From the NCBI GenBank assembly GCA_030672375.1, contig DAOVGP010000010.1, positions 1 to 36,201 of the forward strand: a stretch of 36,201 nt of DNA. The letters are read 5' to 3'. The stretch's first letter is position 1. The number at the start of each line of letters is the position of its first letter. The DNA comes from Candidatus Aenigmatarchaeota archaeon. GTDB lineage: Archaea; Aenigmatarchaeota; Aenigmatarchaeia; CG10238-14. Shown one piece after another: positions 1-36,201 of the stretch. The notes beneath the pieces were generated by a model. The model had not been told where the DNA came from. It did no database searches and saw nothing but the letters and a program-made list of their open reading frames with translations. Made by a program: the position numbers and the translations under genes.

Positions 1-229
1 CCGGTTGACGTTAGGAATATAGCCATGAAGGCCTTTGAGTTATTCAATTCATTGAAAAAATCATGATAAAAGATGAAACACTTAAATCCCTGTATAACAA
101 ATTATAGAAGATATTAGAAAGTGAGTCGGTATGACTGGTGAAGTATTTTTGCTCGGCCAAAAAGAATGAAACCTACTTTTTCTTTAGTCATAACTCTTTC
201 AGTCTTACCTTTATTGATTTCAATTATTT

Positions 230-706
230 TTGGAGGTGTGTAAAAGATGGGTGAATACCTTCTCAGGATGGAATTTAAGTAAGGAATATGAACATGTAAT
301 TGCTGCTTTCGTGGAACACAGATTACCAGAAAGGACTAAAGAAATTCTTCGAGAAGTTAATAAATACAGGGATATGTCTTACACTGCAGCTATTTACCGT
401 ATTTCTAATGATCTAAGAATTGCACCATCTACAATAAGGTGGAGTATGAAACTGTTAAGAGAATTAGGGTTGATTATATGTGGTGATGAAAAATATAGAG
501 GTGATAGAATGAGATCTTCAAACGCCGGAGAAGTAGCCATAAGACATTTGAATGGTGGAAAATATTCAAAACCAAAGGAATTTTACAGACAAAATGATAA
601 TAAAAAACAGGATGTAATTTTAGATGAAGGTTATCGTGAATCAGTCCTGAAGTTTTATAGTTATATGGACACCTTGGGGAATAGAAACTCTCAAAACTCG
701 TCTTAA
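230..706 (+). CDS. Hypothetical small protein with a possible winged-helix/HTH segment
   Basis: 158-aa ORF with a non-ATG start (the first in-frame ATG is at 374). The segment ISNDLRIAPSTIRWSMKLLRELGLI looks like an HTH recognition region. The 3' end overlaps the convergent rps10 by 66 nt, so the true extent is doubtful. Confidence 0.3.
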   Translation: MEVCKRWVNTFSGWNLSKEYEHVIAAFVEHRLPERTKEILREVNKYRDMSYTAAIYRISNDLRIAPSTIRWSMKLLRELGLIICGDEKYRGDRMRSSNAGEVAIRHLNGGKYSKPKEFYRQNDNKKQDVILDEGYRESVLKFYSYMDTLGNRNSQNSS

Positions 707-961
707 AGCCCTATCGTCCGCCTGTAAATCCACGAGTCTTTTATGGATTCTCAATTCCCATCGATCAAAAGTCGTGTTACCATGCCCAGTCCCATCTCCA
801 CACGGTGACTTCATCGGTGCAACTCTCAACTTCTTTGTCGGCAACGGAATAGGGCCCTTATAATCAACACCGAATTTTTTAGCAATCCCAATTATCTCTG
901 TACAAATCTCATCCAGTTGTTTGGGATTCCTTCCCGAGAGTTTAATTCTCGCTATCTGCAT
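641..961 (-). CDS. rps10: 30S ribosomal protein S10 (uS10)
   Basis: 106 aa. The sequence MQIARIKLSG...GPIPLPTKKLRV...RWELRIHKRLVDL is the typical archaeal S10 pattern and length. Confidence 0.9.
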   Translation of the reverse strand: MQIARIKLSGRNPKQLDEICTEIIGIAKKFGVDYKGPIPLPTKKLRVAPMKSPCGDGTGHGNTTFDRWELRIHKRLVDLQADDRALRRVLRVSIPQGVHITIKLQD

Positions 962-996
962 TCCATCACTGTGACTATATTCTGATATGGGGAGAC

Positions 997-2100
997 TTAA
1001 ATATTTTTCTGATTCTTTAAACTAATTTTTGATTCTAACAGATTAAAAATAATAAAACTGGCTATGGCAAACACTGACCCGATATACATAGTAGTTCTAT
1101 AATCTCCTAAAGATACAATTATAATAGATAAAAAAGGGCCGATTATTGAAGATAAACTTTTTGTTGAATCCAACATTGCGGATACTGTTGCCTTCTCAAC
1201 GTTTTTTTCAGTTAGATACCTTAATGAACCCACGTATAGAAATGACCATGAAACTCCTAAAAACATTTGTACTGGTAAGATGTGCCAATAGATAGTTGCC
1301 CTTGTGTACAATAAGAAAGTAACGGCTGAAAGTATCAACCCATACCTTATCAAAAAGTGAGGTTTCAACCTGTCTGTGAGAGTGTACATTATTAAAAATT
1401 GTAATAAAGAGTTGATAGAACCTATTACGCCTATCCAGAAAAAATTGGCTCCTAAAGATTGAAGATACAAAGGCCAAAAAGTCCATATCATCGATGCTCC
1501 TAGGTGACGAATAAACATGGCAGAATATACTGAGAGGTTTTTCTTGATTATTTTAGTCGGGAACAGTGGTATGTGTAAAGGCTTGTTTTTAGTCGAATTT
1601 AACCCATAAGACATTAAAAAGGAAATGAAAAACGATAAAGAACTGAAGATGAAAACACCCTTTATACTAAAGTACATTGCAATGATACCAGCCAAAGTTG
1701 CACCTAAAAACCACCCCAACGAACCAAAGGCTGAGAATTTTCCTAAGTTTTTTTTGGATTCATACACATAGGCGACTAAAGCGGCTGGAAAAATTCCTAT
1801 ACAAAATCCAGAAATTGCACGAATCATCAATAGTGAGACTTCATTCGTAATAAAGATCTGAAGGAAGAATGCTATCGATGAAGCTATCAAGCCTATTCTC
1901 AAGAATAATATTCTGGTTCCACGCTTGTCAGATGCACGACCGAATAAATATGAGGAAAAGAATAGAGCGAATGCATAGGAGGCTACTACGAGTCCTATAT
2001 AGGTGTCTGATAGTCCTAGTTCCTTAGCAAGAAGAGGTATGAACGTCCAAGAAGCATTGGCCGCAGCAAAACTCAATAGTTGGATTAAACTAGATCTCAT
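997..2100 (-). CDS. MFS-type membrane transporter
   Basis: 367 aa, hydrophobic throughout with about 10-11 predicted helices. An MFS motif-A-like string, GRASDKRGTR, follows the second helix. Confidence 0.75.
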   Translation of the reverse strand: MRSSLIQLLSFAAANASWTFIPLLAKELGLSDTYIGLVVASYAFALFFSSYLFGRASDKRGTRILFLRIGLIASSIAFFLQIFITNEVSLLMIRAISGFCIGIFPAALVAYVYESKKNLGKFSAFGSLGWFLGATLAGIIAMYFSIKGVFIFSSLSFFISFLMSYGLNSTKNKPLHIPLFPTKIIKKNLSVYSAMFIRHLGASMIWTFWPLYLQSLGANFFWIGVIGSINSLLQFLIMYTLTDRLKPHFLIRYGLILSAVTFLLYTRATIYWHILPVQMFLGVSWSFLYVGSLRYLTEKNVEKATVSAMLDSTKSLSSIIGPFLSIIIVSLGDYRTTMYIGSVFAIASFIIFNLLESKISLKNQKNI

Positions 2101-2102
2101 CC

Positions 2103-3356
2103 CTAAGTCCCTTCTTTCCAGTCAGTCAGATATTTCTCCTGTTCTTCTGTCAAACTATCTATCTTTATTTCCATAGATTCCAGTTTTAATCTTGCAACCC
2201 TATCATCGATCTCCTTAGGGACATCATAAACCTTTGGTTCAAGTTTCTTATGATTATTAGCCAAAAATTCGCTACACAACGCCTGATCAGCGAACGACAT
2301 ATCCATGACATCTGAAGGATGACCTTCAGCAGCGACTAAATTGATGATTCTACCCTTACCGAGGAGGTAAATCTTTTTTCCATTCTTCAATGTATATTCT
2401 TCAACATTTTTTCTTATCTCTCTCTTAGATTTTGATAAACTTTCTAAATCAGGAATAGATATCTCAACGTTGAAATGACCTGTATTTGCAATGATAGCAC
2501 CATCTTTCATCAATTCCATGTGTTCTTTACGGATAACATCCTTATCTCCTGTAATAGTGAGGAATACGTCTCCAATTTTAGCTGCTTCTTTCAACGGCAT
2601 AACTCTATAGCCATCCATAGCAGCTTGTAACGCTTTGATAGGATCAACTTCAGTCACAACAACATCTGAGTCCATCCCTCTCGCCCTTCTAGCAACACCA
2701 CCACCACAATAACCATACCCACATACAACGAAAGTCTTTCCTGCTAACATTATGTTGGTTGCTCTCAGTATTCCGTCTATCGTACTCTGCCCTGTCCCAT
2801 AAACATTATCAAACATTCTTTTTGTCGGGGTGTCATTAATTGCTATAACAGGAACTTTCAATGTACCGTCTTTTGCCATAGCCCTTAGTCTTATAACGCC
2901 TGTAGTAGTCTCTTCTTGACTTCCATAAAGGGTTTTTAACAAGTCCTTTCTTTTGGTATGGATTGCTGTGACAAGATCTCCACCATCATCCAAAGTTATG
3001 TTTGGATTGAAATCAAGAACTTTATTTATACACCAATAATACTCTTCACTGGTCTGCCCAGTCCAAGCGAAAACATGAATCCCTTCTTCAACCAATGCAG
3101 CCGCAACATCATCTTGAGTCGACAGAGGATTGGCTGCAGCTAGAACAACAGTAGCCCCTCCAGCTTTGAGGGTTTTCATCAATACCGCAGTCTCTTTTGT
3201 TACGTGTAAGGCTGCGCAGATGGTTAAACCTTTAAATGGCTGTTTTTTCCTAAATTCTTCCATCACCTTCATCAACACGGGCATACGACTTTCTGCCCAA
3301 TCTATGCTAAGTTTTCCTTGTTTTGCGAGTGATATATCCTTAACCTTGTGCTCCAT
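2103..3356 (-). CDS. ahcY: S-adenosyl-L-homocysteine hydrolase
   Basis: 417 aa. The N-terminus (KVKDISLAKQGKLSIDWAESRMPVLM), HVTKETAVL, the GYGYCGGGVA NAD-binding loop and a C-terminal LTEEQEKYL-type tail are all characteristic of AhcY. Confidence 0.92.
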   Translation of the reverse strand: MEHKVKDISLAKQGKLSIDWAESRMPVLMKVMEEFRKKQPFKGLTICAALHVTKETAVLMKTLKAGGATVVLAAANPLSTQDDVAAALVEEGIHVFAWTGQTSEEYYWCINKVLDFNPNITLDDGGDLVTAIHTKRKDLLKTLYGSQEETTTGVIRLRAMAKDGTLKVPVIAINDTPTKRMFDNVYGTGQSTIDGILRATNIMLAGKTFVVCGYGYCGGGVARRARGMDSDVVVTEVDPIKALQAAMDGYRVMPLKEAAKIGDVFLTITGDKDVIRKEHMELMKDGAIIANTGHFNVEISIPDLESLSKSKREIRKNVEEYTLKNGKKIYLLGKGRIINLVAAEGHPSDVMDMSFADQALCSEFLANNHKKLEPKVYDVPKEIDDRVARLKLESMEIKIDSLTEEQEKYLTDWKEGT

Positions 3357-3381
3357 GAAAAAACCCTCCTTTCCTAATAAA

Positions 3382-3954
3382 CTATTTTTTGATATATTTA
3401 ACTTTTAACAAATGAAATATCTTCTCTGAAGATTCTATTGGATCTAATTTATTAGATTCAATAATTAAGTCTGGTTTTTCTGGTTCTTCGTATTCGACAT
3501 CCACACCAATTACTTCTCCTAATCCATTGGCTTCTATTCCGTTCTCCTTTCTCTTCAAAGCCTTTTTGTATAAATTACTCAATACCAAATTATCTTTTCT
3601 CTTAGATTCTCTTTCCATGGAAACATCTAATGGAGCTTTGATATAGACTTCAACAAAATTAGGTATGAACTCCCTCGCCATCTCCCTCCATTTCCTTCTA
3701 TGACCAGTAGCATCGATTATAACATTCACACCATTTTCTGTCAACAATTTACTGACCAATACTACAGCCCTATAAACATAACCCCTTTCTTCCTCAGTGT
3801 ATTTTCTTTTCGGTGTCAATACTTCTCTAATCTCATCCATTTCTAGATGCTCAGCTCGTATGTTGTTTTGTTTTAATTTTTTCAGCAGTTCTCTTGCTCT
3901 TGCTGTTTTTCCAGAACCAGGTAAACCAGTCAACCAAACAACCCATCCTTTCAT
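3382..3954 (-). CDS. P-loop kinase, adenylylsulfate-kinase (CysC)-like fold; substrate unknown
   Basis: 190 aa. It has the Walker A motif VWLTGLPGSGKT near the N-terminus, and its size and layout match APS-kinase-family proteins. Confidence 0.55.
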   Translation of the reverse strand: MKGWVVWLTGLPGSGKTARARELLKKLKQNNIRAEHLEMDEIREVLTPKRKYTEEERGYVYRAVVLVSKLLTENGVNVIIDATGHRRKWREMAREFIPNFVEVYIKAPLDVSMERESKRKDNLVLSNLYKKALKRKENGIEANGLGEVIGVDVEYEEPEKPDLIIESNKLDPIESSEKIFHLLKVKYIKK

Positions 3955-3958
3955 AGTA

Positions 3959-4774
3959 TCAACTCAATAGAGATACGACTTCAGAATAAATTTCTTCATT
4001 CGGAGCTGCCACATAATTAACATTCATGTTAAAATCGACTTCGTATTCAGTCCAATCTTTTCCATTCAAATCTTTGACAATTCCTCCCGCTTCTCTCACT
4101 ATCAATTGACCAGCAGTTGAATCTAGAGTTCTTTTACCTCCCAATGCTATACATGCATCAGCAACTCCTTCAGCGAATAAACACAAACTCAAACAAGCAG
4201 AACCAAGCATTCTTACAGACTTAGATTTCTCACCCAATTTTACTATTCCTTGAAAATTCCCCTTTCTATTAAAAGAAGCTATATCTATCAAAAAACATCC
4301 CCTTCTCTCTTCACTGACATGAATTCCTTTACCGTTCTTGAAGGCTCCTTTTCCTTTAACAGCATAATAATCATCACCGTTTACTAGGTTTTTTATGTAC
4401 CCGACCTCTATTCCTTCAATTTTTCCAGACAGGTCTCCAATTGAGATTGAAGTTGAATAAATAGGGATTCCAAACATAGAATTTTTAGAACCATCTAAAG
4501 GATCAACTACTATCATGACTTCTGGTTTATCACCAACAGTTACTCTACCTATTTCTTCGGATACAAACTCAAAACTCTTCCCTGTAGATTTAAAATGATT
4601 TAATATCAACTTCTCAGCTAAATCATCCAAGAAAGAAGTTTTATCACCACTAAAACCTATCCTCAGAATTTTTTTTCTCTCTTCTTTATCTGAATACTTC
4701 TTTACCTCAGTAAAAACTTCTTTACCGATATCTTGACATAACTTTAACCAGTATTCATGATCCATTTCAATCAT
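3959..4774 (-). CDS. Inositol-monophosphatase/FBPase/CysQ superfamily sugar-phosphate phosphatase
   Basis: 271 aa. It carries the metal-binding signature VVDPLDGSKN and a C-terminal GG...D region typical of the IMPase fold. Its start overlaps the stop of the upstream kinase (ATGA-type junction). Confidence 0.75.
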   Translation of the reverse strand: MIEMDHEYWLKLCQDIGKEVFTEVKKYSDKEERKKILRIGFSGDKTSFLDDLAEKLILNHFKSTGKSFEFVSEEIGRVTVGDKPEVMIVVDPLDGSKNSMFGIPIYSTSISIGDLSGKIEGIEVGYIKNLVNGDDYYAVKGKGAFKNGKGIHVSEERRGCFLIDIASFNRKGNFQGIVKLGEKSKSVRMLGSACLSLCLFAEGVADACIALGGKRTLDSTAGQLIVREAGGIVKDLNGKDWTEYEVDFNMNVNYVAAPNEEIYSEVVSLLS

Positions 4775-5888
4775 TCAAGTATGTATTAATTTTTTTGATT
4801 TTAAACTCATCCTCGTCCAAGACGTTATTGATGAAGTTTATTATCCTTTTCTTGTTCTCGTTTATAGTGTTTATTCTCTCTTCCTTAAAACCATGTTTCC
4901 TCATCCATTCTTGAGAATAGAACATAGGATGAATACAAACCAGTCCTCTGAATGCAAAGAACAAAGGTGAGACTTTGAACATTTCTGAATCGTTTCTTTT
5001 GTTAAAATACTCCTTGAAAAATAATTCTACTAGTTCCTTGAAAGGATCCCTTAACTCACCGAAAGACAACACAGAATAATTGATGAAATTCATTGTCAAA
5101 CAAGTCGTATCATCTGCAGGTTCGCCATACCTGAACCTGCTCCTATCCAGAATAACAAGTTCTCCGTCATTAAACCAGATGTTACTAGGATAAAAATCTC
5201 CATGTATTGTTCTTAATCTGTGGTGTTCATCCTTAATCTTATCCCACCACTCAACCATTTTCTTTACTATTTCTACTAAATCTTTTCTATCAACAAATTC
5301 AAGATTGTCAGGAAAGGTGTCTATGACACCCATCGTTAGTTCTCCATGCCCAACAAAGTCTCTGACGACTCTTCTATATAGGTGGTCTCCATTATCTCCA
5401 TTATAGTTGATAGAATGAATTTCTGCCAAGTATTTTGCCAGCGTTTTGACTCTTTCTTTATTCTCACCCTTCAACACCCCCTCTTCCCTGATATTATCAA
5501 GGTCGTTCCAATAATCTTTTCCTTTACCTTCTTCCATTACTATGAAAAAATCATTGGGATTACCAATTGATAAAAGTTTCCCATTATTTTGTATGGAACC
5601 AACATTTAAAACCTTAACGTGTCTAGGTAACAAATTGTAATCCATCAGAGCTCGTATAAGTACGCTTGCCCTGTCAGACGGATAATCATGTCCAAATCCT
5701 TCTCCTCTCAAAGTCTTCAGGATATATCTTTTTTCATTACCAGTTTTATCCACAGTATCGATAGAAAACCCCAAACCATGAAATCCTTCCCCTAATTTTT
5801 GAATGTTTTTTATCTTAATTTCAGAACCAAAAAAATCAGAAAGGTATTCTTTTAAGGCTTCCTTATTTATCTGCGTCATTTCGACCAA
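4767..5888 (-). CDS. APH/choline-kinase-fold small-molecule kinase (the superfamily containing MtnK); substrate unknown
   Basis: 373 aa. The catalytic-loop string IHGDFYPSNIWF followed by ILDRSR...GEPADD matches the HGDxxxxN...D pattern of the aminoglycoside phosphotransferase/MTR kinase superfamily. Confidence 0.7.
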   Translation of the reverse strand: MVEMTQINKEALKEYLSDFFGSEIKIKNIQKLGEGFHGLGFSIDTVDKTGNEKRYILKTLRGEGFGHDYPSDRASVLIRALMDYNLLPRHVKVLNVGSIQNNGKLLSIGNPNDFFIVMEEGKGKDYWNDLDNIREEGVLKGENKERVKTLAKYLAEIHSINYNGDNGDHLYRRVVRDFVGHGELTMGVIDTFPDNLEFVDRKDLVEIVKKMVEWWDKIKDEHHRLRTIHGDFYPSNIWFNDGELVILDRSRFRYGEPADDTTCLTMNFINYSVLSFGELRDPFKELVELFFKEYFNKRNDSEMFKVSPLFFAFRGLVCIHPMFYSQEWMRKHGFKEERINTINENKKRIINFINNVLDEDEFKIKKINTYLND

Positions 5889-5929
5889 ACGTTATATAAA
5901 AATTATTTAATCAATAAATATTTGGTTAC

Positions 5930-6586
5930 ATGGAAAAATTCAATTGTTGGTTACCTACTTGGGTTGAATTACACGAAAACATCAGAGATATCGCGAAGAA
6001 AATTAAGAAGGATAATTATCGACCTGACATTGTAATTGCTTTATCGAGAGGGGGTTTTATACCTGCCAGAGTCATCTGTGATTTGATGATAATCAAGGAT
6101 TTGCTCTCGGTAAAAGTTGACCACTGGGGTATAACTGCCACTAAAGACGGAAAAGCACATCTGAGGTATCCTATTGATGTTGATCTAACTGGAAAGAAAG
6201 TCCTTATTGTTGACGATATCACAGATACTGGAGAGAGTATGGCCATTGCAAAAGAATTCGTAGAAAAACTCAACCCCGAAGAAATAAGAACAGCAGCAAT
6301 ATTCCACATCAAAACTTCAAAATTTATTCCAAATTATTACAGCGAGGAAATAGATTGGATTTGGGTGATGTGGCCTTGGAATTATATTGAAGACATGTGT
6401 AACATTGTACCTAAAGTATTGGATGAAAATAAGGGTAGTTCTATCAAAGAAATCAAGAAAAATTTAAAAGAAAATTTTAAGATCGATGTATCAGAAGAAC
6501 AAGTCATAGAAATATTGGGCGAACTTGTTGTAAGGAATGTTGCTACAGAAAATGGTGAGGGTTGGATAAGGGGAAGAATAGATTAA
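5930..6586 (+). CDS. Purine phosphoribosyltransferase (archaeal Hpt/Gpt/Apt-type) with a C-terminal extension
   Basis: 218 aa with the PRPP-binding motif KVLIVDDITDTGESM. It is the only plus-strand gene inside the salvage cluster. Confidence 0.8.
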   Translation: MEKFNCWLPTWVELHENIRDIAKKIKKDNYRPDIVIALSRGGFIPARVICDLMIIKDLLSVKVDHWGITATKDGKAHLRYPIDVDLTGKKVLIVDDITDTGESMAIAKEFVEKLNPEEIRTAAIFHIKTSKFIPNYYSEEIDWIWVMWPWNYIEDMCNIVPKVLDENKGSSIKEIKKNLKENFKIDVSEEQVIEILGELVVRNVATENGEGWIRGRID

Positions 6587-7362
6587 ACTTTTGCGCCTTT
6601 TAAAGCATCTTTACAGATGCATTTTCTCTCTTCGGGAATGTTCTTTATAGTTTCTTTTAATATAGCCTTTACTTTGTGTTGGTTTTCCTTCATAACTCTA
6701 ATTACTTCTTCAACATCCACGGGAGTTTCTGCCCAAACATCATAGTCGGTTATTGTGGCTATTATAGCAAAACATATCTCTTTCTCTCTTGCTAATATTG
6801 CCTCTGGTACTCCAGTCATCCCTATCAATTCGGCAAATTTTCTGAACATCCTACTCTCTGCTCTCGTAGAAAATCTAGGACCTTCGATACAAAGATAAGT
6901 TCCTTTATCGTGATGTTCTATTCCCAATTTCTCACAAGATTCTATCAAAACTTTTCTCAATTCTGGACAAAACGAATCGGCCAAAGAAACGTGAGTAACA
7001 TCACCCGTATCATAAAAAGTCGTCCTAGTTTTCTTAAAATCTATGAACTGATCTGGTATAACAATTTGTCCAGGTTTATATTCCTCTCTTAAAGAACCAG
7101 TAGCACATGAAGCTAATATTCTTGTCACACCAAGTTTTTCAAATCCATGTATGTTTGCTTTGAAGTTTATGTCATGAGGAGGTATCTTGTGTCCTTTACC
7201 ATGTCTTGATAAGAATGCAACTTTTCTATTCTCAAAATCCCCGACCAAGTAAGAATCAGAAGTTTTTCCATACGGCGTTTTCACATTGACAGGTCTTATG
7301 TTTTTAAAAATTCCTGGATCATAAACTCCAGTTCCTCCAATTATAGCAATCTCGACTTCCAT
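6583..7362 (-). CDS. mtnP: 5'-methylthioadenosine/purine nucleoside phosphorylase (PNP family 2)
   Basis: 259 aa. The strings IAIIGGTGVY, FLSRHGKGHKIPPHDINFKANI and GMTGVPEA are the typical MTAP pattern. Confidence 0.87.
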   Translation of the reverse strand: MEVEIAIIGGTGVYDPGIFKNIRPVNVKTPYGKTSDSYLVGDFENRKVAFLSRHGKGHKIPPHDINFKANIHGFEKLGVTRILASCATGSLREEYKPGQIVIPDQFIDFKKTRTTFYDTGDVTHVSLADSFCPELRKVLIESCEKLGIEHHDKGTYLCIEGPRFSTRAESRMFRKFAELIGMTGVPEAILAREKEICFAIIATITDYDVWAETPVDVEEVIRVMKENQHKVKAILKETIKNIPEERKCICKDALKGAKV

Positions 7363-7366
7363 TTAA

Positions 7367-7951
7367 TCACCTTAATTTTTGTGCTTTTTTCCAGGTATTC
7401 AAAGTCAATTCACCGACTTCCTTCATCGTCCTACCAAGACAAACAAACCCACCATTCTTTATAACAATAAAATTGTTATTATCCAAAACAGCCAATACCT
7501 CATTTGTCACTTCCATTGTTCCAGGTGGTTGTTTCTCTTCTGTAACAGGTGATTTCAATTTTTCAGCATTTTTTGTAATAGAATTATCATGCCCATGGAA
7601 TATCGCATTGACATCACCTCGTGTATTGTAAATTAGAAAATGCATGATAGACTCACATGATGGCTCTAGTTTACCCTCGACATAAAAAGTGTTGCTGTAA
7701 ACATCATAATTATCTACGTAAACAAAATTATCGTTGCTTAAGTTTTCTTTTGTTTTCAAAGTCGTCCCTGTTATTATAAACCCGTCTTCTGTTCTGAAAC
7801 TTAAATTACCAGTAGATGCTCCATCTCTGGGCAAAGTCAAATTATTTTTATTGAATTGATTGCACCAATGTTTTAACTCTTCAATATTTTTGTCGTTAGG
7901 AATTTCATCAGAAATAAAAATCGTCTTGAACTTTACTCTTTTTTCTTGCAT
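7367..7951 (-). CDS. Class II (metal-dependent) aldolase/adducin-N family protein (MtnB/Ald2/FucA-like)
   Basis: 194 aa. STGNLSFRTEDGFIITGT, EPSCESIMHFLIY, AIFHGHD and IKNGGFVCLGRTMKEV follow the conserved block order of class II aldolases. Confidence 0.7.
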   Translation of the reverse strand: MQEKRVKFKTIFISDEIPNDKNIEELKHWCNQFNKNNLTLPRDGASTGNLSFRTEDGFIITGTTLKTKENLSNDNFVYVDNYDVYSNTFYVEGKLEPSCESIMHFLIYNTRGDVNAIFHGHDNSITKNAEKLKSPVTEEKQPPGTMEVTNEVLAVLDNNNFIVIKNGGFVCLGRTMKEVGELTLNTWKKAQKLR

Positions 7952-7987
7952 TGAACCACTTGAATAATTTTTTAATCATACGTGGAT

Positions 7988-9013
7988 TTATCTATGTGGT
8001 TCAACTATTACTTTAATAGATTCATTAGCTTCAGCAACCAACTGGAAACCTTTACCAATTTCTTCCAAACTTAATCTGTGTGTTATCATATCCTTAACGT
8101 TTATTTTACGAGATTGAATAAATTCTATAGCTTCCTCAATATCCACAGGGGCAGCAGCGTATGTTGTTGTTAAAGTCGCTTGACTCATCCAAAACTCATT
8201 GAACGGTAAAGGAATTTCAACACCTGAATCAGTCGGAGCAAAGAATAGAATAGTACCTCCACCATCCACAGATTTTAAAGCTTGTTCTATAGCTGATACA
8301 GCCCCTGTACAAACTATAACACGATCCGCTAATCTTCCTTCATTAACTTCTCGTACACGTGCAGATACATCTTCTTTAGCATTAATAACTTCATCTGCTC
8401 CAAACTTCTTCGCCGCTTTCATCCGATATTCGTTTATATCAGTCGCAATTATTTTTTCAGCCCCAAGTACACGAGCCAATTGAATATGAAGTAATCCAGA
8501 CAATCCACTCCCTAACACGACTACAGTATTACCTTTTTTTAGATCAGCTCTTCTCCGTCCTCTTATAACACAACCCAAAGGTTCTATAAACGTTCCCTCT
8601 TCAAAAGACATTTCATCAGGCAACAAGAATGTCCCTAATTCTACATTTATCTTTGGCACTCGAATAAATTCAGAAAAACCGCCAGGATCAAAGTTAGTTG
8701 TATGTAAAGTCCTACAAATAGTATGGTGCCCATTCAAACAATATCTACATTCATTGCAAGGAACATGGTGCGATACAAAAACTCTATCTCCCACTTTGAA
8801 ATCTTTCACATTCTTTCCAATCTCAACGATCTCTCCACTCATTTCATGTCCTAGAACTCTTGGTGCTTTTTTAATTCGGTACCACTCCATTACATCGCTA
8901 CCACAAATTCCGCATGCCATAGTTTTTATTAATAATTCATCCGGACCAATCTTTGGTTTTGGCATTTCTTCTATTCTAACGTCTTTATTGTTGTAATACA
9001 TTGCTACGCGCAT
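7988..9013 (-). CDS. Zn-dependent medium-chain alcohol/polyol dehydrogenase
   Basis: 341 aa. It has the GICGSDV and GHEMSGEIVEIG zinc motifs, a structural-Zn Cys cluster (CNECRYCLNGHHTIC) and a VLGSGLSGL Rossmann loop. Confidence 0.85.
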   Translation of the reverse strand: MRVAMYYNNKDVRIEEMPKPKIGPDELLIKTMACGICGSDVMEWYRIKKAPRVLGHEMSGEIVEIGKNVKDFKVGDRVFVSHHVPCNECRYCLNGHHTICRTLHTTNFDPGGFSEFIRVPKINVELGTFLLPDEMSFEEGTFIEPLGCVIRGRRRADLKKGNTVVVLGSGLSGLLHIQLARVLGAEKIIATDINEYRMKAAKKFGADEVINAKEDVSARVREVNEGRLADRVIVCTGAVSAIEQALKSVDGGGTILFFAPTDSGVEIPLPFNEFWMSQATLTTTYAAAPVDIEEAIEFIQSRKINVKDMITHRLSLEEIGKGFQLVAEANESIKVIVEPHR

Positions 9014-9033
9014 AACATCAACAAATTTATGTG

Positions 9034-9831
9034 TTACTTTTTCTTTCCTTTCTTAAGACCTTCAAACAATTCATTGGCTTCTTTTGGTGTGGCATCTTCA
9101 TGAATTATCGATCTTAATGCTTTTATCATAGCAACTGGATGTTCGTTTTTCCAGACGTTTCTTCCTAAGTTCACACCAATAGCACCTTTTTGCATGCCAT
9201 CATACACGAATTCAAACACTTCAAGTTCTGTGTCTACTTTAGGTCCCCCTGCCATGACAACAGGAACTGGACATCCTTCTACAACTTTTTCAAAATTTTC
9301 ACACCAGTATGTTTTTACTATTCTTGCACCTAGTTCAGCAGCAATTCTACAACATAGAGCAAGATAACGAGCTGTTCTTTTTTCCATTTCTTTACCTACA
9401 GCAGTAACTGCCATCACTGGCATACCATATTCTTCAGCTTCATCAACGAGTCTCGCGAGATTTAACAGTGTTTGATGTTCATACTTACTTCCAACAAATA
9501 TAGAAAGGCCTACGGCAGATGCGTTAAGGCGTACAGCTTCTTTTATAGAAGTAGTAATTCCCTCATTCGCCAAATCTTCACCAACCACACTAGTTCCACC
9601 AGAAACTCTCAAGATGATTGGTTTAGTATTATTCGGATCTATACAATTACGCAAAACTCCCTTAGTAACAAAAATCGCATCACAATAGGGAAGTAATGGT
9701 TTTACAGTCTCGCCTGGTTTTTCCAATTTTGTGGTTGGTCCTTGAAAATATCCATGATCTATCGGCAAGAATAAACAATGACCATCTTTCTGTATCAATC
9801 TTGACAACCTATTTTTCATTCCCCAATTCAT
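9034..9831 (-). CDS. DhnA/FbaB-type class I aldolase (archaeal FBP aldolase / ADH-synthase / LsrF family)
   Basis: 265 aa. N-terminal LFLPIDHGYFQGP and a central IVKTYW segment (candidate Schiff-base Lys) resemble the DeoC/LacD-like class I aldolase family. Confidence 0.78.
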   Translation of the reverse strand: MNWGMKNRLSRLIQKDGHCLFLPIDHGYFQGPTTKLEKPGETVKPLLPYCDAIFVTKGVLRNCIDPNNTKPIILRVSGGTSVVGEDLANEGITTSIKEAVRLNASAVGLSIFVGSKYEHQTLLNLARLVDEAEEYGMPVMAVTAVGKEMEKRTARYLALCCRIAAELGARIVKTYWCENFEKVVEGCPVPVVMAGGPKVDTELEVFEFVYDGMQKGAIGVNLGRNVWKNEHPVAMIKALRSIIHEDATPKEANELFEGLKKGKKK

Positions 9832-9850
9832 GGGAACACCTCCTTAAATA

Positions 9851-10915
9851 TTAATCAAATAATCTTTTAATCTCATTGGGTTTAATAATTCCTTTCTCTG
9901 TTATTAATCCTGTCACATATTTTGCAGGAGTAACATCGAAAGCAGGATTTTTTACGTGAGATCCTTTAGGTACTATTCTGATTTTCTTCAATTCCCCTTG
10001 AGAGAATCCCCACATATGAGTTACTTCTTCCTCATCTCTTTCCTCAATCGGTATGTCTTTTCCATATTTAATGCTCATATCAATGGTGGTAGTTGGCAAA
10101 GCCACATAAAACGGAATCTTGTTTTCTTTTGCAATCACTGCTTTTTCATAAGTTCCTATCTTGTTCGCAACATCACCTTTTGCAGTTGTTCTATCTGACC
10201 CAACGATACAAATATCAATTTCTCCGTTTCTCATGTAGTGACCAGCAGCATTATCCACTATAACAGCATGATCAATTCCTTCTTGTAACATTTCCCATGC
10301 AGTTAATCTTGCACCTTGACATCTTGGTCTTGTCTCATCTACAAAAACAAATATCTTTTTCCCTCCATAATGAGCAAATCTCATTGGAGCTAAAGCTGTA
10401 CCATAATCAACAGTCGCCAAAGCCCCAGCATTGCAATGTGTTAAAACACTATCCCCATCCTTAATCAATTTGCTACCATACACACCAATATTTTTACATT
10501 TTTCAACATCTTCATCCGCAATACTGTTAGCTTCTTTAATTGCAATTTCTCTTTTTTCTTTTACTGAAATTCCTTTTTCTATCGATTTCAAAACTCTGTC
10601 TATCGCATAGAACAAGTTATATGCAGTAGGTCTGGTATTCTTTAGTGTCTCACTCGCTTTCCTAACATAATCATCAAATCCTGTGACCGGAGCCTCCATA
10701 CATGCTTGAGCCATCCCAAACCCTGCTGTTGCTCCGATAGCAGGAGCTCCCCTTACAATCATTGTTCTGATTGCTTCAGCAGTTTGTTTATGATCAAAAG
10801 AAGAATAAATCTCAAATCTATGTGGTAATTTTGGTTGGTCTATCATCTTGACTATATGACTTTCCATCCAGACGGTTCTAAACTCTTTTATCTGATTACC
10901 AATCTTAACTCTCAT
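9851..10915 (-). CDS. mtnA: Methylthioribose-1-phosphate isomerase-type (eIF-2B-related) sugar-phosphate isomerase
   Basis: The motifs RGAPAIG, THCNAGALATVDYGTALAP and GSDRTTAKGDVANKIGTY are MtnA-type. I chose the ATG at 10915; the ORF track extends to a TTG at 10936. Confidence 0.85.
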   Translation of the reverse strand: MRVKIGNQIKEFRTVWMESHIVKMIDQPKLPHRFEIYSSFDHKQTAEAIRTMIVRGAPAIGATAGFGMAQACMEAPVTGFDDYVRKASETLKNTRPTAYNLFYAIDRVLKSIEKGISVKEKREIAIKEANSIADEDVEKCKNIGVYGSKLIKDGDSVLTHCNAGALATVDYGTALAPMRFAHYGGKKIFVFVDETRPRCQGARLTAWEMLQEGIDHAVIVDNAAGHYMRNGEIDICIVGSDRTTAKGDVANKIGTYEKAVIAKENKIPFYVALPTTTIDMSIKYGKDIPIEERDEEEVTHMWGFSQGELKKIRIVPKGSHVKNPAFDVTPAKYVTGLITEKGIIKPNEIKRLFD

Positions 10916-10966
10916 AAACCGTAATATGAGTTCCAAATTTTAAAAATAATAGGAAAGGAGTTAAGA

Positions 10967-12283
10967 TTACTTTGCCTTATTCTTATCAGACTTTGATTTC
11001 TTACTAGGTTCTCTTTTTACTACTTCTAGAACAACTCCAGCAGCAACAGTCATTCCCATGTCTCTTATTGCAAACCTTGCCAATTGTGGAATATCTGCTT
11101 GTTTTTCTACAACCATAGCATGTGTTGGAACTACTTTAATCCTTGCAGCATCACCAGTCTTGATGAAATCTGGTTTTTCTTTCACTACTTGACCTGTCTT
11201 CGGATCGATTTTTGCGATTATCTCTTCTATCTTACAAGCGACAGATGCTGTTCCTAAGTGAAATACAGGTGTATATCCTGCAGTCATAACAGTTGGATGT
11301 TGAAGCACTATTATCTGCGCAGTAAATTCCTTTACTACTGTTGGTGGATTATCTGGACGTCCTGCAACATCTCCTCTTTTGATATCACCTTTTCCGACAC
11401 CACGAATATTAAAACCAATATTATCTCCTGGTCTAGCTTCTGGTTGTTGTTTGTGGAACATCTCGATTGACTTAACTTCACCCTTTGCACCAGAAGGTTC
11501 GAATATCAATGTATCCCCTTGTTTCAAAATACCAGTTTCTACTCTGCCAACAGGAACTGTTCCTACCCCTGTTACCGTATAAACATCCTGAATTGGAATC
11601 CTTAACGGTTTATCAATCGGTTGTTTTGGTGGAGTTATAGTAGCATCCATTGCCTCAACCAATGTTGGCCCTTTGTACCAAGACAAAGATTCAGATTTCT
11701 TGAAGACATTATCCCCTTTCAAACCAGACAGAGGAACGAAAGGCATATTGTCAACCTTAAAACCTATAGAACTCAATAATTTCTTTGTCCCTTCTACGAC
11801 TTCATCATATCTTTTTTGATCGAAATTTGCACTGTCCATCTTATTCACAGCAACAACGAGTTGATTTACACCCATAACTTTCATCAAGAATGCATGTTCC
11901 TTTGTTTGTTCTTGAACACCTTCCCCTGGTTTTGCAGAAACGACGAATATAGCGGCATCAGCCTGAGAAGTTCCAGTGATCATGTTCTTAACAAAGTCCC
12001 TGTGACCAGGACAATCGATTATAGTGTAGTAATATTTCTTAGTATGGAACGGACGATGCATTATATCAATAGTAAGACCACGTTCTCTCTCTTCCTTCAA
12101 TTGATCCATGACATAGGCAAACTCCCAAGTTTCTCTCTTCAATTCCTTAGCTGTGTCTTTTAACTTTCTCAATTGGTCGTCTCTTATCGCCCCAGAATCG
12201 TAAAGTAGTCTTCCGACTAGAGTAGATTTACCATGATCTACGTGTCCAGCAGTAATGATGTTGATTTTTGGTAATTCTGCCAT
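10967..12283 (-). CDS. tuf: Translation elongation factor EF-1alpha (aEF1A)
   Basis: 438 aa with [17 protein letters not shown] and NKMD GTPase motifs. A GGAGGTG Shine-Dalgarno sequence lies upstream. The protein has an unusual Lys-rich C-terminal tail. Confidence 0.96.
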
Positions 12284-12339
12284 TAGTTCACACCTCCTCC
12301 GACACTATTTTATATTCAATCATGTTTTTAAATATGTTT

Positions 12340-14529
12340 TTATTCGAGTTTAGGTACGTGTTCACTCAAACCCTTTCTCTTCCTTATCTTTAGGATTGTT
12401 TGGTCCCGTAGTTGTTTTGGAAGTCTCTCAAATATAACATCGATTAAACTATAAAAACCTTTCCCCCCTGTGGTCGATTTTAAAGAAGAGTTGAAGCCAA
12501 ACATCTCTGAGACTGGGATTTTGGATTTTATTATGGTCATTCCTCTTTCTTCTCTCATATCCAAGATTTTTCCTCTTCTGTTACCAACTTCCTTTATTGC
12601 TCCCCCCATCATTTCTGTGGGAACATCAATCCTTATGATCTGTAGTGGTTCAAGGAGAGTAGCATCAGCTCCCAACATACACGCTCTTATGGCACGCCTT
12701 ATAGCAGGAAGGATTTGACCTGGTCCTCTGTGAACAGGATCTTCATGTAGGTCAGAATCAGTTATAATAACCTTCAAACCAACGCAAGGTTCTCTCGTCA
12801 AAGGGCCTTCATCCATCCTATTAGTAAATCCTTCCTTGATCAGTTCCATAACTTCGTTCAAATATTGTACACCTTTAGTTTGATCAACAAGCATATTCTT
12901 GTTATGAATAAGTTTTAGTTTCTTTATTTCTCTCACGGGCATACCTAACTCTGACAGTTTATCCTGGAGTTGTAAGTTCTTCTTCTTTAATTTTATATTT
13001 GAAGGTACATCTCCTGATTTCATCGCATCGAGTACTTTTTTTTCTAAAGGTTCAACAAAAATACAAAATTTATTGTGTTTATTTGGTGATTTCCCTTCTA
13101 ACACTCCTGATTTCTTACTAATAGTCTCTCTGTACACGACTATAGGTGGAGATGCTTCGAACTCTATTCCTTTTTCTTTTAACTTTCTTTCCACTTTTGC
13201 ATCTAGATGCAACTCACCCAAACCCGAGACTAAGTATTCACCTGTTTCTTGATTAATCTTAACTTGAATCGTTGTATCTTCTCTCGCTAATTTCTTCAGG
13301 AAATTAATGAGTTTCACCAAGTCTTTAGGATCTTTCGGTTCCAAGGATTTAGTGACCACTGGCTCGAATACATGTTTAATCTCTTCAAATGGTTCAACTA
13401 AATAATCGGGCTCACAGATTGTTTCACCTGAGAAGGCGTCGATCAAACCAACTATTCCAACAATATTTCCTGCTGAGACTTCATCGACTTGAATTCTTTT
13501 TGCCCCTTTGTAAACACTTACTTGTTGTATTCTATTTTTCTTGTGTTGACCGACAAGATAAACCTCGTCCCCTTGTTTTATACTTCCAGAAAATATTCTT
13601 GCACATGCCACATAGCCAGCATGCGGATCAGGAACCATTTTAGTAACTACACCTATCAAATGCCCTTTACTTTCTACTGACACCATGGATTTTCCAATTT
13701 CAGATTCAAGTTCTCCTTTCCAGACCTTACCAAGTCTGTATTTTTGTGCTTCCAAAGGTGATGGTAGATGTCTAACAATTATATCTAAAATAACTTGATA
13801 TAAAGGAGCTTTCTTAGCTAATTCATCTTGTCTATTCTCATTAGTTGCATCAATAATTTCCTTGAAAGTAATCCCACTTTTTTGCATGTAAGGAATAGAA
13901 ATAGCCCATTTTCTCAATGCGGAACCAAAAGAAACAGAACCATCATTAACATTAACCACCCACTTATCTTTATACTCTTTCTCCCCGTATTTTTGAATGA
14001 GCATGTTTACTTCTCTGATAATTCTTTCAAATGTTTTTTGTATTTGATCTGGACCCAACTTAAGTTCTCTTATCAGTCTATCAACTTTATTGATGAATAG
14101 AATGGGTTTAACTCTATCTTTCAAACTCTGCATTATCACTGTTTCTGTTTGTGGCATTACACCTTCTACTGCATCTACAAGAACTATAGCACCATCAACT
14201 GCTCTCATGGCTCTGGTAACATCACCACCAAAATCAACATGACCTGGTGTATCTATCAAGTTTATCAAATAATCTTCACCTTGACAATTGTGAACCATGC
14301 TTGCATTAGCAGACCAGATTGTGATACCTCTTTCTTGTTCTTGATCGTCAGTATCCAGATAACGTCTTTGACCAGCTATTTCTGTAGAAATCATACCTGC
14401 TCCTGCAATTAAATGATCAGAGAATGTTGTTTTTCCATGATCAATATGGGCAATAGTACCAATGTTTCTTATATGATCTGGTTTATTCATCAAGTCCTTA
14501 ATTTTTTCTGCGATATCTTTTTCAGCCAT
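12340..14529 (-). CDS. fusA: Translation elongation factor EF-2 (aEF2)
   Basis: 729 aa with AHIDHGKTT, DTPGHVDF and NKVDR motifs, and the diphthamide-region string HEDPVHRGPGQILPA. Confidence 0.96.
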   Translation of the reverse strand: MAEKDIAEKIKDLMNKPDHIRNIGTIAHIDHGKTTFSDHLIAGAGMISTEIAGQRRYLDTDDQEQERGITIWSANASMVHNCQGEDYLINLIDTPGHVDFGGDVTRAMRAVDGAIVLVDAVEGVMPQTETVIMQSLKDRVKPILFINKVDRLIRELKLGPDQIQKTFERIIREVNMLIQKYGEKEYKDKWVVNVNDGSVSFGSALRKWAISIPYMQKSGITFKEIIDATNENRQDELAKKAPLYQVILDIIVRHLPSPLEAQKYRLGKVWKGELESEIGKSMVSVESKGHLIGVVTKMVPDPHAGYVACARIFSGSIKQGDEVYLVGQHKKNRIQQVSVYKGAKRIQVDEVSAGNIVGIVGLIDAFSGETICEPDYLVEPFEEIKHVFEPVVTKSLEPKDPKDLVKLINFLKKLAREDTTIQVKINQETGEYLVSGLGELHLDAKVERKLKEKGIEFEASPPIVVYRETISKKSGVLEGKSPNKHNKFCIFVEPLEKKVLDAMKSGDVPSNIKLKKKNLQLQDKLSELGMPVREIKKLKLIHNKNMLVDQTKGVQYLNEVMELIKEGFTNRMDEGPLTREPCVGLKVIITDSDLHEDPVHRGPGQILPAIRRAIRACMLGADATLLEPLQIIRIDVPTEMMGGAIKEVGNRRGKILDMREERGMTIIKSKIPVSEMFGFNSSLKSTTGGKGFYSLIDVIFERLPKQLRDQTILKIRKRKGLSEHVPKLE

Positions 14530-14588
14530 TTTTCTTCACGTAGATAAACTATCATTTTTAAAAGAAACTAATTTAAATGTTTTGATTT

Positions 14589-14795
14589 TTATCCAATATA
14601 TTTTACATCCTCGTCTACGTTAACTTTTCCTTTCTGCCTTTCAATCGCTTTCTTCAACTTCGCAACAAAAGCTTCCATCATAGGTAATGGTAAATACAAT
14701 TTGATTATCCTTTCCTTTCCTCTAGGAGAAAAACACATCAATTCCAAACAGAACATATTTCTTTTCCATTTTATCGAGAAAGCCTTTATCTGCAT
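14589..14795 (-). CDS. Hypothetical 68-aa protein between rps7 and fusA
   Basis: It is the only ORF in a 298-nt gap of an otherwise compact operon and lies on the same strand as its neighbours. I recognise no family. Confidence 0.3.
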   Translation of the reverse strand: MQIKAFSIKWKRNMFCLELMCFSPRGKERIIKLYLPLPMMEAFVAKLKKAIERQKGKVNVDEDVKYIG

Positions 14796-14827
14796 AAAAG
14801 AATATTTTGTTTGAGTTATTTAATCGT

Positions 14828-15427
14828 TTATCTCGCTCCACTCGCTTCTCTTTCAATTCTTTCCTTCTCTTTTATTGCAGTAGATTTAGAAGCATCATTC
14901 TTGTATGCATAGAATATCTCGTTTGTTAACGCGTCTGCCATAGTTTCTTTCTTCCCAAAGGATTTTCTGTAGGCAGATTGAACTATTATGGTAAAGGCCT
15001 TATCAACTCTTCTCTGTGGCGAAGTAATAACAGCCTTTCTAACTATGATCCCGCCCATCTGGTATGAGCTTATTTCTTCCCTTAATGCTGCATTCTCAAT
15101 CGCCCTGACAAGGATTTCGATTGGGTTTTCTTTTGTTCTTTCTTCCAATTTTTCGAATACTTTTTTTATTATATTTAGTATTGTTTGTGTCTTACCAACA
15201 TTTCTGCCAGATGACAACAGATGTTTTTTTCCTCTATGCCCAGGGACCATGAGTTTGTTTACGAGTCTTTCAACTATATTCACCTTAGATTTATGGAATT
15301 TATACTGGCTATACCTACCACCAGTCTTTGGAATAATGACTGGCTCTAAGTTTATGTAAGGCTTTAAGCCAAGGTCTTTTACTTCTACGTTGAAACTCCA
15401 CTTGTTGAATAATTTAAATTCTATCAT
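14828..15427 (-). CDS. rps7: 30S ribosomal protein S7 (uS7)
   Basis: 199 aa. LVNKLMVPGHRGKKH...A and the C-terminal IKEKERIEREA...R are typical of archaeal S7. It sits in the conserved position after rps12. Confidence 0.92.
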   Translation of the reverse strand: MIEFKLFNKWSFNVEVKDLGLKPYINLEPVIIPKTGGRYSQYKFHKSKVNIVERLVNKLMVPGHRGKKHLLSSGRNVGKTQTILNIIKKVFEKLEERTKENPIEILVRAIENAALREEISSYQMGGIIVRKAVITSPQRRVDKAFTIIVQSAYRKSFGKKETMADALTNEIFYAYKNDASKSTAIKEKERIEREASGAR

Positions 15428-15476
15428 TTTATGTCCCCTAAAATACAGTAAATTTAAAGATAAATTAATTTAAAGC

Positions 15477-15902
15477 TTATCTAACCGGTTTTTGTTTCTT
15501 CCCACTTAAAATTTCAGAAAGAGCTACCCCATTAACAGCAACGACCTTAAACTTTAATCCCCATTGGCTTCCTACGGGTCCTCTTTGACTTCCACCCACC
15601 CCTTCGATCAATACCTCATCATGTTCATTAATATGATCTATAGCACCCGTGCCCGGGACAAAAGCTGTAACTTGAACATTATTCTTTATCAATTGTACTC
15701 TCACAGCTTTTATCATACCAGAATGGGGCTGTTTTTGTTCAATCATCCTTTTATCGATAACAATACCTCTACCTCGAGGGGCGCCTCCCAATGGATCCTT
15801 TTTAGATAGTTGTAACTGTCTCCTCATGTATGATACGTCTTTCCACTTCTGCTTCTTTCTCTTCTTCTTTAGTTTTCTTGCAGCAAACATCCCCCTTGCC
15901 AT
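15477..15902 (-). CDS. rps12: 30S ribosomal protein S12 (uS12)
   Basis: 141 aa with [27 protein letters not shown] and VPGTGA motifs. Confidence 0.93.
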
Positions 15903-16318
15903 TACTTCACCTGAATATCGGATATATTGTGAACCCTCTTCAATATCTTCTTGTATGTTTTTATTTTTTCTCCACCTCTCCCTATGACAAGCCCTCTATT
16001 AATTTTGTTGACTTTAATTTCAACTTTTATTGAATCTTCATTATTTACTATCTTAACTTCTTTACACTGTGGGATTAAATTTTTAACAAAAGTCTCGATA
16101 TCACTCGAATACTCATAAACCTTCACTTTCTTTCCAACGATTCTCTCAACATTCTTTATGGAACTCCCATTTTTACCTATAGCTAGACCAATTTTTCCTT
16201 CTTCAACTACATAGTATATCACATCGTCAGTCATGAAACAATCCCTAACAGAAACATTTGTTATGTTCTCGAATAGTGTCAAGAGCCTTATACTTTCTGT
16301 CGTGAAAGTTATGGTCAT
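15902..16318 (-). CDS. nusA: Archaeal NusA-like transcription termination/antitermination factor (two KH domains)
   Basis: 138 aa. It carries two KH GxxG loops ([12 protein letters not shown] and [12 protein letters not shown]) and sits in the conserved position between rpl30e and rps12. Confidence 0.85.
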
Positions 16319-16587
16319 TTCTTACTCCTCCTTATAGCTAAGATGCTGACTGAGAATGGCTTCCCACATACTAACCCAAGATTCACATTATCGTTTGGAT
16401 ATTCTTTAATTTCAACGTTAGATATTTTAGCGTTATGTTCTATCATTTTCTTTCTATCATCAGGTAGATTATTAGCATAAACTATGAGTTCAGGGCGACT
16501 AGATTTTAACGATTTCATAACACTTTTATATCCGAGTAAAACTTTATCTTGTTTTATTTTCTCTTTTATTAGTTTACTTATGTCCAT
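16315..16587 (-). CDS. rpl30e: 50S ribosomal protein L30e
   Basis: 90 aa. KVLLGYKSVMKSL and the GKPFSVSILAI pattern fit L30e, and the gene sits in the conserved position after rpoA''. Confidence 0.87.
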   Translation of the reverse strand: MDISKLIKEKIKQDKVLLGYKSVMKSLKSSRPELIVYANNLPDDRKKMIEHNAKISNVEIKEYPNDNVNLGLVCGKPFSVSILAIRRSKK

Positions 16588-17721
16588 TTACTCCTCGCCC
16601 AATCTTGAGATTAACTCGAACATACCTGTACCAATAGGAACCTGTTGATTTACCATAACATTATCGAATATGGCGTCGAATTTATCCTCTTCTTGTCTGA
16701 CAGACGCCCGCACTAGATGTTTTATAGTCTCTTCAAACCCTGCTCTAGTGAGGATAGATGATTTCATACCAGCCACACCATACCTTCCGATAGCTTTAAT
16801 TTCTCCAGTAAACGTCATCATATCCGCTACCAATAAAACATGTCTAACATCTATATCCAACCCTTGTTGTTGCATAGTAATCTTAGTCTCTCTTATTATC
16901 GTATTCCTACCGGCTTCTATACCTAAGACGCTAGCCATTTCATGTATGTTGTTTGTGTAACTCCTCTTTATATCTATCTCATTAAATGTCATGATCTTAG
17001 CAAAATTAGAACCCATAGTTGTAATAACCCAATCATTTTCTTCCTTAATTATTATACTGTTCTTTATTTTGGGGATTCCGGATACACAAAAATCCAACAT
17101 TTTTTTCTTGAGTTTTTGTAGGTCCTTAATCGATAAATCTTTCACTTCTGACTCAACGTTTAAAATATCACCTTTGATAAGTATCTTGTAATTCTTGAAC
17201 TTTTTCCTAAGATTTGAAATGACTTCGTTTTTCCTTGATTTTTTTAGTTTTTTCAACTTAACTTTTATTTTCTTGTTAGTTAAATCAAGAGAGACTGATG
17301 TTATCATGTTTCTCAGTGTTTTTTCTGTGATTTTTTCAGCAATCTTTTCAGCATGTTTCTTAGTATTGTAATTCTTCTTCAAATACAAAGACATCATAGA
17401 TGCTTTTGGCTCTTTCTTTGCATCAAATATCTCGATTAATCTAGGTAATCCTAAAGTCACCCTAATTCCGACTGAACCAGCGAAATGGAAAGTACGCATG
17501 GTCATTTGTGTAGCAGGTTCGGATATAGATTGAGCCGAAATTATACCAATAGCCTCTCCAGGTTCAAAAGAACTATTCATATACTCTCTCTTAACAGCAT
17601 CGATTAGTTTCTTTTCTTTGACAGAATTAAATTTTTTCTCTCTACAAATCTTCTTTATATCATCTAATATTCTACCCGGTAATAATTCATCCGAATATTC
17701 TGTCTGCGATTTTTTCGACAT
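16588..17721 (-). CDS. rpoA2: DNA-directed RNA polymerase subunit A''
   Basis: About 377 aa from the ATG at 17721 (the track extends to a GTG at 17730). [28 protein letters not shown] is the trigger-loop region. The start overlaps the 3' end of the preceding ORF by about 35 nt. Confidence 0.9.
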
Positions 17722-20700
17722 TAATTCCACCTTTTTGTATTTTTGAGGGGTCCAATCCGTCCTCTCCTGGGACGAACTGTACTATTTTTTTAGCACTATC
17801 CCTGACAGTACCGTCGTACTCAACTTTCAAGTCCTGTAGTGCTCCGATCAATCTTCTCTCCAAATAACCACTATGTCTCGTTTTCAGAGATTTATCCATC
17901 AAACCTTCTCTACTGTTCATAGCATCAAAGAAGAACTCGAATGGATTTAAACCTTGCTTATAACCATTCTTCACGAAACCTTTTGATTCCAAACTTATAT
18001 CACCATGCTTGAAATGTGGAAAAGTTCTCCCAAAGTAACCAATCTTTATTCTTTGTCCTTTTATCGTCTCTTGACCTATACAAGCTGCAGTTTGAACAAA
18101 ATTTATCATGCTACCTCTCGCACCACTCCTTGCCATTATAACAGTATTGTTCATAGGAATCTGTTTCTCTACAACATTTGCAATTCTATTCAAACAATCA
18201 GCAAGTTTCCTTTGAATGAGTACTTCTAAACTGTCCCTGGGTGTTCTCCCAATTAAAACTTTTATTTTTCCTCTCTTAAAATCTGTGATTATTTTGTTTA
18301 CTTCTTGTCTTACATCGTTTATTATTTTATCTATCTTCTTGAGTGTATTCTCACTCAAATCATGATCAGAAAGTGAAATCGAAAAGCCTTGTTCTGTCAA
18401 GAATTTTAGAGCAAGCCTTGTGATGCTGAATAGAAACTCTTTCATAAATTTATGCCCGTATATCTTATCCATTTCATCCAGTATTTTTCCACTGAATGCA
18501 GCTACACTTTTCTTATCTATAGTTCCAGTTATGAGCTGACCTTTTTTTATGACAACATACGAATCATAAGGACACTTCTCCTTCATACATTTCGAACAGC
18601 CTATACAACATTCTGCTTTGTAACTCATGTTGAAATCTTTAGGTAGAAACAGACTGAACACTTCTTTACCAGTAAAAGTTTTCTTTTCTGGAATGTCTAT
18701 GTTTGGGTTACATGATTTTACCAATTGTACAACTTCCTTTCTTGTAAATTCTCGATGACCATGAGTCAACAAATACAAAGATGTTATATGATCTTTACTG
18801 CATCCAATTATAGGACCACTAAACCTTGGACTCCTAATATGATTGGGTACATCCATTAAAAGTTTTATCTCTGCCTGTGCTTCTTCTGCTTGTGGAACAT
18901 GCAAGTTCATTTCATCCCCATCGAAGTCAGCGTTATAGGGTGGACAAACAACAAGATTTAGCCTGAATGTTTTGTAAGGCATTACCCTAACTTTATGCCC
19001 CATCATACTCATTCTATGTAGAGAAGGTTGTCTGTTGAACAGTGCCCAATCACCATCTTCTAACTGTTTTTCAACGACGAATCCTGGTTCAATTTCTTTC
19101 GAAATTTCTTCTTTGTTTATTTCACTGATTCTTTTTTTCATACCGTCTGATCTTATTATGTAATTCACAGTTGGCCATTCTGGGTATCGGTTAATCAATG
19201 TTTTTATATATTCAATATTTTTTTCATTGACAACGATTGAAGTAGTTAACTCCTTTGCTATTTCTATAGGGACACCCACTTCATTAACATCGAGTAAAGG
19301 ATCAGGACTTATGACAGTCCTAGCTGAGTAATTGACCCTCTTTCCGATTAAATTATGCCTGAATCTTCCTTCTTTTGTCTTTAATCTCTGTGTTAAAGTT
19401 TTTAAAATTCTTCCAGATCTATGTCTGGCTGGTGGTACCCCAGAAAGTTCATTATTAATATAGGTCGCAACATGATACTGAACAAGTTCCCACAGATCTT
19501 GAATGATAAAATCAGGTGCACCTAAATCTATATTTTCTGCCAATCTCTTGTTTATTCTCACAATATCAACTAGTTTATGTGTTAAGTCATCCTCTGACCT
19601 TTCACCCGTTTCAAGTGTTATGGAAGGTCTGACTGTTACAGGTGGTATCGGTAAAAGAGTTATAATGAATAACTCTGGTCTAACTTTTCTTAAACCAAGA
19701 TAAATCAAATCTGAGTCTGGTATTTTTTCTAATTTTTCTCTAACTTGGATTGAATTTAAAATAGTACTGCCTTCAATGAAACTGGTCGGCTTCAAAAATT
19801 TTACCTTCTTTTGTGGTGTTCCACAATGAGGACATTTGCTTTTAACTAAGGCCTTTAATCTCTTGAATGATTTCTTTTTAGAAATGAATTTTTCCATACC
19901 ACCTTGATCTAAAAGAACTCTGCCACAATTTTGACAAGTTGTCTTTAATATGTTATAAATCAACTTTGCATAAAGAACATGAATAACGGGTCTTACAAGT
20001 TCTAAATATCCAAAATGTCCGGGACACTCACCAACAGTCCCAGCACACGCCCTGCATCTTAAACCAGGATCGATGACACCCAATCTAGGATCCATCAGAC
20101 CACCTTCTATTGGATAACCTTCTTGGTCGTAAAGGTCTGTCTTGTTTATTTTTGCAGCAGACATTTTTTTTATCGTCTCAGAACCCAAGACTCCAAATAC
20201 TATCTTTTCTAAAGTGTTATCCTTGCTGACTACTATTTTTGGATATATCAACATACTTTTCAATTCATCCATCAGAAGTTTGAACGCATAAGACATTTCA
20301 ACATCATCAACTTTAGATTCACCACACACAGGACAATATTTTTTATTCTTTATTCTATCATGAATTGCAATCAATCCACAATCTTTGCATATAGGTATGC
20401 TTGTCTTATCAGAACCAAATCTTTCTTTGAGGACAAGGGTGGCACCCTGTGCAATCAAACAATCTTTTTCCATCTCCCCTAACCTTAACCCACCCCTTTT
20501 AGACTTTCCTTCTGTAGGTTGCTTGGTTAAAAGTGTAACTGGACCTCTTGATCTGGCATGAATCTTATTTGAAACCAGATGATCTAATTTTTGATAAAAA
20601 ACGTTTCCCACAAATATCTGACCAGTTAATTTTTTGCCAGTTTGACCGTCATAAAATGTTTCCTTTCCATCGCCCCTAAAACCATGCTCTTCAAGAGTTC

Positions 20701-22012
20701 TCCTAAGTCCTGATTCGGAAAGGGAATGAAACGCGGGACTACTCAATCTTTCACCTTTCATAGCAGAAACCTTTCCAGCTAATATCTCCAATAATTGACC
20801 TATGGTCATCCTAGAAGGGATACCATGAGGGTTGAATATTATATCTGGAACTACCCCGTCTTCCGTGAATGGCATGTTTTCTTGAGGAACTATTAGGCCT
20901 ACAACACCTTTTTGTCCATGTCTACTAGCAAATTTATCACCAATTTCTGGTTTTTTCAAATCTCTTAGGATTACCTTTACCAGTTTACTGCCATTTTTAC
21001 TTTCTGTTATGAAGACTCTATCGACTATTCCCTCTTCACCGTGTCTTAATTTGACTGAAGTTTCTCTAATATTCTCCAAGCCTGTTATGAATTGATCGAG
21101 AGAACCGAGGAATCTCAAGGGTGATACTTTTCCGATGAGTACTTCATCAGATTTAACCTTTGTCCCAGGGTTGATGATCCCGTCTTCTGGTAGATGTTTA
21201 TAAGCATCTTCTCCAGGATATCCTCTTATACCTGGTTCTGGAACCCCGATGATATCTTCTTGACCTCCCATGTATCTCTTTTTTTCAGCTTCGTATGACC
21301 TGAACAAATAAGACCAGAATAAACCTCTTTCTATGGACGATTTATTCATTACTATTGCATCATCCATATTGTACCCCTCAAAGGACATTATCGCGATGAC
21401 TATGTTTTGACCACCAGAATGGTTCTCATCTTTTAGAACGTCGTTAATATGTGTCTTGACGAGCGATACTTGTGGGTCAATTAATATATTAGATTTTGTA
21501 TCAGTTCTCATTGGAAAATTCAAAGAGTACATACCAATAGCTTGACCTACCATCTTTGCTCCAAAGTTTACTCTATCTCCACGATCAAATTCTGGGAAAG
21601 GAACCAATGATGTAGATAGTCCAAATATTGTTACAGGATCCAATTCCAGATGTGTATGCTCTTTTGTCAAATCCCCTGGTTCTAATGCTACATAAGTATT
21701 TTCTTCTTCTTCTGCATCTAGGTATTCAATAACACCTTCTTTTATTAAACCAGACCAACTCATCTTCTTCTTTTTTATCTTTTCGATATGTTCTCTAGTG
21801 AGTTTTGGTTTACCATTCTCTACGACTATCAAAGGACGCCTCGCTCTCCCAGAATCAGTAAGTATTTTTATCGTATCCAAATGTTCCAAATGGGCAACAT
21901 TCACTTGATCAGAAATCTGTCCCTTTCTCCTTTTCTCTCTGATCAAATTTACGATTTTCTCTGGCTTTTCAGTCGTTCCAACGAATTTTCCACCTAAAAA
22001 TACATCAATCAT
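17687..22012 (-). CDS. Fused DNA-directed RNA polymerase subunits B' (residues about 1-598) and A' (residues about 600-1441) in one ORF
   Basis: The B' part has [27 protein letters not shown] and a Zn ribbon (CKDCG...CPVCG). After ...[20 protein letters not shown] the frame runs straight into the A' N-terminus: [44 protein letters not shown], then [15 protein letters not shown]. There is no stop codon or plausible internal start at the junction (about 20183-20242). Confidence 0.85.
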
Positions 22013-22013
22013 A

Positions 22014-23498
22014 CTAACTCTCCAAATTCTTTTTAATTAGGTTGTATGTCTGTTTGATTTCCTTCTCAGATCTACCTGTAGTTATCTGGGACATTACCGA
22101 TAGATATTTTCTCAAACCGATTGTCGCTCCTTCTGGTGTTTGTGATGGATCTATTCTTCCCCAATGCGTCGGGTGTAACTCTCTCGCTTCGAAATGTTCT
22201 TGTGTAGATGTTAAAGGAGATAGAATATTTCTCATATGAGATAGAGTTTTTATATAACTACTTCTCTCTAACCTTTGAGAGACACCTGTCCTTCCTCCAA
22301 CCCAAGCCCCTATTGCTAAGGCAGATAATATCTGATTTGTCAGGACATTTGCTTCAACTATAGCTTGTAAGGGAGGGAATCTACCTCTTTTGGTTAATTT
22401 TTGATAGTTATATGTGATTCTTGTTATCAGTCCCCACTTTCCTAATAGTATAGACCTGAACAGAATTTCAAGTAAATCTCCAGATAATCTTAAACGTTTA
22501 TTAGAATAATGATCCAAATCATCCTCTGGAATTTTATTCAAATGAAAGAGTAAAATTTTGTTTACAGCTTTAGAAAGGAATATGGCTTTATTAAGCCTAT
22601 CTGCCTTATCCTGGCCCAAGTGTGGTAGTAGATATCTATCTATGAGTCTTGCAACTCTCTCTCTTCTATATTCTTTTTGTGGTATCCTGATGTGCCCACC
22701 TATCTCATCTATAGCTTCCTTTGCTGTTGACGATTCACTCTCGAACAAGTTGGGATAGAACTCTTCTTGGATCTCTGGATTTAGAGATATTGCATTAATT
22801 ATATCTTTATCGGATTCTAACCCTAAAGCCCTCAACAGAATGACTATCGATAAGTTGCTGATGTTAGCGAAGTTTATCCTGACAACTCCGTCTGTTTTTC
22901 TCTGTATCACATGCCTCTGGATGTATCCGTCTTTTTGTGAGTGAATTCTTGCACTTTCTGTTACATTTGGGATATTAGATTTTTCGACTATAATTCGATT
23001 TGGAGCAATTTCCTCTATTAAAACCAAGACTCTCTCAGTTCCATTTATGATGAAGTAACTACCTGGATCATCAGGACTTTCTCCGGCTTCTATTAATTCT
23101 CTCGTAGTCATTTTGGATAGAGGACAGTATTTTGATTTTAACATAATTGGCAAATCTCCAAAATTAACCCATATTGTTTCACTTTCAATTTCGTTCAGGA
23201 TTGGCGTCATTTCAACGTACATTGGAGCTGCATAAGTTAAGTTTCTAATCCTTGCCTCTAATGGTAAAATATTCCTAACAGAACCATCTGCCTCTTTGAC
23301 AGAAGGTACACCTAATTTGAATTTTCCAAGTTTTATCTTGAATTCACCTAAATCAGGGACTTCGGGTTTTATCTCTTTTATTTGTTTTATTATATTATGA
23401 ATCCTTCTATCCACAAAAGCATTAAAAGAGTCTATCTGAAACTTTACGAAACCTTGCTCATCAGCGAACGAACCCAAAAGTACTTTAAATCCATCCAT
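22014..23498 (-). CDS. rpoB2: DNA-directed RNA polymerase subunit B'' (N-terminal half of the split B)
   Basis: About 494 aa from the ATG at 23498 (the track extends to a GTG at 23507). The N-terminus FQIDSFNAFVD... is typical of Rpb2. One nt separates its stop codon from the ATG of the B'-A' ORF. Confidence 0.9.
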   Translation of the reverse strand: MDGFKVLLGSFADEQGFVKFQIDSFNAFVDRRIHNIIKQIKEIKPEVPDLGEFKIKLGKFKLGVPSVKEADGSVRNILPLEARIRNLTYAAPMYVEMTPILNEIESETIWVNFGDLPIMLKSKYCPLSKMTTRELIEAGESPDDPGSYFIINGTERVLVLIEEIAPNRIIVEKSNIPNVTESARIHSQKDGYIQRHVIQRKTDGVVRINFANISNLSIVILLRALGLESDKDIINAISLNPEIQEEFYPNLFESESSTAKEAIDEIGGHIRIPQKEYRRERVARLIDRYLLPHLGQDKADRLNKAIFLSKAVNKILLFHLNKIPEDDLDHYSNKRLRLSGDLLEILFRSILLGKWGLITRITYNYQKLTKRGRFPPLQAIVEANVLTNQILSALAIGAWVGGRTGVSQRLERSSYIKTLSHMRNILSPLTSTQEHFEARELHPTHWGRIDPSQTPEGATIGLRKYLSVMSQITTGRSEKEIKQTYNLIKKNLES

Positions 23499-23500
23499 TT

Positions 23501-23746
23501 TTAACACTCTATTACGATTCTATAATAAACCGATTCTTTTGTTGCTTCACTCTTTCTGATTATCTTGATGAGGTCGCCAACTTTTGCAGCTAAAGCACAA
23601 GCGATAGGATCTGACTTCAATAACTTGGGAAATTGGCTCATTTTTTTTATTCCATACTTCTTAATAACATCATTTTTTTCATCTTCCGAGAGAATTATAT
23701 GTTTAGGAACTATTTTATGGTCAAATATGTTTATCTTATTCTTCAC
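23501..23746 (-). CDS. rpoH: DNA-directed RNA polymerase subunit H (Rpb5-like)
   Basis: 81 aa. DHKIVPKHIILSEDE...FPKLLKSDPIA...GDLIKIIRKS...YYRIV is the RpoH pattern. The start is GTG, preceded by a GGTGA Shine-Dalgarno sequence. Confidence 0.87.
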   Translation of the reverse strand: MKNKINIFDHKIVPKHIILSEDEKNDVIKKYGIKKMSQFPKLLKSDPIACALAAKVGDLIKIIRKSEATKESVYYRIVIEC

Positions 23747-23757
23747 ACTATCACCTA

Positions 23758-23852
23758 CGCCCTGAAGGGGATTTGAACCCCTGTCCCGGGAGTGACAGTC
23801 CCGGAATCTACAACATTTAACGTTTTGATAGACCGAGCTACACCATCAGGGC
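23758..23852 (-). tRNA. tRNA-Asp (anticodon GUC) with a roughly 20-nt non-canonical intron in the D-arm region (about 23806-23825)
   Basis: The reverse complement has acceptor stem GCCCTGA/TCAGGGC, discriminator G73, anticodon arm CGGGA-CTGTCAC-TCCCG and T-arm AGGGG-TTCAAAT-CCCCT. The gene is 95 nt against about 75 expected. The extra 20 nt lie between the D-loop and the anticodon stem, inside a helix-bulge-helix-bulge-helix fold. CCA is not encoded. Confidence 0.75.
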
Positions 23853-23874
23853 TTATGTAAAAACTATCGAATAG

Positions 23875-23882
23875 AAATTTAA
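23875..23882 (-). promoter_or_regulatory. Candidate TATA box (TTAAATTT) about 23-30 nt upstream of tRNA-Asp
   Basis: The position relative to tRNA nt 1 fits archaeal TATA spacing. The sequence context is AT-rich, so specificity is low. Confidence 0.3.
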
Positions 23883-23884
23883 CC

Positions 23885-23889
23885 AAAAA
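23885..23889 (-). terminator. Oligo-T tract (TTTTT) about 50 nt downstream of the 5S rRNA
   Basis: The minus strand reads CCCCAATTTTTGG between the 5S gene and the tRNA-Asp TATA candidate. Archaeal terminators are typically oligo-T runs. Confidence 0.25.
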
Positions 23890-23938
23890 TTGGGGATGGG
23901 AAGTAAATTTTCTGATCAATAATGGGTCACCATCAAAT

Positions 23939-24079
23939 GGGTTGACAACGTCCTGGGTTTCCCGCCCGAGGGCAGTACAGTCCAGATCACTGGAGAGTTT
24001 AACTTTCACGCAGTCTTTATAGACTGTTCCGTGTTCGGGATGGGAACGGGTATTTCCCCTCCGTTTTGGTCGTCAACCC
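23939..24079 (-). rRNA. rrf: 5S rRNA gene, 141 nt, interrupted by a 23-nt insertion
   Basis: The reverse complement starts GGGTTGACGACC and ends GTTGTCAACCC (helix I). It contains the universal 5S string ACCCGTTCCCATCCCGAACACGGA...AGTTAAACTCTCC. Ends are uncertain by about 2 nt. Confidence 0.88.
24005..24027 (-). other. Putative BHB-bounded mini-intron (or hairpin insertion) within the 5S rRNA gene
   Basis: The minus strand reads CACG-GAA-CAGTCT-ATAA-AGACTG-CGTG-AAA. This is a 4-bp helix (CACG/CGTG) flanked by two 3-nt bulges on opposite strands, plus a 6-bp inner hairpin. Removing ACAGTCTATAAAGACTGCGTGAA restores the consensus CACGGAAGTTAAAC. Confidence 0.55.
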
Positions 24080-24100
24080 ATAAATTATTATATTCAGCTT

Positions 24101-24108
24101 TATTTAAA
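24101..24108 (-). promoter_or_regulatory. Candidate TATA box (TTTAAATA) at about -22 to -29 relative to the 5S rRNA 5' end
   Basis: The sequence and spacing are TATA-like, and the element lies in the 89-nt spacer between tRNA-Tyr and 5S. Confidence 0.35.
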
Positions 24109-24168
24109 CTTGATGATATTCACAATCTTTATTCACAAAAACTTAAATAATTATCGGAAATGTTAGAA

Positions 24169-24283
24169 TCCCCGGAGCCGGATTTGAACCAGCAACCTAT
24201 CGGTATCTTTCGAGCGATTGCTAACGATCAAGTACCATAGTACTCGACTACAGCCGATCGCTCTACCATTGAGCTATCCGGGG
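24169..24283 (-). tRNA. tRNA-Tyr (anticodon GUA) with a 43-nt canonical (37/38) intron at 24205-24247
   Basis: The reverse complement folds as CCCCGGA-TA-GCTC-AATGGTA-GAGC-G-ATCGG-CTGTAG[43 nt]A-CCGAT-AGGTT-GCTGG-TTCAAAT-CCGGC-TCCGGGG-A. The C1:G72 pair is the archaeal tRNA-Tyr hallmark. A BHB fold is present with bulges AGT and ATA around the helix CTGT/AAAG (one G.A mismatch) and an inner helix CGAG/CTCG. Confidence 0.85.
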
Positions 24284-24308
24284 CTATTTATAAGAAATAT
24301 AGATAATA

Positions 24309-25727
24309 TTATTTAACTCTTCCCATGATGCTGACAGTCTTCGAAAGAATTCTTCTTTTCTTACCTTTCTTTGTCTTATATATTACATGAGCTTTAGGTA
24401 ATTTCAACTTACCAAGAATATCGATGGTTGGTTTAATCCTATATGATAAAACTCGCTCTTCCTTGGGACTCAACTCTTTTATTTTCCATGTTAATTCTGT
24501 TCCACTTTCCTTTCTTTTTAAGCTGGGTACTAGTGTGTCAAATTTCTTCACAACGGCAGCTAAGGGAGGAACAGAATCATGAACAATTATATCTTTAATT
24601 GTCTTTCTTTGTCTGTTCTTCAAATTCAATGAAATGGTAATCTCCCTTCCTTCAGTCAATAATCCCATATAACTCTTCCTTAACTGTGGACGGAAGAATA
24701 GCCAAACTACCCACACGATAATTATAATAAGTAGACATGAAACTAGAACCAGATTTGTGAAACGAAGTTGATAAGTTATAGTTATACTCTCTGTCGGGGC
24801 TAATTTTTTGATCAACCATGTATAGACAATTCTATTACCCTTTTCTTCTTGTTGAATGGGCTCGATTTCTGGATAAAAAAAGTTCTTTGAGATTAGTGGT
24901 AAAGACTCTGTCACGTAAAAATCAGACTCTACTACATTTCCGTTGTTAGTTATCTTGACTGTTATAGTACTATACAGAATACTATTCTCAGTTCTTTTTT
25001 CCTCGTCTATCTTATGGACAGCTTCTATGTTAAAACTAATTGTTCTTTCATCCAACACTTTGTTTAATTTATTCTTCAAGACAACATCTACTTCATACTC
25101 TCCCGCTATATTCCTTATGTCTAACCCGAAACTATTCGTTAATGTCTCTATACTAGCAGGTGATATCGAAAATGAATCTTCGAATTTTTTTACGATAGAG
25201 TTGTCCCTTAAAATCTTTGTCGTAACAAAAACTTCTGCTGATTCTTTTCTGTTTATGTTTGTGATGACTGGTTGTATAGTTACTATTTCACCGGGTCTAA
25301 ATATTTGTTTATTGATCTTGACCTCCGATAAAAAGACGCTCGTTGTCCTTAATATTTTGAAATTCATTTCTTTAGACAATGAAATATTATGGTCGACTGA
25401 TCTAACTGTAAATGTGTAAACAACCATTCCTTCTTCTGCATCGATAGGTGGTCTTAAAAATAATGATACGTTCCCTACTTCGTCAGGTCTTAAAGTCATC
25501 CAATATCTTTCCAAACTAACCCAATAAGTTGGCCATACAGAAAAGTAGAAAGTATCTATCTTGTCTCCATTATTCTTCACCAGTATTTCCAGAGACTTGG
25601 ATTTATCAGTATATAATATGGTTGTTTTTTCTGGAGATACGATCTCTATATTTTGGGCATGAACTGAATCAATGAGTAATAAAATGATGAACAAACTTGA
25701 AACAGTAATAATAAATTTAGTATTCAT
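24309..25727 (-). CDS. Putative surface/membrane protein: signal peptide, beta-sandwich (CARDB/DUF11-like) repeats, one internal TM helix, basic C-terminal domain
   Basis: 472 aa. The N-terminal signal is MNTKFIITVSSLFIILLLIDSVHA, followed by repeated beta-rich segments and the TM helix LVLVSCLLIIIIVWVVWLFF. The family assignment rests on pattern only. Confidence 0.55.
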   Translation of the reverse strand: MNTKFIITVSSLFIILLLIDSVHAQNIEIVSPEKTTILYTDKSKSLEILVKNNGDKIDTFYFSVWPTYWVSLERYWMTLRPDEVGNVSLFLRPPIDAEEGMVVYTFTVRSVDHNISLSKEMNFKILRTTSVFLSEVKINKQIFRPGEIVTIQPVITNINRKESAEVFVTTKILRDNSIVKKFEDSFSISPASIETLTNSFGLDIRNIAGEYEVDVVLKNKLNKVLDERTISFNIEAVHKIDEEKRTENSILYSTITVKITNNGNVVESDFYVTESLPLISKNFFYPEIEPIQQEEKGNRIVYTWLIKKLAPTESITITYQLRFTNLVLVSCLLIIIIVWVVWLFFRPQLRKSYMGLLTEGREITISLNLKNRQRKTIKDIIVHDSVPPLAAVVKKFDTLVPSLKRKESGTELTWKIKELSPKEERVLSYRIKPTIDILGKLKLPKAHVIYKTKKGKKRRILSKTVSIMGRVK

Positions 25728-25783
25728 AACTCACCACTATAATTATTAACCCTATTTATAAATTTAAATTCACTCTAACAATT

Positions 25784-26422
25784 TTAGATTTTTTTATGAT
25801 TTATTTTTTCCTTGATTTTTTTAACATGTTCTTCTAAAGGTCTTATCTTTAATTTCCATTCTTCTCCATAGTGTTCAAACCAGGAAAAATGTTTCCCATA
25901 TTTATCTGCCCAAGTTATTCTTTCGAATGGTATCCTTGACGATTTGGTTGGTTTTTCGTACGATATCGGAAAGCCCAATGTTATGGCGGCAATAGGTCTT
26001 AGTCTTTCGGGAATATTTAGAATGTTCTTAACTTCTTCTTCATCGAACGCACCGACCCAACATGCACCAAGACCTAAATCATTCGCGGCCAAAAGCATAT
26101 TCTCTATTGCAGCAGCAGTGTCCTGAATACAGTATAAAGTCTTTCCACGTTCACCATATCTATCCCCACTCTTTTCTGGATCCGCACATATCACTATTAC
26201 AACTGGTGCATTTTTTACATGATTTTGTCTCAAAGACGCTGTAGCTAGCTCTTCCTTTATTTTTTCATCCTTAACAACTATAAACTCCCACGGCTGCATA
26301 TTCCCTGCAGATGGGGCTTGTATGCCCGCATATATTATTCGACCTACAAATTCATCCGGAATATCTTTTTTTTCATATCTTCTCACAGAGTGTCTTGACT
26401 CAATACAATCAAACACTTCCAT
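25784..26422 (-). CDS. Nitroreductase-family FMN oxidoreductase
   Basis: 212 aa. RHSVRRY...P, APSAGNMQPWEFIVV and a later GLGACWVG segment are characteristic of the family. Confidence 0.82.
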   Translation of the reverse strand: MEVFDCIESRHSVRRYEKKDIPDEFVGRIIYAGIQAPSAGNMQPWEFIVVKDEKIKEELATASLRQNHVKNAPVVIVICADPEKSGDRYGERGKTLYCIQDTAAAIENMLLAANDLGLGACWVGAFDEEEVKNILNIPERLRPIAAITLGFPISYEKPTKSSRIPFERITWADKYGKHFSWFEHYGEEWKLKIRPLEEHVKKIKEKINHKKI

Positions 26423-26486
26423 TCATCCACCTAAATCAAATTTTAACTGATAAAATTATAAATCTATGTAGAAAAATCTTGATTAC

Positions 26487-28193
26487 ATGAAATACTCAAT
26501 TCTAGTTGATACTTACGAAAAACTAGAAAAAACTCCTTCTAAACTTGGCAAGAGAGACATATTATCAGAACTATTTTTGAAAACTCCTTCTAAAAAATTA
26601 CCTAGAGTTGTGTTGTTGATAATGGGTAGGGTTTTTCCATCTTATTCTGAACATGAATTAGGTATAGCTAATCAGATGATGATGAAAACCGTCTCGAAAG
26701 CTACTGGATTTTCCTCTGGAGATATAGAGAAAAAATTCAAGGAAAGAGGTGACCTTGGTTTGGCTACAGAAGAATGTGTAAAATCAAGAAAACAAAAAAT
26801 ACTATTTAAAAAAGAATTAACTGTTGATAATGTTTTTGAAAATTTACATAGGTTGGCTTTCATTACAGGTGTTGGTTCTCAGGAAAGAAAATTAAATTTA
26901 ATCACAGAACTGCTGACATCAGCTAAACCAAAAGAAGCTAGGTATATAGTTAGAACAATATTACAAGAATTGAGAATTGGTGTAGCCGAAGGTATTATGA
27001 GAGATGCCATCGGTAAGGCATTTCTCATTAAAGAAGGTATGACGAAAGAAGAAAAAAATGAAATGATTGAAGCAGTCGAATATGCTTGGAATATTATGTC
27101 CGATTTTGGAGAAATCGTAAAAATTGCAAGGGAGAAAGGTATAGTTGGATTGGGAAAAGTTAAAATTCGTTTAGGAAAACCAATACGAGTGATGCTCGGT
27201 GAAAAGGCAGAAAGTATTGATGAAGTAATTAAAAACTTCGGTAAGATTGCCGTGGAATATAAATATGATGGGATGAGAACACAAATTCATAAAAAAGATG
27301 ATCGAATTTGGGTTTATACAAGAAGACTAGAAAATGTGACAAATCAATTTCCTGATTTGGTTGATGTCTGTAAAAAGGGGTTAAAATCGAGAGAATGTAT
27401 AGTAGAGGGGGAGGTTTTTGGTATAAACCCGAAAACAAAATTACCTTTACCCTTTCAATTGTTATCACAAAGAATTCGTCGAAAGTATGACATCGGGAAG
27501 ATGGTTAAAGAAATTCCGGTTAAACTTCATCTCTTTGATATAGTTTATCTTGACGGTAAACCTCTATTCAACAAAAAATTTATAGATAGAAGAAAAATCT
27601 TGGAAACTAAAGTCAAAATAATCCCAAACAAATTAGAATTGGCAAAGCAATTGGTAACAGATGATATAAAAAAGATACAAAAATTCTACAAAAAAGCATT
27701 GGCCGCGAGGCAGGAAGGATTGTTCCTGAAAGTTTTAGATTCGAAGTATGTGTTTGGTAGACGTGTTGGTGGCTGGTACAAAATTAAACCAATCATGGAA
27801 ACTTTAGACCTAGTTATAGTGGGGGGAACTTGGGGAATAGGTTCAAGAGTAAATTGGTTGAGTTCTTATGTATTAGCTTGTAGAAATCCAGATACTGGAA
27901 AGTTTTTACCATGTGGAATGATGGGTACTGGTTTAACAGAAGAACAATTCAAATTGATGACTGATATTCTTAAGGGCTTGATATTGAAAGAGAAAGGGAG
28001 AAGGGTTGTACTAAAACCAAAAATTGTAGTTGAAGTGGCTTATCAAGAAATTCAAAAATCATCAAAATATGAATCTGGTTATGCCCTCAGATTCCCACGT
28101 CTTATTGGAATAAGAGAAGATAAGGGTTCAAATGAAGCTGATACTGTAAAGAGGGTTTCTGATCTTTTTAAAACACAAGGTAAAGTACAATAA
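26487..28193 (+). CDS. lig: ATP-dependent DNA ligase
   Basis: 568 aa. It has the adenylation motif I EYKYDGMRTQIH, EGLFLKVLDS, WYKIKP and a C-terminal OB region ending LRFPRLIGIREDK. Confidence 0.94.
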   Translation: MKYSILVDTYEKLEKTPSKLGKRDILSELFLKTPSKKLPRVVLLIMGRVFPSYSEHELGIANQMMMKTVSKATGFSSGDIEKKFKERGDLGLATEECVKSRKQKILFKKELTVDNVFENLHRLAFITGVGSQERKLNLITELLTSAKPKEARYIVRTILQELRIGVAEGIMRDAIGKAFLIKEGMTKEEKNEMIEAVEYAWNIMSDFGEIVKIAREKGIVGLGKVKIRLGKPIRVMLGEKAESIDEVIKNFGKIAVEYKYDGMRTQIHKKDDRIWVYTRRLENVTNQFPDLVDVCKKGLKSRECIVEGEVFGINPKTKLPLPFQLLSQRIRRKYDIGKMVKEIPVKLHLFDIVYLDGKPLFNKKFIDRRKILETKVKIIPNKLELAKQLVTDDIKKIQKFYKKALAARQEGLFLKVLDSKYVFGRRVGGWYKIKPIMETLDLVIVGGTWGIGSRVNWLSSYVLACRNPDTGKFLPCGMMGTGLTEEQFKLMTDILKGLILKEKGRRVVLKPKIVVEVAYQEIQKSSKYESGYALRFPRLIGIREDKGSNEADTVKRVSDLFKTQGKVQ

Positions 28194-28291
28194 CTCAATT
28201 CTGTCTAAACTCGAATAGAAAGAAATTTTAGACTAAATTTTAACACAAATTATTAATTTTTAAATATCCAATCACTAAGTAGTTATTACAG

Positions 28292-29134
28292 ATGGTAGAG
28301 ATGATAGGATCACCAGAATTAATGGATGCTTTAAAGGGAATTGGACTTAATCTATACGAAAGAAAACTTTGGGTTGCTCTTCTTGCTAAAGGAACCGCCA
28401 CTGCAGGTGAGCTGTCAGGGATTGCAAACGTTCCTAGGTCGAGAACTTACGATGTGCTCCAGACGCTAGCTGATAAGGGTTTTGTTATTGTACAAACATC
28501 TAAACCACTAAGATACGTTGCTATTACTCCTGTAGAATCCTTGGAAAAGGCTAAGAAAAGGGTTCAAGAAAAATTCATGGAAATGGAGAATAAAATAGAT
28601 AGACTAAAAAAATCTGTTTTAATAAAAGAATTGAATACGTTACATAAAGAGGGATTGACATTAGTCTCTCCTGGAGACATAACTGGAGCTCTGAAAGGGA
28701 AATTTTCTGTTCTCCAGCATACAGACTCTATGTTCAAAAATGCCTCTTCCTCAGTAAACATAGTTACAACACCAACAGGACTGAATGATTTGTTCGAAAA
28801 CCATATAAGTATACTGAAAAAATTGAACGAAAATGGTGTTAAAATAAAGATTGCTGCGAGAATAGATAAAACTTGCACAGATGCCATAAATGCCCTTTCT
28901 GGTATTGCAGAGATCAGAGATATAATTCAAGATAAAATACCGCTTTCGGGTAGATTCTACATAGTCGATGAACAACAGCTCATGATGGGACTGTCCAATC
29001 CAGAGGAAGTACATTCCTCACAAGATATGATGTTTTGGACGAAATCTGAGCATGTTACAAAGAATACAATCGAACCTTTGTTCAACCTTGTTTGGGAAAA
29101 TTCCAAACCTGTAGATTTGAAAGATGTATCTTAA
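28292..29134 (+). CDS. trmB: TrmB-family transcriptional regulator
   Basis: 280 aa. The N-terminal wHTH LGLNLYERKLWVALLAKGTATAGELSGIANVPRSRTYDVLQTLADKGFV is followed by a TrmB-like C-terminal domain. Confidence 0.85.
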   Translation: MVEMIGSPELMDALKGIGLNLYERKLWVALLAKGTATAGELSGIANVPRSRTYDVLQTLADKGFVIVQTSKPLRYVAITPVESLEKAKKRVQEKFMEMENKIDRLKKSVLIKELNTLHKEGLTLVSPGDITGALKGKFSVLQHTDSMFKNASSSVNIVTTPTGLNDLFENHISILKKLNENGVKIKIAARIDKTCTDAINALSGIAEIRDIIQDKIPLSGRFYIVDEQQLMMGLSNPEEVHSSQDMMFWTKSEHVTKNTIEPLFNLVWENSKPVDLKDVS

Positions 29135-31050
29135 CTCCAAGCGACGAACTGAGGTCTTTTAGACAGTAACTTTGGGAGAGATGATTTTCTAAATGGTTTA
29201 TTCTTTATTTCTTTCTTTAATATTTTAACAAACTCATCGACCTTCATTTTCTTAACCTTTCCTATCTTTCTGATCCTTACTGGTAATATACCTGATTTCA
29301 TTTCCCTTTCACCAACGACTATAGAATAAGGAACCCACTCCATCTCTGCATTCCTCACCCTCTTCTCGACAGATTTGTTCCTGTCGTCTAGATCAACCCT
29401 TATGTTTTCCTTCTCTATTTTTTCCATGATTTCTATCGCTTGTTTTATATGTTTATCAGAAACGGGGATTACTCTAACTTGAATTGGGGAAAGCCATAGG
29501 GGTAGAATGGGATTCTTACCCTGTTTTTGTTCCTTTGCCGCTTTTTCCAACAATCCATACATAACCCTGCAGATTGCCCCACTCGGACTTAAATGTAAAA
29601 TCGTAACTGGTTTTTTCTTCCCATCTCTGTCTGTATAATAGATTCCATAATTTTCAGCATTCTCAACATCGATTTGATCTGTCGTTAGTGCAGAAGCTTT
29701 ATCCAAGTTATCGACGAAGTTCAGCTCATATTTCAATATGAAATAGAAGAATCTTTTATCCCACATCTCAATTAAAGCAGGTTTTCCGTGAGTTTTAACT
29801 AAAGACAAAACGAAGTCTTTATTCTTTTCCCAAAATTCTTTTACAACTCTTATTCCTAACTCAAAATCTTCTGGAACATTGAACCCAAACCCTTTTTGGA
29901 TTTTTAACGCTAAGTCAAATCTTTTCTTCATTTCTTCCATTGCCTGTGGAACATCAGAACAGAATGCATGACAATCAGGCATGATAAAACTTCTTAATCT
30001 TCTCAAACCGACTAACTCTCCTCGTTTTTCCAACCTGAAAGAATATTTTGCCATTTCATACAGTCTCATTGGCAATTCTTTATAGGATATTATAGCATCG
30101 TGGGCCATTGTGAATTGTCCAAAACATGCTGCAAAACGCAAGAAAAATTTTCTCTTAAACGATTCTACTATATATTGTCTCGCAGGGAATCTATTCAAGT
30201 ACTTGACCATGACAGGATGATTCAAATCATACATAATTGGAGTCTCTACCTTCATCGCCCCATAATCTATTACGTTTGAATCAACCCAATTCTGAATCAA
30301 ATCTCTCATTAACTCTCCTTTGGGGTAATACCTTAAGTTTCCAGGATCACTCGCACTCTCGTAATCCGCGAGTTCTAATTTTCTCATCAACTCGACATGT
30401 GGAGGTTTTTCCTTCACTTTTCTACTCTTTGCCATTTCATACATGGCGAATTTTTTTAGGTTTTCATTTTTTTTCCAGTCAAAATCTTTGCCTGCAACAA
30501 CCTTTCCATCTTTAATTTCCAAAGGTATTAAATCTCCTTTTGGAGTAAGGATGCGCCAAGATGATTTCATTTTTTTTTCTGCTTTAAGTGCTTTGGAAAC
30601 TGTTTCTTCTTTCACTTCTTTTTTCTTTTCTCCAACCACAATTTCTTTAAAAGATTCAGCAAGAGGATGGCCCAAACAATGTAATACAAATTCTTTATAC
30701 CAACCAAAGGGTGAGACATGCACTGGAAGTTTTTGTTTTTTAGATTCTTTTTCCATCTCTTTTATCGCTCTATCAGCAAGATATGGACTAGCGAGATCGG
30801 AACTCAAATGAGCATAAGGATAGATGACTATATTTTTAGCTTTAACTTCTTCGAATTGATTTTTAATTTCTTTTATCGATTTTCCAACAACTTCCTTTAA
30901 GTATTGCTCATCTCTATTTTCTGCACATGTGAGAACTACTAATACATTTTCTATTTTGACTTTTTTCTTTTCAACATCCTTTATGTATTTTAACGCCTTC
31001 CTAGTAGGCTTATATTCTAAGAATTTCGAGTGTATCAAAAGCATTCTCAT
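29131..31050 (-). CDS. thrS: Threonyl-tRNA synthetase, archaeal type with N-terminal editing domain
   Basis: 639 aa. The MRMLLIHSKFLEYKP N-terminus is typical of the archaeal ThrRS editing domain, followed by a class II catalytic core and a C-terminal anticodon-binding domain. Confidence 0.93.
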   Translation of the reverse strand: MRMLLIHSKFLEYKPTRKALKYIKDVEKKKVKIENVLVVLTCAENRDEQYLKEVVGKSIKEIKNQFEEVKAKNIVIYPYAHLSSDLASPYLADRAIKEMEKESKKQKLPVHVSPFGWYKEFVLHCLGHPLAESFKEIVVGEKKKEVKEETVSKALKAEKKMKSSWRILTPKGDLIPLEIKDGKVVAGKDFDWKKNENLKKFAMYEMAKSRKVKEKPPHVELMRKLELADYESASDPGNLRYYPKGELMRDLIQNWVDSNVIDYGAMKVETPIMYDLNHPVMVKYLNRFPARQYIVESFKRKFFLRFAACFGQFTMAHDAIISYKELPMRLYEMAKYSFRLEKRGELVGLRRLRSFIMPDCHAFCSDVPQAMEEMKKRFDLALKIQKGFGFNVPEDFELGIRVVKEFWEKNKDFVLSLVKTHGKPALIEMWDKRFFYFILKYELNFVDNLDKASALTTDQIDVENAENYGIYYTDRDGKKKPVTILHLSPSGAICRVMYGLLEKAAKEQKQGKNPILPLWLSPIQVRVIPVSDKHIKQAIEIMEKIEKENIRVDLDDRNKSVEKRVRNAEMEWVPYSIVVGEREMKSGILPVRIRKIGKVKKMKVDEFVKILKKEIKNKPFRKSSLPKLLSKRPQFVAWS

Positions 31051-31397
31051 AACTTTCCCTCCCCATTTAAGATATTTAACTCTTTTGTTAAATATATTGA
31101 GTCTCGAAATGTAATTGAACTGCCAGAACTTAATTTTTCAATCATACTTGGTCTCCCAGGTTTTTTTTGAGATATCGATAATTTTATTCCTCCTTTATAT
31201 ATTCGATTTAAAATTTCATCGTTACATCTTCTGAAAGCATACATGGAAAAAGAAATTGTGATGAGTTTTGGACATCCACACAAAACTTTTTTGATAATTT
31301 TTTTGCTCACAAATTTTCTGAAATGAATGAATTTAACAGAAGATGAAAGTTTTGATAAATCTGAGTAACTAGAAATTGAGATGTGTTTCTGATTCAC
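31047..31397 (-). CDS. Hypothetical protein, translationally coupled to thrS
   Basis: 116-aa ORF whose stop overlaps the thrS ATG by 4 nt. I recognise no family. Confidence 0.45.
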   Translation of the reverse strand: MNQKHISISSYSDLSKLSSSVKFIHFRKFVSKKIIKKVLCGCPKLITISFSMYAFRRCNDEILNRIYKGGIKLSISQKKPGRPSMIEKLSSGSSITFRDSIYLTKELNILNGEGKL

Positions 31398-31448
31398 CTT
31401 TCACCGTTATCACCAGTTAAATATATCCTTTGGAGGAAAATGATATAA

Positions 31449-31826
31449 ATGTTTTGGAATGTCACAATATTAGTAGGTGATTTTATCAAAGAGGTTAATC
31501 TTGTTAATTTTGATAGTTTCGATGAAATACTTATAAAAAAAGTGAGAGATGTAGCACAACCATTACTAGACAAGTATAACAGAATGTATAGTGAAGATAA
31601 GATACAAGAATTCAAACTGGTAGTAGACACAGTCAGAAAAAAACAAGAAAAATATCTGTATGAAGTTATTGGAACTTTGAAAACCAACAAAAATTTTTTC
31701 AGGACTGAAGAGGTTGGGTGGAAGATCTTAGATACAGTCGAAAAAGTAATAGATGAACTTGGGGGAATGGTTACAAAAAAGAAGGGAAGAAAGAAATCTA
31801 AAAAGAATCTACCAGCAAATGCATAA
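31449..31826 (+). CDS. Hypothetical basic-tailed protein; possible HPF/RaiA-like (S30AE) fold
   Basis: 125 aa. The predicted order of segments is beta-alpha-beta-beta-beta-alpha, and the terminal helix plus Lys-rich tail (VEKVIDELGGMVTKKKGRKKSKK) recalls ribosome hibernation factors. This rests on pattern similarity only. Confidence 0.45.
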   Translation: MFWNVTILVGDFIKEVNLVNFDSFDEILIKKVRDVAQPLLDKYNRMYSEDKIQEFKLVVDTVRKKQEKYLYEVIGTLKTNKNFFRTEEVGWKILDTVEKVIDELGGMVTKKKGRKKSKKNLPANA

Positions 31827-31877
31827 CATTGAATTTATTTAACTATTAATTGTCCGAATTATAATTAGTCCCGACAT

Positions 31878-31950
31878 AGCCCTGTGGTGTAGTGGTCAAG
31901 CATGTCGGGCTTTGGACCCGCAGACGCAGGTTCGAATCCTGCCGGGGCTA
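31878..31950 (+). tRNA. tRNA-Gln (anticodon UUG), intron-less
   Basis: Folds as AGCCCTG-TG-GTGT-AGTGGTCAA-GCAT-G-TCGGG-CTTTGGA-CCCGC-AGAC-GCAGG-TTCGAAT-CCTGC-CGGGGCT-A. The A1:U72 pair is typical of archaeal tRNA-Gln. There is one mismatch at 27:43, and CCA is not encoded. Confidence 0.85.
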
Positions 31951-31963
31951 TTCTGTGATTTAA

Positions 31964-32599
31964 TTGACAACCGAAAAGGAAGTTTGGAATATCATTGCGG
32001 ATTCTTGGACGAACTTGAGAGTTAAACCAGAGAGTGAAGTAATCGATTTCTCAAAGACAATAAATAGTGGACCGATTCTAGATGATGGTTGTGGTAACTG
32101 TAGAAACTTGTTACCATTTCTTGAAAGAGAGTTTTACTGTGTAGGTATGGATTTTTCAAGTGGCATGATAAGAGAAGCAAAGAAATTTTTGAGAAAAAGA
32201 AAATTGAAAGCAAACTTAGTCATCGGTAATTTAGTTCATCTACCATTCAAAAAAGGAACTTTTTTGTCGATTCTTTGTATCAGAACTTTACATCATGTTG
32301 GCCCCAGAATACTCAGATTAGAAGCATTAGAAGAAATGAAAAGGGTTGGTATCAAAATTCTGATGAGTGAATGGAAAAGATGGCAATGGAGATTTATTTG
32401 GAAACTCATTAAAAGCTTCATTTCTGGACATTTTGGTGATGTTTACGTCGATTGGAATTATCATGGAAAAAAATACAAGCGATTTCACCACTTATACACA
32501 AAAAAAGAACTAGAAGAAGATTTGAAAACAGTGGGATTAAAGATTGAGAGAATTTGGTTTGACAATAAGGGTAATATTTGGTCATTGGTGAGAGAATGA
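31964..32599 (+). CDS. Class I SAM-dependent methyltransferase, Trm9/ALKBH8-MTase-like
   Basis: 211 aa with a TTG start, the only start upstream of the conserved N-terminus. The blocks VWNIIADSWTNLRVKP, LDDGCGNCRNLL, LHHV and DVYVDW...RFHHLYTKKELEEDL parallel the Trm9 blocks (IAPHFSxTRYKPW, GCGNGKYL, VHH, DVxVPW...YYHLF..gEL). Confidence 0.7.
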   Translation: MTTEKEVWNIIADSWTNLRVKPESEVIDFSKTINSGPILDDGCGNCRNLLPFLEREFYCVGMDFSSGMIREAKKFLRKRKLKANLVIGNLVHLPFKKGTFLSILCIRTLHHVGPRILRLEALEEMKRVGIKILMSEWKRWQWRFIWKLIKSFISGHFGDVYVDWNYHGKKYKRFHHLYTKKELEEDLKTVGLKIERIWFDNKGNIWSLVRE

Positions 32600-33507
32600 A
32601 ATGCTCATTCTGTAATAAGAAATCAATATACTTCCGAAAATATGAGGGCCATCATTATTGCGAAAAACACTTTACAAAAAGTATAGAAAAAAGAGTCAAA
32701 AAAACAATAAGAAAAAACAAGTTGATAGAAAATGGAGATAAAATAGCTATTGCTCATTCTGGTGGTAAAGATTCATCCAATGTATTATTTTTATTGAATA
32801 AAATTTTCAAGAATAATCCGAATATCAATCTTTTTGTTATAACTATTAACGAAGGGATAAAAAAATACAGAGATGAATGTCTCAAAAAAAGTGAGAATTT
32901 CTGTAAAAAACTTGGTATAGAAAGGCATGTGTTTTCATTCAAAAAAGAAGTTGGTATTACTGTTGATGATTTAACTAAGAAAATGAAGACAGGGTATTGT
33001 GGTAGTTGTGGGTTGTTGAGAAGGTATTTACTCAATAAGAAGGCGAGGGAATTAGGAGCTACTAAAGTGGCAACAGGACATAACCTTGATGATGAATGCC
33101 AGAGTATACTAATGAACATCTTGAAAGGAGATTTGTTGAGACTTGTCCGCATGGGACCTGTACCAAGGGTAGTAAAGCATAAAAAATTTGTACAAAGGAT
33201 AAAACCTTTAATTTTCATACCAGAAAATGAATCTGAGTTGTTTGCTAAAATAAACAAAATACCATTTGGATCAAAAAGATGTCCTAATTCAATTGATAAT
33301 CCTTTACGTGGGAAAACAAGAAAGTTCTTAGATGATTTAGAGAAAAGTTCTCCTGGTATAAAATATAGCCTTTATGAAAGTGCCTTGAAAATTGTACCTT
33401 CTGTCAAAGGTAAATTCAAACAAGGAAAAATCAATTATTGTAAAAATTGTGGAGAACCAAGTAGTCGTGAGATTTGTAAGGTTTGTGAATTATTAAAAAA
33501 TTTATGA
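32596..33507 (+). CDS. PP-loop ATPase tRNA 2-thiolation enzyme, Ncs6/Ctu1/NcsA/TtuA family
   Basis: About 303 aa from the ATG at 32596, which overlaps the upstream stop codon (ATGA). It has an N-terminal Zn finger (CSFCNKK...HHYCEKH), the PP-loop AHSGGKDS, GHNLDDE and a C-terminal Zn finger (CKNCGEP...CKVCE). Confidence 0.85.
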   Translation: MKCSFCNKKSIYFRKYEGHHYCEKHFTKSIEKRVKKTIRKNKLIENGDKIAIAHSGGKDSSNVLFLLNKIFKNNPNINLFVITINEGIKKYRDECLKKSENFCKKLGIERHVFSFKKEVGITVDDLTKKMKTGYCGSCGLLRRYLLNKKARELGATKVATGHNLDDECQSILMNILKGDLLRLVRMGPVPRVVKHKKFVQRIKPLIFIPENESELFAKINKIPFGSKRCPNSIDNPLRGKTRKFLDDLEKSSPGIKYSLYESALKIVPSVKGKFKQGKINYCKNCGEPSSREICKVCELLKNL

Positions 33508-33669
33508 TTCATGCCCGTTCTGTATTTCTTCAATCTTGCACCGCAAGAATTGGATTCTATTCTGCAAGAACTTCAATTGTTTAACACTCTTGGACTTAAA
33601 CAATCGGGTTTTTGTTTCGAATAATTCGTCTTGGTAAAACCTTAACCTGTGGATGTCTTGTGAATTCAT
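33502..33669 (-). CDS. Candidate 55-aa helical/coiled-coil ORF, divergent from elp3
   Basis: It was found by reading the minus strand and is below the ORF-track size cutoff: MNSQDIHRLRFYQDELFETKTRLFKSKSVKQLKFLQNRIQFLRCKIEEIQNGHES. A TTATATA element ends 26 nt upstream of its ATG, which fits a leaderless transcript. The region is more GC-rich than typical spacer. Coding status is unproven. Confidence 0.25.
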   Translation of the reverse strand: MNSQDIHRLRFYQDELFETKTRLFKSKSVKQLKFLQNRIQFLRCKIEEIQNGHES

Positions 33670-33774
33670 ACTATCATTTATTTACTTTTTAGTGGTATAT
33701 AAGTGTTACTACTATTTGATAGAAAATTAATATATAAACATTTCTATTCTACACTCAATAATTAATGTGAGATT

Positions 33775-35340
33775 ATGGAAAAAGGGGATGTTTGCATCGA
33801 TATAATAAAGGAATTAATTAAAAGTGAGAATTTAGATCACAAAAAAATCGATAAAATCATCAAAAATCAATGTAAAAAACATGATCTAAAAAAAATGCCA
33901 ACAAAGGTCGAAATTCTGAATTTTTGTAACCCAGAAGAGAGAAAGAAACTGATAAGGTTCCTGATAACAAAACCATCTAGAACTATGTCTGGAGTGTCTG
34001 TGGTAACAGTGGTGGCAAAACCATCTTCATGCCCAGGTACCTGCATCTATTGTCCTAAGGGAATCAATGCGCCTCAATCTTACACGGGCATGGAGCCAGC
34101 AATACAGAGAGGTATAAGGAATAATTATGACCCATTTCTTCAAACAAGAGACCGATTGAATCAATATAAAATTACAGGTCATCCTTCAGACAAAGTAGAA
34201 ATTATTATTCTCGGGGGAACATTTCTTGCTCTGGATAAGGATTATCAGGAATGGTTTGTAAAAAGGATATTCGACGTACTCAATAAAAAGGAGAGTGAGA
34301 GTTTAGAAAAAGCAGAGAATTTGAATGAAACTGTAAAACATCGATGCGTGGGATTATGTTTAGAGACAAGAGCCGATTTCTGTTTTGAGGAACACATAAA
34401 CCAAATGTTAAAACTAGGTACTACGCGAGTTGAAATTGGTGTCCAATCAATCTATCCAGATATCTTGAAAAAAGTGAGACGTGGTCATACTGTTGAAGAT
34501 TCCATACGTGCAACACAATTAGTTAAAGATTCTTGTTTAAAATGTACACACCATATCATGCCTGGATTGTTTGTTGATTTTAACAAAGATTTAGAGCAAT
34601 TCAAGATTTTATTTGAGGACACTCGATTCAAGCCAGATTCACTTAAGATTTATCCTACTCTCGTTATCAGGGGGACAGAACTGTATGATTTGTGGAAAAA
34701 AGGTGAGTATAAACCACTGACAACTGAAGAGGGAGTAAAACTCATTTCAGAGGCGATGAAATACATACCAAAATATTGTAGAGTAATCCGTATTCAAAGA
34801 GACATTCCAAGCGATAAGATTGTTACGGGTATTAAAAGTAGCAACTTAAGAGAACTCGTGGAAAGAGAATGTGAGAAAAGGGGTATAAAGATACAAGAAA
34901 TAAGATACAGGGAAGTTGGTCATAAATTTGAGAAAGGAATTATATCAAACTTGGATTCTATAAAATTACTTAGATTTGATTATGATGCCTCTCAAGGGGG
35001 GGAAATTTTCTTAAGCTTTGAAGACGTTAAAAACGATGTATTAATTGGATTCTTGAGACTCAGAATTCCTCATAAACCCTTCAGACCAGAAATTGATGAA
35101 AAAACAGGATTGATAAGAGAATTGCATGTTTATGGTCCTACAGTGCCTATCGGTCAGAAAATAAGAAAGGCGTGGCAACATAAAGGTTTTGGTAGAAAGT
35201 TGTTGAAGGGAGCTGAAAGAATAGCGAAAAATGAATTTGATATGAAAAAAATTATAATCATCAGTGGAGTTGGGGCCAAGGAATATTACAAGAAGTTTGG
35301 ATATAAAAAAGAAGGACCATATGTTTCAACAATTCTCTAG
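33775..35340 (+). CDS. elp3: Elp3: radical-SAM plus GNAT tRNA uridine(34) carboxymethyl-transfer enzyme
   Basis: 521 aa. It has the radical-SAM cluster region KPSSCPGTCIYCP, QSYTGMEPA and YDPFLQ, followed by a C-terminal acetyl-CoA-binding GNAT region (WQHKGFGRKLL). Confidence 0.92.
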   Translation: MEKGDVCIDIIKELIKSENLDHKKIDKIIKNQCKKHDLKKMPTKVEILNFCNPEERKKLIRFLITKPSRTMSGVSVVTVVAKPSSCPGTCIYCPKGINAPQSYTGMEPAIQRGIRNNYDPFLQTRDRLNQYKITGHPSDKVEIIILGGTFLALDKDYQEWFVKRIFDVLNKKESESLEKAENLNETVKHRCVGLCLETRADFCFEEHINQMLKLGTTRVEIGVQSIYPDILKKVRRGHTVEDSIRATQLVKDSCLKCTHHIMPGLFVDFNKDLEQFKILFEDTRFKPDSLKIYPTLVIRGTELYDLWKKGEYKPLTTEEGVKLISEAMKYIPKYCRVIRIQRDIPSDKIVTGIKSSNLRELVERECEKRGIKIQEIRYREVGHKFEKGIISNLDSIKLLRFDYDASQGGEIFLSFEDVKNDVLIGFLRLRIPHKPFRPEIDEKTGLIRELHVYGPTVPIGQKIRKAWQHKGFGRKLLKGAERIAKNEFDMKKIIIISGVGAKEYYKKFGYKKEGPYVSTIL

Positions 35341-35383
35341 GAATGAAGCCTTGATTTATATAAAATGAGTTGAATTTAATATT

Positions 35384-36201
35384 ATGCCCAAAAATTACAA
35401 AAAGGTTTTGAAAAAAGTATTGAAACAAATTAAACCTAGTCCTAAGGAAAAAAAGAAATTGGAGAAGTTGAGCAAAAAAACTTTAAAAATTGCAAGTAAA
35501 GTAGCGAAGGAATATAACGCCAAAGCTATAATTGCGGGTTCTCTGACAAGAAACACTTGGTTACCAAATAAGAATGAATTCGATATTTTCATCATATTCC
35601 CAAAAGCCATATCTGAAAAAAAATTGGAACAATTAGGCCTTAAACTGGGAAAGAGTATAATCAAAAAATTGAATGGTAAGTCGAGAATTGAGTATGCACA
35701 ACATCCTTATGTCAGGGGGAAAGTAAATGATATTCAAATAGACATTGTTCCTTGTTATAAAGTCGAAAGTGGAGAAAAAATCAAATCTGCTGTTGATAGA
35801 ACTCCTTTTCATGTCGAATACTTGAACAAGAATTTACCTAAAAAATTGTCGAACGATGTTAGGTTATTGAAGCAATTATGTAACGGGAATAAAATCTACG
35901 GAGCAGACACAAAGACAGAGGGGTTTTCGGGTTATGTATGTGAACTTTTGGTAATAAAATACAGAAGTTTTATCAATGTCTTAAAAAATGTTGTAAAATG
36001 GAAACCAGGTGAGATTGTTGATATTGAAAAATACTTCGATAAAAGGGATTATCAAAAATTAAGAAAAAAATTCAAAAGACAAGTTTTGATTTTAATAGAT
36101 CCTCCGGATAAGAATAGCAATGCGGCTGCTGCTATATCAGCAACTAGTTTTTACACATTGAAAAAAATAGCGAATGTTTTTTTAGCCGATCCTTCTGATG
36201 A
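35384..36201 (+). CDS. cca: CCA-adding enzyme (archaeal class I tRNA nucleotidyltransferase), truncated by the window end
   Basis: The frame is open from the ATG at 35384 to the end of the window, and it is missing from the ORF track because it has no stop. AGSLTRNTWLPNKNEFDIFIIFP, DIVPCY, DRTPFHVEYL and GFSGYVCELLV are hallmark archaeal Cca motifs. Confidence 0.88.
   Translation, partial: MPKNYKKVLKKVLKQIKPSPKEKKKLEKLSKKTLKIASKVAKEYNAKAIIAGSLTRNTWLPNKNEFDIFIIFPKAISEKKLEQLGLKLGKSIIKKLNGKSRIEYAQHPYVRGKVNDIQIDIVPCYKVESGEKIKSAVDRTPFHVEYLNKNLPKKLSNDVRLLKQLCNGNKIYGADTKTEGFSGYVCELLVIKYRSFINVLKNVVKWKPGEIVDIEKYFDKRDYQKLRKKFKRQVLILIDPPDKNSNAAAAISATSFYTLKKIANVFLADPSD

Follow-up and report, generated by a model that had tools for sequence, protein, structure and literature searches.

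The interval between tuf and rps10 in this small-genome Candidatus Aenigmatarchaeota archaeon may be a lineage-specific composite locus of Aenigmarchaeota-type DPANN, built from two blocks and devoted to disposal of the adenosyl by-products of SAM. We hypothesize that its first block runs a version of the DHAP shunt that is oxidative and depends on CoA, through a zinc dehydrogenase and an LsrF-like enzyme. Taken together, this assignment of the locus and this mechanism have a probability of about 0.4 in our estimation. The window is the whole stretch of DNA analyzed, 36,201 nucleotides in length.

The initial annotation described 11 genes separating tuf from rps10, ten of them on one strand with minimal spacers, and the ORF listing with Pfam agrees. 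The interval contains exactly 11 ORFs, ten on the minus strand and the purine phosphoribosyltransferase (PRTase) alone on the plus strand, with spacing from an 8-bp overlap up to about 50 bp and a 51-bp AT-rich spacer after tuf, before MtnA. Genes for EF-2, S7, S12, NusA, L30e, and RNAP subunits lie upstream. All 11 family calls made at the outset were correct at the superfamily level (Pfam, NCBIfam); those for the DhnA aldolase, class II aldolase, dehydrogenase, PRTase, and APH kinase are refined below. Every gene of the module is under purifying selection (dN/dS 0.04–0.25 each). In order along the locus the features are:

10967–12283, minus strand: tuf (EF-1 alpha; Pfam GTP_EFTU and eEF1A domains), the upstream boundary of the insertion
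9851–10915, minus strand: MtnA, 5-methylthioribose-1-P / 5-deoxyribose-1-P isomerase (TIGR00512, 407.6 bits, cutoff 279)
9034–9831, minus strand: LsrF-like class I (Schiff-base) enzyme of the DhnA family (NF006081, 368.8 bits, cutoff 297)
7988–9013, minus strand: Zn-dependent medium-chain dehydrogenase of the polyol/threonine-dehydrogenase clade (Pfam ADH_N and ADH_zinc_N)
7367–7951, minus strand: highly divergent class II aldolase-fold protein whose metal site is degenerate (Pfam Aldolase_II, 55.7 bits)
6583–7362, minus strand: MtnP, 5'-methylthioadenosine / 5'-deoxyadenosine phosphorylase (TIGR01694, 307.9 bits, cutoff 274.85)
5930–6586, plus strand: purine PRTase (Pfam Pribosyltran), the sole opposite-strand gene
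5880–5929, no strand: AT-rich divergent spacer of 50 bp between the PRTase and the kinase, containing TTATATAAAAATTATTTAA; likely a putative promoter region for the second block
4767–5879, minus strand: APH-fold small-molecule kinase (Pfam APH, 32.5 bits), distant from all named families
3959–4774, minus strand: IMPase/FBPase-family sugar-phosphate or nucleotide phosphatase (Pfam Inositol_P, 114.5 bits)
3382–3954, minus strand: APS-kinase-like P-loop kinase with altered substrate motifs (TIGR00455, 118.1 bits, cutoff 138.7)
2103–3356, minus strand: AhcY, S-adenosyl-(or S-inosyl-)homocysteine hydrolase (TIGR00936, 651.3 bits, cutoff 497.6)
997–2100, minus strand: MFS transporter (Pfam MFS_1, 124 bits), a variable accessory gene
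641–961, minus strand: rps10 (Pfam Ribosomal_S10), the downstream boundary of the insertion

The MtnA ORF reaches a TTG at 10936, and the ATG at 10915 (354 aa) is the more likely start, as in the 354-aa calls of two relatives (L001 and L002). For the APH-fold kinase the ATG at 5879 (370 aa) is more likely, matching gene calls and lengths in relatives.

Most or all of the gene order is preserved on at least nine contigs from relatives, of which two carry the label Aenigmarchaeota. The order recurs between tuf and rps10 in eight loci (L002, L096, L097, L102, L103, L106, L107, and L119) and also in five fragments (L098–L101 and L105), at 54–98% protein identity; because the same order recurs in relatives, the arrangement is not due to chance, and the module is conserved at this site. 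Identity of tuf is 87% in L002 and 98% in L096, and that of rps10 is 87–96% in most relatives and 69% in the divergent L109. The MFS gene is present in L096, L097, L102, L107, and L119 and absent from L002, L103, and L106. Conservation does not extend to the locus as one consolidated hub, as it was originally described. In L104, L108, and L109 the MtnA block is missing but the APH-IMPase-APS-kinase-like block, sometimes accompanied by AhcY, is present, indicating two separable blocks.

The reading of the interval as a SAM by-product and nucleoside salvage locus holds up well, with MtnA, MtnP, and AhcY above their curated cutoffs and the module conserved. On a further model, NF006334, MtnP scores 381.9 bits against a cutoff of 382. 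The closest match of the PRTase is the Sulfolobus GpT-1 purine PRTase 4trb (170 bits, E 5e-49), which we take to be an adenine PRTase, and the enzyme of the interval is probably of the adenine type. In L097 MtnP and the PRTase are exchanged for a DadD/MtaD-like amidohydrolase (deaminase) and a methylthioinosine (MTI)-phosphorylase-like enzyme (NF006599, 235 against a cutoff of 223). The same Pfam families occupy the swapped front-end position in L119, where there is an extra gene for spermidine synthase, and the front end of L102 consists of a divergent phosphorylase alone. MtnA, the LsrF-like gene, and the dehydrogenase are unmoved in L097 and L119 despite the swap. The exchanged front end and the L119 spermidine synthase thus argue for salvage of SAM by-products.

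The protein first called a class I DhnA aldolase is of the LsrF type. It shares about 50% of its residues with E. coli LsrF and scores 263 bits to the LsrF structure 3gkf vs 143 bits to the ADH synthase MJ0400. Eight residues (D25, H26, K173, Y175, G195, G196, G223, and R224, equivalent to LsrF D57, H58, K203, Y205, G226, G227, G253, and R254) are invariant in 121 LsrF-like sequences, a family with 74–92% identity across bacterial and archaeal phyla. The Schiff-base lysine, Asp57, and the phosphate site of E. coli LsrF are all kept, and both proteins are without the catalytic tyrosine of FBP aldolase and ADH synthase. Asp251 of LsrF, beside Lys203, was reportedly proposed as the proton donor in a 2009 structure paper. 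Its place is taken here by N221, with asparagine in 119 of the 121 family members, and the chemistry may therefore differ from that of E. coli LsrF.

The dehydrogenase finds its best PDB matches in sorbitol dehydrogenase, ketose reductase, and L-threonine 3-dehydrogenase. Motifs read from its sequence are C37, H56, E57, E144, a Cys4 site at 86–100, GSGLSG at 168, and D192, the last typical of NAD use. Sorbitol and threonine dehydrogenases oxidise secondary alcohols, methyl carbinols included. An ortholog (58–77% identity) adjoins the LsrF-like gene in 59–60 of 80 genome loci, and these adjacent pairs come from over 15 lineages of bacteria and archaea. In independent lineages (L058, L069, and L091) the gene immediately upstream of the pair is MtnA or resembles it; that of L058 (NPL-UPA2) reaches 436 bits on TIGR00512, and at L069 and L091, from Omnitrophota and Planctomycetia, the pair shares an operon with genes for a class II aldolase, an ALDH, and radical-SAM proteins. 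MTAP genes occur within 6 kb of the pair in Bathyarchaeia and Dehalococcoidales loci. Counting against the route proposed below, no MtnA, MtnP, or aldolase gene was found within 6–10 kb at about 65 of the 80 loci, and the nearest neighbors of most pairs are heterogeneous.

From these data we propose the following route, in which substrates and step order are predicted. In block A (from MtnA at 9851–10915 down to 5930), MtnP would phosphorolyse MTA and 5'-deoxyadenosine to adenine and a pentose-1-phosphate, with the adenine recaptured by the PRTase. MtnA would convert the pentose-1-P to a ketose-1-P (5-deoxyribulose-1-P or methylthioribulose-1-P), which the NAD-type polyol dehydrogenase may then oxidise at the C4 hydroxyl. 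Oxidised in this way, 5-deoxyribulose-1-P would yield 3-hydroxy-2,4-pentanedione-5-phosphate (P-HPD). As follows from the structures themselves, P-HPD is 4-dehydro-5-deoxyribulose-1-P and is constitutionally identical to the established LsrF substrate. LsrF reportedly turns P-HPD and CoA into DHAP and acetyl-CoA, as described in 2014. The LsrF-like Schiff-base enzyme would likewise transfer the acetyl group of P-HPD to CoA, giving DHAP and acetyl-CoA, so that free aldehyde would never be released. The aldolase-fold protein, whose metal site is degenerate, would be a homolog of the shunt aldolase that has been retained here and that some relatives can do without.

Block B comprises the APH-fold kinase, the IMPase-type phosphatase, the APS-kinase-like kinase, AhcY, and the MFS transporter; AhcY would remove SAH, and the APH-fold kinase probably adds a phosphate to C1 of a free pentose. 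The kinase gave no match to the MtnK model of NCBIfam, and its family profile reaches amicoumacin kinase (E 2.5e-5) ahead of MtnK (E 0.019). Top Foldseek matches of its AF2 model (pLDDT 92) are MtnK 2pyw and 2pup (TM 0.60, 15% identity), suggesting a likeness to MtnK in fold only. K58, H229, D231, N236, and D248 are invariant in the family. The phosphatase scores 220.3 bits on NF009321, below the cutoff of 264, and is closest in the PDB to the archaeal FBPase/IMPases PH1897, AF2372, and MJ0109. The P-loop kinase matches the archaeal APS kinase 7yq0 (104 bits) but differs from APS kinase in LDGD changed to LEMD, an SP motif changed to GH, and insertions in the lid.

In a conventional DHAP shunt an aldolase would cleave (5-deoxy/methylthio)ribulose-1-P to DHAP and acetaldehyde or methylthioacetaldehyde, and the Zn-dehydrogenase would reduce the aldehyde to an alcohol. 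This pairing of class II aldolase and dehydrogenase was central to the initial annotation, and we now consider it doubtful. All the required folds (MtnP, MtnA, aldolase, dehydrogenase) are in the interval, and class II aldolase-family genes recur beside LsrF-dehydrogenase pairs (for example at L054, L056, L064, L065, L076, and L092). The aldolase-fold protein itself has an AF2 model (pLDDT 91) nearest to FucA and DrdA (TM 0.70–0.72), keeps H119, H121, and Glu100, and belongs to the same family (47% identical) as the Bacteroidales L003 aldolase, which overlaps MtnA and has an intact HHH triad. Its gene is under purifying selection (dN/dS 0.09–0.11), and the protein may therefore still be catalytic, in which case the dehydrogenase could be its aldehyde reductase. 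However, Gly167 replaces the third zinc histidine, the L002 clade lacks all three, the gene is absent from the L119 module, and NCBIfam aldolase, MtnB, and epimerase models all fall far below cutoff on the protein (none above 42 bits). Among about 101 homologs the triad is HHH in 29, lacks the third histidine in 37, and is wholly replaced in about 33, so that about 70% of the family has lost canonical ligands. The dehydrogenase is closer to the secondary-alcohol and polyol enzymes than to aldehyde reductases of the AdhP/Ahr type, and its tight partner is the LsrF-like gene, not the aldolase. The LsrF-like enzyme could instead serve as the class I aldolase of such a shunt, since the catalytic Asp and Lys shared by DhnA aldolases are both retained in it, but the catalytic tyrosine of those enzymes is missing.

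A route from nucleosides to central carbon like that of haloarchaea, using a phosphorylase, ribose-1-P kinase, isomerase, bisphosphate phosphatase, aldolase, and reductase, was also suggested originally and is very improbable. Every broad activity class has one member in the interval, and bacterial homologs of the APH-fold kinase adjoin PfkB ribo/nucleoside-kinase-like genes. The likeness nevertheless fails family by family. The isomerase falls on the MtnA side in the HMM comparison (TIGR00512 passed; R15P-isomerase model TIGR00511 219.8 bits, below the cutoff of 314.1), and the Ru1P-aldolase model gives 35.5 against 300. The haloarchaeal route employs a uridine-phosphorylase-type enzyme, PfkB kinase, e2b2 isomerase, HAD phosphatase, Zn FucA, and a G1P-dehydrogenase-like reductase (PMC9700705), whereas kinase, phosphatase, and reductase here are of APH-fold, IMPase, and Zn-MDR type. 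The separation of the kinase-phosphatase-kinase block from the isomerase block in three relatives also speaks against this route.

Two further explanations concern the LsrF-dehydrogenase pair, and both seem improbable to us. The pair, with the class II aldolase, might make or use 6-deoxy-5-ketofructose-1-P (DKFP), from which archaeal AroA'/AroB' enzymes build aromatic amino acids, with 5'-deoxyadenosine supplying the carbon; the dehydrogenase would oxidise, for example, lactaldehyde or 6-deoxyhexulose-1-P, and the LsrF-like protein would be a DKFP synthase or an ADH-synthase-like transaldolase. Its homology to MJ0400 fits. A prephenate dehydratase gene between the aldolase-like and LsrF-like genes in Aenigmatarchaeota L020 (Pfam), and a chorismate mutase/prephenate dehydratase-like neighbor cluster at three bacterial loci (judged from sequence), hint at a connection with the synthesis of aromatic amino acids. 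DKFP synthase is reported to be missing from many archaea with the AroA'/AroB' route (PMC9012536), and a connection between 5'-deoxyadenosine salvage and DKFP has been proposed, with 5'-deoxyadenosine carbon as the feed in Methanocaldococcus jannaschii (PMC6079011, PMC10986504). Against this, the ADH-synthase model TIGR01949 gives 192.7, short of its cutoff of 299, and the LsrF model is the one that passes; the catalytic tyrosine of ADH synthase is absent, and AroB' genes are not among frequent neighbors of the pair. The pair is moreover widespread among bacterial phyla with the canonical DAHP route and among DPANN archaea, which are generally without amino acid biosynthesis.

Alternatively, the pair could clean up phospho-diketopentoses of the P-DPD/P-HPD type formed spontaneously from ribulose phosphates or made by RuBisCO as a side product, a form of AI-2 degradation chemistry without signalling; its place in the module would then reflect pentose-phosphate traffic, not 5-deoxy sugars. 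DPD can form non-enzymatically from pentose phosphates. The passing LsrF equivalog model is consistent with this, as are the mostly solitary position of the pair in housekeeping contexts, as is often the case for repair genes, and the absence of LuxS and lsr genes from the neighborhoods examined. Clean-up leaves the invariable dehydrogenase partner and the repeated MtnA adjacency unexplained, however, and no LsrG-type isomerase was seen.

We therefore return to the oxidative, CoA-dependent shunt as our preferred reading, with the LsrF-like enzyme as the proposed step of C–C cleavage. Sugar splitting at this locus probably relies on that enzyme and its partner dehydrogenase, a pair whose genes are neighbors in many bacterial and archaeal genomes.

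The eleven genes of the module lie in an archaeal segment with a GC content of ~35%, and the window carries a minus-strand string of archaeal transcription and translation genes encoding RpoB'', a RpoB'-RpoA' ORF, RpoA'', L30e, NusA, S12, S7, EF-2, and EF-1 alpha. The boundaries of the insertion, and the two genes on which much of the interpretation turns, are as follows.

641-961: rps10, one boundary of the insertion
7988-9013, minus strand: Zn-dependent medium-chain dehydrogenase
9034-9831, minus strand: DhnA-family enzyme, termed LsrF-like here
10967-12283: tuf, the other boundary of the insertion

Exactly 11 ORFs occupy the tuf-rps10 interval, ten on the same strand and one, a phosphoribosyltransferase (PRTase), opposed, with spacers ranging from an 8-bp overlap to ~50 bp. 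Every superfamily name proposed in the initial annotation was recovered by Pfam and NCBIfam. The starts of MtnA and of the APH-fold kinase are better placed at internal ATGs at 10915 and 5879, respectively, in agreement with the gene calls and lengths of homologs. The insertion, originally recognized in the window alone, recurs in loci from other genomes (designated by L numbers), with identities of 54–98% between module proteins. The order tuf-MtnA-LsrF-like-dehydrogenase-aldolase-like-phosphorylase-(PRTase)-APH kinase-IMPase-APS-kinase-like-AhcY-(MFS)-rps10 was found in L002, L096, L103, L106, and L107. L097 and L102 share it apart from a swapped front end, and L098–L101 and L105 hold fragments of it. 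L119, a 610-kb contig from a MAG labelled Aenigmarchaeota with the same layout as the window, keeps this order minus the aldolase-like gene. Homologs at 60–90% identity carry the NCBI label Candidatus Aenigmarchaeota or Aenigmatarchaeota. Ratios of dN/dS were 0.04–0.25 for every gene (against L096 and L097), and together with the recurrent order in relatives these values indicate that the arrangement is real and lineage-wide.

Gene content within the module varies among relatives. The MFS gene is variably present, and in L097 and L119 MtnP and the PRTase are replaced by a divergent phosphorylase and an Amidohydro_1 protein, with those of L119 assigned from precomputed Pfam only. The phosphorylase of L097 passes the methylthioinosine-phosphorylase model (235 vs 223) and its amidohydrolase belongs to the 5'-deoxyadenosine (5'-dAdo)/MTA deaminase group. 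L102 has at least the divergent phosphorylase at this position, where the ORFs on either side are unannotated. The L119 module also includes a gene for spermidine synthase, an MTA-producing enzyme. L104 and L108 carry a trio of APH kinase, IMPase, and APS-kinase-like genes, with or without AhcY, and no MtnA block, and in L109 the trio lies between tuf and rps10 alongside GMP synthase and BacA. This variation shows that the module consists of two blocks at a common insertion hot spot, one holding MtnA, the LsrF-like gene, the dehydrogenase, the aldolase-like gene, MtnP, and the PRTase, and the other the two kinases, the IMPase, AhcY, and the MFS transporter.

Several further features of these loci were observed. 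The L119 module (158-8841) is interrupted by foreign genes, with a 1024-aa S8 peptidase and a dockerin ORF between MtnA and the LsrF-like gene and an arrestin-like 151-aa ORF between the latter and the dehydrogenase; an 87-aa cupin is also present. Across 641-14529 of the window, dS from the closest relative, L096, spans a >10-fold range between neighbouring genes, with tuf, MtnA, and the dehydrogenase at 0.04–0.07 and the LsrF-like gene, EF-2, PRTase, and MFS at 0.39–0.66, which suggests recombination mosaicism between strains. An Rfam scan found no riboswitch in the module, and a sigma-70 promoter and terminator scan gave background levels, these models being bacterial and inapplicable to archaea. 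Elsewhere in the window, a single 1441-aa ORF (17687-22012, minus strand) contains Rpb2 domains 4–7 (RpoB', aa 4–594) followed directly by Rpb1 domains 1–5 (RpoA', aa 600–1419), an apparent rpoB'-rpoA' gene fusion, with RpoB'' (22014-23507) and RpoA'' (16588-17730) encoded separately. A 472-aa ORF (24309-25727, minus strand) has no Pfam match, and a 158-aa ORF (230-706, plus strand) overlapping rps10 on the opposite strand has no family match and is probably spurious. Rfam placed two RNA genes.

23940-24077, minus strand: 5S rRNA
24169-24283, minus strand: tRNA of 115 nt, probably intron-containing

ARAGORN differs from Rfam here, calling an odd 95-nt ‘tRNA-???’ at 23758-23852.

The salvage enzymes are securely assigned. 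MtnA scores 407.6 bits against TIGR00512 (cutoff 279) and 442.5 against NF004326 (cutoff 271), the MTA/5'-dAdo phosphorylase MtnP scores 307.9 bits against TIGR01694 (cutoff 274.85), and the adenosylhomocysteinase AhcY scores 651.3 bits against TIGR00936 (cutoff 497.6). The best match of the PRTase is Sulfolobus GpT-1 (4trb, 170 bits), which we take to be the adenine PRTase of that organism. These matches, together with the front-end swaps among relatives, support the general reading offered initially, namely recycling of MTA, 5'-dAdo, and SAH with recapture of the base. Local producers of two of these compounds are encoded nearby on the plus strand, an Elp3-type radical-SAM/GNAT protein (33775-35340) for 5'-dAdo and a SAM-dependent methyltransferase (31964-32599) for SAH.

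The LsrF-like enzyme passes the NCBIfam LsrF equivalog model NF006081 (368.8 vs cutoff 297) and is ~50% identical to Escherichia coli LsrF, the P-HPD (3-hydroxy-2,4-pentanedione-5-phosphate) thiolase of the E. coli/Salmonella lsr AI-2 operon, over 257 residues (263 bits), compared with 143 bits for ADH synthase and 97 for the Thermoproteus FBP aldolase. The Schiff-base Lys203 of LsrF (K173 in the window) and Asp57 (D25) are kept and are invariant in 121 family members, as is the phosphate site His58/Gly226/Gly227/Gly253/Arg254 (H26/G195/G196/G223/R224). Tyr205 of LsrF is also kept, and the catalytic Tyr of aldolases is absent, as it is from LsrF. Differences from the enterobacterial enzyme include the lack of the N-terminal ~33 residues and the replacement of Asp251, the proposed proton donor beside the catalytic Lys, by Asn221 in the window and by Asn in 119 of the 121 members, so judged from sequence the chemistry may differ from that of LsrF. 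As to genomic setting, LsrK, LsrG, and LsrACDB were seen neither in the window nor among the frequent neighbours of 80 loci, no lsrR context was seen, and the partner is instead a Zn-dehydrogenase. The family counts 536 relatives in a species-level genome collection and is conserved at 74–92% identity over many lineages, some of them not anaerobes, including archaea (Bathyarchaeia, Hadarchaea, Thermoplasmata, Methanocellales) and bacteria (Dehalococcoidia, Anaerolineae, Thermodesulfobacteriota, Brocadiales, Nitrospinota, Omnitrophota, Verrucomicrobiota, and others).

In the best 80 loci of the 536 relatives, an ortholog of the dehydrogenase (58–77% identical) adjoins the LsrF-like gene in 59–60, and the LsrF-like gene is nearly always just upstream. 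The closest PDB matches of the dehydrogenase are sorbitol dehydrogenase, ketose reductase, and L-threonine 3-dehydrogenase, all oxidisers of secondary alcohols. Its catalytic Zn ligands, read from the sequence as C37, H56, E57, and E144, correspond to the Cys-His-Glu/Glu set of polyol dehydrogenases, and Asp192 is typical of NAD use. The conserved adjacency and this kinship indicate that the dehydrogenase belongs functionally with the LsrF-like gene and not with the class II aldolase. In 16 of the 80 loci, from bacteria and Bathyarchaeota (L028, L038, L039, L056, L065, L076, L079, and L092 among them), a conserved ~71-aa ORF with four cysteines and no Pfam match stands immediately before the LsrF-like gene; the window lacks this ORF.

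Outside Aenigmarchaeota the pair is mostly alone and its contexts are varied. When 141 nearest neighbours of such pairs were assigned to Pfam families, Radical_SAM appeared six times, NAD kinase four times, and Aldolase_II three times, and no partner dominated. Some loci depart from this pattern. In L058, from candidate division NPL-UPA2, the gene immediately upstream of the pair is a bona fide MtnA (436 bits), and in L069 (Omnitrophota, 6606-15412) and L091 (Planctomycetia, 4173-12911) the pair stands in an operon behind an MtnA-like isomerase, a class II aldolase, and an aldehyde dehydrogenase. Both of these loci have an RlmN-type radical-SAM gene downstream. It follows the dehydrogenase directly in L091, whereas in L069 a DUF748 protein and an AMP-binding enzyme come first. 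Upstream annotation covers L091 alone of the two; there an SCP2 domain is fused to the aldolase, and the string begins with a B12-radical-SAM gene and an amidohydrolase_2. Two loci of Bathyarchaeia and one of Dehalococcoidales have MTAP genes within 6 kb of the pair, and class II aldolase-family genes flank it in nine or more others.

From family chemistry and gene association we infer an oxidative, CoA-dependent chain that would run from MtnP through MtnA and the dehydrogenase (NAD+) to the LsrF-like enzyme (CoA). Oxidation of the C4 hydroxyl of 5-deoxyribulose-1-P (CH2OP-CO-CHOH-CHOH-CH3) by the dehydrogenase would give CH2OP-CO-CHOH-CO-CH3, which is P-HPD, the substrate of LsrF. As Marques et al. 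reportedly found in 2014, LsrF with CoA splits P-HPD into DHAP and acetyl-CoA. If the LsrF-like enzyme does the same, 5'-deoxyadenosine would yield adenine, DHAP, acetyl-CoA, and NADH. Methylthioribulose-1-P and ribulose-1-P could by the same steps yield methylthioacetyl-CoA and glycolyl-CoA. The proposed logic is analogous to that of L-threonine 3-dehydrogenase and 2-amino-3-ketobutyrate CoA ligase (Tdh/Kbl), in which a Zn-dependent medium-chain dehydrogenase turns a methyl carbinol into a methyl ketone, giving a 1,3-dicarbonyl-type compound that a second enzyme then splits with CoA to free acetyl-CoA. Tdh models are the best NCBIfam matches of the module's dehydrogenase (203 bits), although these scores are far under the cutoff (458), and in the module the cleaving enzyme is a Schiff-base TIM barrel rather than a PLP enzyme and the presumed substrate a sugar phosphate.

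The association of MtnA, the LsrF-like enzyme, and a polyol dehydrogenase points to an oxidative, thiolytic form of 5-deoxyribose salvage that can be tested and has apparently not been described. We put at roughly one in three the chance of a broader reading, in which the pair, with relatives in >500 species-level genomes, supplies the missing downstream half of 5'-dAdo (possibly MTA/ribose) salvage where Ald2/DrdA is lacking, via C4 oxidation to P-HPD and cleavage with CoA, and enterobacterial AI-2 degradation is a late recruitment of older housekeeping chemistry. In the library searched, nothing relevant linked LsrF or P-HPD to 5-deoxyribose, MtnA, or the DHAP shunt, nor to Bathyarchaeota, Dehalococcoides, anammox, or DPANN.

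The class II aldolase-fold protein bears directly on the more conventional interpretation. Its 194-aa AF2 model (pLDDT 91) has FucA and DrdA (5-deoxyribulose-1-P aldolase) as best structural matches (TM 0.70–0.72), and curated models score it at ≤42 bits, none near cutoff. Within its family of ~100 proteins, the His-His-His metal triad is present in bacterial members, including one (L003, Bacteroidales) from an overlapping MtnA-aldolase gene pair, and not in Aenigmarchaeota members. The full triad is kept in 29 of ~101 homologs, the third His is lost in 37 including the window protein (H119, H121, Gly167), and in ~33 including L002 all three are replaced by Cys, Asn/Lys, and Tyr. These residues make metal-dependent aldol cleavage of the canonical kind doubtful. 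Purifying selection on the gene (dN/dS 0.09–0.11) implies retention for some function; these values and the confident structure model led us to reject a decaying pseudogene.

In the DHAP shunt for 5-deoxyribose disposal, MtnP, or MtnN with MtnK, is followed by MtnA and the class II aldolase Ald2/DrdA (Beaudoin 2018, PMC6079011; North and co-workers). Read this way, as initially proposed, an aldolase would cleave the ketose-1-P and the dehydrogenase would reduce the resulting aldehyde; either aldolase-type protein of the module could be that aldolase. The entry steps stand, as MtnP and MtnA pass their models, and the module resembles bacterial shunt clusters further in its proposed DHAP end product and in the clustering of a class II aldolase-fold gene, joined in some relatives by a transporter. 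The aldolase step does not hold up as well, since the metal site is degenerate (Gly167) and the gene, which the shunt would have constant in the cluster, is dispensable, being missing from L119's otherwise syntenic module. The constant downstream genes are instead the LsrF-type Schiff-base enzyme and the polyol-type dehydrogenase, the proposed products are acetyl-CoA and NADH with no free aldehyde, and the host is archaeal with the locus embedded between tuf and rps10. A role for the pair in repairing spontaneously formed phospho-diketopentoses is a further rival to the thiolytic salvage that we propose.

A connection of the pair to DKFP and aromatic amino acids is another rival. A prephenate dehydratase gene lies beside the pair in L020 (Pfam), a neighbour cluster from three bacterial loci resembles chorismate mutase/prephenate dehydratase by sequence only, and the origin of DKFP is unexplained in many archaea. 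Methanocaldococcus jannaschii is said to process 5'-dAdo through the DadD deaminase, MTI phosphorylase, and MTR-1-P isomerase, and then to DKFP. The deaminase and MTI-phosphorylase-like front end ahead of MtnA in L097 and L119 matches the start of this route, and the module's downstream enzyme is homologous to ADH synthase; the window, in contrast, uses MtnP and a PRTase, and the downstream enzyme is LsrF-type and not AroA'-type. The resemblance to the haloarchaeal non-carboxylating pentose bisphosphate pathway noted in the initial annotation is one of outline (phosphorylase, kinase, IF-2B-family isomerase, phosphatase, aldolase fold, reductase) and fails family by family. The published pathway employs an e2b2 R15P isomerase, a PfkB ATP-R1P kinase, a HAD RuBP phosphatase, a Ru1P aldolase, and a G1PDH-like glycolaldehyde reductase (Sato et al. 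2022, PMC9700705), whereas in the module the kinase is APH-fold, the phosphatase belongs to the IMPase family, and the place of the reductase is taken by a Zn-dependent medium-chain dehydrogenase, and its families differ at every step except the isomerase and aldolase superfamilies. Even there, MtnA fails the R15P-isomerase model TIGR00511 (219.8 vs cutoff 314.1) and the aldolase-like protein scores 35.5 bits against the Ru1P aldolase model NF053831 (cutoff 300).

The second block is less readily assigned. The APH-fold kinase has an intact catalytic HGD...N...D motif (H229, D231, N236, and D248 invariant), is remote from all named families, and matches no NCBIfam MtnK model; its family profile matches MtnK at E 0.019 only, and its confident structure model has MtnK as top Foldseek matches (TM 0.60) by a small margin over other APH kinases. 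Bacterial homologs (~40–44% identical, from Nitrospirota and others; L009–L012, L116) always adjoin or overlap a PfkB kinase, for which the best models in the copies scanned (L009, L011) are nucleoside kinase, ribokinase, and R1P kinase, all sub-cutoff. The module's kinase may reasonably be guessed to be a pentose anomeric kinase. The IMPase belongs to the archaeal FBPase/IMPase type but scores under the model threshold. The adjacent P-loop kinase resembles archaeal APS kinases, and we considered whether it is an authentic APS kinase, the IMPase then being a CysQ-type PAP phosphatase. Against this, it scores under threshold (TIGR00455, 118.1 vs cutoff 138.7), its motifs are altered (LDGD to LEMD in LDGD..R, SP to GH, with lid insertions), and no sulfate adenylyltransferase lies within the locus. 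A PhnN-like ribose-1,5-bisphosphokinase feeding PRPP to the PRTase was rejected given the lack of PhnN similarity and the phosphorylation of hydroxyls by APS-kinase-fold enzymes.

To our knowledge, disposal of 5'-deoxyadenosine is required of every organism that has radical-SAM enzymes. The known clusters for 5-deoxyribose disposal by the DHAP shunt are ‘far from ubiquitous’, and what takes their place elsewhere is an acknowledged gap (PMC6079011). LsrF homologs in syntrophs and ammonia-oxidising archaea have been read as quorum-sensing genes from annotation alone (PMC10787695, PMC11442133). If the proposed chain operates, all five carbons would be conserved as DHAP and acetyl-CoA, with one NADH gained and a toxic aldehyde avoided, and a very conserved, widespread pair now read as quorum-sensing (‘AI-2 thiolase’) would be reassigned. 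For DPANN biology, the module means that a reduced genome spends ~10 kb, amid its translation genes, on the recycling of SAM waste.

Follow-up and report, generated by a model that had tools for sequence, protein, structure and literature searches.

Natural fusion of RNA polymerase subunits B' and A' in a large branch of the Aenigmatarchaeota

The RNA polymerase cluster and its fused reading frame

The large subunits of archaeal RNA polymerase (RNAP) are usually encoded either as B or as B' plus B'', and as A' plus A''. In the window analyzed here, the whole 36,201-nucleotide stretch of a metagenomic contig from a Candidatus Aenigmatarchaeota archaeon, the corresponding genes lie on the minus strand, as do all features described below. 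The cluster opens with rpoH (23501..23746), in which Pfam detected the Rpb5 C-terminal domain (PF01191, E = 6e-27). It is followed by rpoB'' (Rpo2N; 22014..23498), which contained Rpb2 domains 1-3 (Pfam Rpb2_1/2/3) in an ORF of 22014..23507 with an ATG at 23498. One base separates the TAG stop of rpoB'' (22014-22016) from the ATG of the next gene, which is in a different frame (GAGAGT TAG T ATG); B'' is separate, as the sequence-only reading had stated. That next gene is the fused rpoB'-rpoA' ORF (17687..22012), which encodes 1441 aa plus a stop and is referred to below as B'A'. rpoA'' (Rpo1C; 16588..17721), carrying the rest of Rpb1_5, is again separate, and its first 35 nt lie, in a different frame, within the end of B'A'; within its ORF (16588..17730) the probable start is the ATG at 17721, which start-region analysis showed to have AAGGTGG just upstream. 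Downstream are L30e, NusA-KH, S12, S7, a 68-aa ORF, EF-2 and EF-1alpha (10967..16587, Pfam), and the resulting order rpoH-rpoB-rpoA-L30e-nusA-S12-S7-EF-2-EF-1alpha is that of the canonical archaeal RNAP large-subunit operon. JGI gene calls placed the same neighboring genes around the fusion in two related metagenome assemblies (L081 and L082), the counterpart of rpoB'' in L081 being a 494-aa gene and that of rpoA'' a 377-aa gene.

The ORF list, the translation and the Pfam results all agreed with the earlier claim that B' runs into A' without a stop in a single 1441-aa reading frame, and nine Pfam RNAP domains were found in the one chain with E-values from 1e-10 to 1e-127. Residues 1-596 (20225..22012) constitute an archaeal RNAP subunit B' (Rpo2C). 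This moiety contained Rpb2_4/5/6/7 at residues 4-594 (PF04566, PF04567, PF00562 with E = 2e-127, and PF04560), the GDKFA/GQKG barrel region and the C-terminal clamp zinc ribbon CKDC...CPVC at residues 542-563; PDB chains 36ro_B and 4qiw_B aligned to residues 3-596, and the moiety aligned with residues 519-1114 of Pyrococcus furiosus B. Residues 601-1441 plus the stop (17687..20212) constitute a subunit A' (Rpo1N), with Rpb1_1/2/3/4 and the N-terminal part of Rpb1_5 at residues 600-1419 (PF04997, PF00623, PF04983, PF05000, PF04998), a zinc site [14 protein letters not shown] at residue 653 and the catalytic NADFDGD at residue 1027; PDB chains 8cro_A (E = 2e-284), 4qiw_A and 2waq_A aligned to residues 599-1441. 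The catalytic motif, both zinc sites and the B' barrel motifs were all intact.

The junction between B' and A'

Translation of 20183-20242 confirmed the junction sequence [48 protein letters not shown]. The junction turn KDNT (residues 597-600, 20213..20224) contains neither a stop nor a start codon, and the frame is open from residue 596 to 601, which makes this a large-subunit fusion of the beta::beta' type. The turn takes the place of the chain ends that are free in unfused relatives: S596 matched position 1114 of Pyrococcus B, a protein of 1117 aa, and L601 matched position 5 of A'. Only 4-5 linker residues lie between the two conserved strands. The earlier reading of a real in-frame fusion is supported by the domains, by the relatives and by structure.

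In all multisubunit RNA polymerases the last B' strand adjoins the first A' strand in the clamp core. An AlphaFold model of residues 505-905, a fragment 50-57% identical to solved archaeal structures, was built from a 21-sequence alignment with a mean pLDDT of 65 (moderate overall), and it placed strands at 589-595 and 601-608 on either side of a five-residue loop (596-600), with pLDDT of about 78-81 at the junction. These two strands, the last of B' and the first of A', are predicted to form a hairpin closed by a tight turn. Among PDB folds the model matched 3qqc_A best (TM 0.70/0.73 over 356 columns), and 3QQC aligned collinearly across the natural junction. This structure is an engineered P. 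furiosus clamp, B(1053-1115), short linker, A'(3-318), which folds, binds Spt4/5 and was crystallized (Martinez-Rucobo et al. 2011, PMC3094117). As in B'A', C-terminal residues of B are joined through a short linker to the start of A' (residue 3) at the same structural point, although the construct is an artificial, isolated domain which includes a piece of A'' and has a junction one residue longer than the natural one. The fused termini are therefore adjacent in the fold, and about 5 linker residues are enough to join them, the structural compatibility that the sequence-only reading had left to be checked.

An open frame could still yield two proteins, and the alternative that separate B' and A' are made through internal initiation or linker proteolysis, with no effect on the enzyme, has to be weighed. 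We consider it improbable. The in-frame codons of start type beyond the junction are limited to a TTG at residue 609 and an ATG at residue 617, the latter correctly identified in the sequence-only reading as the first in-frame ATG and as one that would truncate A'; initiation at either codon would remove the conserved first strand of A'. Start-region analysis at the junction found no properly spaced Shine-Dalgarno motif for either codon, the TTG having GGAG only 2 nt upstream, whereas GGAG or GGTGG precedes the true starts of B'A' and A'' at a distance of 5-6 nt, and an internal start was rejected on these grounds. A methionine was present in the spacer region of 25 of 101 fused homologues, mostly 6-8 residues before the conserved Phe and near the expected position of the ancestral A' start, and some of those proteins may use internal initiation; however, the spacer of the present gene (17687..22012) has no Met, the fused-homologue alignment showed none conserved across the family, and an upstream start would still yield the full-length chain even if internal initiation occurred. 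Proteolysis is likewise disfavored by a linker of 4-5 residues in a predicted tight hairpin, and Pfam found no intein, Hint or protease domain between the two moieties.

Conservation of the fusion among relatives

The L081 and L082 assemblies, which are independent of the present contig, matched B'A' at 97.1% DNA identity along its full 4326 bases; 125 mismatches and no gaps were counted, and the junction was open at the same place. The comparison gave 72 synonymous against 47 non-synonymous codon differences (rough dN/dS estimate 0.2), and the gene is under purifying selection. Five members drawn from NCBI, JGI, ENA and Logan formed the 90%-identity cluster of B'A', and all were 1441 aa long.

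The fusion was present in all of the best 120 database clusters, down to 54% identity. Apart from five truncated sequences these comprised 115 full-length fused clusters (54-89% identity), 88 of the B'A' form (1417-1461 aa) and 27 in which whole B was fused to A' (1909-1932 aa). The view that a split B together with a B'-A' fusion is an odd combination did not hold, since this is the commonest architecture of a large clade (88/115). Where source names were given they were almost all Candidatus Aenigmatarchaeota, and GTDB genomes included 11 fused species representatives, four of them named Aenigmatarchaeota. Together with the independent assemblies these counts indicate a heritable, lineage-conserved fusion, and at the level of sequence the fusion is confirmed as real and spread through a large Aenigmatarchaeota branch. 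The junction segment was also compared with 1.84 billion representative proteins to look for independent B-A' fusions elsewhere, and the junction was spanned by only one full-length protein (P0067) and two short fragments. One of these fragments, P0239 (141 aa, 40% identity), resembles TACK or Asgard sequences and could reflect a sequencing error.

These data also bear on whether B'A' could be a decaying or non-functional paralogue, with working RNAP genes elsewhere in a genome of which only 36 kb is visible. This appears very unlikely given the intact catalytic and zinc motifs, the signature of purifying selection, the canonical rpoH-B-A-L30e-nusA-S12-S7-EF cluster and the lack of any unfused close homologue among the best 120 database matches. 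An assembly or sequencing artefact, that is a lost stop or a compensated frameshift at the boundary of a metagenomic contig's B' and A', is effectively refuted by the same junction in independent assemblies from four sources and in the 115 full-length clusters, including the close relatives whose comparison had been proposed as a check. A contig from one relative (L005, 3.9x coverage) has a stop exactly at the junction, but its B' is disrupted a second time 143 codons upstream and we rejected it as counter-evidence, the contig being more likely erroneous or degraded.

Between the conserved P(YPK) and F(FG), 105 fused proteins had a spacer of 13-16 residues that varied in sequence. The two free ends of 25 unfused relatives together came to a median of 21 residues (minimum 14). 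In many unfused archaea the B' stop and the A' ATG lie in the same frame, 1-5 codons apart. A small unfused group, G4 (L011, L017 and L042), lies inside or adjoining the fused clade. Neighbor-joining bootstrap recovered the fused proteins plus G4 as a clade in 100/100 replicates, while nodes within that clade reached only 37-38/100 and monophyly of all fused proteins 1/100. An indel survey found five deletions common to G4 and all fused groups, none decisive as to whether G4 is sister or nested, so a single origin of the fusion is putative.

Origin, precedents and meaning of the fusion

The reading we prefer, with a probability of roughly 0.9, is that the B'-A' fusion is natural and vertically inherited, that it arose by stop loss between adjacent same-frame genes, and that it is translated as one chain. 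In the ancestor of the large Aenigmatarchaeota clade rpoB' and rpoA' would have been adjacent and in the same frame, with a stop codon and 2-3 codons between them; the two genes would then have merged once the B' stop was lost and the free termini were trimmed. The ORF would be translated as a single polypeptide of about 165 kDa, in which the last B' beta-strand and the first A' beta-strand, side by side in the clamp core, would be joined by the 4-5-residue turn and both double-psi beta-barrels of the active center would lie in one chain. B'' (protrusion, lobe) and A'' (jaw, cleft), made separately, would dock onto B'A'. The two catalytic halves would then be synthesized in an obligatory 1:1 ratio, and the B'/A' interface would probably be assembled within one molecule, not between two. 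A fusion of this kind fits the genome and gene compaction of DPANN archaea.

Wolbachia is among the bacteria with a fusion of the homologous genes, rpoB-rpoC. The beta::beta' fusion of Helicobacter and Wolinella is attributed to Zakharova et al. (1998, 1999) where it is cited in PMC9696931 and tabulated in PMC2919709. In those bacteria too the C-terminus of the second-largest subunit is in frame with the N-terminus of the largest, and the fusion is lineage-wide, derives from adjacent genes of one operon and puts both catalytic barrels in one chain. The archaeal fusion is its counterpart and a mild variation on it: the bacterial protein joins two complete subunits, whereas B'A' is flanked by splits and some relatives have BA' with A'', so that the archaeal polypeptide boundaries are shifted and not merely fewer. 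Severinov et al. reportedly tethered E. coli beta and beta' artificially in 1997, and there too covalent linkage of the two largest subunits was compatible with assembly and activity, in that case for a laboratory construct of a bacterial enzyme. Single-chain polymerases resembling Rpb2::Rpb1 are known from yeast killer plasmid pGKL2 (Orf6) and Corynebacterium (NCgl1702) (PMC2919709); they have the same order, second-largest then largest subunit, but are extremely reduced, divergent and non-canonical, whereas B'A' is a fully canonical archaeal RNAP core. The archaeal B'/B'' and A'/A'' splits (PMC7289017; bioRxiv 10.64898/2026.06.17.729505) and the secondary A'-A'' re-fusion in Pacearchaeota (PMC5484517) are likewise rare and lineage-specific and are used as phylogenetic markers, but they alter boundaries inside one subunit while the B'-A' fusion joins two different subunits. 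Tolerance of such a tether was already evident from the bacterial fusion and the engineered clamp, and understanding of how the enzyme works is unchanged.

The suggestion that such a fusion was unreported in archaea stands in part. Full-text searches of the open-access literature turned up no account of a naturally occurring B-A' fusion in archaea, which is no proof that none exists, and the fusion is unmentioned in two 2026 analyses of Aenigmarchaeota RNAP subunits, one of Rpo6 (PMC13257274) and one of B'' (bioRxiv 10.64898/2026.06.17.729505). On the other side, an engineered junction had been crystallized (3QQC) and the fused sequences have long been public in databases under the name "subunit A'". 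Because annotation pipelines give the fused proteins that name, marker-gene sets in which RpoB and RpoA are two distinct families may mis-handle Aenigmatarchaeota.

What the fusion means for this phylum-level lineage is that its RNAP uses other boundaries, B'', B'A' and A'' or BA' and A''. It may serve DPANN phylogeny as a rare genomic change, a use to which RNAP insertions are currently put (bioRxiv 10.64898/2026.06.17.729505). We would go only tentatively further, to a reading that is doubtful as it stands, in which the fusion is a stable rare genomic change defining a major Aenigmatarchaeota clade and the polymerase has been rebuilt around a single-chain, two-barrel B'A' core onto which B'' and A'' dock. 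Into this we took the observation that B'' and B' have been repeatedly joined or split within the fused clade. If the rebuilt-core reading were true, the fusion would be a clean marker for disputed DPANN relationships, for example whether Nanohaloarchaea are sister to Aenigmarchaea. In canonical assembly a platform of Rpo3/11/10/12 binds Rpo2 first and Rpo1 next, and on the same reading the pathway in these archaea would differ from that sequence. Recent evidence describes the assembly of archaeal RNAP as a hierarchical process that is sensitive to the stoichiometry of the subunits (PMC13556214). With both barrels in one chain and a presumably obligatory 1:1 ratio, the Aenigmatarchaeota enzyme would be a natural experiment on RNAP assembly.

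The fused reading frame and its gene cluster

The ORF list and translation gave a single open reading frame of 1441 codons (B'A', 17687..22012, -), and a Pfam scan placed Rpb2 domains 4, 5, 6 and 7 (residues 4-594) and Rpb1 domains 1, 2, 3 and 4 with the first 66 positions of domain 5 (residues 600-1419) in the same chain, bearing out the continuous run of B' into A' proposed in the sequence-only reading. The junction quoted there (20183-20242) was present in the translation. The separate B'' gene claimed there was likewise found, with Rpb2 domains 1-3 in a gene of their own upstream of B'A' (22014..23507, -, probable ATG at 23498). The rest of Rpb1 domain 5 is encoded downstream by the A'' gene (16588..17730, -, probable ATG at 17721), while rpoH was identified at 23501..23746 (-) and genes for L30e, a NusA-type KH protein, S12, S7, EF-2 and EF-1alpha lie further downstream (all by Pfam). 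Judged by the identity and order of these flanking genes, the locus is a canonical archaeal RNA polymerase cluster, save that B' and A' share a single reading frame.

Gene packing in the cluster is very tight. The 3' end of B'' (GAG AGT TAG) is followed by one base (T) and then by the ATG of B'A', and the same region is collinear and open in relatives where whole B (B'' plus B') is joined to A' (BA' proteins). The probable rpoA'' start (ATG at 17721 with AAGGTGG upstream) overlaps the final 35 nt of the B'A' ORF in a different frame (window 17687-17721, -). A motif search found the catalytic NADFDGD (residue 1027), the A' zinc site (653) and, in the B' half, the C-terminal zinc ribbon (542) and the GDKFA/GQKG region all intact.

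Immediately upstream of rpoH is a 5S rRNA gene (23940-24077, -; Rfam, 46 bits) of 138 nt versus 120 nt in the model; one of its loops carries ~22 inserted nt. A 115-nt tRNA gene (24169-24283, -; Rfam, 58.9 bits), missed by ARAGORN, probably contains an intron, since 46 nt stand where the model has 3 anticodon-loop positions. ARAGORN reported an odd 95-nt 'tRNA-???' at 23758-23852. An 84-aa ORF (23755-24009, -) which has no Pfam match and overlaps both the 5S rRNA gene and a T-arm-like element (23765-23800) is probably spurious, and the RNA element in the latter region could represent a split or otherwise unusual tRNA. Three small ORFs (116, 98 and 68 aa; 31047-31690 and 14589-14795, -) also had no Pfam match; the 68-aa ORF, between S7 and EF-2, is a gene call in the JGI metagenome contig L081 as well.

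Conservation of the junction

Homologues were sought among 5.8 billion protein clusters and the best 120 matches were examined. Every one of these 120 contained Rpb2 and Rpb1 domains in a single protein, at identities as low as 54%; 88 were B'A' proteins (1417-1461 aa), 27 were BA' proteins including Rpb2 domains 1-3 (1909-1932 aa) and five were truncated. The organism names given by NCBI among them were Candidatus Aenigmatarchaeota with only two exceptions. The distance from the YAFK motif of B' to the GG.MD motif of A' was 61-65 residues with no stop in the 101 fused homologues matching both motifs, and 13-16 residues (14 in the window) separated the conserved Pro of YPK from the conserved Phe of the first A' strand in 105 fused proteins. 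For 25 unfused relatives the B' tail and A' head together had a median of 21 residues and a minimum of 14. The spacer sequence of the fused homologues is variable, polar and frequently acidic.

Separate B' and A' proteins could be produced from the fused gene by internal initiation or cleavage, which we consider improbable. Although about one quarter of the fused homologues retain a spacer Met, mostly 6-8 residues N-terminal to the conserved Phe and so at about the expected site of the ancestral A' start, no such Met is conserved across the family and the window's spacer contains none. A survey of start codons past the junction in the window found in frame only a TTG (residue 609) and the ATG at residue 617, correctly named in the sequence-only reading as the first in-frame ATG, and neither is preceded by a usable Shine-Dalgarno motif; at the starts of B'A' and A'', GGAG and GGTGG, respectively, stand 5-6 nt upstream.

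The B'A' gene was compared with two JGI metagenome contigs (L081 and L082, samples 3300027893 and 3300001854) encoding a member of the window protein's 90%-identity cluster, which the window protein represents and whose five members, drawn from NCBI, JGI/IMG, ENA and Logan assemblies, are every one 1441 aa long. DNA identity was 97.1% across 4326 bases (125 mismatches, 0 gaps), and the junction was open with K597E as the single amino acid change there. Differing codons were synonymous in 72 cases versus 47 non-synonymous, which indicates purifying selection across the entire fused gene; this and the intact catalytic and zinc motifs make it highly improbable that B'A' is a non-functional paralogue. 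That the ORF is an artefact has practically no probability, as the same open junction is found with 0 gaps in independent assemblies and all of the 120 best clusters are fused, which excludes an assembly error. Comparison of relatives at the junction thus upheld the fusion; the observation is confirmed and its reading as an in-frame B'-A' fusion is supported.

Structure at the junction

The best PDB sequence match to the junction segment was chain A of 3QQC (E = 2e-53), a recombinant Pyrococcus furiosus clamp made of B 1053-1115, A' 3-318 and A'' 334-371 with short Gly/Ala/Ser linkers, which was soluble, was crystallised and bound Spt4/5 stoichiometrically (PMC3094117). The stretch ...RPKLNLSEGGKVIGSIEFG... 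of this engineered chain aligns unbroken across the window's natural junction. Alignment to the native chains paired window S596 with B residue 1114 (of 1117) and L601 with A' residue 5, and the natural fusion therefore swaps seven free terminal residues for four. An AlphaFold2 model of residues 505-905, built from 21 aligned fused homologues (mean pLDDT 65, pTM 0.66), has strands at 589-595 and 601-608 with a five-residue loop between them, and a pLDDT of ~78-81 over the junction. Its best PDB fold match was again 3qqc_A (E = 1e-26, TM 0.70/0.73, rmsd 3.8 A, 356 columns), which outranked the A' chains of archaeal enzymes. The predicted strand-loop-strand and this fold match suggest that the fusion closes a hairpin joining two already adjacent strands of the clamp core, a pairing we infer from the DSSP string and the fold match. 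By both the 3QQC alignment and the model, the B' C-terminus and A' N-terminus are close enough for a linker of ~5 residues.

The ORF is thus continuous, conserved, under purifying selection and intact in its catalytic motifs, and joins structurally adjacent termini. It would be translated as one chain of ~165 kDa with both double-psi beta-barrels within, onto which B'' and A'' would assemble. Fusion would force 1:1 output of the two catalytic halves and their interface would form intramolecularly, which is plausible because assembly of the Methanococcus enzyme is hierarchical and sensitive to stoichiometry, according to PMC13556214.

Distribution, origin and significance

A scan of one genome per GTDB species with the junction alignment as query returned 80 loci, 11 of which (L001-L004, L006-L010, L018, L019) had an uninterrupted B'-A' frame; four of the 11 are named Aenigmatarchaeota. 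All of the other loci, which include Woesearchaeota, Nanoarchaeota, Micrarchaeota, halobacteria, Methanosarcinales, Archaeoglobi, Thermoplasmata, Asgard and Thermoproteota, have a stop between B' and A'. Across these loci, which a junction-spanning query had selected, the stop of B' and the ATG of A' are in one frame and often 1-5 codons apart, so that loss of the stop codon by itself would yield a fusion. In the relative L005 (junction 2208-2681), a contig of 3.9x coverage that is 68% identical to the window over this stretch, a stop falls precisely at the junction and B' is interrupted a second time 143 codons upstream; poor assembly or degradation of the gene is the probable explanation.

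In five loci of Micrarchaeota and relatives (L032, L035, L036, L038, L039) the A reading frame past B' spans 1129-1194 codons. A frame of that length suggests that A is unsplit (A' and A'' in one gene) in these DPANN lineages, a further change of a large-subunit boundary. Unusually long B or A frames were also seen in L043, L047, L054 and L059 (1358 codons for the A segment in Archaeoglobaceae; 1624 for B and 1389 for A in Borrarchaeum; ~1021-1026 for A in Methanomicrobiales and a related locus); inteins, insertions or unsplit genes may account for them.

In a neighbour-joining tree of the common B'+A' region (146 sequences, 1400 columns), a simple distance method, all fused sequences and the unfused relatives L011, L017 and L042 formed one clade separate from other DPANN (bootstrap 100/100). 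The termini of these three are very short (7 plus 8-9 residues), with the B' stop, 2-3 codons and the A' ATG in a single frame (junction ~6001-6486 per locus), and they have five deletions in common with the fused groups. Because their placement within the clade had a bootstrap of 37-38/100 and monophyly of all fused sequences was recovered in 1/100 replicates, two histories stand, between which the distance method does not discriminate: there may have been a single fusion with one later fission, or two or more fusions. The three unfused relatives would be either the state directly preceding fusion or a secondary fission. BA' proteins (P0065, P0084-P0115; loci L010 and L018; 1909-1932 aa) fell into at least three separate groups of 22, 8 and 1 sequences (monophyly 1/100), so joining or splitting at the B''/B' boundary has happened repeatedly inside the clade. 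When 1.84 billion 50%-identity representatives were searched using the junction segment, only one full-length representative (P0067) and two short fragments proved to span it. In the divergent 141-aa fragment P0239 (40% identity) the B C-terminus (...YAFKLLLQEMQSLCLSP) reads into the A' N-terminus (MSKIIDSIKFGLL...) via a Ser-rich stretch, which may be a sequencing error or a fusion that arose independently in some other lineage.

Among natural fusions, beta::beta' of Helicobacter and Wolinella comes closest (PMC9696931; table in PMC2919709). Orf6 of the yeast plasmid pGKL2 is tabulated as Rpb2::Rpb1 and Archaea only as A'+A'' with B or B'+B'' (PMC2919709); reviews and recent papers on the archaeal enzyme describe splits of Rpo1 and Rpo2 (PMC7289017), and a secondary A'-A'' fusion is reported for Pacearchaeota (PMC5484517). 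We found no description of an archaeal B-A' fusion in the open-access full-text literature, where two 2026 studies devoted to Aenigmarchaeota RNAP subunits leave it unmentioned; the sequences themselves were already public. Set against that literature, it amounts to a variation on fusions already known, being an inter-subunit fusion in Archaea that is combined with flanking splits. With a bacterial precedent and an engineered archaeal clamp already known, the B'-A' fusion is mechanistically unsurprising. It rearranges a universal enzyme cleanly and throughout a lineage, apparently without having drawn comment so far, and is valuable both as a marker for phylogeny and as an experiment of nature on enzyme assembly.

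What the first reader, a model, noticed from the sequence alone, without database searches (positions are those of the whole stretch)
24004..24033. Bulge-helix-bulge mini-intron candidate inside the 5S rRNA gene
The 5S gene is 141 nt, about 20 nt longer than usual. The excess is one block that interrupts the highly conserved string CCCGAACACGGAAGTTAA on the 3' side of helix III/loop B. On the minus strand the block with its flanks reads CACG GAA CAGTCT ATAA AGACTG CGTG AAA GTTAAAC. CACG and CGTG form a perfect 4-bp helix. It is flanked by 3-nt bulges (GAA and AAA) on opposite strands, and a 6-bp inner hairpin sits beyond it. That is the geometry recognised by the archaeal splicing endonuclease. 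Cutting after the second nucleotide of each bulge removes exactly 23 nt and regenerates the consensus ...CCCGAACACGGAAGTTAAACTCTCC..., giving a 118-nt 5S. The same cut rule reproduces the canonical 37/38 junction of the neighbouring tRNA-Tyr. BHB introns are established in archaeal tRNAs and in 16S/23S rRNA of some lineages, but I do not know of one described in 5S rRNA.
Basis: partly seen in the sequence, partly recalled or inferred. Interest (0 to 1): 0.85.

Follow-up and report, generated by a model that had tools for sequence, protein, structure and literature searches.

The report
Likely spliced mini-intron in 5S rRNA
The 5S ribosomal RNA gene of a group of tiny uncultured archaea (Aenigmatarchaeota) carries a 21-32-base insert with the hallmarks of an archaeal protein-spliced intron; I found no earlier report of an intron in 5S rRNA, and splicing itself is still unproven.

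Summary
Rfam places a 5S rRNA gene at 23940-24077 (-) with one 22-23-nt insert. The insert sits at the conserved AA bulge of helix III (E. coli positions 52/53).

The window belongs to an Aenigmatarchaeota (DPANN) lineage. I recovered 14 distinct insert-bearing 5S genes (12 insert variants, 21-32 nt) from syntenic loci and metagenomes.
- All 12 variants keep the same design: exon CACG paired with intron CGUG, a 3-nt bulge GAA, an inner hairpin directly abutting, then AAA.
- The hairpin changes in length and sequence, with compensatory changes. The motif-defining bases never change.
- Cutting after the second bulge base gives exactly the junction CACGGA|AGUUAA found in insert-less orthologs.
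- Chance gives this design in about 3 of 10,000 trials. Bacterial inserts at the same site fail the test.
- The neighbouring tRNA-Asp has a 20-nt non-canonical intron of the same relaxed design, and introns come and go quickly in this clade.

Caveats:
- The 3' splice site lacks a convincing outer helix, so the motif is relaxed, not strict.
- The same site hosts retained expansion segments in some bacteria.
- No RNA data were available.

My estimate is about 0.68 that it is spliced. I found no published 5S rRNA intron.

The parts
23938..24079 (-). 5S rRNA gene, precursor about 142 nt. The Rfam match is 23940-24077.
   Evidence: RF00001 at 46 bits with a single insert. Exons keep the canonical 5S helices in 16 orthologs: 97% of cells paired, 7 pairs with compensatory change.
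24028..24079 (-). 5' exon, ending ...CGAACACGGA (E. coli position 52).
   Evidence: Alignment to insert-less orthologs L020 and L015. Cut rule tested.
24005..24027 (-). Predicted 23-nt intron, ACAGUCUAUAAAGACUGCGUGAA.
   Evidence: Absent from orthologs L020, L015, L053 and L057. All 12 variants obey the same cut rule.
23938..24004 (-). 3' exon, starting AGUUAAAC (E. coli position 53).
24030..24033 (-). Central helix H, exon strand CACG. In mature 5S this is part of the 3' strand of helix III.
   Evidence: Pairs with CGUG in the MFE folds. 14 of 14 sequences paired.
24027..24029 (-). 5' bulge GAA. The predicted cut is between 24028 and 24027.
   Evidence: 3-nt bulge in 11 of 12 MFE folds of the variants. 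Invariant.
24011..24026 (-). Inner helix h' with its loop: CAGUCU-AUAA-AGACUG.
   Evidence: 100% paired across 14 sequences. Two pairs change on both sides (G-C/A-U and C-G/U-A) and one goes to a G.U wobble. Length varies from 14 to 25 nt.
24007..24010 (-). Central helix H, intron strand CGUG.
   Evidence: Invariant in all 14 sequences, although every interior hairpin column varies. It was not imposed by the search patterns.
24004..24006 (-). 3' bulge or loop AAA. The predicted cut is between 24005 and 24004.
   Evidence: Sequence, rule check. No convincing outer helix follows (my reading of the sequence).
24101..24108 (-). TTTAAATA, a likely archaeal TATA box about 25 nt upstream of the 5S 5' end.
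   Evidence: Read directly. Inference only.
24169..24283 (-). tRNA-Tyr(GUA) with a 43-nt intron at 37/38 (24205-24247). It shows the organism must splice BHB introns.
   Evidence: RF00005 at 58.9 bits with a 46-nt insert in the anticodon loop. ARAGORN intron call.
23758..23852 (-). tRNA-Asp(GUC) with a 20-nt non-canonical intron at 24/25 (23806-23825). H is CUAU/GUAG, bulges are CA|A and AU|U, h' is AAC/GUU, and the outer helix is weak.
   Evidence: My parse. Confirmed by ortholog L015, which reads ...ATCA|TCCGGGA without the insert. ARAGORN miscalls it.

Best explanation
The insert is a relaxed bulge-helix-bulge (HBh'/BHL-type) mini-intron in the single syntenic 5S rRNA gene of a sub-clade of Aenigmatarchaeota.

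Proposed mechanism:
1. The gene is transcribed as a precursor of about 142 nt.
2. In the precursor, exon bases CACG (E. coli 47-50, later part of helix III) pair with the intron's CGUG to form the 4-bp central helix.
3. The intron hairpin stacks below that helix. G51-A52-A is left as a 3-nt bulge on one strand and A-A-A53 is unpaired on the other.
4. The archaeal splicing endonuclease EndA cuts after the second base of each bulge.
5. The RNA ligase RtcB joins A52 to A53, and probably circularises the 23-nt intron.
6. The released CACGG strand re-pairs with CCGU to form helix III with its conserved AA bulge.

Shown here: the motif, its conservation and covariation, its precise presence or absence among orthologs, and that excision restores the ortholog sequence.
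Inferred: cleavage, ligation and the enzymes involved.
For: 1. There is a single insert at one site of an otherwise good 5S gene. The exons evolve under 5S structural constraint.
2. There are 14 distinct insert-bearing genes with 12 insert variants of 21-32 nt. All satisfy the rule: 4 H pairs, a 3-nt bulge, h' of at least 5 bp and exact excision. Berkelbacteria inserts at the same site fail it.
3. 12 intron positions are invariant: A, CA, one inner-helix U, UG, CGUG and AA. All but that U define the motif. All other intron columns vary, and 34 of 118 exon columns vary.
4. The inner helix shows compensatory changes and no broken pair.
5. A chance motif is expected in about 1.4e-4 to 3.2e-4 of trials.
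6. CGUG is complementary to core sequence and competes with helix III. The ensemble free energy is -58.5 kcal/mol for the BHB conformer and -52.4 for the helix III conformer. This is expected for an intron. Genuine expansion segments are described as lacking complementarity to the core (PMC7812874).
7. Syntenic orthologs of outgroups (L015, L053, L057) lack the insert exactly. So does one lineage nested in the clade (L020).
8. Adjacent tRNA-Asp genes carry 17-23-nt introns of the same relaxed design. These switch between 24/25, 37/38 or both among the same lineages, so BHB introns turn over quickly here.
9. DPANN endonucleases with an extra loop are associated with more disrupted tRNA genes (PMC5829648). 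One DPANN enzyme (ARMAN-2) cleaves a relaxed motif in vitro (PMC3239211).
10. An unrelated archaeal contig (L030) has what looks like a permuted 5S gene. Its leader and trailer form a perfect BHB one base away from this site.
Against: - There is no RNA evidence of a spliced junction or a free intron.
- The 3' splice site has no proper outer helix, so a strict alpha4 or alpha'2 endonuclease would probably not cut it.
- The endonuclease type of this clade was not determined, and no EndA gene lies in the window.
- The central helix never varies, so it has no covariation support. Its exon strand was fixed by my metagenome search pattern.
- The same site (52-53) carries retained expansion segments in Thermoanaerobacterium (PMC7812874). 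It also carries a plain hairpin in CPR Berkelbacteria, so ribosomes can tolerate extra RNA there.
- No intron of any kind has been reported in a 5S rRNA.
Confidence: 0.68

Rival explanations
1. Retained expansion segment. The hairpin stays in mature 5S rRNA and projects from the AA bulge of helix III at the top of the central protuberance, as in Thermoanaerobacterium. The resemblance to a BHB is incidental, or serves some folding or assembly role.
For: - Positions 52-53 are described as one of the least obstructed insertion sites. They host a 46-nt retained insertion in Th. thermosaccharolyticum (PMC7812874).
- CPR Berkelbacteria carry a 21-nt hairpin at exactly this site.
- Hairpin length variation with covariation also fits an expansion segment.
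- The outer helix needed for a strict BHB is missing.
Against: - It does not explain why CGUG, the exact 3-nt bulge and the flanking A's are invariant while the rest of the insert varies freely.
- It does not explain why the design arises by chance in only about 3e-4 of trials.
- A retained CGUG would compete with helix III.
- The bacterial inserts at this site have no such complementarity.
Confidence: 0.22
2. Processing without rejoining. The motif is cut by EndA or another RNase but the halves are not ligated. This would give a fragmented 5S rRNA held together by helices I and II, analogous to bacterial intervening sequences in 23S rRNA.
For: - The motif evidence is the same as for the intron.
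- The cut lies in a bulge between helices, so the two pieces could stay paired.
- The L030 arrangement shows a 5S gene can be organised with its ends at this position.
Against: [quoted passage not shown] RtcB as the general ligase is my background knowledge. No fragmented archaeal 5S is known to me. Nothing in the sequence distinguishes this reading from splicing.
Confidence: 0.06
3. Degenerating gene or assembly artefact. The insert marks a 5S pseudogene or a mis-assembly, and the functional 5S gene lies elsewhere.
For: Only the syntenic locus of each lineage was examined. The rest of each genome was not, so a second 5S copy cannot be excluded.
Against: - The same design occurs in 14 independently assembled sequence types from JGI, ENA, Logan and NCBI data.
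- The exons show compensatory evolution.
- The locus is the ortholog of the normal 5S gene of the outgroups.
Confidence: 0.03

Closest known systems
Archaeal BHB introns at non-canonical positions of tRNA genes (relaxed HBh'/hBH = BHL motifs), cut by EndA and joined by RtcB
   Same: 4-bp central helix formed between exon and intron. 3-nt bulge with the cut after its second base. Variable inner hairpin. Small size (13-25 nt is typical; here 21-32 nt). Patchy gain and loss among close relatives. The tRNA-Asp next to this 5S gene is such a case. Definitions are in PMC4090602 and PMC3239211.
   Different: The host RNA is 5S rRNA, not tRNA. The exon strand of the central helix is the 3' strand of helix III. 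What lies beyond the 3' site is the rest of the 5S body, not a tRNA stem.
BHB introns in archaeal 16S and 23S rRNA genes (Thermoproteales, Desulfurococcales), and the BHB processing stems that flank 16S and 23S rRNA
   Same: The same enzyme system acts on ribosomal RNA. EndA and RtcB are already part of rRNA maturation (PMC7714728, PMC10515664).
   Different: Those introns are usually far longer, and some encode homing endonucleases (from my general knowledge). None has been described in 5S rRNA. 5S processing described so far uses tRNase Z and other endonucleases, not EndA.
5S rRNA expansion segments (Halococcus morrhuae at 104.1-105; Thermoanaerobacterium at 52-53) - Stepanov and Fox 2021, PMC7812874
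   Same: The insertion point is the same as in Thermoanaerobacterium, the AA bulge of helix III at E. coli 52-53. The insert is hairpin-forming. The 5S genes are oversized and under-scored by standard models.
   Different: Those segments are retained in mature rRNA and lack complementarity to the core. This insert carries an invariant 4-mer complementary to the core, arranged as a splice motif. No DPANN or Aenigmatarchaeota case is in that survey.
Permuted non-coding RNA genes matured through a BHB: permuted tRNAs (PMC3239211); Thermoproteus SRP RNA (from memory)
   Same: Relevant to the side observation in L030. There the 3' half precedes the 5' half, and the leader and trailer form a BHB.
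   Different: The window's gene is collinear, not permuted.

Membership tests
Archaeal BHB (EndA-dependent) intron | 4-bp central helix between the two splice sites | tested here: met
   CACG/CGUG is perfect in 14 of 14 sequences. It is invariant, so there is no covariation for or against.
Archaeal BHB (EndA-dependent) intron | 5' splice site in a 3-nt bulge flanked by two helices (HBh') | tested here: met
   The bulge GAA lies between H and an inner helix of 5-10 bp. The inner helix has compensatory changes.
Archaeal BHB (EndA-dependent) intron | 3' splice site in a 3-nt bulge flanked by H and an outer helix h (the strict hBHBh' form) | tested here: not met
   After CGUG-AAA only A.G, A-U and G.U can form with the bases 5' of CACG (sequence). 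The motif is therefore the relaxed HBh'/BHL form, not the strict 3-4-3 form. The relaxed form is a recognised member of the family for broad-specificity enzymes (PMC3239211).
Archaeal BHB (EndA-dependent) intron | Excision at the fixed bulge positions restores a functional RNA | tested here: met
   The product junction CACGGA|AGUUAA equals that of insert-less orthologs, which score 75-82 bits on RF00001.
Archaeal BHB (EndA-dependent) intron | Host encodes a splicing endonuclease able to cut relaxed motifs, plus a ligase | not tested
   No EndA or RtcB gene was found among the window ORFs of 100 aa or more that I scanned. Their presence is inferred from the tRNA-Tyr 37/38 intron and the relaxed tRNA-Asp 24/25 intron in the same locus, and from DPANN EndA literature (PMC5829648).
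Archaeal BHB (EndA-dependent) intron | Spliced product and free or circular intron observed in RNA | not testable with these tools
   No transcript data are reachable from here.
5S rRNA expansion segment | Insert retained in mature, ribosome-bound 5S rRNA | not testable with these tools
   Needs RNA or ribosome data.
5S rRNA expansion segment | Insert folds independently and lacks complementarity to the conserved core | tested here: not met
   The invariant CGUG pairs with core CACG. The BHB conformer is predicted to be about 6 kcal/mol more stable than the helix III conformer. The criterion is from PMC7812874.
5S rRNA expansion segment | Located at a site the ribosome tolerates | tested here: met
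   The site maps to E. coli 52-53 by my alignment of the sequences. PMC7812874 lists 52-53 among the least obstructed sites. Berkelbacteria carry a hairpin there.

The most novel reading that the evidence does not exclude
5S rRNA genes in archaea can be interrupted by BHB elements at the AA bulge of helix III. Two cases would support this: a spliced mini-intron in a clade of Aenigmatarchaeota, and independently a circularly permuted 5S gene with a perfect leader/trailer BHB in another archaeal genome (L030). In these organisms EndA and RtcB would be obligatory 5S rRNA maturation enzymes. To my knowledge this would be the first intron described in a 5S rRNA gene in any domain of life.
Probability: 0.6. 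Interest if true: 0.75.

Novelty: new member of a known kind. Interest (0 to 1): 0.62.

Why it matters
- 5S rRNA is, as far as I know, the one rRNA in which no intron has been reported. Surveys of oversized prokaryotic 5S genes found only expansion segments, and none in DPANN archaea (PMC7812874).
- A spliced 5S intron would add 5S rRNA to the substrates of the archaeal splicing endonuclease. It would show that BHB introns spread beyond tRNA even into a 120-nt RNA.
- It would give a compact natural substrate (about 140 nt with a 23-nt intron) for studying relaxed-motif recognition.
- There is a practical consequence. These genes score near the Rfam threshold (46-52 bits against 75-82 for intron-less orthologs). 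They, and the intron-bearing tRNA-Asp next door, are therefore easily missed or mis-sized in annotation of DPANN genomes.

Tried and rejected
- ARAGORN output for the tRNA downstream of 5S ("tRNA-???" and "tRNA-Leu(CAA)" with a 13-nt intron) was rejected. Orthologs show it is tRNA-Asp(GUC) with an intron at 24/25.
- Alignment A2 used the wrong strand for six loci and was discarded. A3 replaces it.
- Several pattern hits were set aside:
  - L029, L034, L039 and L048 are bacterial 5S genes with an internal tandem duplication, not inserts.
  - L026 and L028 are chance matches.
  - L036 has only a helix III-like stretch followed by AT-rich sequence and was left unresolved.
- An exact look-up of the window's RpoB'' protein found nothing, so the source contig was not identified.
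- Looking for EndA among the window ORFs found none. I ran no further search on EndA, because clade-specific hits would not be among the listed best hits.
- The insert is not a repeated element in the window.
- The sigma-70 promoter and terminator scan is not informative for an archaeon.
- Literature phrase searches for a 5S intron or an archaeal permuted 5S gene returned nothing relevant. Circular 5S RNA species have been seen in Sulfolobus and Halobacterium, but not an intron (PMC3326292).

Full report
**1. What is in the window**

The window has 35% G+C. It carries an archaeal core gene cluster: rpoH, rpoB'', a fused rpoB'-rpoA' ORF, rpoA'', a NusA-like KH protein, S12, S7, EF-2 and EF-1alpha. 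It also carries ATP-dependent DNA ligase, archaeal-type ThrRS and Elp3. The closest named RpoB'' homologs belong to Aenigmatarchaeota (DPANN), and the best hit in the database is 91% identical.

Upstream of rpoH, on the minus strand, lie three RNA genes:
- tRNA-Tyr(GUA) at 24283-24169, with a 43-nt intron at 37/38.
- A 5S rRNA gene at 24077-23940.
- A tRNA at 23852-23758.

**2.

Rfam RF00001 aligns the 5S gene end to end at 46 bits (gathering score 38). There is a single 22-nt insert between ...CCCAUCC-C-GAACACGG and AAGUUAA.

Minimum-free-energy folds of the whole gene and of the local segment both form CACG/CGUG, the 3-nt bulge and the hairpin.

By alignment with the E. coli sequence, the site is the conserved AA bulge of helix III, positions 52/53.

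**3. Relatives**

Using RpoB'' homologs I fetched syntenic loci with the gene order nitroreductase, DUF11 protein, tRNA-Tyr, 5S, tRNA, rpoH, rpoB''.

| Lineage (locus) | RpoB'' identity to window | 5S length | Rfam bits |
|---|---|---|---|
| window | - | 138 nt, insert | 46 |
| L002 | 88% | 136 nt, insert | 50 |
| L004 | 86% | 137 nt, insert | 52 |
| L009 | 83% | 146 nt, insert | 48 |
| L020 | 86% | 115 nt, normal | 81 |
| L015 | 79% | 114 nt, normal | 75 |
| L053 | 75% | 114 nt, normal | 75 |
| L057 | 74% | 117 nt, normal | 82 |

The normal genes read CGAACACGG|AAGUUAAGC at the point where the others carry the insert.

Two collection scans used a pattern that fixed only 5S exon bases and left the insert free:
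- The genome scan added one genome (L027). It is labelled Heimdallarchaeota but has the same locus.
- The metagenome scan added further contigs.

The total is 14 distinct insert-bearing 5S sequences with 12 different inserts of 21-32 nt.

In a neighbour-joining tree of RpoB'', the insert-bearing lineages form one clade. The insert-less L020 is nested inside it and the insert-less lineages L015/P0054 and P0077/P0108 lie outside. The simplest history is one gain and one precise loss. The tree has no support values.

**4. Anatomy across the 12 variants**

Every variant reads CACG-GAA-[hairpin]-CGUG-AAA.
- Eleven of 12 local MFE folds give the identical architecture. The twelfth (L009) has it as an alternative.
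- A rule-based test asked for three things. The central helix had to be the 4 nt ending two bases before each cut. The inner helix had to start one base after the 5' cut and end directly before the 3' strand of the central helix. The product had to equal the insert-less sequence.
- All 12 variants pass, in one register only: 4 of 4 central pairs and an inner helix of 5-6 or more bp. The predicted cut is A52|A53.
- On alignment A3 the nine scored pairs are 100% paired. Two inner-helix pairs change on both sides (G-C to A-U in 5 sequences, C-G to U-A in 3) and one goes to G.U. The four central pairs never vary.
- Column by column, 12 intron positions are invariant: the first A, CA, one inner-helix U, UG, CGUG and AA. 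Every other intron column varies. 34 of 118 exon columns vary. The motif-defining intron bases are therefore at least as constrained as the average exon base.
- Shuffling the insert produced the full motif with exact excision in 28 of 200,000 trials. Keeping the hairpin and randomising the linkers produced it in 64 of 200,000.

**5. The gene is a working 5S gene**

Across the 16 orthologs the canonical helices I-V are 97% paired, with seven pairs changed on both sides. This is far above the slid controls. The spliced window sequence differs from the insert-less L020 gene at 17 of 118 aligned positions. A TTTAAATA box lies about 25 nt upstream of the 5' end (inference).

**6. Why an intron rather than an expansion segment**

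The rival is serious.
- Stepanov and Fox (PMC7812874) list positions 52-53 among the least obstructed insertion sites. They report a 46-nt insertion there in Thermoanaerobacterium that is retained in mature 5S.
- My own scans found a 21-nt hairpin at exactly this site in CPR Berkelbacteria, which have no BHB machinery.

Four points favour the intron.
- Those authors note that genuine expansion segments lack complementarity to the core. The Berkelbacteria inserts fail the BHB rule, with only 2 of 4 central pairs and no abutting helix.
- Here an invariant 4-mer is complementary to the 3' strand of helix III. It is placed so that it creates a 3-nt bulge and abuts the hairpin. If retained, it would compete with helix III: ensemble free energy is -58.5 kcal/mol for the BHB conformer against -52.4 for the helix III conformer.
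- The same cells must already process this design. In the window and in L002, L027, L043 and L046, the adjacent tRNA-Asp has a 17-23-nt intron at 24/25. Its features are H = CUAU/GUAG, bulges CA|A and AU|U, a 3-bp inner helix with a compensatory change, and a weak outer helix. L015 instead has an intron at 37/38, and L020 has both.
- Intron turnover of this kind in the same lineages makes a gain in 5S plausible, and also a precise loss in L020.

**7. Limits**

- The 3' splice site is not a closed 3-nt bulge. Beyond AAA only A.G, A-U and G.U can form, so the motif is the relaxed HBh'/BHL type (definitions in PMC4090602 and PMC3239211).
- Strict alpha4 and alpha'2 enzymes need the 3-4-3 motif. 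(Alpha-beta)2 and epsilon2 enzymes cut relaxed motifs, and DPANN enzymes carrying the L3 loop are associated with more disrupted tRNA genes (PMC5829648). I did not determine which enzyme this clade has.
- The 3-bp UUC/GAA stem of loop C could stack on the central helix and stand in for the outer helix. That is speculation.
- The exon strand of the central helix was fixed by my metagenome pattern, so its invariance is partly an ascertainment effect. The intron strand was not fixed.
- No transcript data were reachable.

**8. Literature**

Full-text searches found no paper mentioning a 5S rRNA intron. The 5S expansion survey covers no DPANN lineage. It explicitly leaves open that some inserts might be excised. 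Circular 5S RNA species were seen in Sulfolobus and Halobacterium and were interpreted as processing or decay intermediates (PMC3326292).

**9. Side finding that bears on the question**

Contig L030 is labelled Promethearchaeota (isolate YT_039). Its layout is:

leader AAAGCG-CCGG-AA|G-UUAAAC... [3' half of a 5S] ...CUGUAGC-UUUG-GCUACGG... [5' half] ...GAAC-CCGG-AA|U-CGCUUU trailer.

- Leader and trailer give a 6-bp helix, a 4-bp CCGG/CCGG helix and two 3-nt bulges.
- Cutting after the second bulge base and joining the ends gives CCCGGAA|GUUAAAC. That is the canonical junction, one base from the window's site.
- Rfam detects only the helix III/loop C hairpin there (23.7 bits), as expected for a permuted gene.
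- The re-ordered 116-nt sequence folds into the three-armed 5S shape by MFE.
- If real, this is an independent case of BHB-dependent 5S maturation at the same place.

**10. Verdict**

I put about 0.68 on EndA-dependent splicing, 0.22 on a retained expansion segment, 0.06 on cleavage without ligation and 0.03 on a pseudogene or artefact. The mechanism is a known one (a relaxed BHB intron) in a host RNA where it has not been described.

Noticed in passing
L030:5234-5373 (+), contig JAEOSU010000100.1, labelled Promethearchaeota archaeon YT_039: Apparent circularly permuted 5S rRNA gene. The 3' half and 5' half are joined by a UUUG loop closing helix I. Leader AAAGCG-CCGG-AAG and trailer CCGG-AAU-CGCUUU form a perfect BHB. 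Cutting and joining would recreate the canonical CCCGGAA|GUUAAAC junction (E. coli 53/54). The re-ordered 116 nt folds as a 5S. No archaeal permuted 5S was found in the literature search. The taxonomic label was not checked.
   Followed up: partly
window 23758-23852 (-): tRNA-Asp(GUC) with a 20-nt non-canonical intron at 24/25 (23806-23825). Rfam misses it at the gathering score in the window, and ARAGORN calls it '???' or Leu. Among relatives the intron sits at 24/25, at 37/38, or at both.
   Followed up: yes
window 17687-22012 (-): rpoB' and rpoA' form one 1441-aa ORF here and in L002 and L009 (1440-1441 aa). They are separate genes (598 + 842 aa, 1-2 nt apart) in L004, L020, L015, L053 and L057. 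This is either a recurrent or clade-specific fusion of two RNA polymerase subunits, or a lost stop codon.
   Followed up: no
L025:3613-3750 (+); also L032, L033, L035, L045, L047: CPR Berkelbacteria 5S rRNA genes (56.6 bits) carry a 21-nt hairpin insert (CUYCGCCUCUUCGGCGGAUAA) at the same AA-bulge site. It shows no BHB features and one compensatory-type U/C difference. I found no mention of this lineage in the published survey of 5S expansion segments.
   Followed up: partly
L029, L034, L039, L048 (bacterial contigs from the pattern scans): 5S genes with an internal direct duplication of about 25-34 nt covering the helix III/loop C segment (for example ACCCGTTCCCATCCCGAACACGGAAG twice). These could be real duplications or assembly artefacts. 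Four independent contigs show it.
   Followed up: no
L027 (JAEOTG010000167.1, labelled Candidatus Heimdallarchaeota archaeon YT1_048): This contig has the same tRNA-Tyr / intron-bearing 5S / tRNA-Asp / rpoH locus as the Aenigmatarchaeota window, with near-identical sequences. The bin label is probably wrong, or the contig is a contaminant of that bin.
   Followed up: partly
L036:6975-7152 (-), contig VTLG01003331.1: A helix III/loop C-like stretch (CCCGTTCCCATTCCGAACACGG) is followed by 42 nt containing CTGCGTGA and then AAGTTAAAC. The flanks are AT-rich and show no recognisable remainder of a 5S gene. Its nature is unresolved.
   Followed up: no
L053-L056, about 1700-2520 (+): In the P0054 lineage a phage-integrase-family gene (in some contigs also a Bro-N protein) lies between the DUF11 gene and the 5S/tRNA cluster. 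The variable content among contigs suggests an integrated element next to the RNA genes.
   Followed up: no

Follow-up and report, generated by a model that had tools for sequence, protein, structure and literature searches.

A putative eukaryote-type wobble-uridine modification gene cluster beside tRNA-Gln and the CCA-adding enzyme in an Aenigmarchaeota archaeon

The window, the whole 36,201-nucleotide stretch of DNA that we analyzed, derives from an uncultivated Aenigmarchaeota (DPANN) archaeon and carries at 31878-36201 on the + strand a tRNA-Gln gene followed by genes identified by homology, motif, and fold as a Trm9-like methyltransferase, an NcsA-type thiolase, Elp3, and the CCA-adding enzyme, in an order that is conserved among relatives. 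We consider it rather likely that the region encodes an archaeal counterpart of the xm5s2U34 wobble-uridine pathway known from eukaryotes, in which the three modification enzymes probably build the mcm5s2U wobble base. By analogy with characterized homologues, Elp3 would use radical SAM chemistry and acetyl-CoA to place a carboxymethyl group on C5 of U34, yielding cm5U, and the Trm9-like methyltransferase would then esterify the cm5U carboxyl in a SAM-dependent reaction, yielding mcm5U. NcsA would adenylate C2 of U34 through its PP-loop and transfer sulfur carried on its [4Fe-4S] cluster, which is coordinated by three cysteines, yielding s2U. The end product predicted for tRNA-Gln(UUG), tRNA-Lys(UUU), and tRNA-Glu(UUC) is thus mcm5s2U or a closely related nucleoside, and the CCA enzyme would complete tRNAs without a gene-encoded CCA, such as the tRNA-Gln here.

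The methyltransferase

The methyltransferase gene (31964..32599, + strand) encodes a class I SAM methyltransferase of 211 aa and starts with TTG, the same position being ATG in relatives. Aligned with fungal Trm9 by hhalign, the protein gave a full-length match of 200 columns with a probability of 99.9% (E 3.7e-34), and when PDB sequences were searched with a profile, only Yarrowia Trm9 (5CM2_Z) matched over the full length (E 5e-17). The latter was also the best Foldseek match of the AF2 model (pLDDT 94.6; TM 0.81 on target), with a small lead over other class I methyltransferases (1.7e-14 vs 4.8e-13). Included in the end-to-end match were the C-terminal W...R-x-Y-H-L-Y...N elements, which are specific to Trm9 and absent from generic methyltransferases. 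Residues R19, D63, H110, H111, W137, W164, R173, and N204 correspond to R29, D72, H115, H116, W145, W168, R241, and N271 of ScTrm9, respectively. With residue roles taken from the yeast enzyme (PMC4678810), seven of the eight residues that inactivate yeast Trm9 when mutated were identical in the window protein; the essential Y243 is replaced by H175, a position occupied by Y in 27 of 30 relatives. The profile-profile alignment, the PDB profile search, Foldseek, and the essential residues therefore supported the Trm9-like assignment made in the earlier note and spoke against a grouping with unrelated Methyltransf_11 enzymes, the match to Trm9 running from end to end. As judged from sequence and model, it is Trm9-like over its full length, beyond a plain Methyltransf_11 enzyme, and a candidate tRNA (cm5U34) carboxyl-methyltransferase.

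We regard it as unlikely that the protein is instead a Trm9-fold paralogue acting on another substrate, be it a carboxylated nucleoside, RNA, protein, or small molecule, in which case the cluster would yield cm5(s2)U or ncm5(s2)U. Such a paralogue would fit the H175 substitution and the database matches, which were confined to the generic Methyltransf_25/11 families, although the latter is explained by there being no curated Trm9 model in Pfam or NCBIfam. The JGI name 'UbiE', given to most homologues and suggestive of a small-molecule substrate, points the same way, two homologues being called TRM9 in favor of the main assignment; so do the Thermoplasmatota homologues, which are unlinked to Elp3 and carry Asn at the essential His116 position in 44 of 49 cases. 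Furthermore, the look-alike HVO_0574 of H. volcanii, formerly called Trm9, is inactive on tRNA (PMC6144793), and no Trm112 gene was seen in the window by motif scans or, in 34 related loci, at up to 10 kb from the cluster, a finding that also favors the paralogue; characterized Trm9 enzymes require Trm112, Haloferax Trm9 needing it for solubility and activity (PMC6144793). Weighing against another substrate are the C-terminal elements within the full-length match, the seven of eight essential substrate-site residues conserved, and the linkage of the gene to Elp3 in two archaeal phyla.

The thiolase

The gene of the NcsA/Ncs6/Ctu1-type [4Fe-4S] PP-loop tRNA 2-thiolase (32596..33507, + strand, 303 aa) shares 4 nt (ATGA) with the methyltransferase gene, the stop codon of the latter overlapping the thiolase ATG at 32596, and its boundaries were matched by an independent gene call in locus L083. 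The protein carries the SGGKDS motif at residues 55-60, the cluster cysteines C135, C138, and C229, and zinc-finger cysteines at both the N and C termini. Against PDB sequences, M. maripaludis NcsA (6SCY) was the best match with 209 bits, followed by the TtuAs of P. horikoshii (152) and T. thermophilus (119); among NCBIfam models, NcsA scored 224.8 bits, which is below its equivalog cut-off of 500, and the Pyrococcus TtuA model 192.7 bits. In a neighbor-joining (NJ) tree with only three reference sequences, the Aenigmarchaeota proteins and MmNcsA were split from the two TtuAs in 100 of 100 bootstraps. These scores and the bootstraps agreed with the NcsA-type identity proposed earlier, the tree placing the protein away from the two TtuAs, and in sequence the thiolase sides with Methanococcus NcsA, apart from TtuA.

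A TtuA-type thiolase that targets U54 (s2U54, or s2T54) and not U34 appears very improbable. TtuA and NcsA are closely related families, and this reading could draw on the score on the Pyrococcus TtuA model, on the TtuA_LIM_N zinc finger that the window protein carries, and on its failure to reach the NcsA cut-off. NcsA nevertheless outscored TtuA in both NCBIfam and PDB, and the bootstraps were unanimous. Moreover, s2T54 is a thermophile trait that needs m5U54, and the thiolase gene overlaps translationally with the Trm9-like gene and has Elp3 beside it. The NcsA of M. maripaludis thiolates U34 on its own, as a single protein, possibly with sulfide as the direct sulfur source (Bimai et al. 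2023, PMC10067955). For the window enzyme, the donor may be sulfide or a SAMP/Urm1-like protein. No Urm1/SAMP gene was detected in the window by motif scans; the remark in the earlier note that neither a Trm112 nor a Urm1/SAMP partner was visible there was thus borne out.

Gene order and transcription units

Upstream of the cluster lies orf125 (31449..31826, + strand), which was conserved in Aenigmarchaeota as indicated by tblastn. It had no Pfam match, yet its AF2 model, of low pLDDT (59.9), has a beta-alpha-beta-beta-beta-alpha topology, and the best 34 Foldseek matches in PDB were all HPF/RaiA/pY; its profile matched HPF 8UU4 among PDB sequences with an E of 0.032. This neighbor, with the fold of a ribosome hibernation factor (HPF/RaiA-like), is outside the modification pathway. 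Other surrounding genes encode ThrRS, Memo, a GluRS-type synthetase, and ribosomal proteins.

The tRNA-Gln(UUG) gene (31878..31950, + strand) was found by ARAGORN and matched Rfam RF00005 with 64.4 bits (E 6e-12). Its sequence and fold showed it to be intron-free and without an encoded CCA, TTC following the discriminator A. In relatives, the tRNA-Gln at the cluster has a UUG or a CUG anticodon, the latter (C34) in at least six loci (L002, L011-L014, and L016). Because a CUG anticodon has no U34, the adjacent tRNA-Gln is not always a substrate, and the earlier term 'substrate tRNA' was too strong. The 13-nt spacer TTCTGTGATTTAA (31951..31963, + strand), which contains an SD-like GTGAT, separates the tRNA from the methyltransferase; in about 20 of 30 relatives the corresponding spacer measures ~12-50 nt, with GTGAT in several. 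Since 13 nt lacks room for an archaeal promoter, we infer that the tRNA and the methyltransferase gene are co-transcribed.

Downstream, Elp3 (33775..35340, + strand, 521 aa) scored 716.7 bits on TIGR01211 (cut-off 350), has the Pfam domains ELP3_N, Radical_SAM, Radical_SAM_C, and Acetyltransf_1, and carries the motifs CPGTCIYC at 86-93 and QHKGFG at 468. The archaeal class I CCA-adding enzyme (35384..36201, + strand) scored 323.5 bits on TIGR03671 (cut-off 281.3), with the Pfam domains NTP_transf_2 and tRNA_NucTransf2; it is truncated by the contig end, so that its N-terminal 272 aa are present of a protein that is 475 aa at full length in relatives. Both identities had been proposed before and lie above curated equivalog or subfamily cut-offs.

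All five named features were thus found on the + strand at the positions given in the earlier note, but its picture of five features on one strand omitted a conserved minus-strand gene, orf55 (33502..33669, 55 aa), which splits NcsA from Elp3. It occupies the 267-nt gap between the two, convergent with NcsA and divergent from Elp3, and encodes a helical or coiled-coil protein. The orf55 profile matched all 30 Aenigmarchaeota loci with Elp3: 29 strong matches lay on the opposite strand ~80-170 nt upstream of Elp3, and one weak match (L030, E 2e-4) lay on the same strand directly upstream of it. Pairwise differences at codon positions 1/2/3 were 0.283/0.186/0.519, and the frame was open in 21 of 21 sequences, other frames being closed. 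This pattern of sequence variation marks orf55 as a conserved protein-coding gene. It had no match in Pfam, NCBIfam, or PDB, and among 1.84 billion proteins its family comprised only 13 representative clusters, all of 52-72 aa. In the divergent intergenic region (33670..33774), sequence reading revealed the AT-rich TATA-like boxes GGTATATAAG and TTAATATATAAAC, probable promoters of orf55 and Elp3; in relatives, nucleotide conservation in blastn continues across this region.

The presence of orf55 on the minus strand between NcsA and Elp3 implies at least two transcription units. In the first, tRNA-Gln, trm9, and ncsA would probably be transcribed together, and the tRNA would be excised 13 nt ahead of the start codon of the methyltransferase; the second probably comprises elp3, plus cca, read from the divergent promoter region that it shares with orf55.

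Of the 30 loci from Aenigmarchaeota species representatives, about 26 retained the MT-(NcsA)-Elp3-CCA order (MT, methyltransferase), so the arrangement is beyond chance, and the neighborhood check suggested earlier came out positive. NcsA, however, was missing from the cluster in about eight relatives, and together with the opposite-strand gene this makes the earlier phrase 'operon-level coupling' too strong. Indeed, there is a substantial, albeit minority, probability that the family functions hold while the arrangement is an inherited gene order in a translation-gene-rich region, with no pathway operon and no tRNA-Gln-specific coupling. Besides orf55 and the loss of NcsA, this would account for the unrelated (LOG-like) genes inserted between MT and NcsA in some relatives, the CUG tRNA-Gln genes, the translation-related and other neighbors listed above, and the restriction of every conserved example of the full cluster to one phylum. 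Conversely, MT-Elp3 adjacency recurs in a Thermoprotei MAG (L054) and in Sulfolobus, and the 4-nt MT/NcsA overlap and the short tRNA-MT spacers speak for more than inherited order.

Comparison with known systems

This pathway had been described in archaea before, and the conserved cluster is a further instance of it rather than a new system. The earlier note called the methyl-ester step poorly defined in archaea, a view that is outdated: both in vivo and in vitro, H. volcanii Trm9 (HVO_1032) with Trm112 produces mcm5U (van Tran et al. 2018, PMC6144793). HVO_1032 is an archaeal Trm9-family enzyme that acts after Elp3 in the pathway, as the window methyltransferase would; Haloferax Trm9 works with Trm112, whereas no Trm112 gene was seen near the Aenigmarchaeota cluster. 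With the yeast/Yarrowia Trm9-Trm112 complex and the human ALKBH8 methyltransferase domain (5CM2; Letoquart et al. 2015, PMC4678810), the window protein has in common the fold, the full-length profile, and all but one of the essential active-site residues. It differs from yeast/Yarrowia Trm9 in having ~24% identity, His for Tyr243, and no eukaryotic insertion, and its gene clusters with Elp3 and NcsA directly after a tRNA gene.

The window thiolase and M. maripaludis NcsA (6SCY) have a common PP-loop, three [4Fe-4S] cysteines, and two zinc fingers, the former coming from another lineage and scoring under the NCBIfam equivalog cut-off. Likewise, the window Elp3 has the radical SAM plus GNAT architecture of archaeal Elp3 (TIGR01211), but is paired with the conserved small gene orf55. 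Stand-alone Elp3 of Methanocaldococcus infernus reportedly forms cm5U in vitro, in work attributed to Selvadurai et al. in 2014.

The novelty of the clustering had been overstated as well. In Grosjean et al. 2008 (BMC Genomics, PMC2584109), genes of the Tuc1, Elp3, and Trm9 families are seen to cluster in archaea (Fig. 4B), including Elp3-Trm9 in Sulfolobus solfataricus, and such clustering was used to predict an mcm5s2U-like U34 modification. The examples given there appear to be pairwise, namely, Elp3 paired with Trm9 in Sulfolobus and Tuc1 with IscS/IscU, whereas in this DPANN lineage all three modification enzymes lie within 3.4 kb, together with tRNA-Gln and the CCA enzyme.

Composition of the cluster and its surroundings

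The cluster described in the earlier note at 31878-36201 on the plus strand, comprising tRNA-Gln, a Trm9-like methyltransferase (MT), a PP-loop thiolase, Elp3 and the CCA-adding enzyme, proved to be correctly observed, as shown by the tRNA calls, the ORF coordinates, and the Elp3 and CCA enzyme scores above their family-model cut-offs. The tRNA-Gln(UUG) gene (31878-31950, +) was called by ARAGORN and scored 64.4 bits with Rfam; it carries neither an intron nor an encoded CCA. The MT gene (31964-32599, +) encodes 211 aa from a TTG start codon, the relatives having ATG at the same position. Its stop codon is overlapped by the ATG of the 303-aa thiolase (32596-33507, +) in the sequence ATGA, and an independent gene call on L083, a Logan contig containing an identical region, gave the same thiolase boundaries. 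Elp3 (33775-35340, +) passed TIGR01211 with 716.7 bits (cut-off 350) and matched Pfam ELP3_N, Radical_SAM, Radical_SAM_C and GNAT; its radical SAM CxxxCxxC motif is C86/C90/C93, and the acetyl-CoA motif QHKGFG of the GNAT domain lies at residue 468. Of an archaeal CCA-adding enzyme (35384-36201, +), 272 N-terminal codons are present before the contig end cuts the gene, and these 272 aa alone scored 323.5 bits with TIGR03671 (cut-off 281.3). The window is an entire 36,201-nt contig of an uncultivated archaeon of the Aenigmarchaeota (DPANN). Homologues of the window genes came almost all from "Candidatus Aenigmarchaeota" MAGs, and the G+C content of the window is about 31-38%.

Directly upstream of tRNA-Gln lies orf125 (31449-31826, +), a stand-alone HPF/RaiA-like gene whose product carries a basic tail at its C-terminus, with PANA as the last residues. 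All of the 34 best Foldseek PDB matches of its predicted model (pLDDT 59.9) were ribosome hibernation factors. Archaeal HPF-domain factors (HibA/AHA), which are fused to CBS domains, were first described in 2025-2026, and orf125, judged from this model, would be a CBS-less variant of them.

Elsewhere in the window, a 1441-aa ORF (17687-22012, −), as read on this contig alone, appears to be an RNA polymerase fusion that joins B' (Rpb2 domains 4-7) in frame to A' (Rpb1 domains 1-5), and the junction contains neither a stop codon nor a start Met; B'' (22014-23507) and A'' (16588-17730) are encoded by genes of their own. The minus-strand region 23758-24283 holds a 5S rRNA (23940-24077, Rfam 46 bits) and a 115-nt tRNA (24169-24283, 58.9 bits) that probably contains intron sequence, while a 95-nt "tRNA-???" called by ARAGORN at 23758-23852 had no Rfam support at the gathering threshold. 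A group of SAM-recycling or methionine-salvage-like genes occupies 2103-10936, mostly on the minus strand. It includes an SAH hydrolase (2103-3356), an APS-kinase-like P-loop kinase (3382-3954), an inositol-monophosphatase/CysQ-like protein, an APH-like kinase, a purine/MTA phosphorylase, a class II aldolase and an IF-2B/MtnA-like isomerase. The P-loop kinase scored 101 bits with APS_kinase and 45.9 bits with KTI12, the latter also over the Pfam threshold; the KTI12 resemblance probably reflects just the common P-loop kinase fold.

Identity of the methyltransferase and the thiolase

The MT protein matched Pfam Methyltransf_25/11, and its AF2 model (pLDDT 94.6) showed a Rossmann methyltransferase fold, placing it among the class I SAM methyltransferases; D63, corresponding to the SAM-binding acidic residue D72 of yeast Trm9 (ScTrm9), is invariant across the family. 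For this protein Pfam-A and NCBIfam yielded only generic methyltransferase domains and sub-threshold UbiE/TehB matches but no Trm9-specific model, and its homologues are labelled "UbiE" in most sources. A PDB search with the single sequence likewise gave only generic methyltransferases and myoglobin noise, so that a profile of 43 homologues was required to detect the Trm9 relationship in the PDB. With this profile, Yarrowia lipolytica Trm9 (5CM2_Z) was matched end to end (profile positions 16-210, E 5e-17), whereas all other matches, including the slightly higher-scoring PH0226, were confined to the Rossmann half. Furthermore, hhalign of this profile against one of 23 fungal Trm9 sequences yielded a probability of 99.9% and an E value of 3.7e-34 over 200 aligned columns, taking in the N-terminal R-x-K-P element and the C-terminal W, R-x-Y-H-L-Y and N elements that are specific to Trm9. 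The best Foldseek PDB match of the MT model was again 5CM2_Z (E 1.7e-14, target TM 0.81), by a narrow margin over other methyltransferases. A search with Yarrowia Trm9 itself had only fungal proteins among the matches listed.

In ScTrm9, mutating R29, D72, H116, W145, W168, R241, Y243 or N271 abolishes or strongly reduces activity (Letoquart et al. 2015, PMC4678810). The window MT is identical at seven of these eight residues (R19, D63, H111, W137, W164, R173 and N204), and the position of Y243 is occupied by H175, Tyr being found there in 27 of the 30 Aenigmarchaeota homologues. These four independent lines, namely the PDB profile match, the profile-profile match, the best Foldseek match and the essential-residue identities, point to MT as a candidate Trm9 by comparison with fungal Trm9; there is real residual doubt whether its archaeal counterpart is HVO_1032, the validated Haloferax volcanii Trm9, or the inactive look-alike HVO_0574.

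Homologues of MT also occur in Thermoplasmatota (L027-L078), where they are 33-40% identical and keep the equivalents of R29, D72, H115, W145, W168, R241 and Y243. At the essential His116 position, 44 of 49 have Asn, and none of 48 lies near Elp3. Judging from these sequences, they may represent a functionally distinct subfamily.

The thiolase carries the PP-loop motif SGGKDS at residues 55-60 and matched Pfam ATP_bind_3 with 55.4 bits. Its C135, C138 and C229 align with C142, C145 and C233, the [4Fe-4S] cluster ligands of Methanococcus maripaludis NcsA (MmNcsA; PMC10067955). The residues of its N-terminal zinc finger are C3, C6, C22 and H25, and those of the C-terminal one C282, C285, C294 and C297, these fingers giving weak Pfam matches to TtuA_LIM_N and zn-ribbon_14. 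Three comparisons agreed in placing the protein on the NcsA (U34) rather than the TtuA (U54) side, as the earlier note had proposed. Among PDB sequences, the U34 thiolase MmNcsA scored 209 bits, Pyrococcus TtuA 152 and Thermus TtuA 119; in NCBIfam, NcsA outscored TtuA (224.8 versus 192.7 bits), both being under their equivalog cut-offs; and a neighbour-joining tree of 19 Aenigmarchaeota proteins with only three references (MmNcsA and two TtuAs) separated the Aenigmarchaeota proteins plus MmNcsA from the two TtuAs in 100 of 100 bootstraps. Because 224.8 bits falls below the 500-bit equivalog cut-off of the NcsA model NF047749, which appears to be narrow, we classify the protein as NcsA-type without treating it as an NF047749 equivalog.

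Motif scans with the Trm112 C- and N-terminal motifs, the published [C/D]PX[C/D]X19-36CX2C signature and a C-terminal GG, run over the window and over 441 kb of 34 related loci, revealed no Trm112-like ORF and no SAMP/Urm1-like gene, in agreement with what had been noted for the window before. MT itself has no fused Trm112 zinc-knuckle. The sole matches of these scans in the related loci were zinc-ribbon proteins ending in CGFEGP, COG2888-like by their sequence pattern, which were not accepted as Trm112. The product of orf125 was also considered as a SAMP-like protein and ruled out, its "LGG" not being conserved and its fold being HPF/RaiA-like.

Conservation of the neighbourhood and probable transcript structure

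When one genome of each GTDB species was scanned with the MT profile, 79 loci were recovered. The conservation of gene order in relatives, which the earlier note had proposed to check, was borne out: ThrRS (on the minus strand), orf125, tRNA-Gln, MT, NcsA where present, Elp3 and the CCA enzyme are kept in this order in about 26 of 30 Aenigmarchaeota loci. NcsA is absent from the cluster in L011-L014, L016, L020, L021 and L028, and several loci have one or more additional genes separating MT from NcsA. Among the closest relatives (MT 87% identical), this additional gene is LOG-like (PF18306/Lysine_decarbox). Downstream of the CCA enzyme these relatives carry Memo, a GluRS-type class Ic synthetase, and then L7Ae, S28e, S13, S4, S11 and RpoD; the window stops short of them all. 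These features of the closest relatives were noted at L080, 10615-11142 and 15375-17901, and at L081, 10000-10509. MT and Elp3 are adjacent in a Thermoprotei MAG (L054) as well, and Grosjean et al. (2008, PMC2584109) report the same Elp3-Trm9 adjacency for Sulfolobus solfataricus.

In approximately 20 of the 30 Aenigmarchaeota loci, a tRNA-Gln gene precedes the MT start by about 12-50 nt. The anticodon of this gene reads UUG in the window and in L001, L003-L008, L010, L022-L026 and L031, but CUG, with C34 and thus not a substrate, in L002, L011-L014 and L016. The description of this gene as a substrate tRNA beside the cluster may therefore apply to the window but fails in those relatives; given the CUG anticodons, the adjacency reflects conserved synteny, without a strict pairing of enzyme and substrate. 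ARAGORN, whether in intron mode or not, mis-called or missed the intron-bearing tRNAs of the relatives, and their anticodons were read by eye and with a regular expression. The switch between UUG and CUG occurs even among close relatives (L001 versus L002). One to about four introns interrupt the syntenic tRNA-Gln of L001, L003, L004, L006-L008, L010-L012, L016, L022-L026 and L031, at non-canonical sites that follow position 7 or position 37/38 or fall within the D-arm or the T-arm; the copy in the window is intron-free.

Contrary to the reading of the five features as an uninterrupted same-strand run, a conserved minus-strand gene of 55 aa, orf55 (33502-33669, −), splits NcsA from Elp3 within their 267-nt interval. 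Its pairwise differences at codon positions 1, 2 and 3 are 0.283, 0.186 and 0.519, and its frame stays open in all 21 sequences compared, every other frame being closed; on this pattern and this open frame, orf55 is a real protein-coding gene. The orf55 profile matched all 30 Elp3-bearing Aenigmarchaeota loci. In the 29 strong matches orf55 occupies the strand opposite to that of Elp3, some 80-170 nt ahead of the Elp3 start, and it keeps this position also where the cluster lacks NcsA; L030 departs from this, with a weak match (E 2e-4) on Elp3's own strand just upstream of it. The product is helical/coiled-coil and lineage-specific: no relatives were found in Pfam, NCBIfam or the PDB, and only 13 representative clusters, all of 52-72 aa, among 1.84 billion proteins. 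Since the distant representatives (E ~1e-4 to 1e-3) occur in contexts without Elp3, the link between orf55 and Elp3 cannot be extended beyond Aenigmarchaeota.

Because orf55 lies between them on the opposite strand, a transcript shared by NcsA and Elp3 is unlikely, and the operon-level coupling of the pathway proposed earlier does not stand as a single operon. The tRNA-Gln 3' end is separated from the MT start codon by 13 nt, TTCTGTGATTTAA, with an SD-like GTGAT. As this spacer is too short for an archaeal promoter, tRNA-Gln, trm9 and ncsA, the last two joined by the ATGA overlap, probably form one precursor, whereas elp3, together with cca, is probably driven from its own AT-rich promoter region at 33670-33774. 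Two more far-reaching readings are conceivable, though we regard them as rather unlikely. In one, tRNA-Gln, trm9 and ncsA would be expressed from a single tRNA-mRNA precursor, and the Trm9-like enzyme of this reduced DPANN genome would be Trm112-independent; in the other, orf55, placed just upstream of Elp3 in all 30 Aenigmarchaeota loci, would be an accessory factor or regulator of an otherwise stand-alone archaeal Elp3.

Predicted pathway and relation to known systems

By homology to characterised enzymes, Elp3 would form cm5U34, the carboxyl of which the Trm9-like enzyme would methylate to give mcm5U34. NcsA would adenylate C2 and transfer a cluster-bound sulfur to yield s2U, and the CCA enzyme would complete tRNAs without a gene-encoded CCA, such as the tRNA-Gln of the window.

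The archaeal methyl-ester step, which the earlier note called poorly defined, was demonstrated in 2018: together with Trm112, H. volcanii HVO_1032 forms mcm5U both in vivo and in vitro (PMC6144793). Archaeal NcsA is likewise established (PMC10067955). As for novelty, the grouping of all three enzymes with tRNA-Gln and the CCA enzyme appears to be undescribed so far, yet it is an instance of a known association, since clustering of the Tuc1, Elp3 and Trm9 family genes in archaea is presented in Fig. 4B of Grosjean et al. (2008, PMC2584109), who based on it their prediction of an mcm5s2U-like U34. A full-text literature search on DPANN, Elp3 and tRNA modification found no paper.

Taken together, the observation of the earlier note stands and its interpretation is supported in part. 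The value of the cluster is confirmatory, the Elp3/Trm9/NcsA guilt-by-association having been used in 2008 and the methyl-ester step demonstrated ten years later; the novelty left would lie in the tRNA-mRNA junction, a possible Trm112-independent Trm9 and the small gene linked to Elp3. The compact cluster offers clean candidates for heterologous tests, for example of whether Trm9 can act without Trm112. If the assignments are true, Aenigmarchaeota retain a complete eukaryote-type mcm5s2U34 machinery despite their reduced genomes, and, compared with Haloferax, the range of archaeal Trm9 would be wider than that genus alone.
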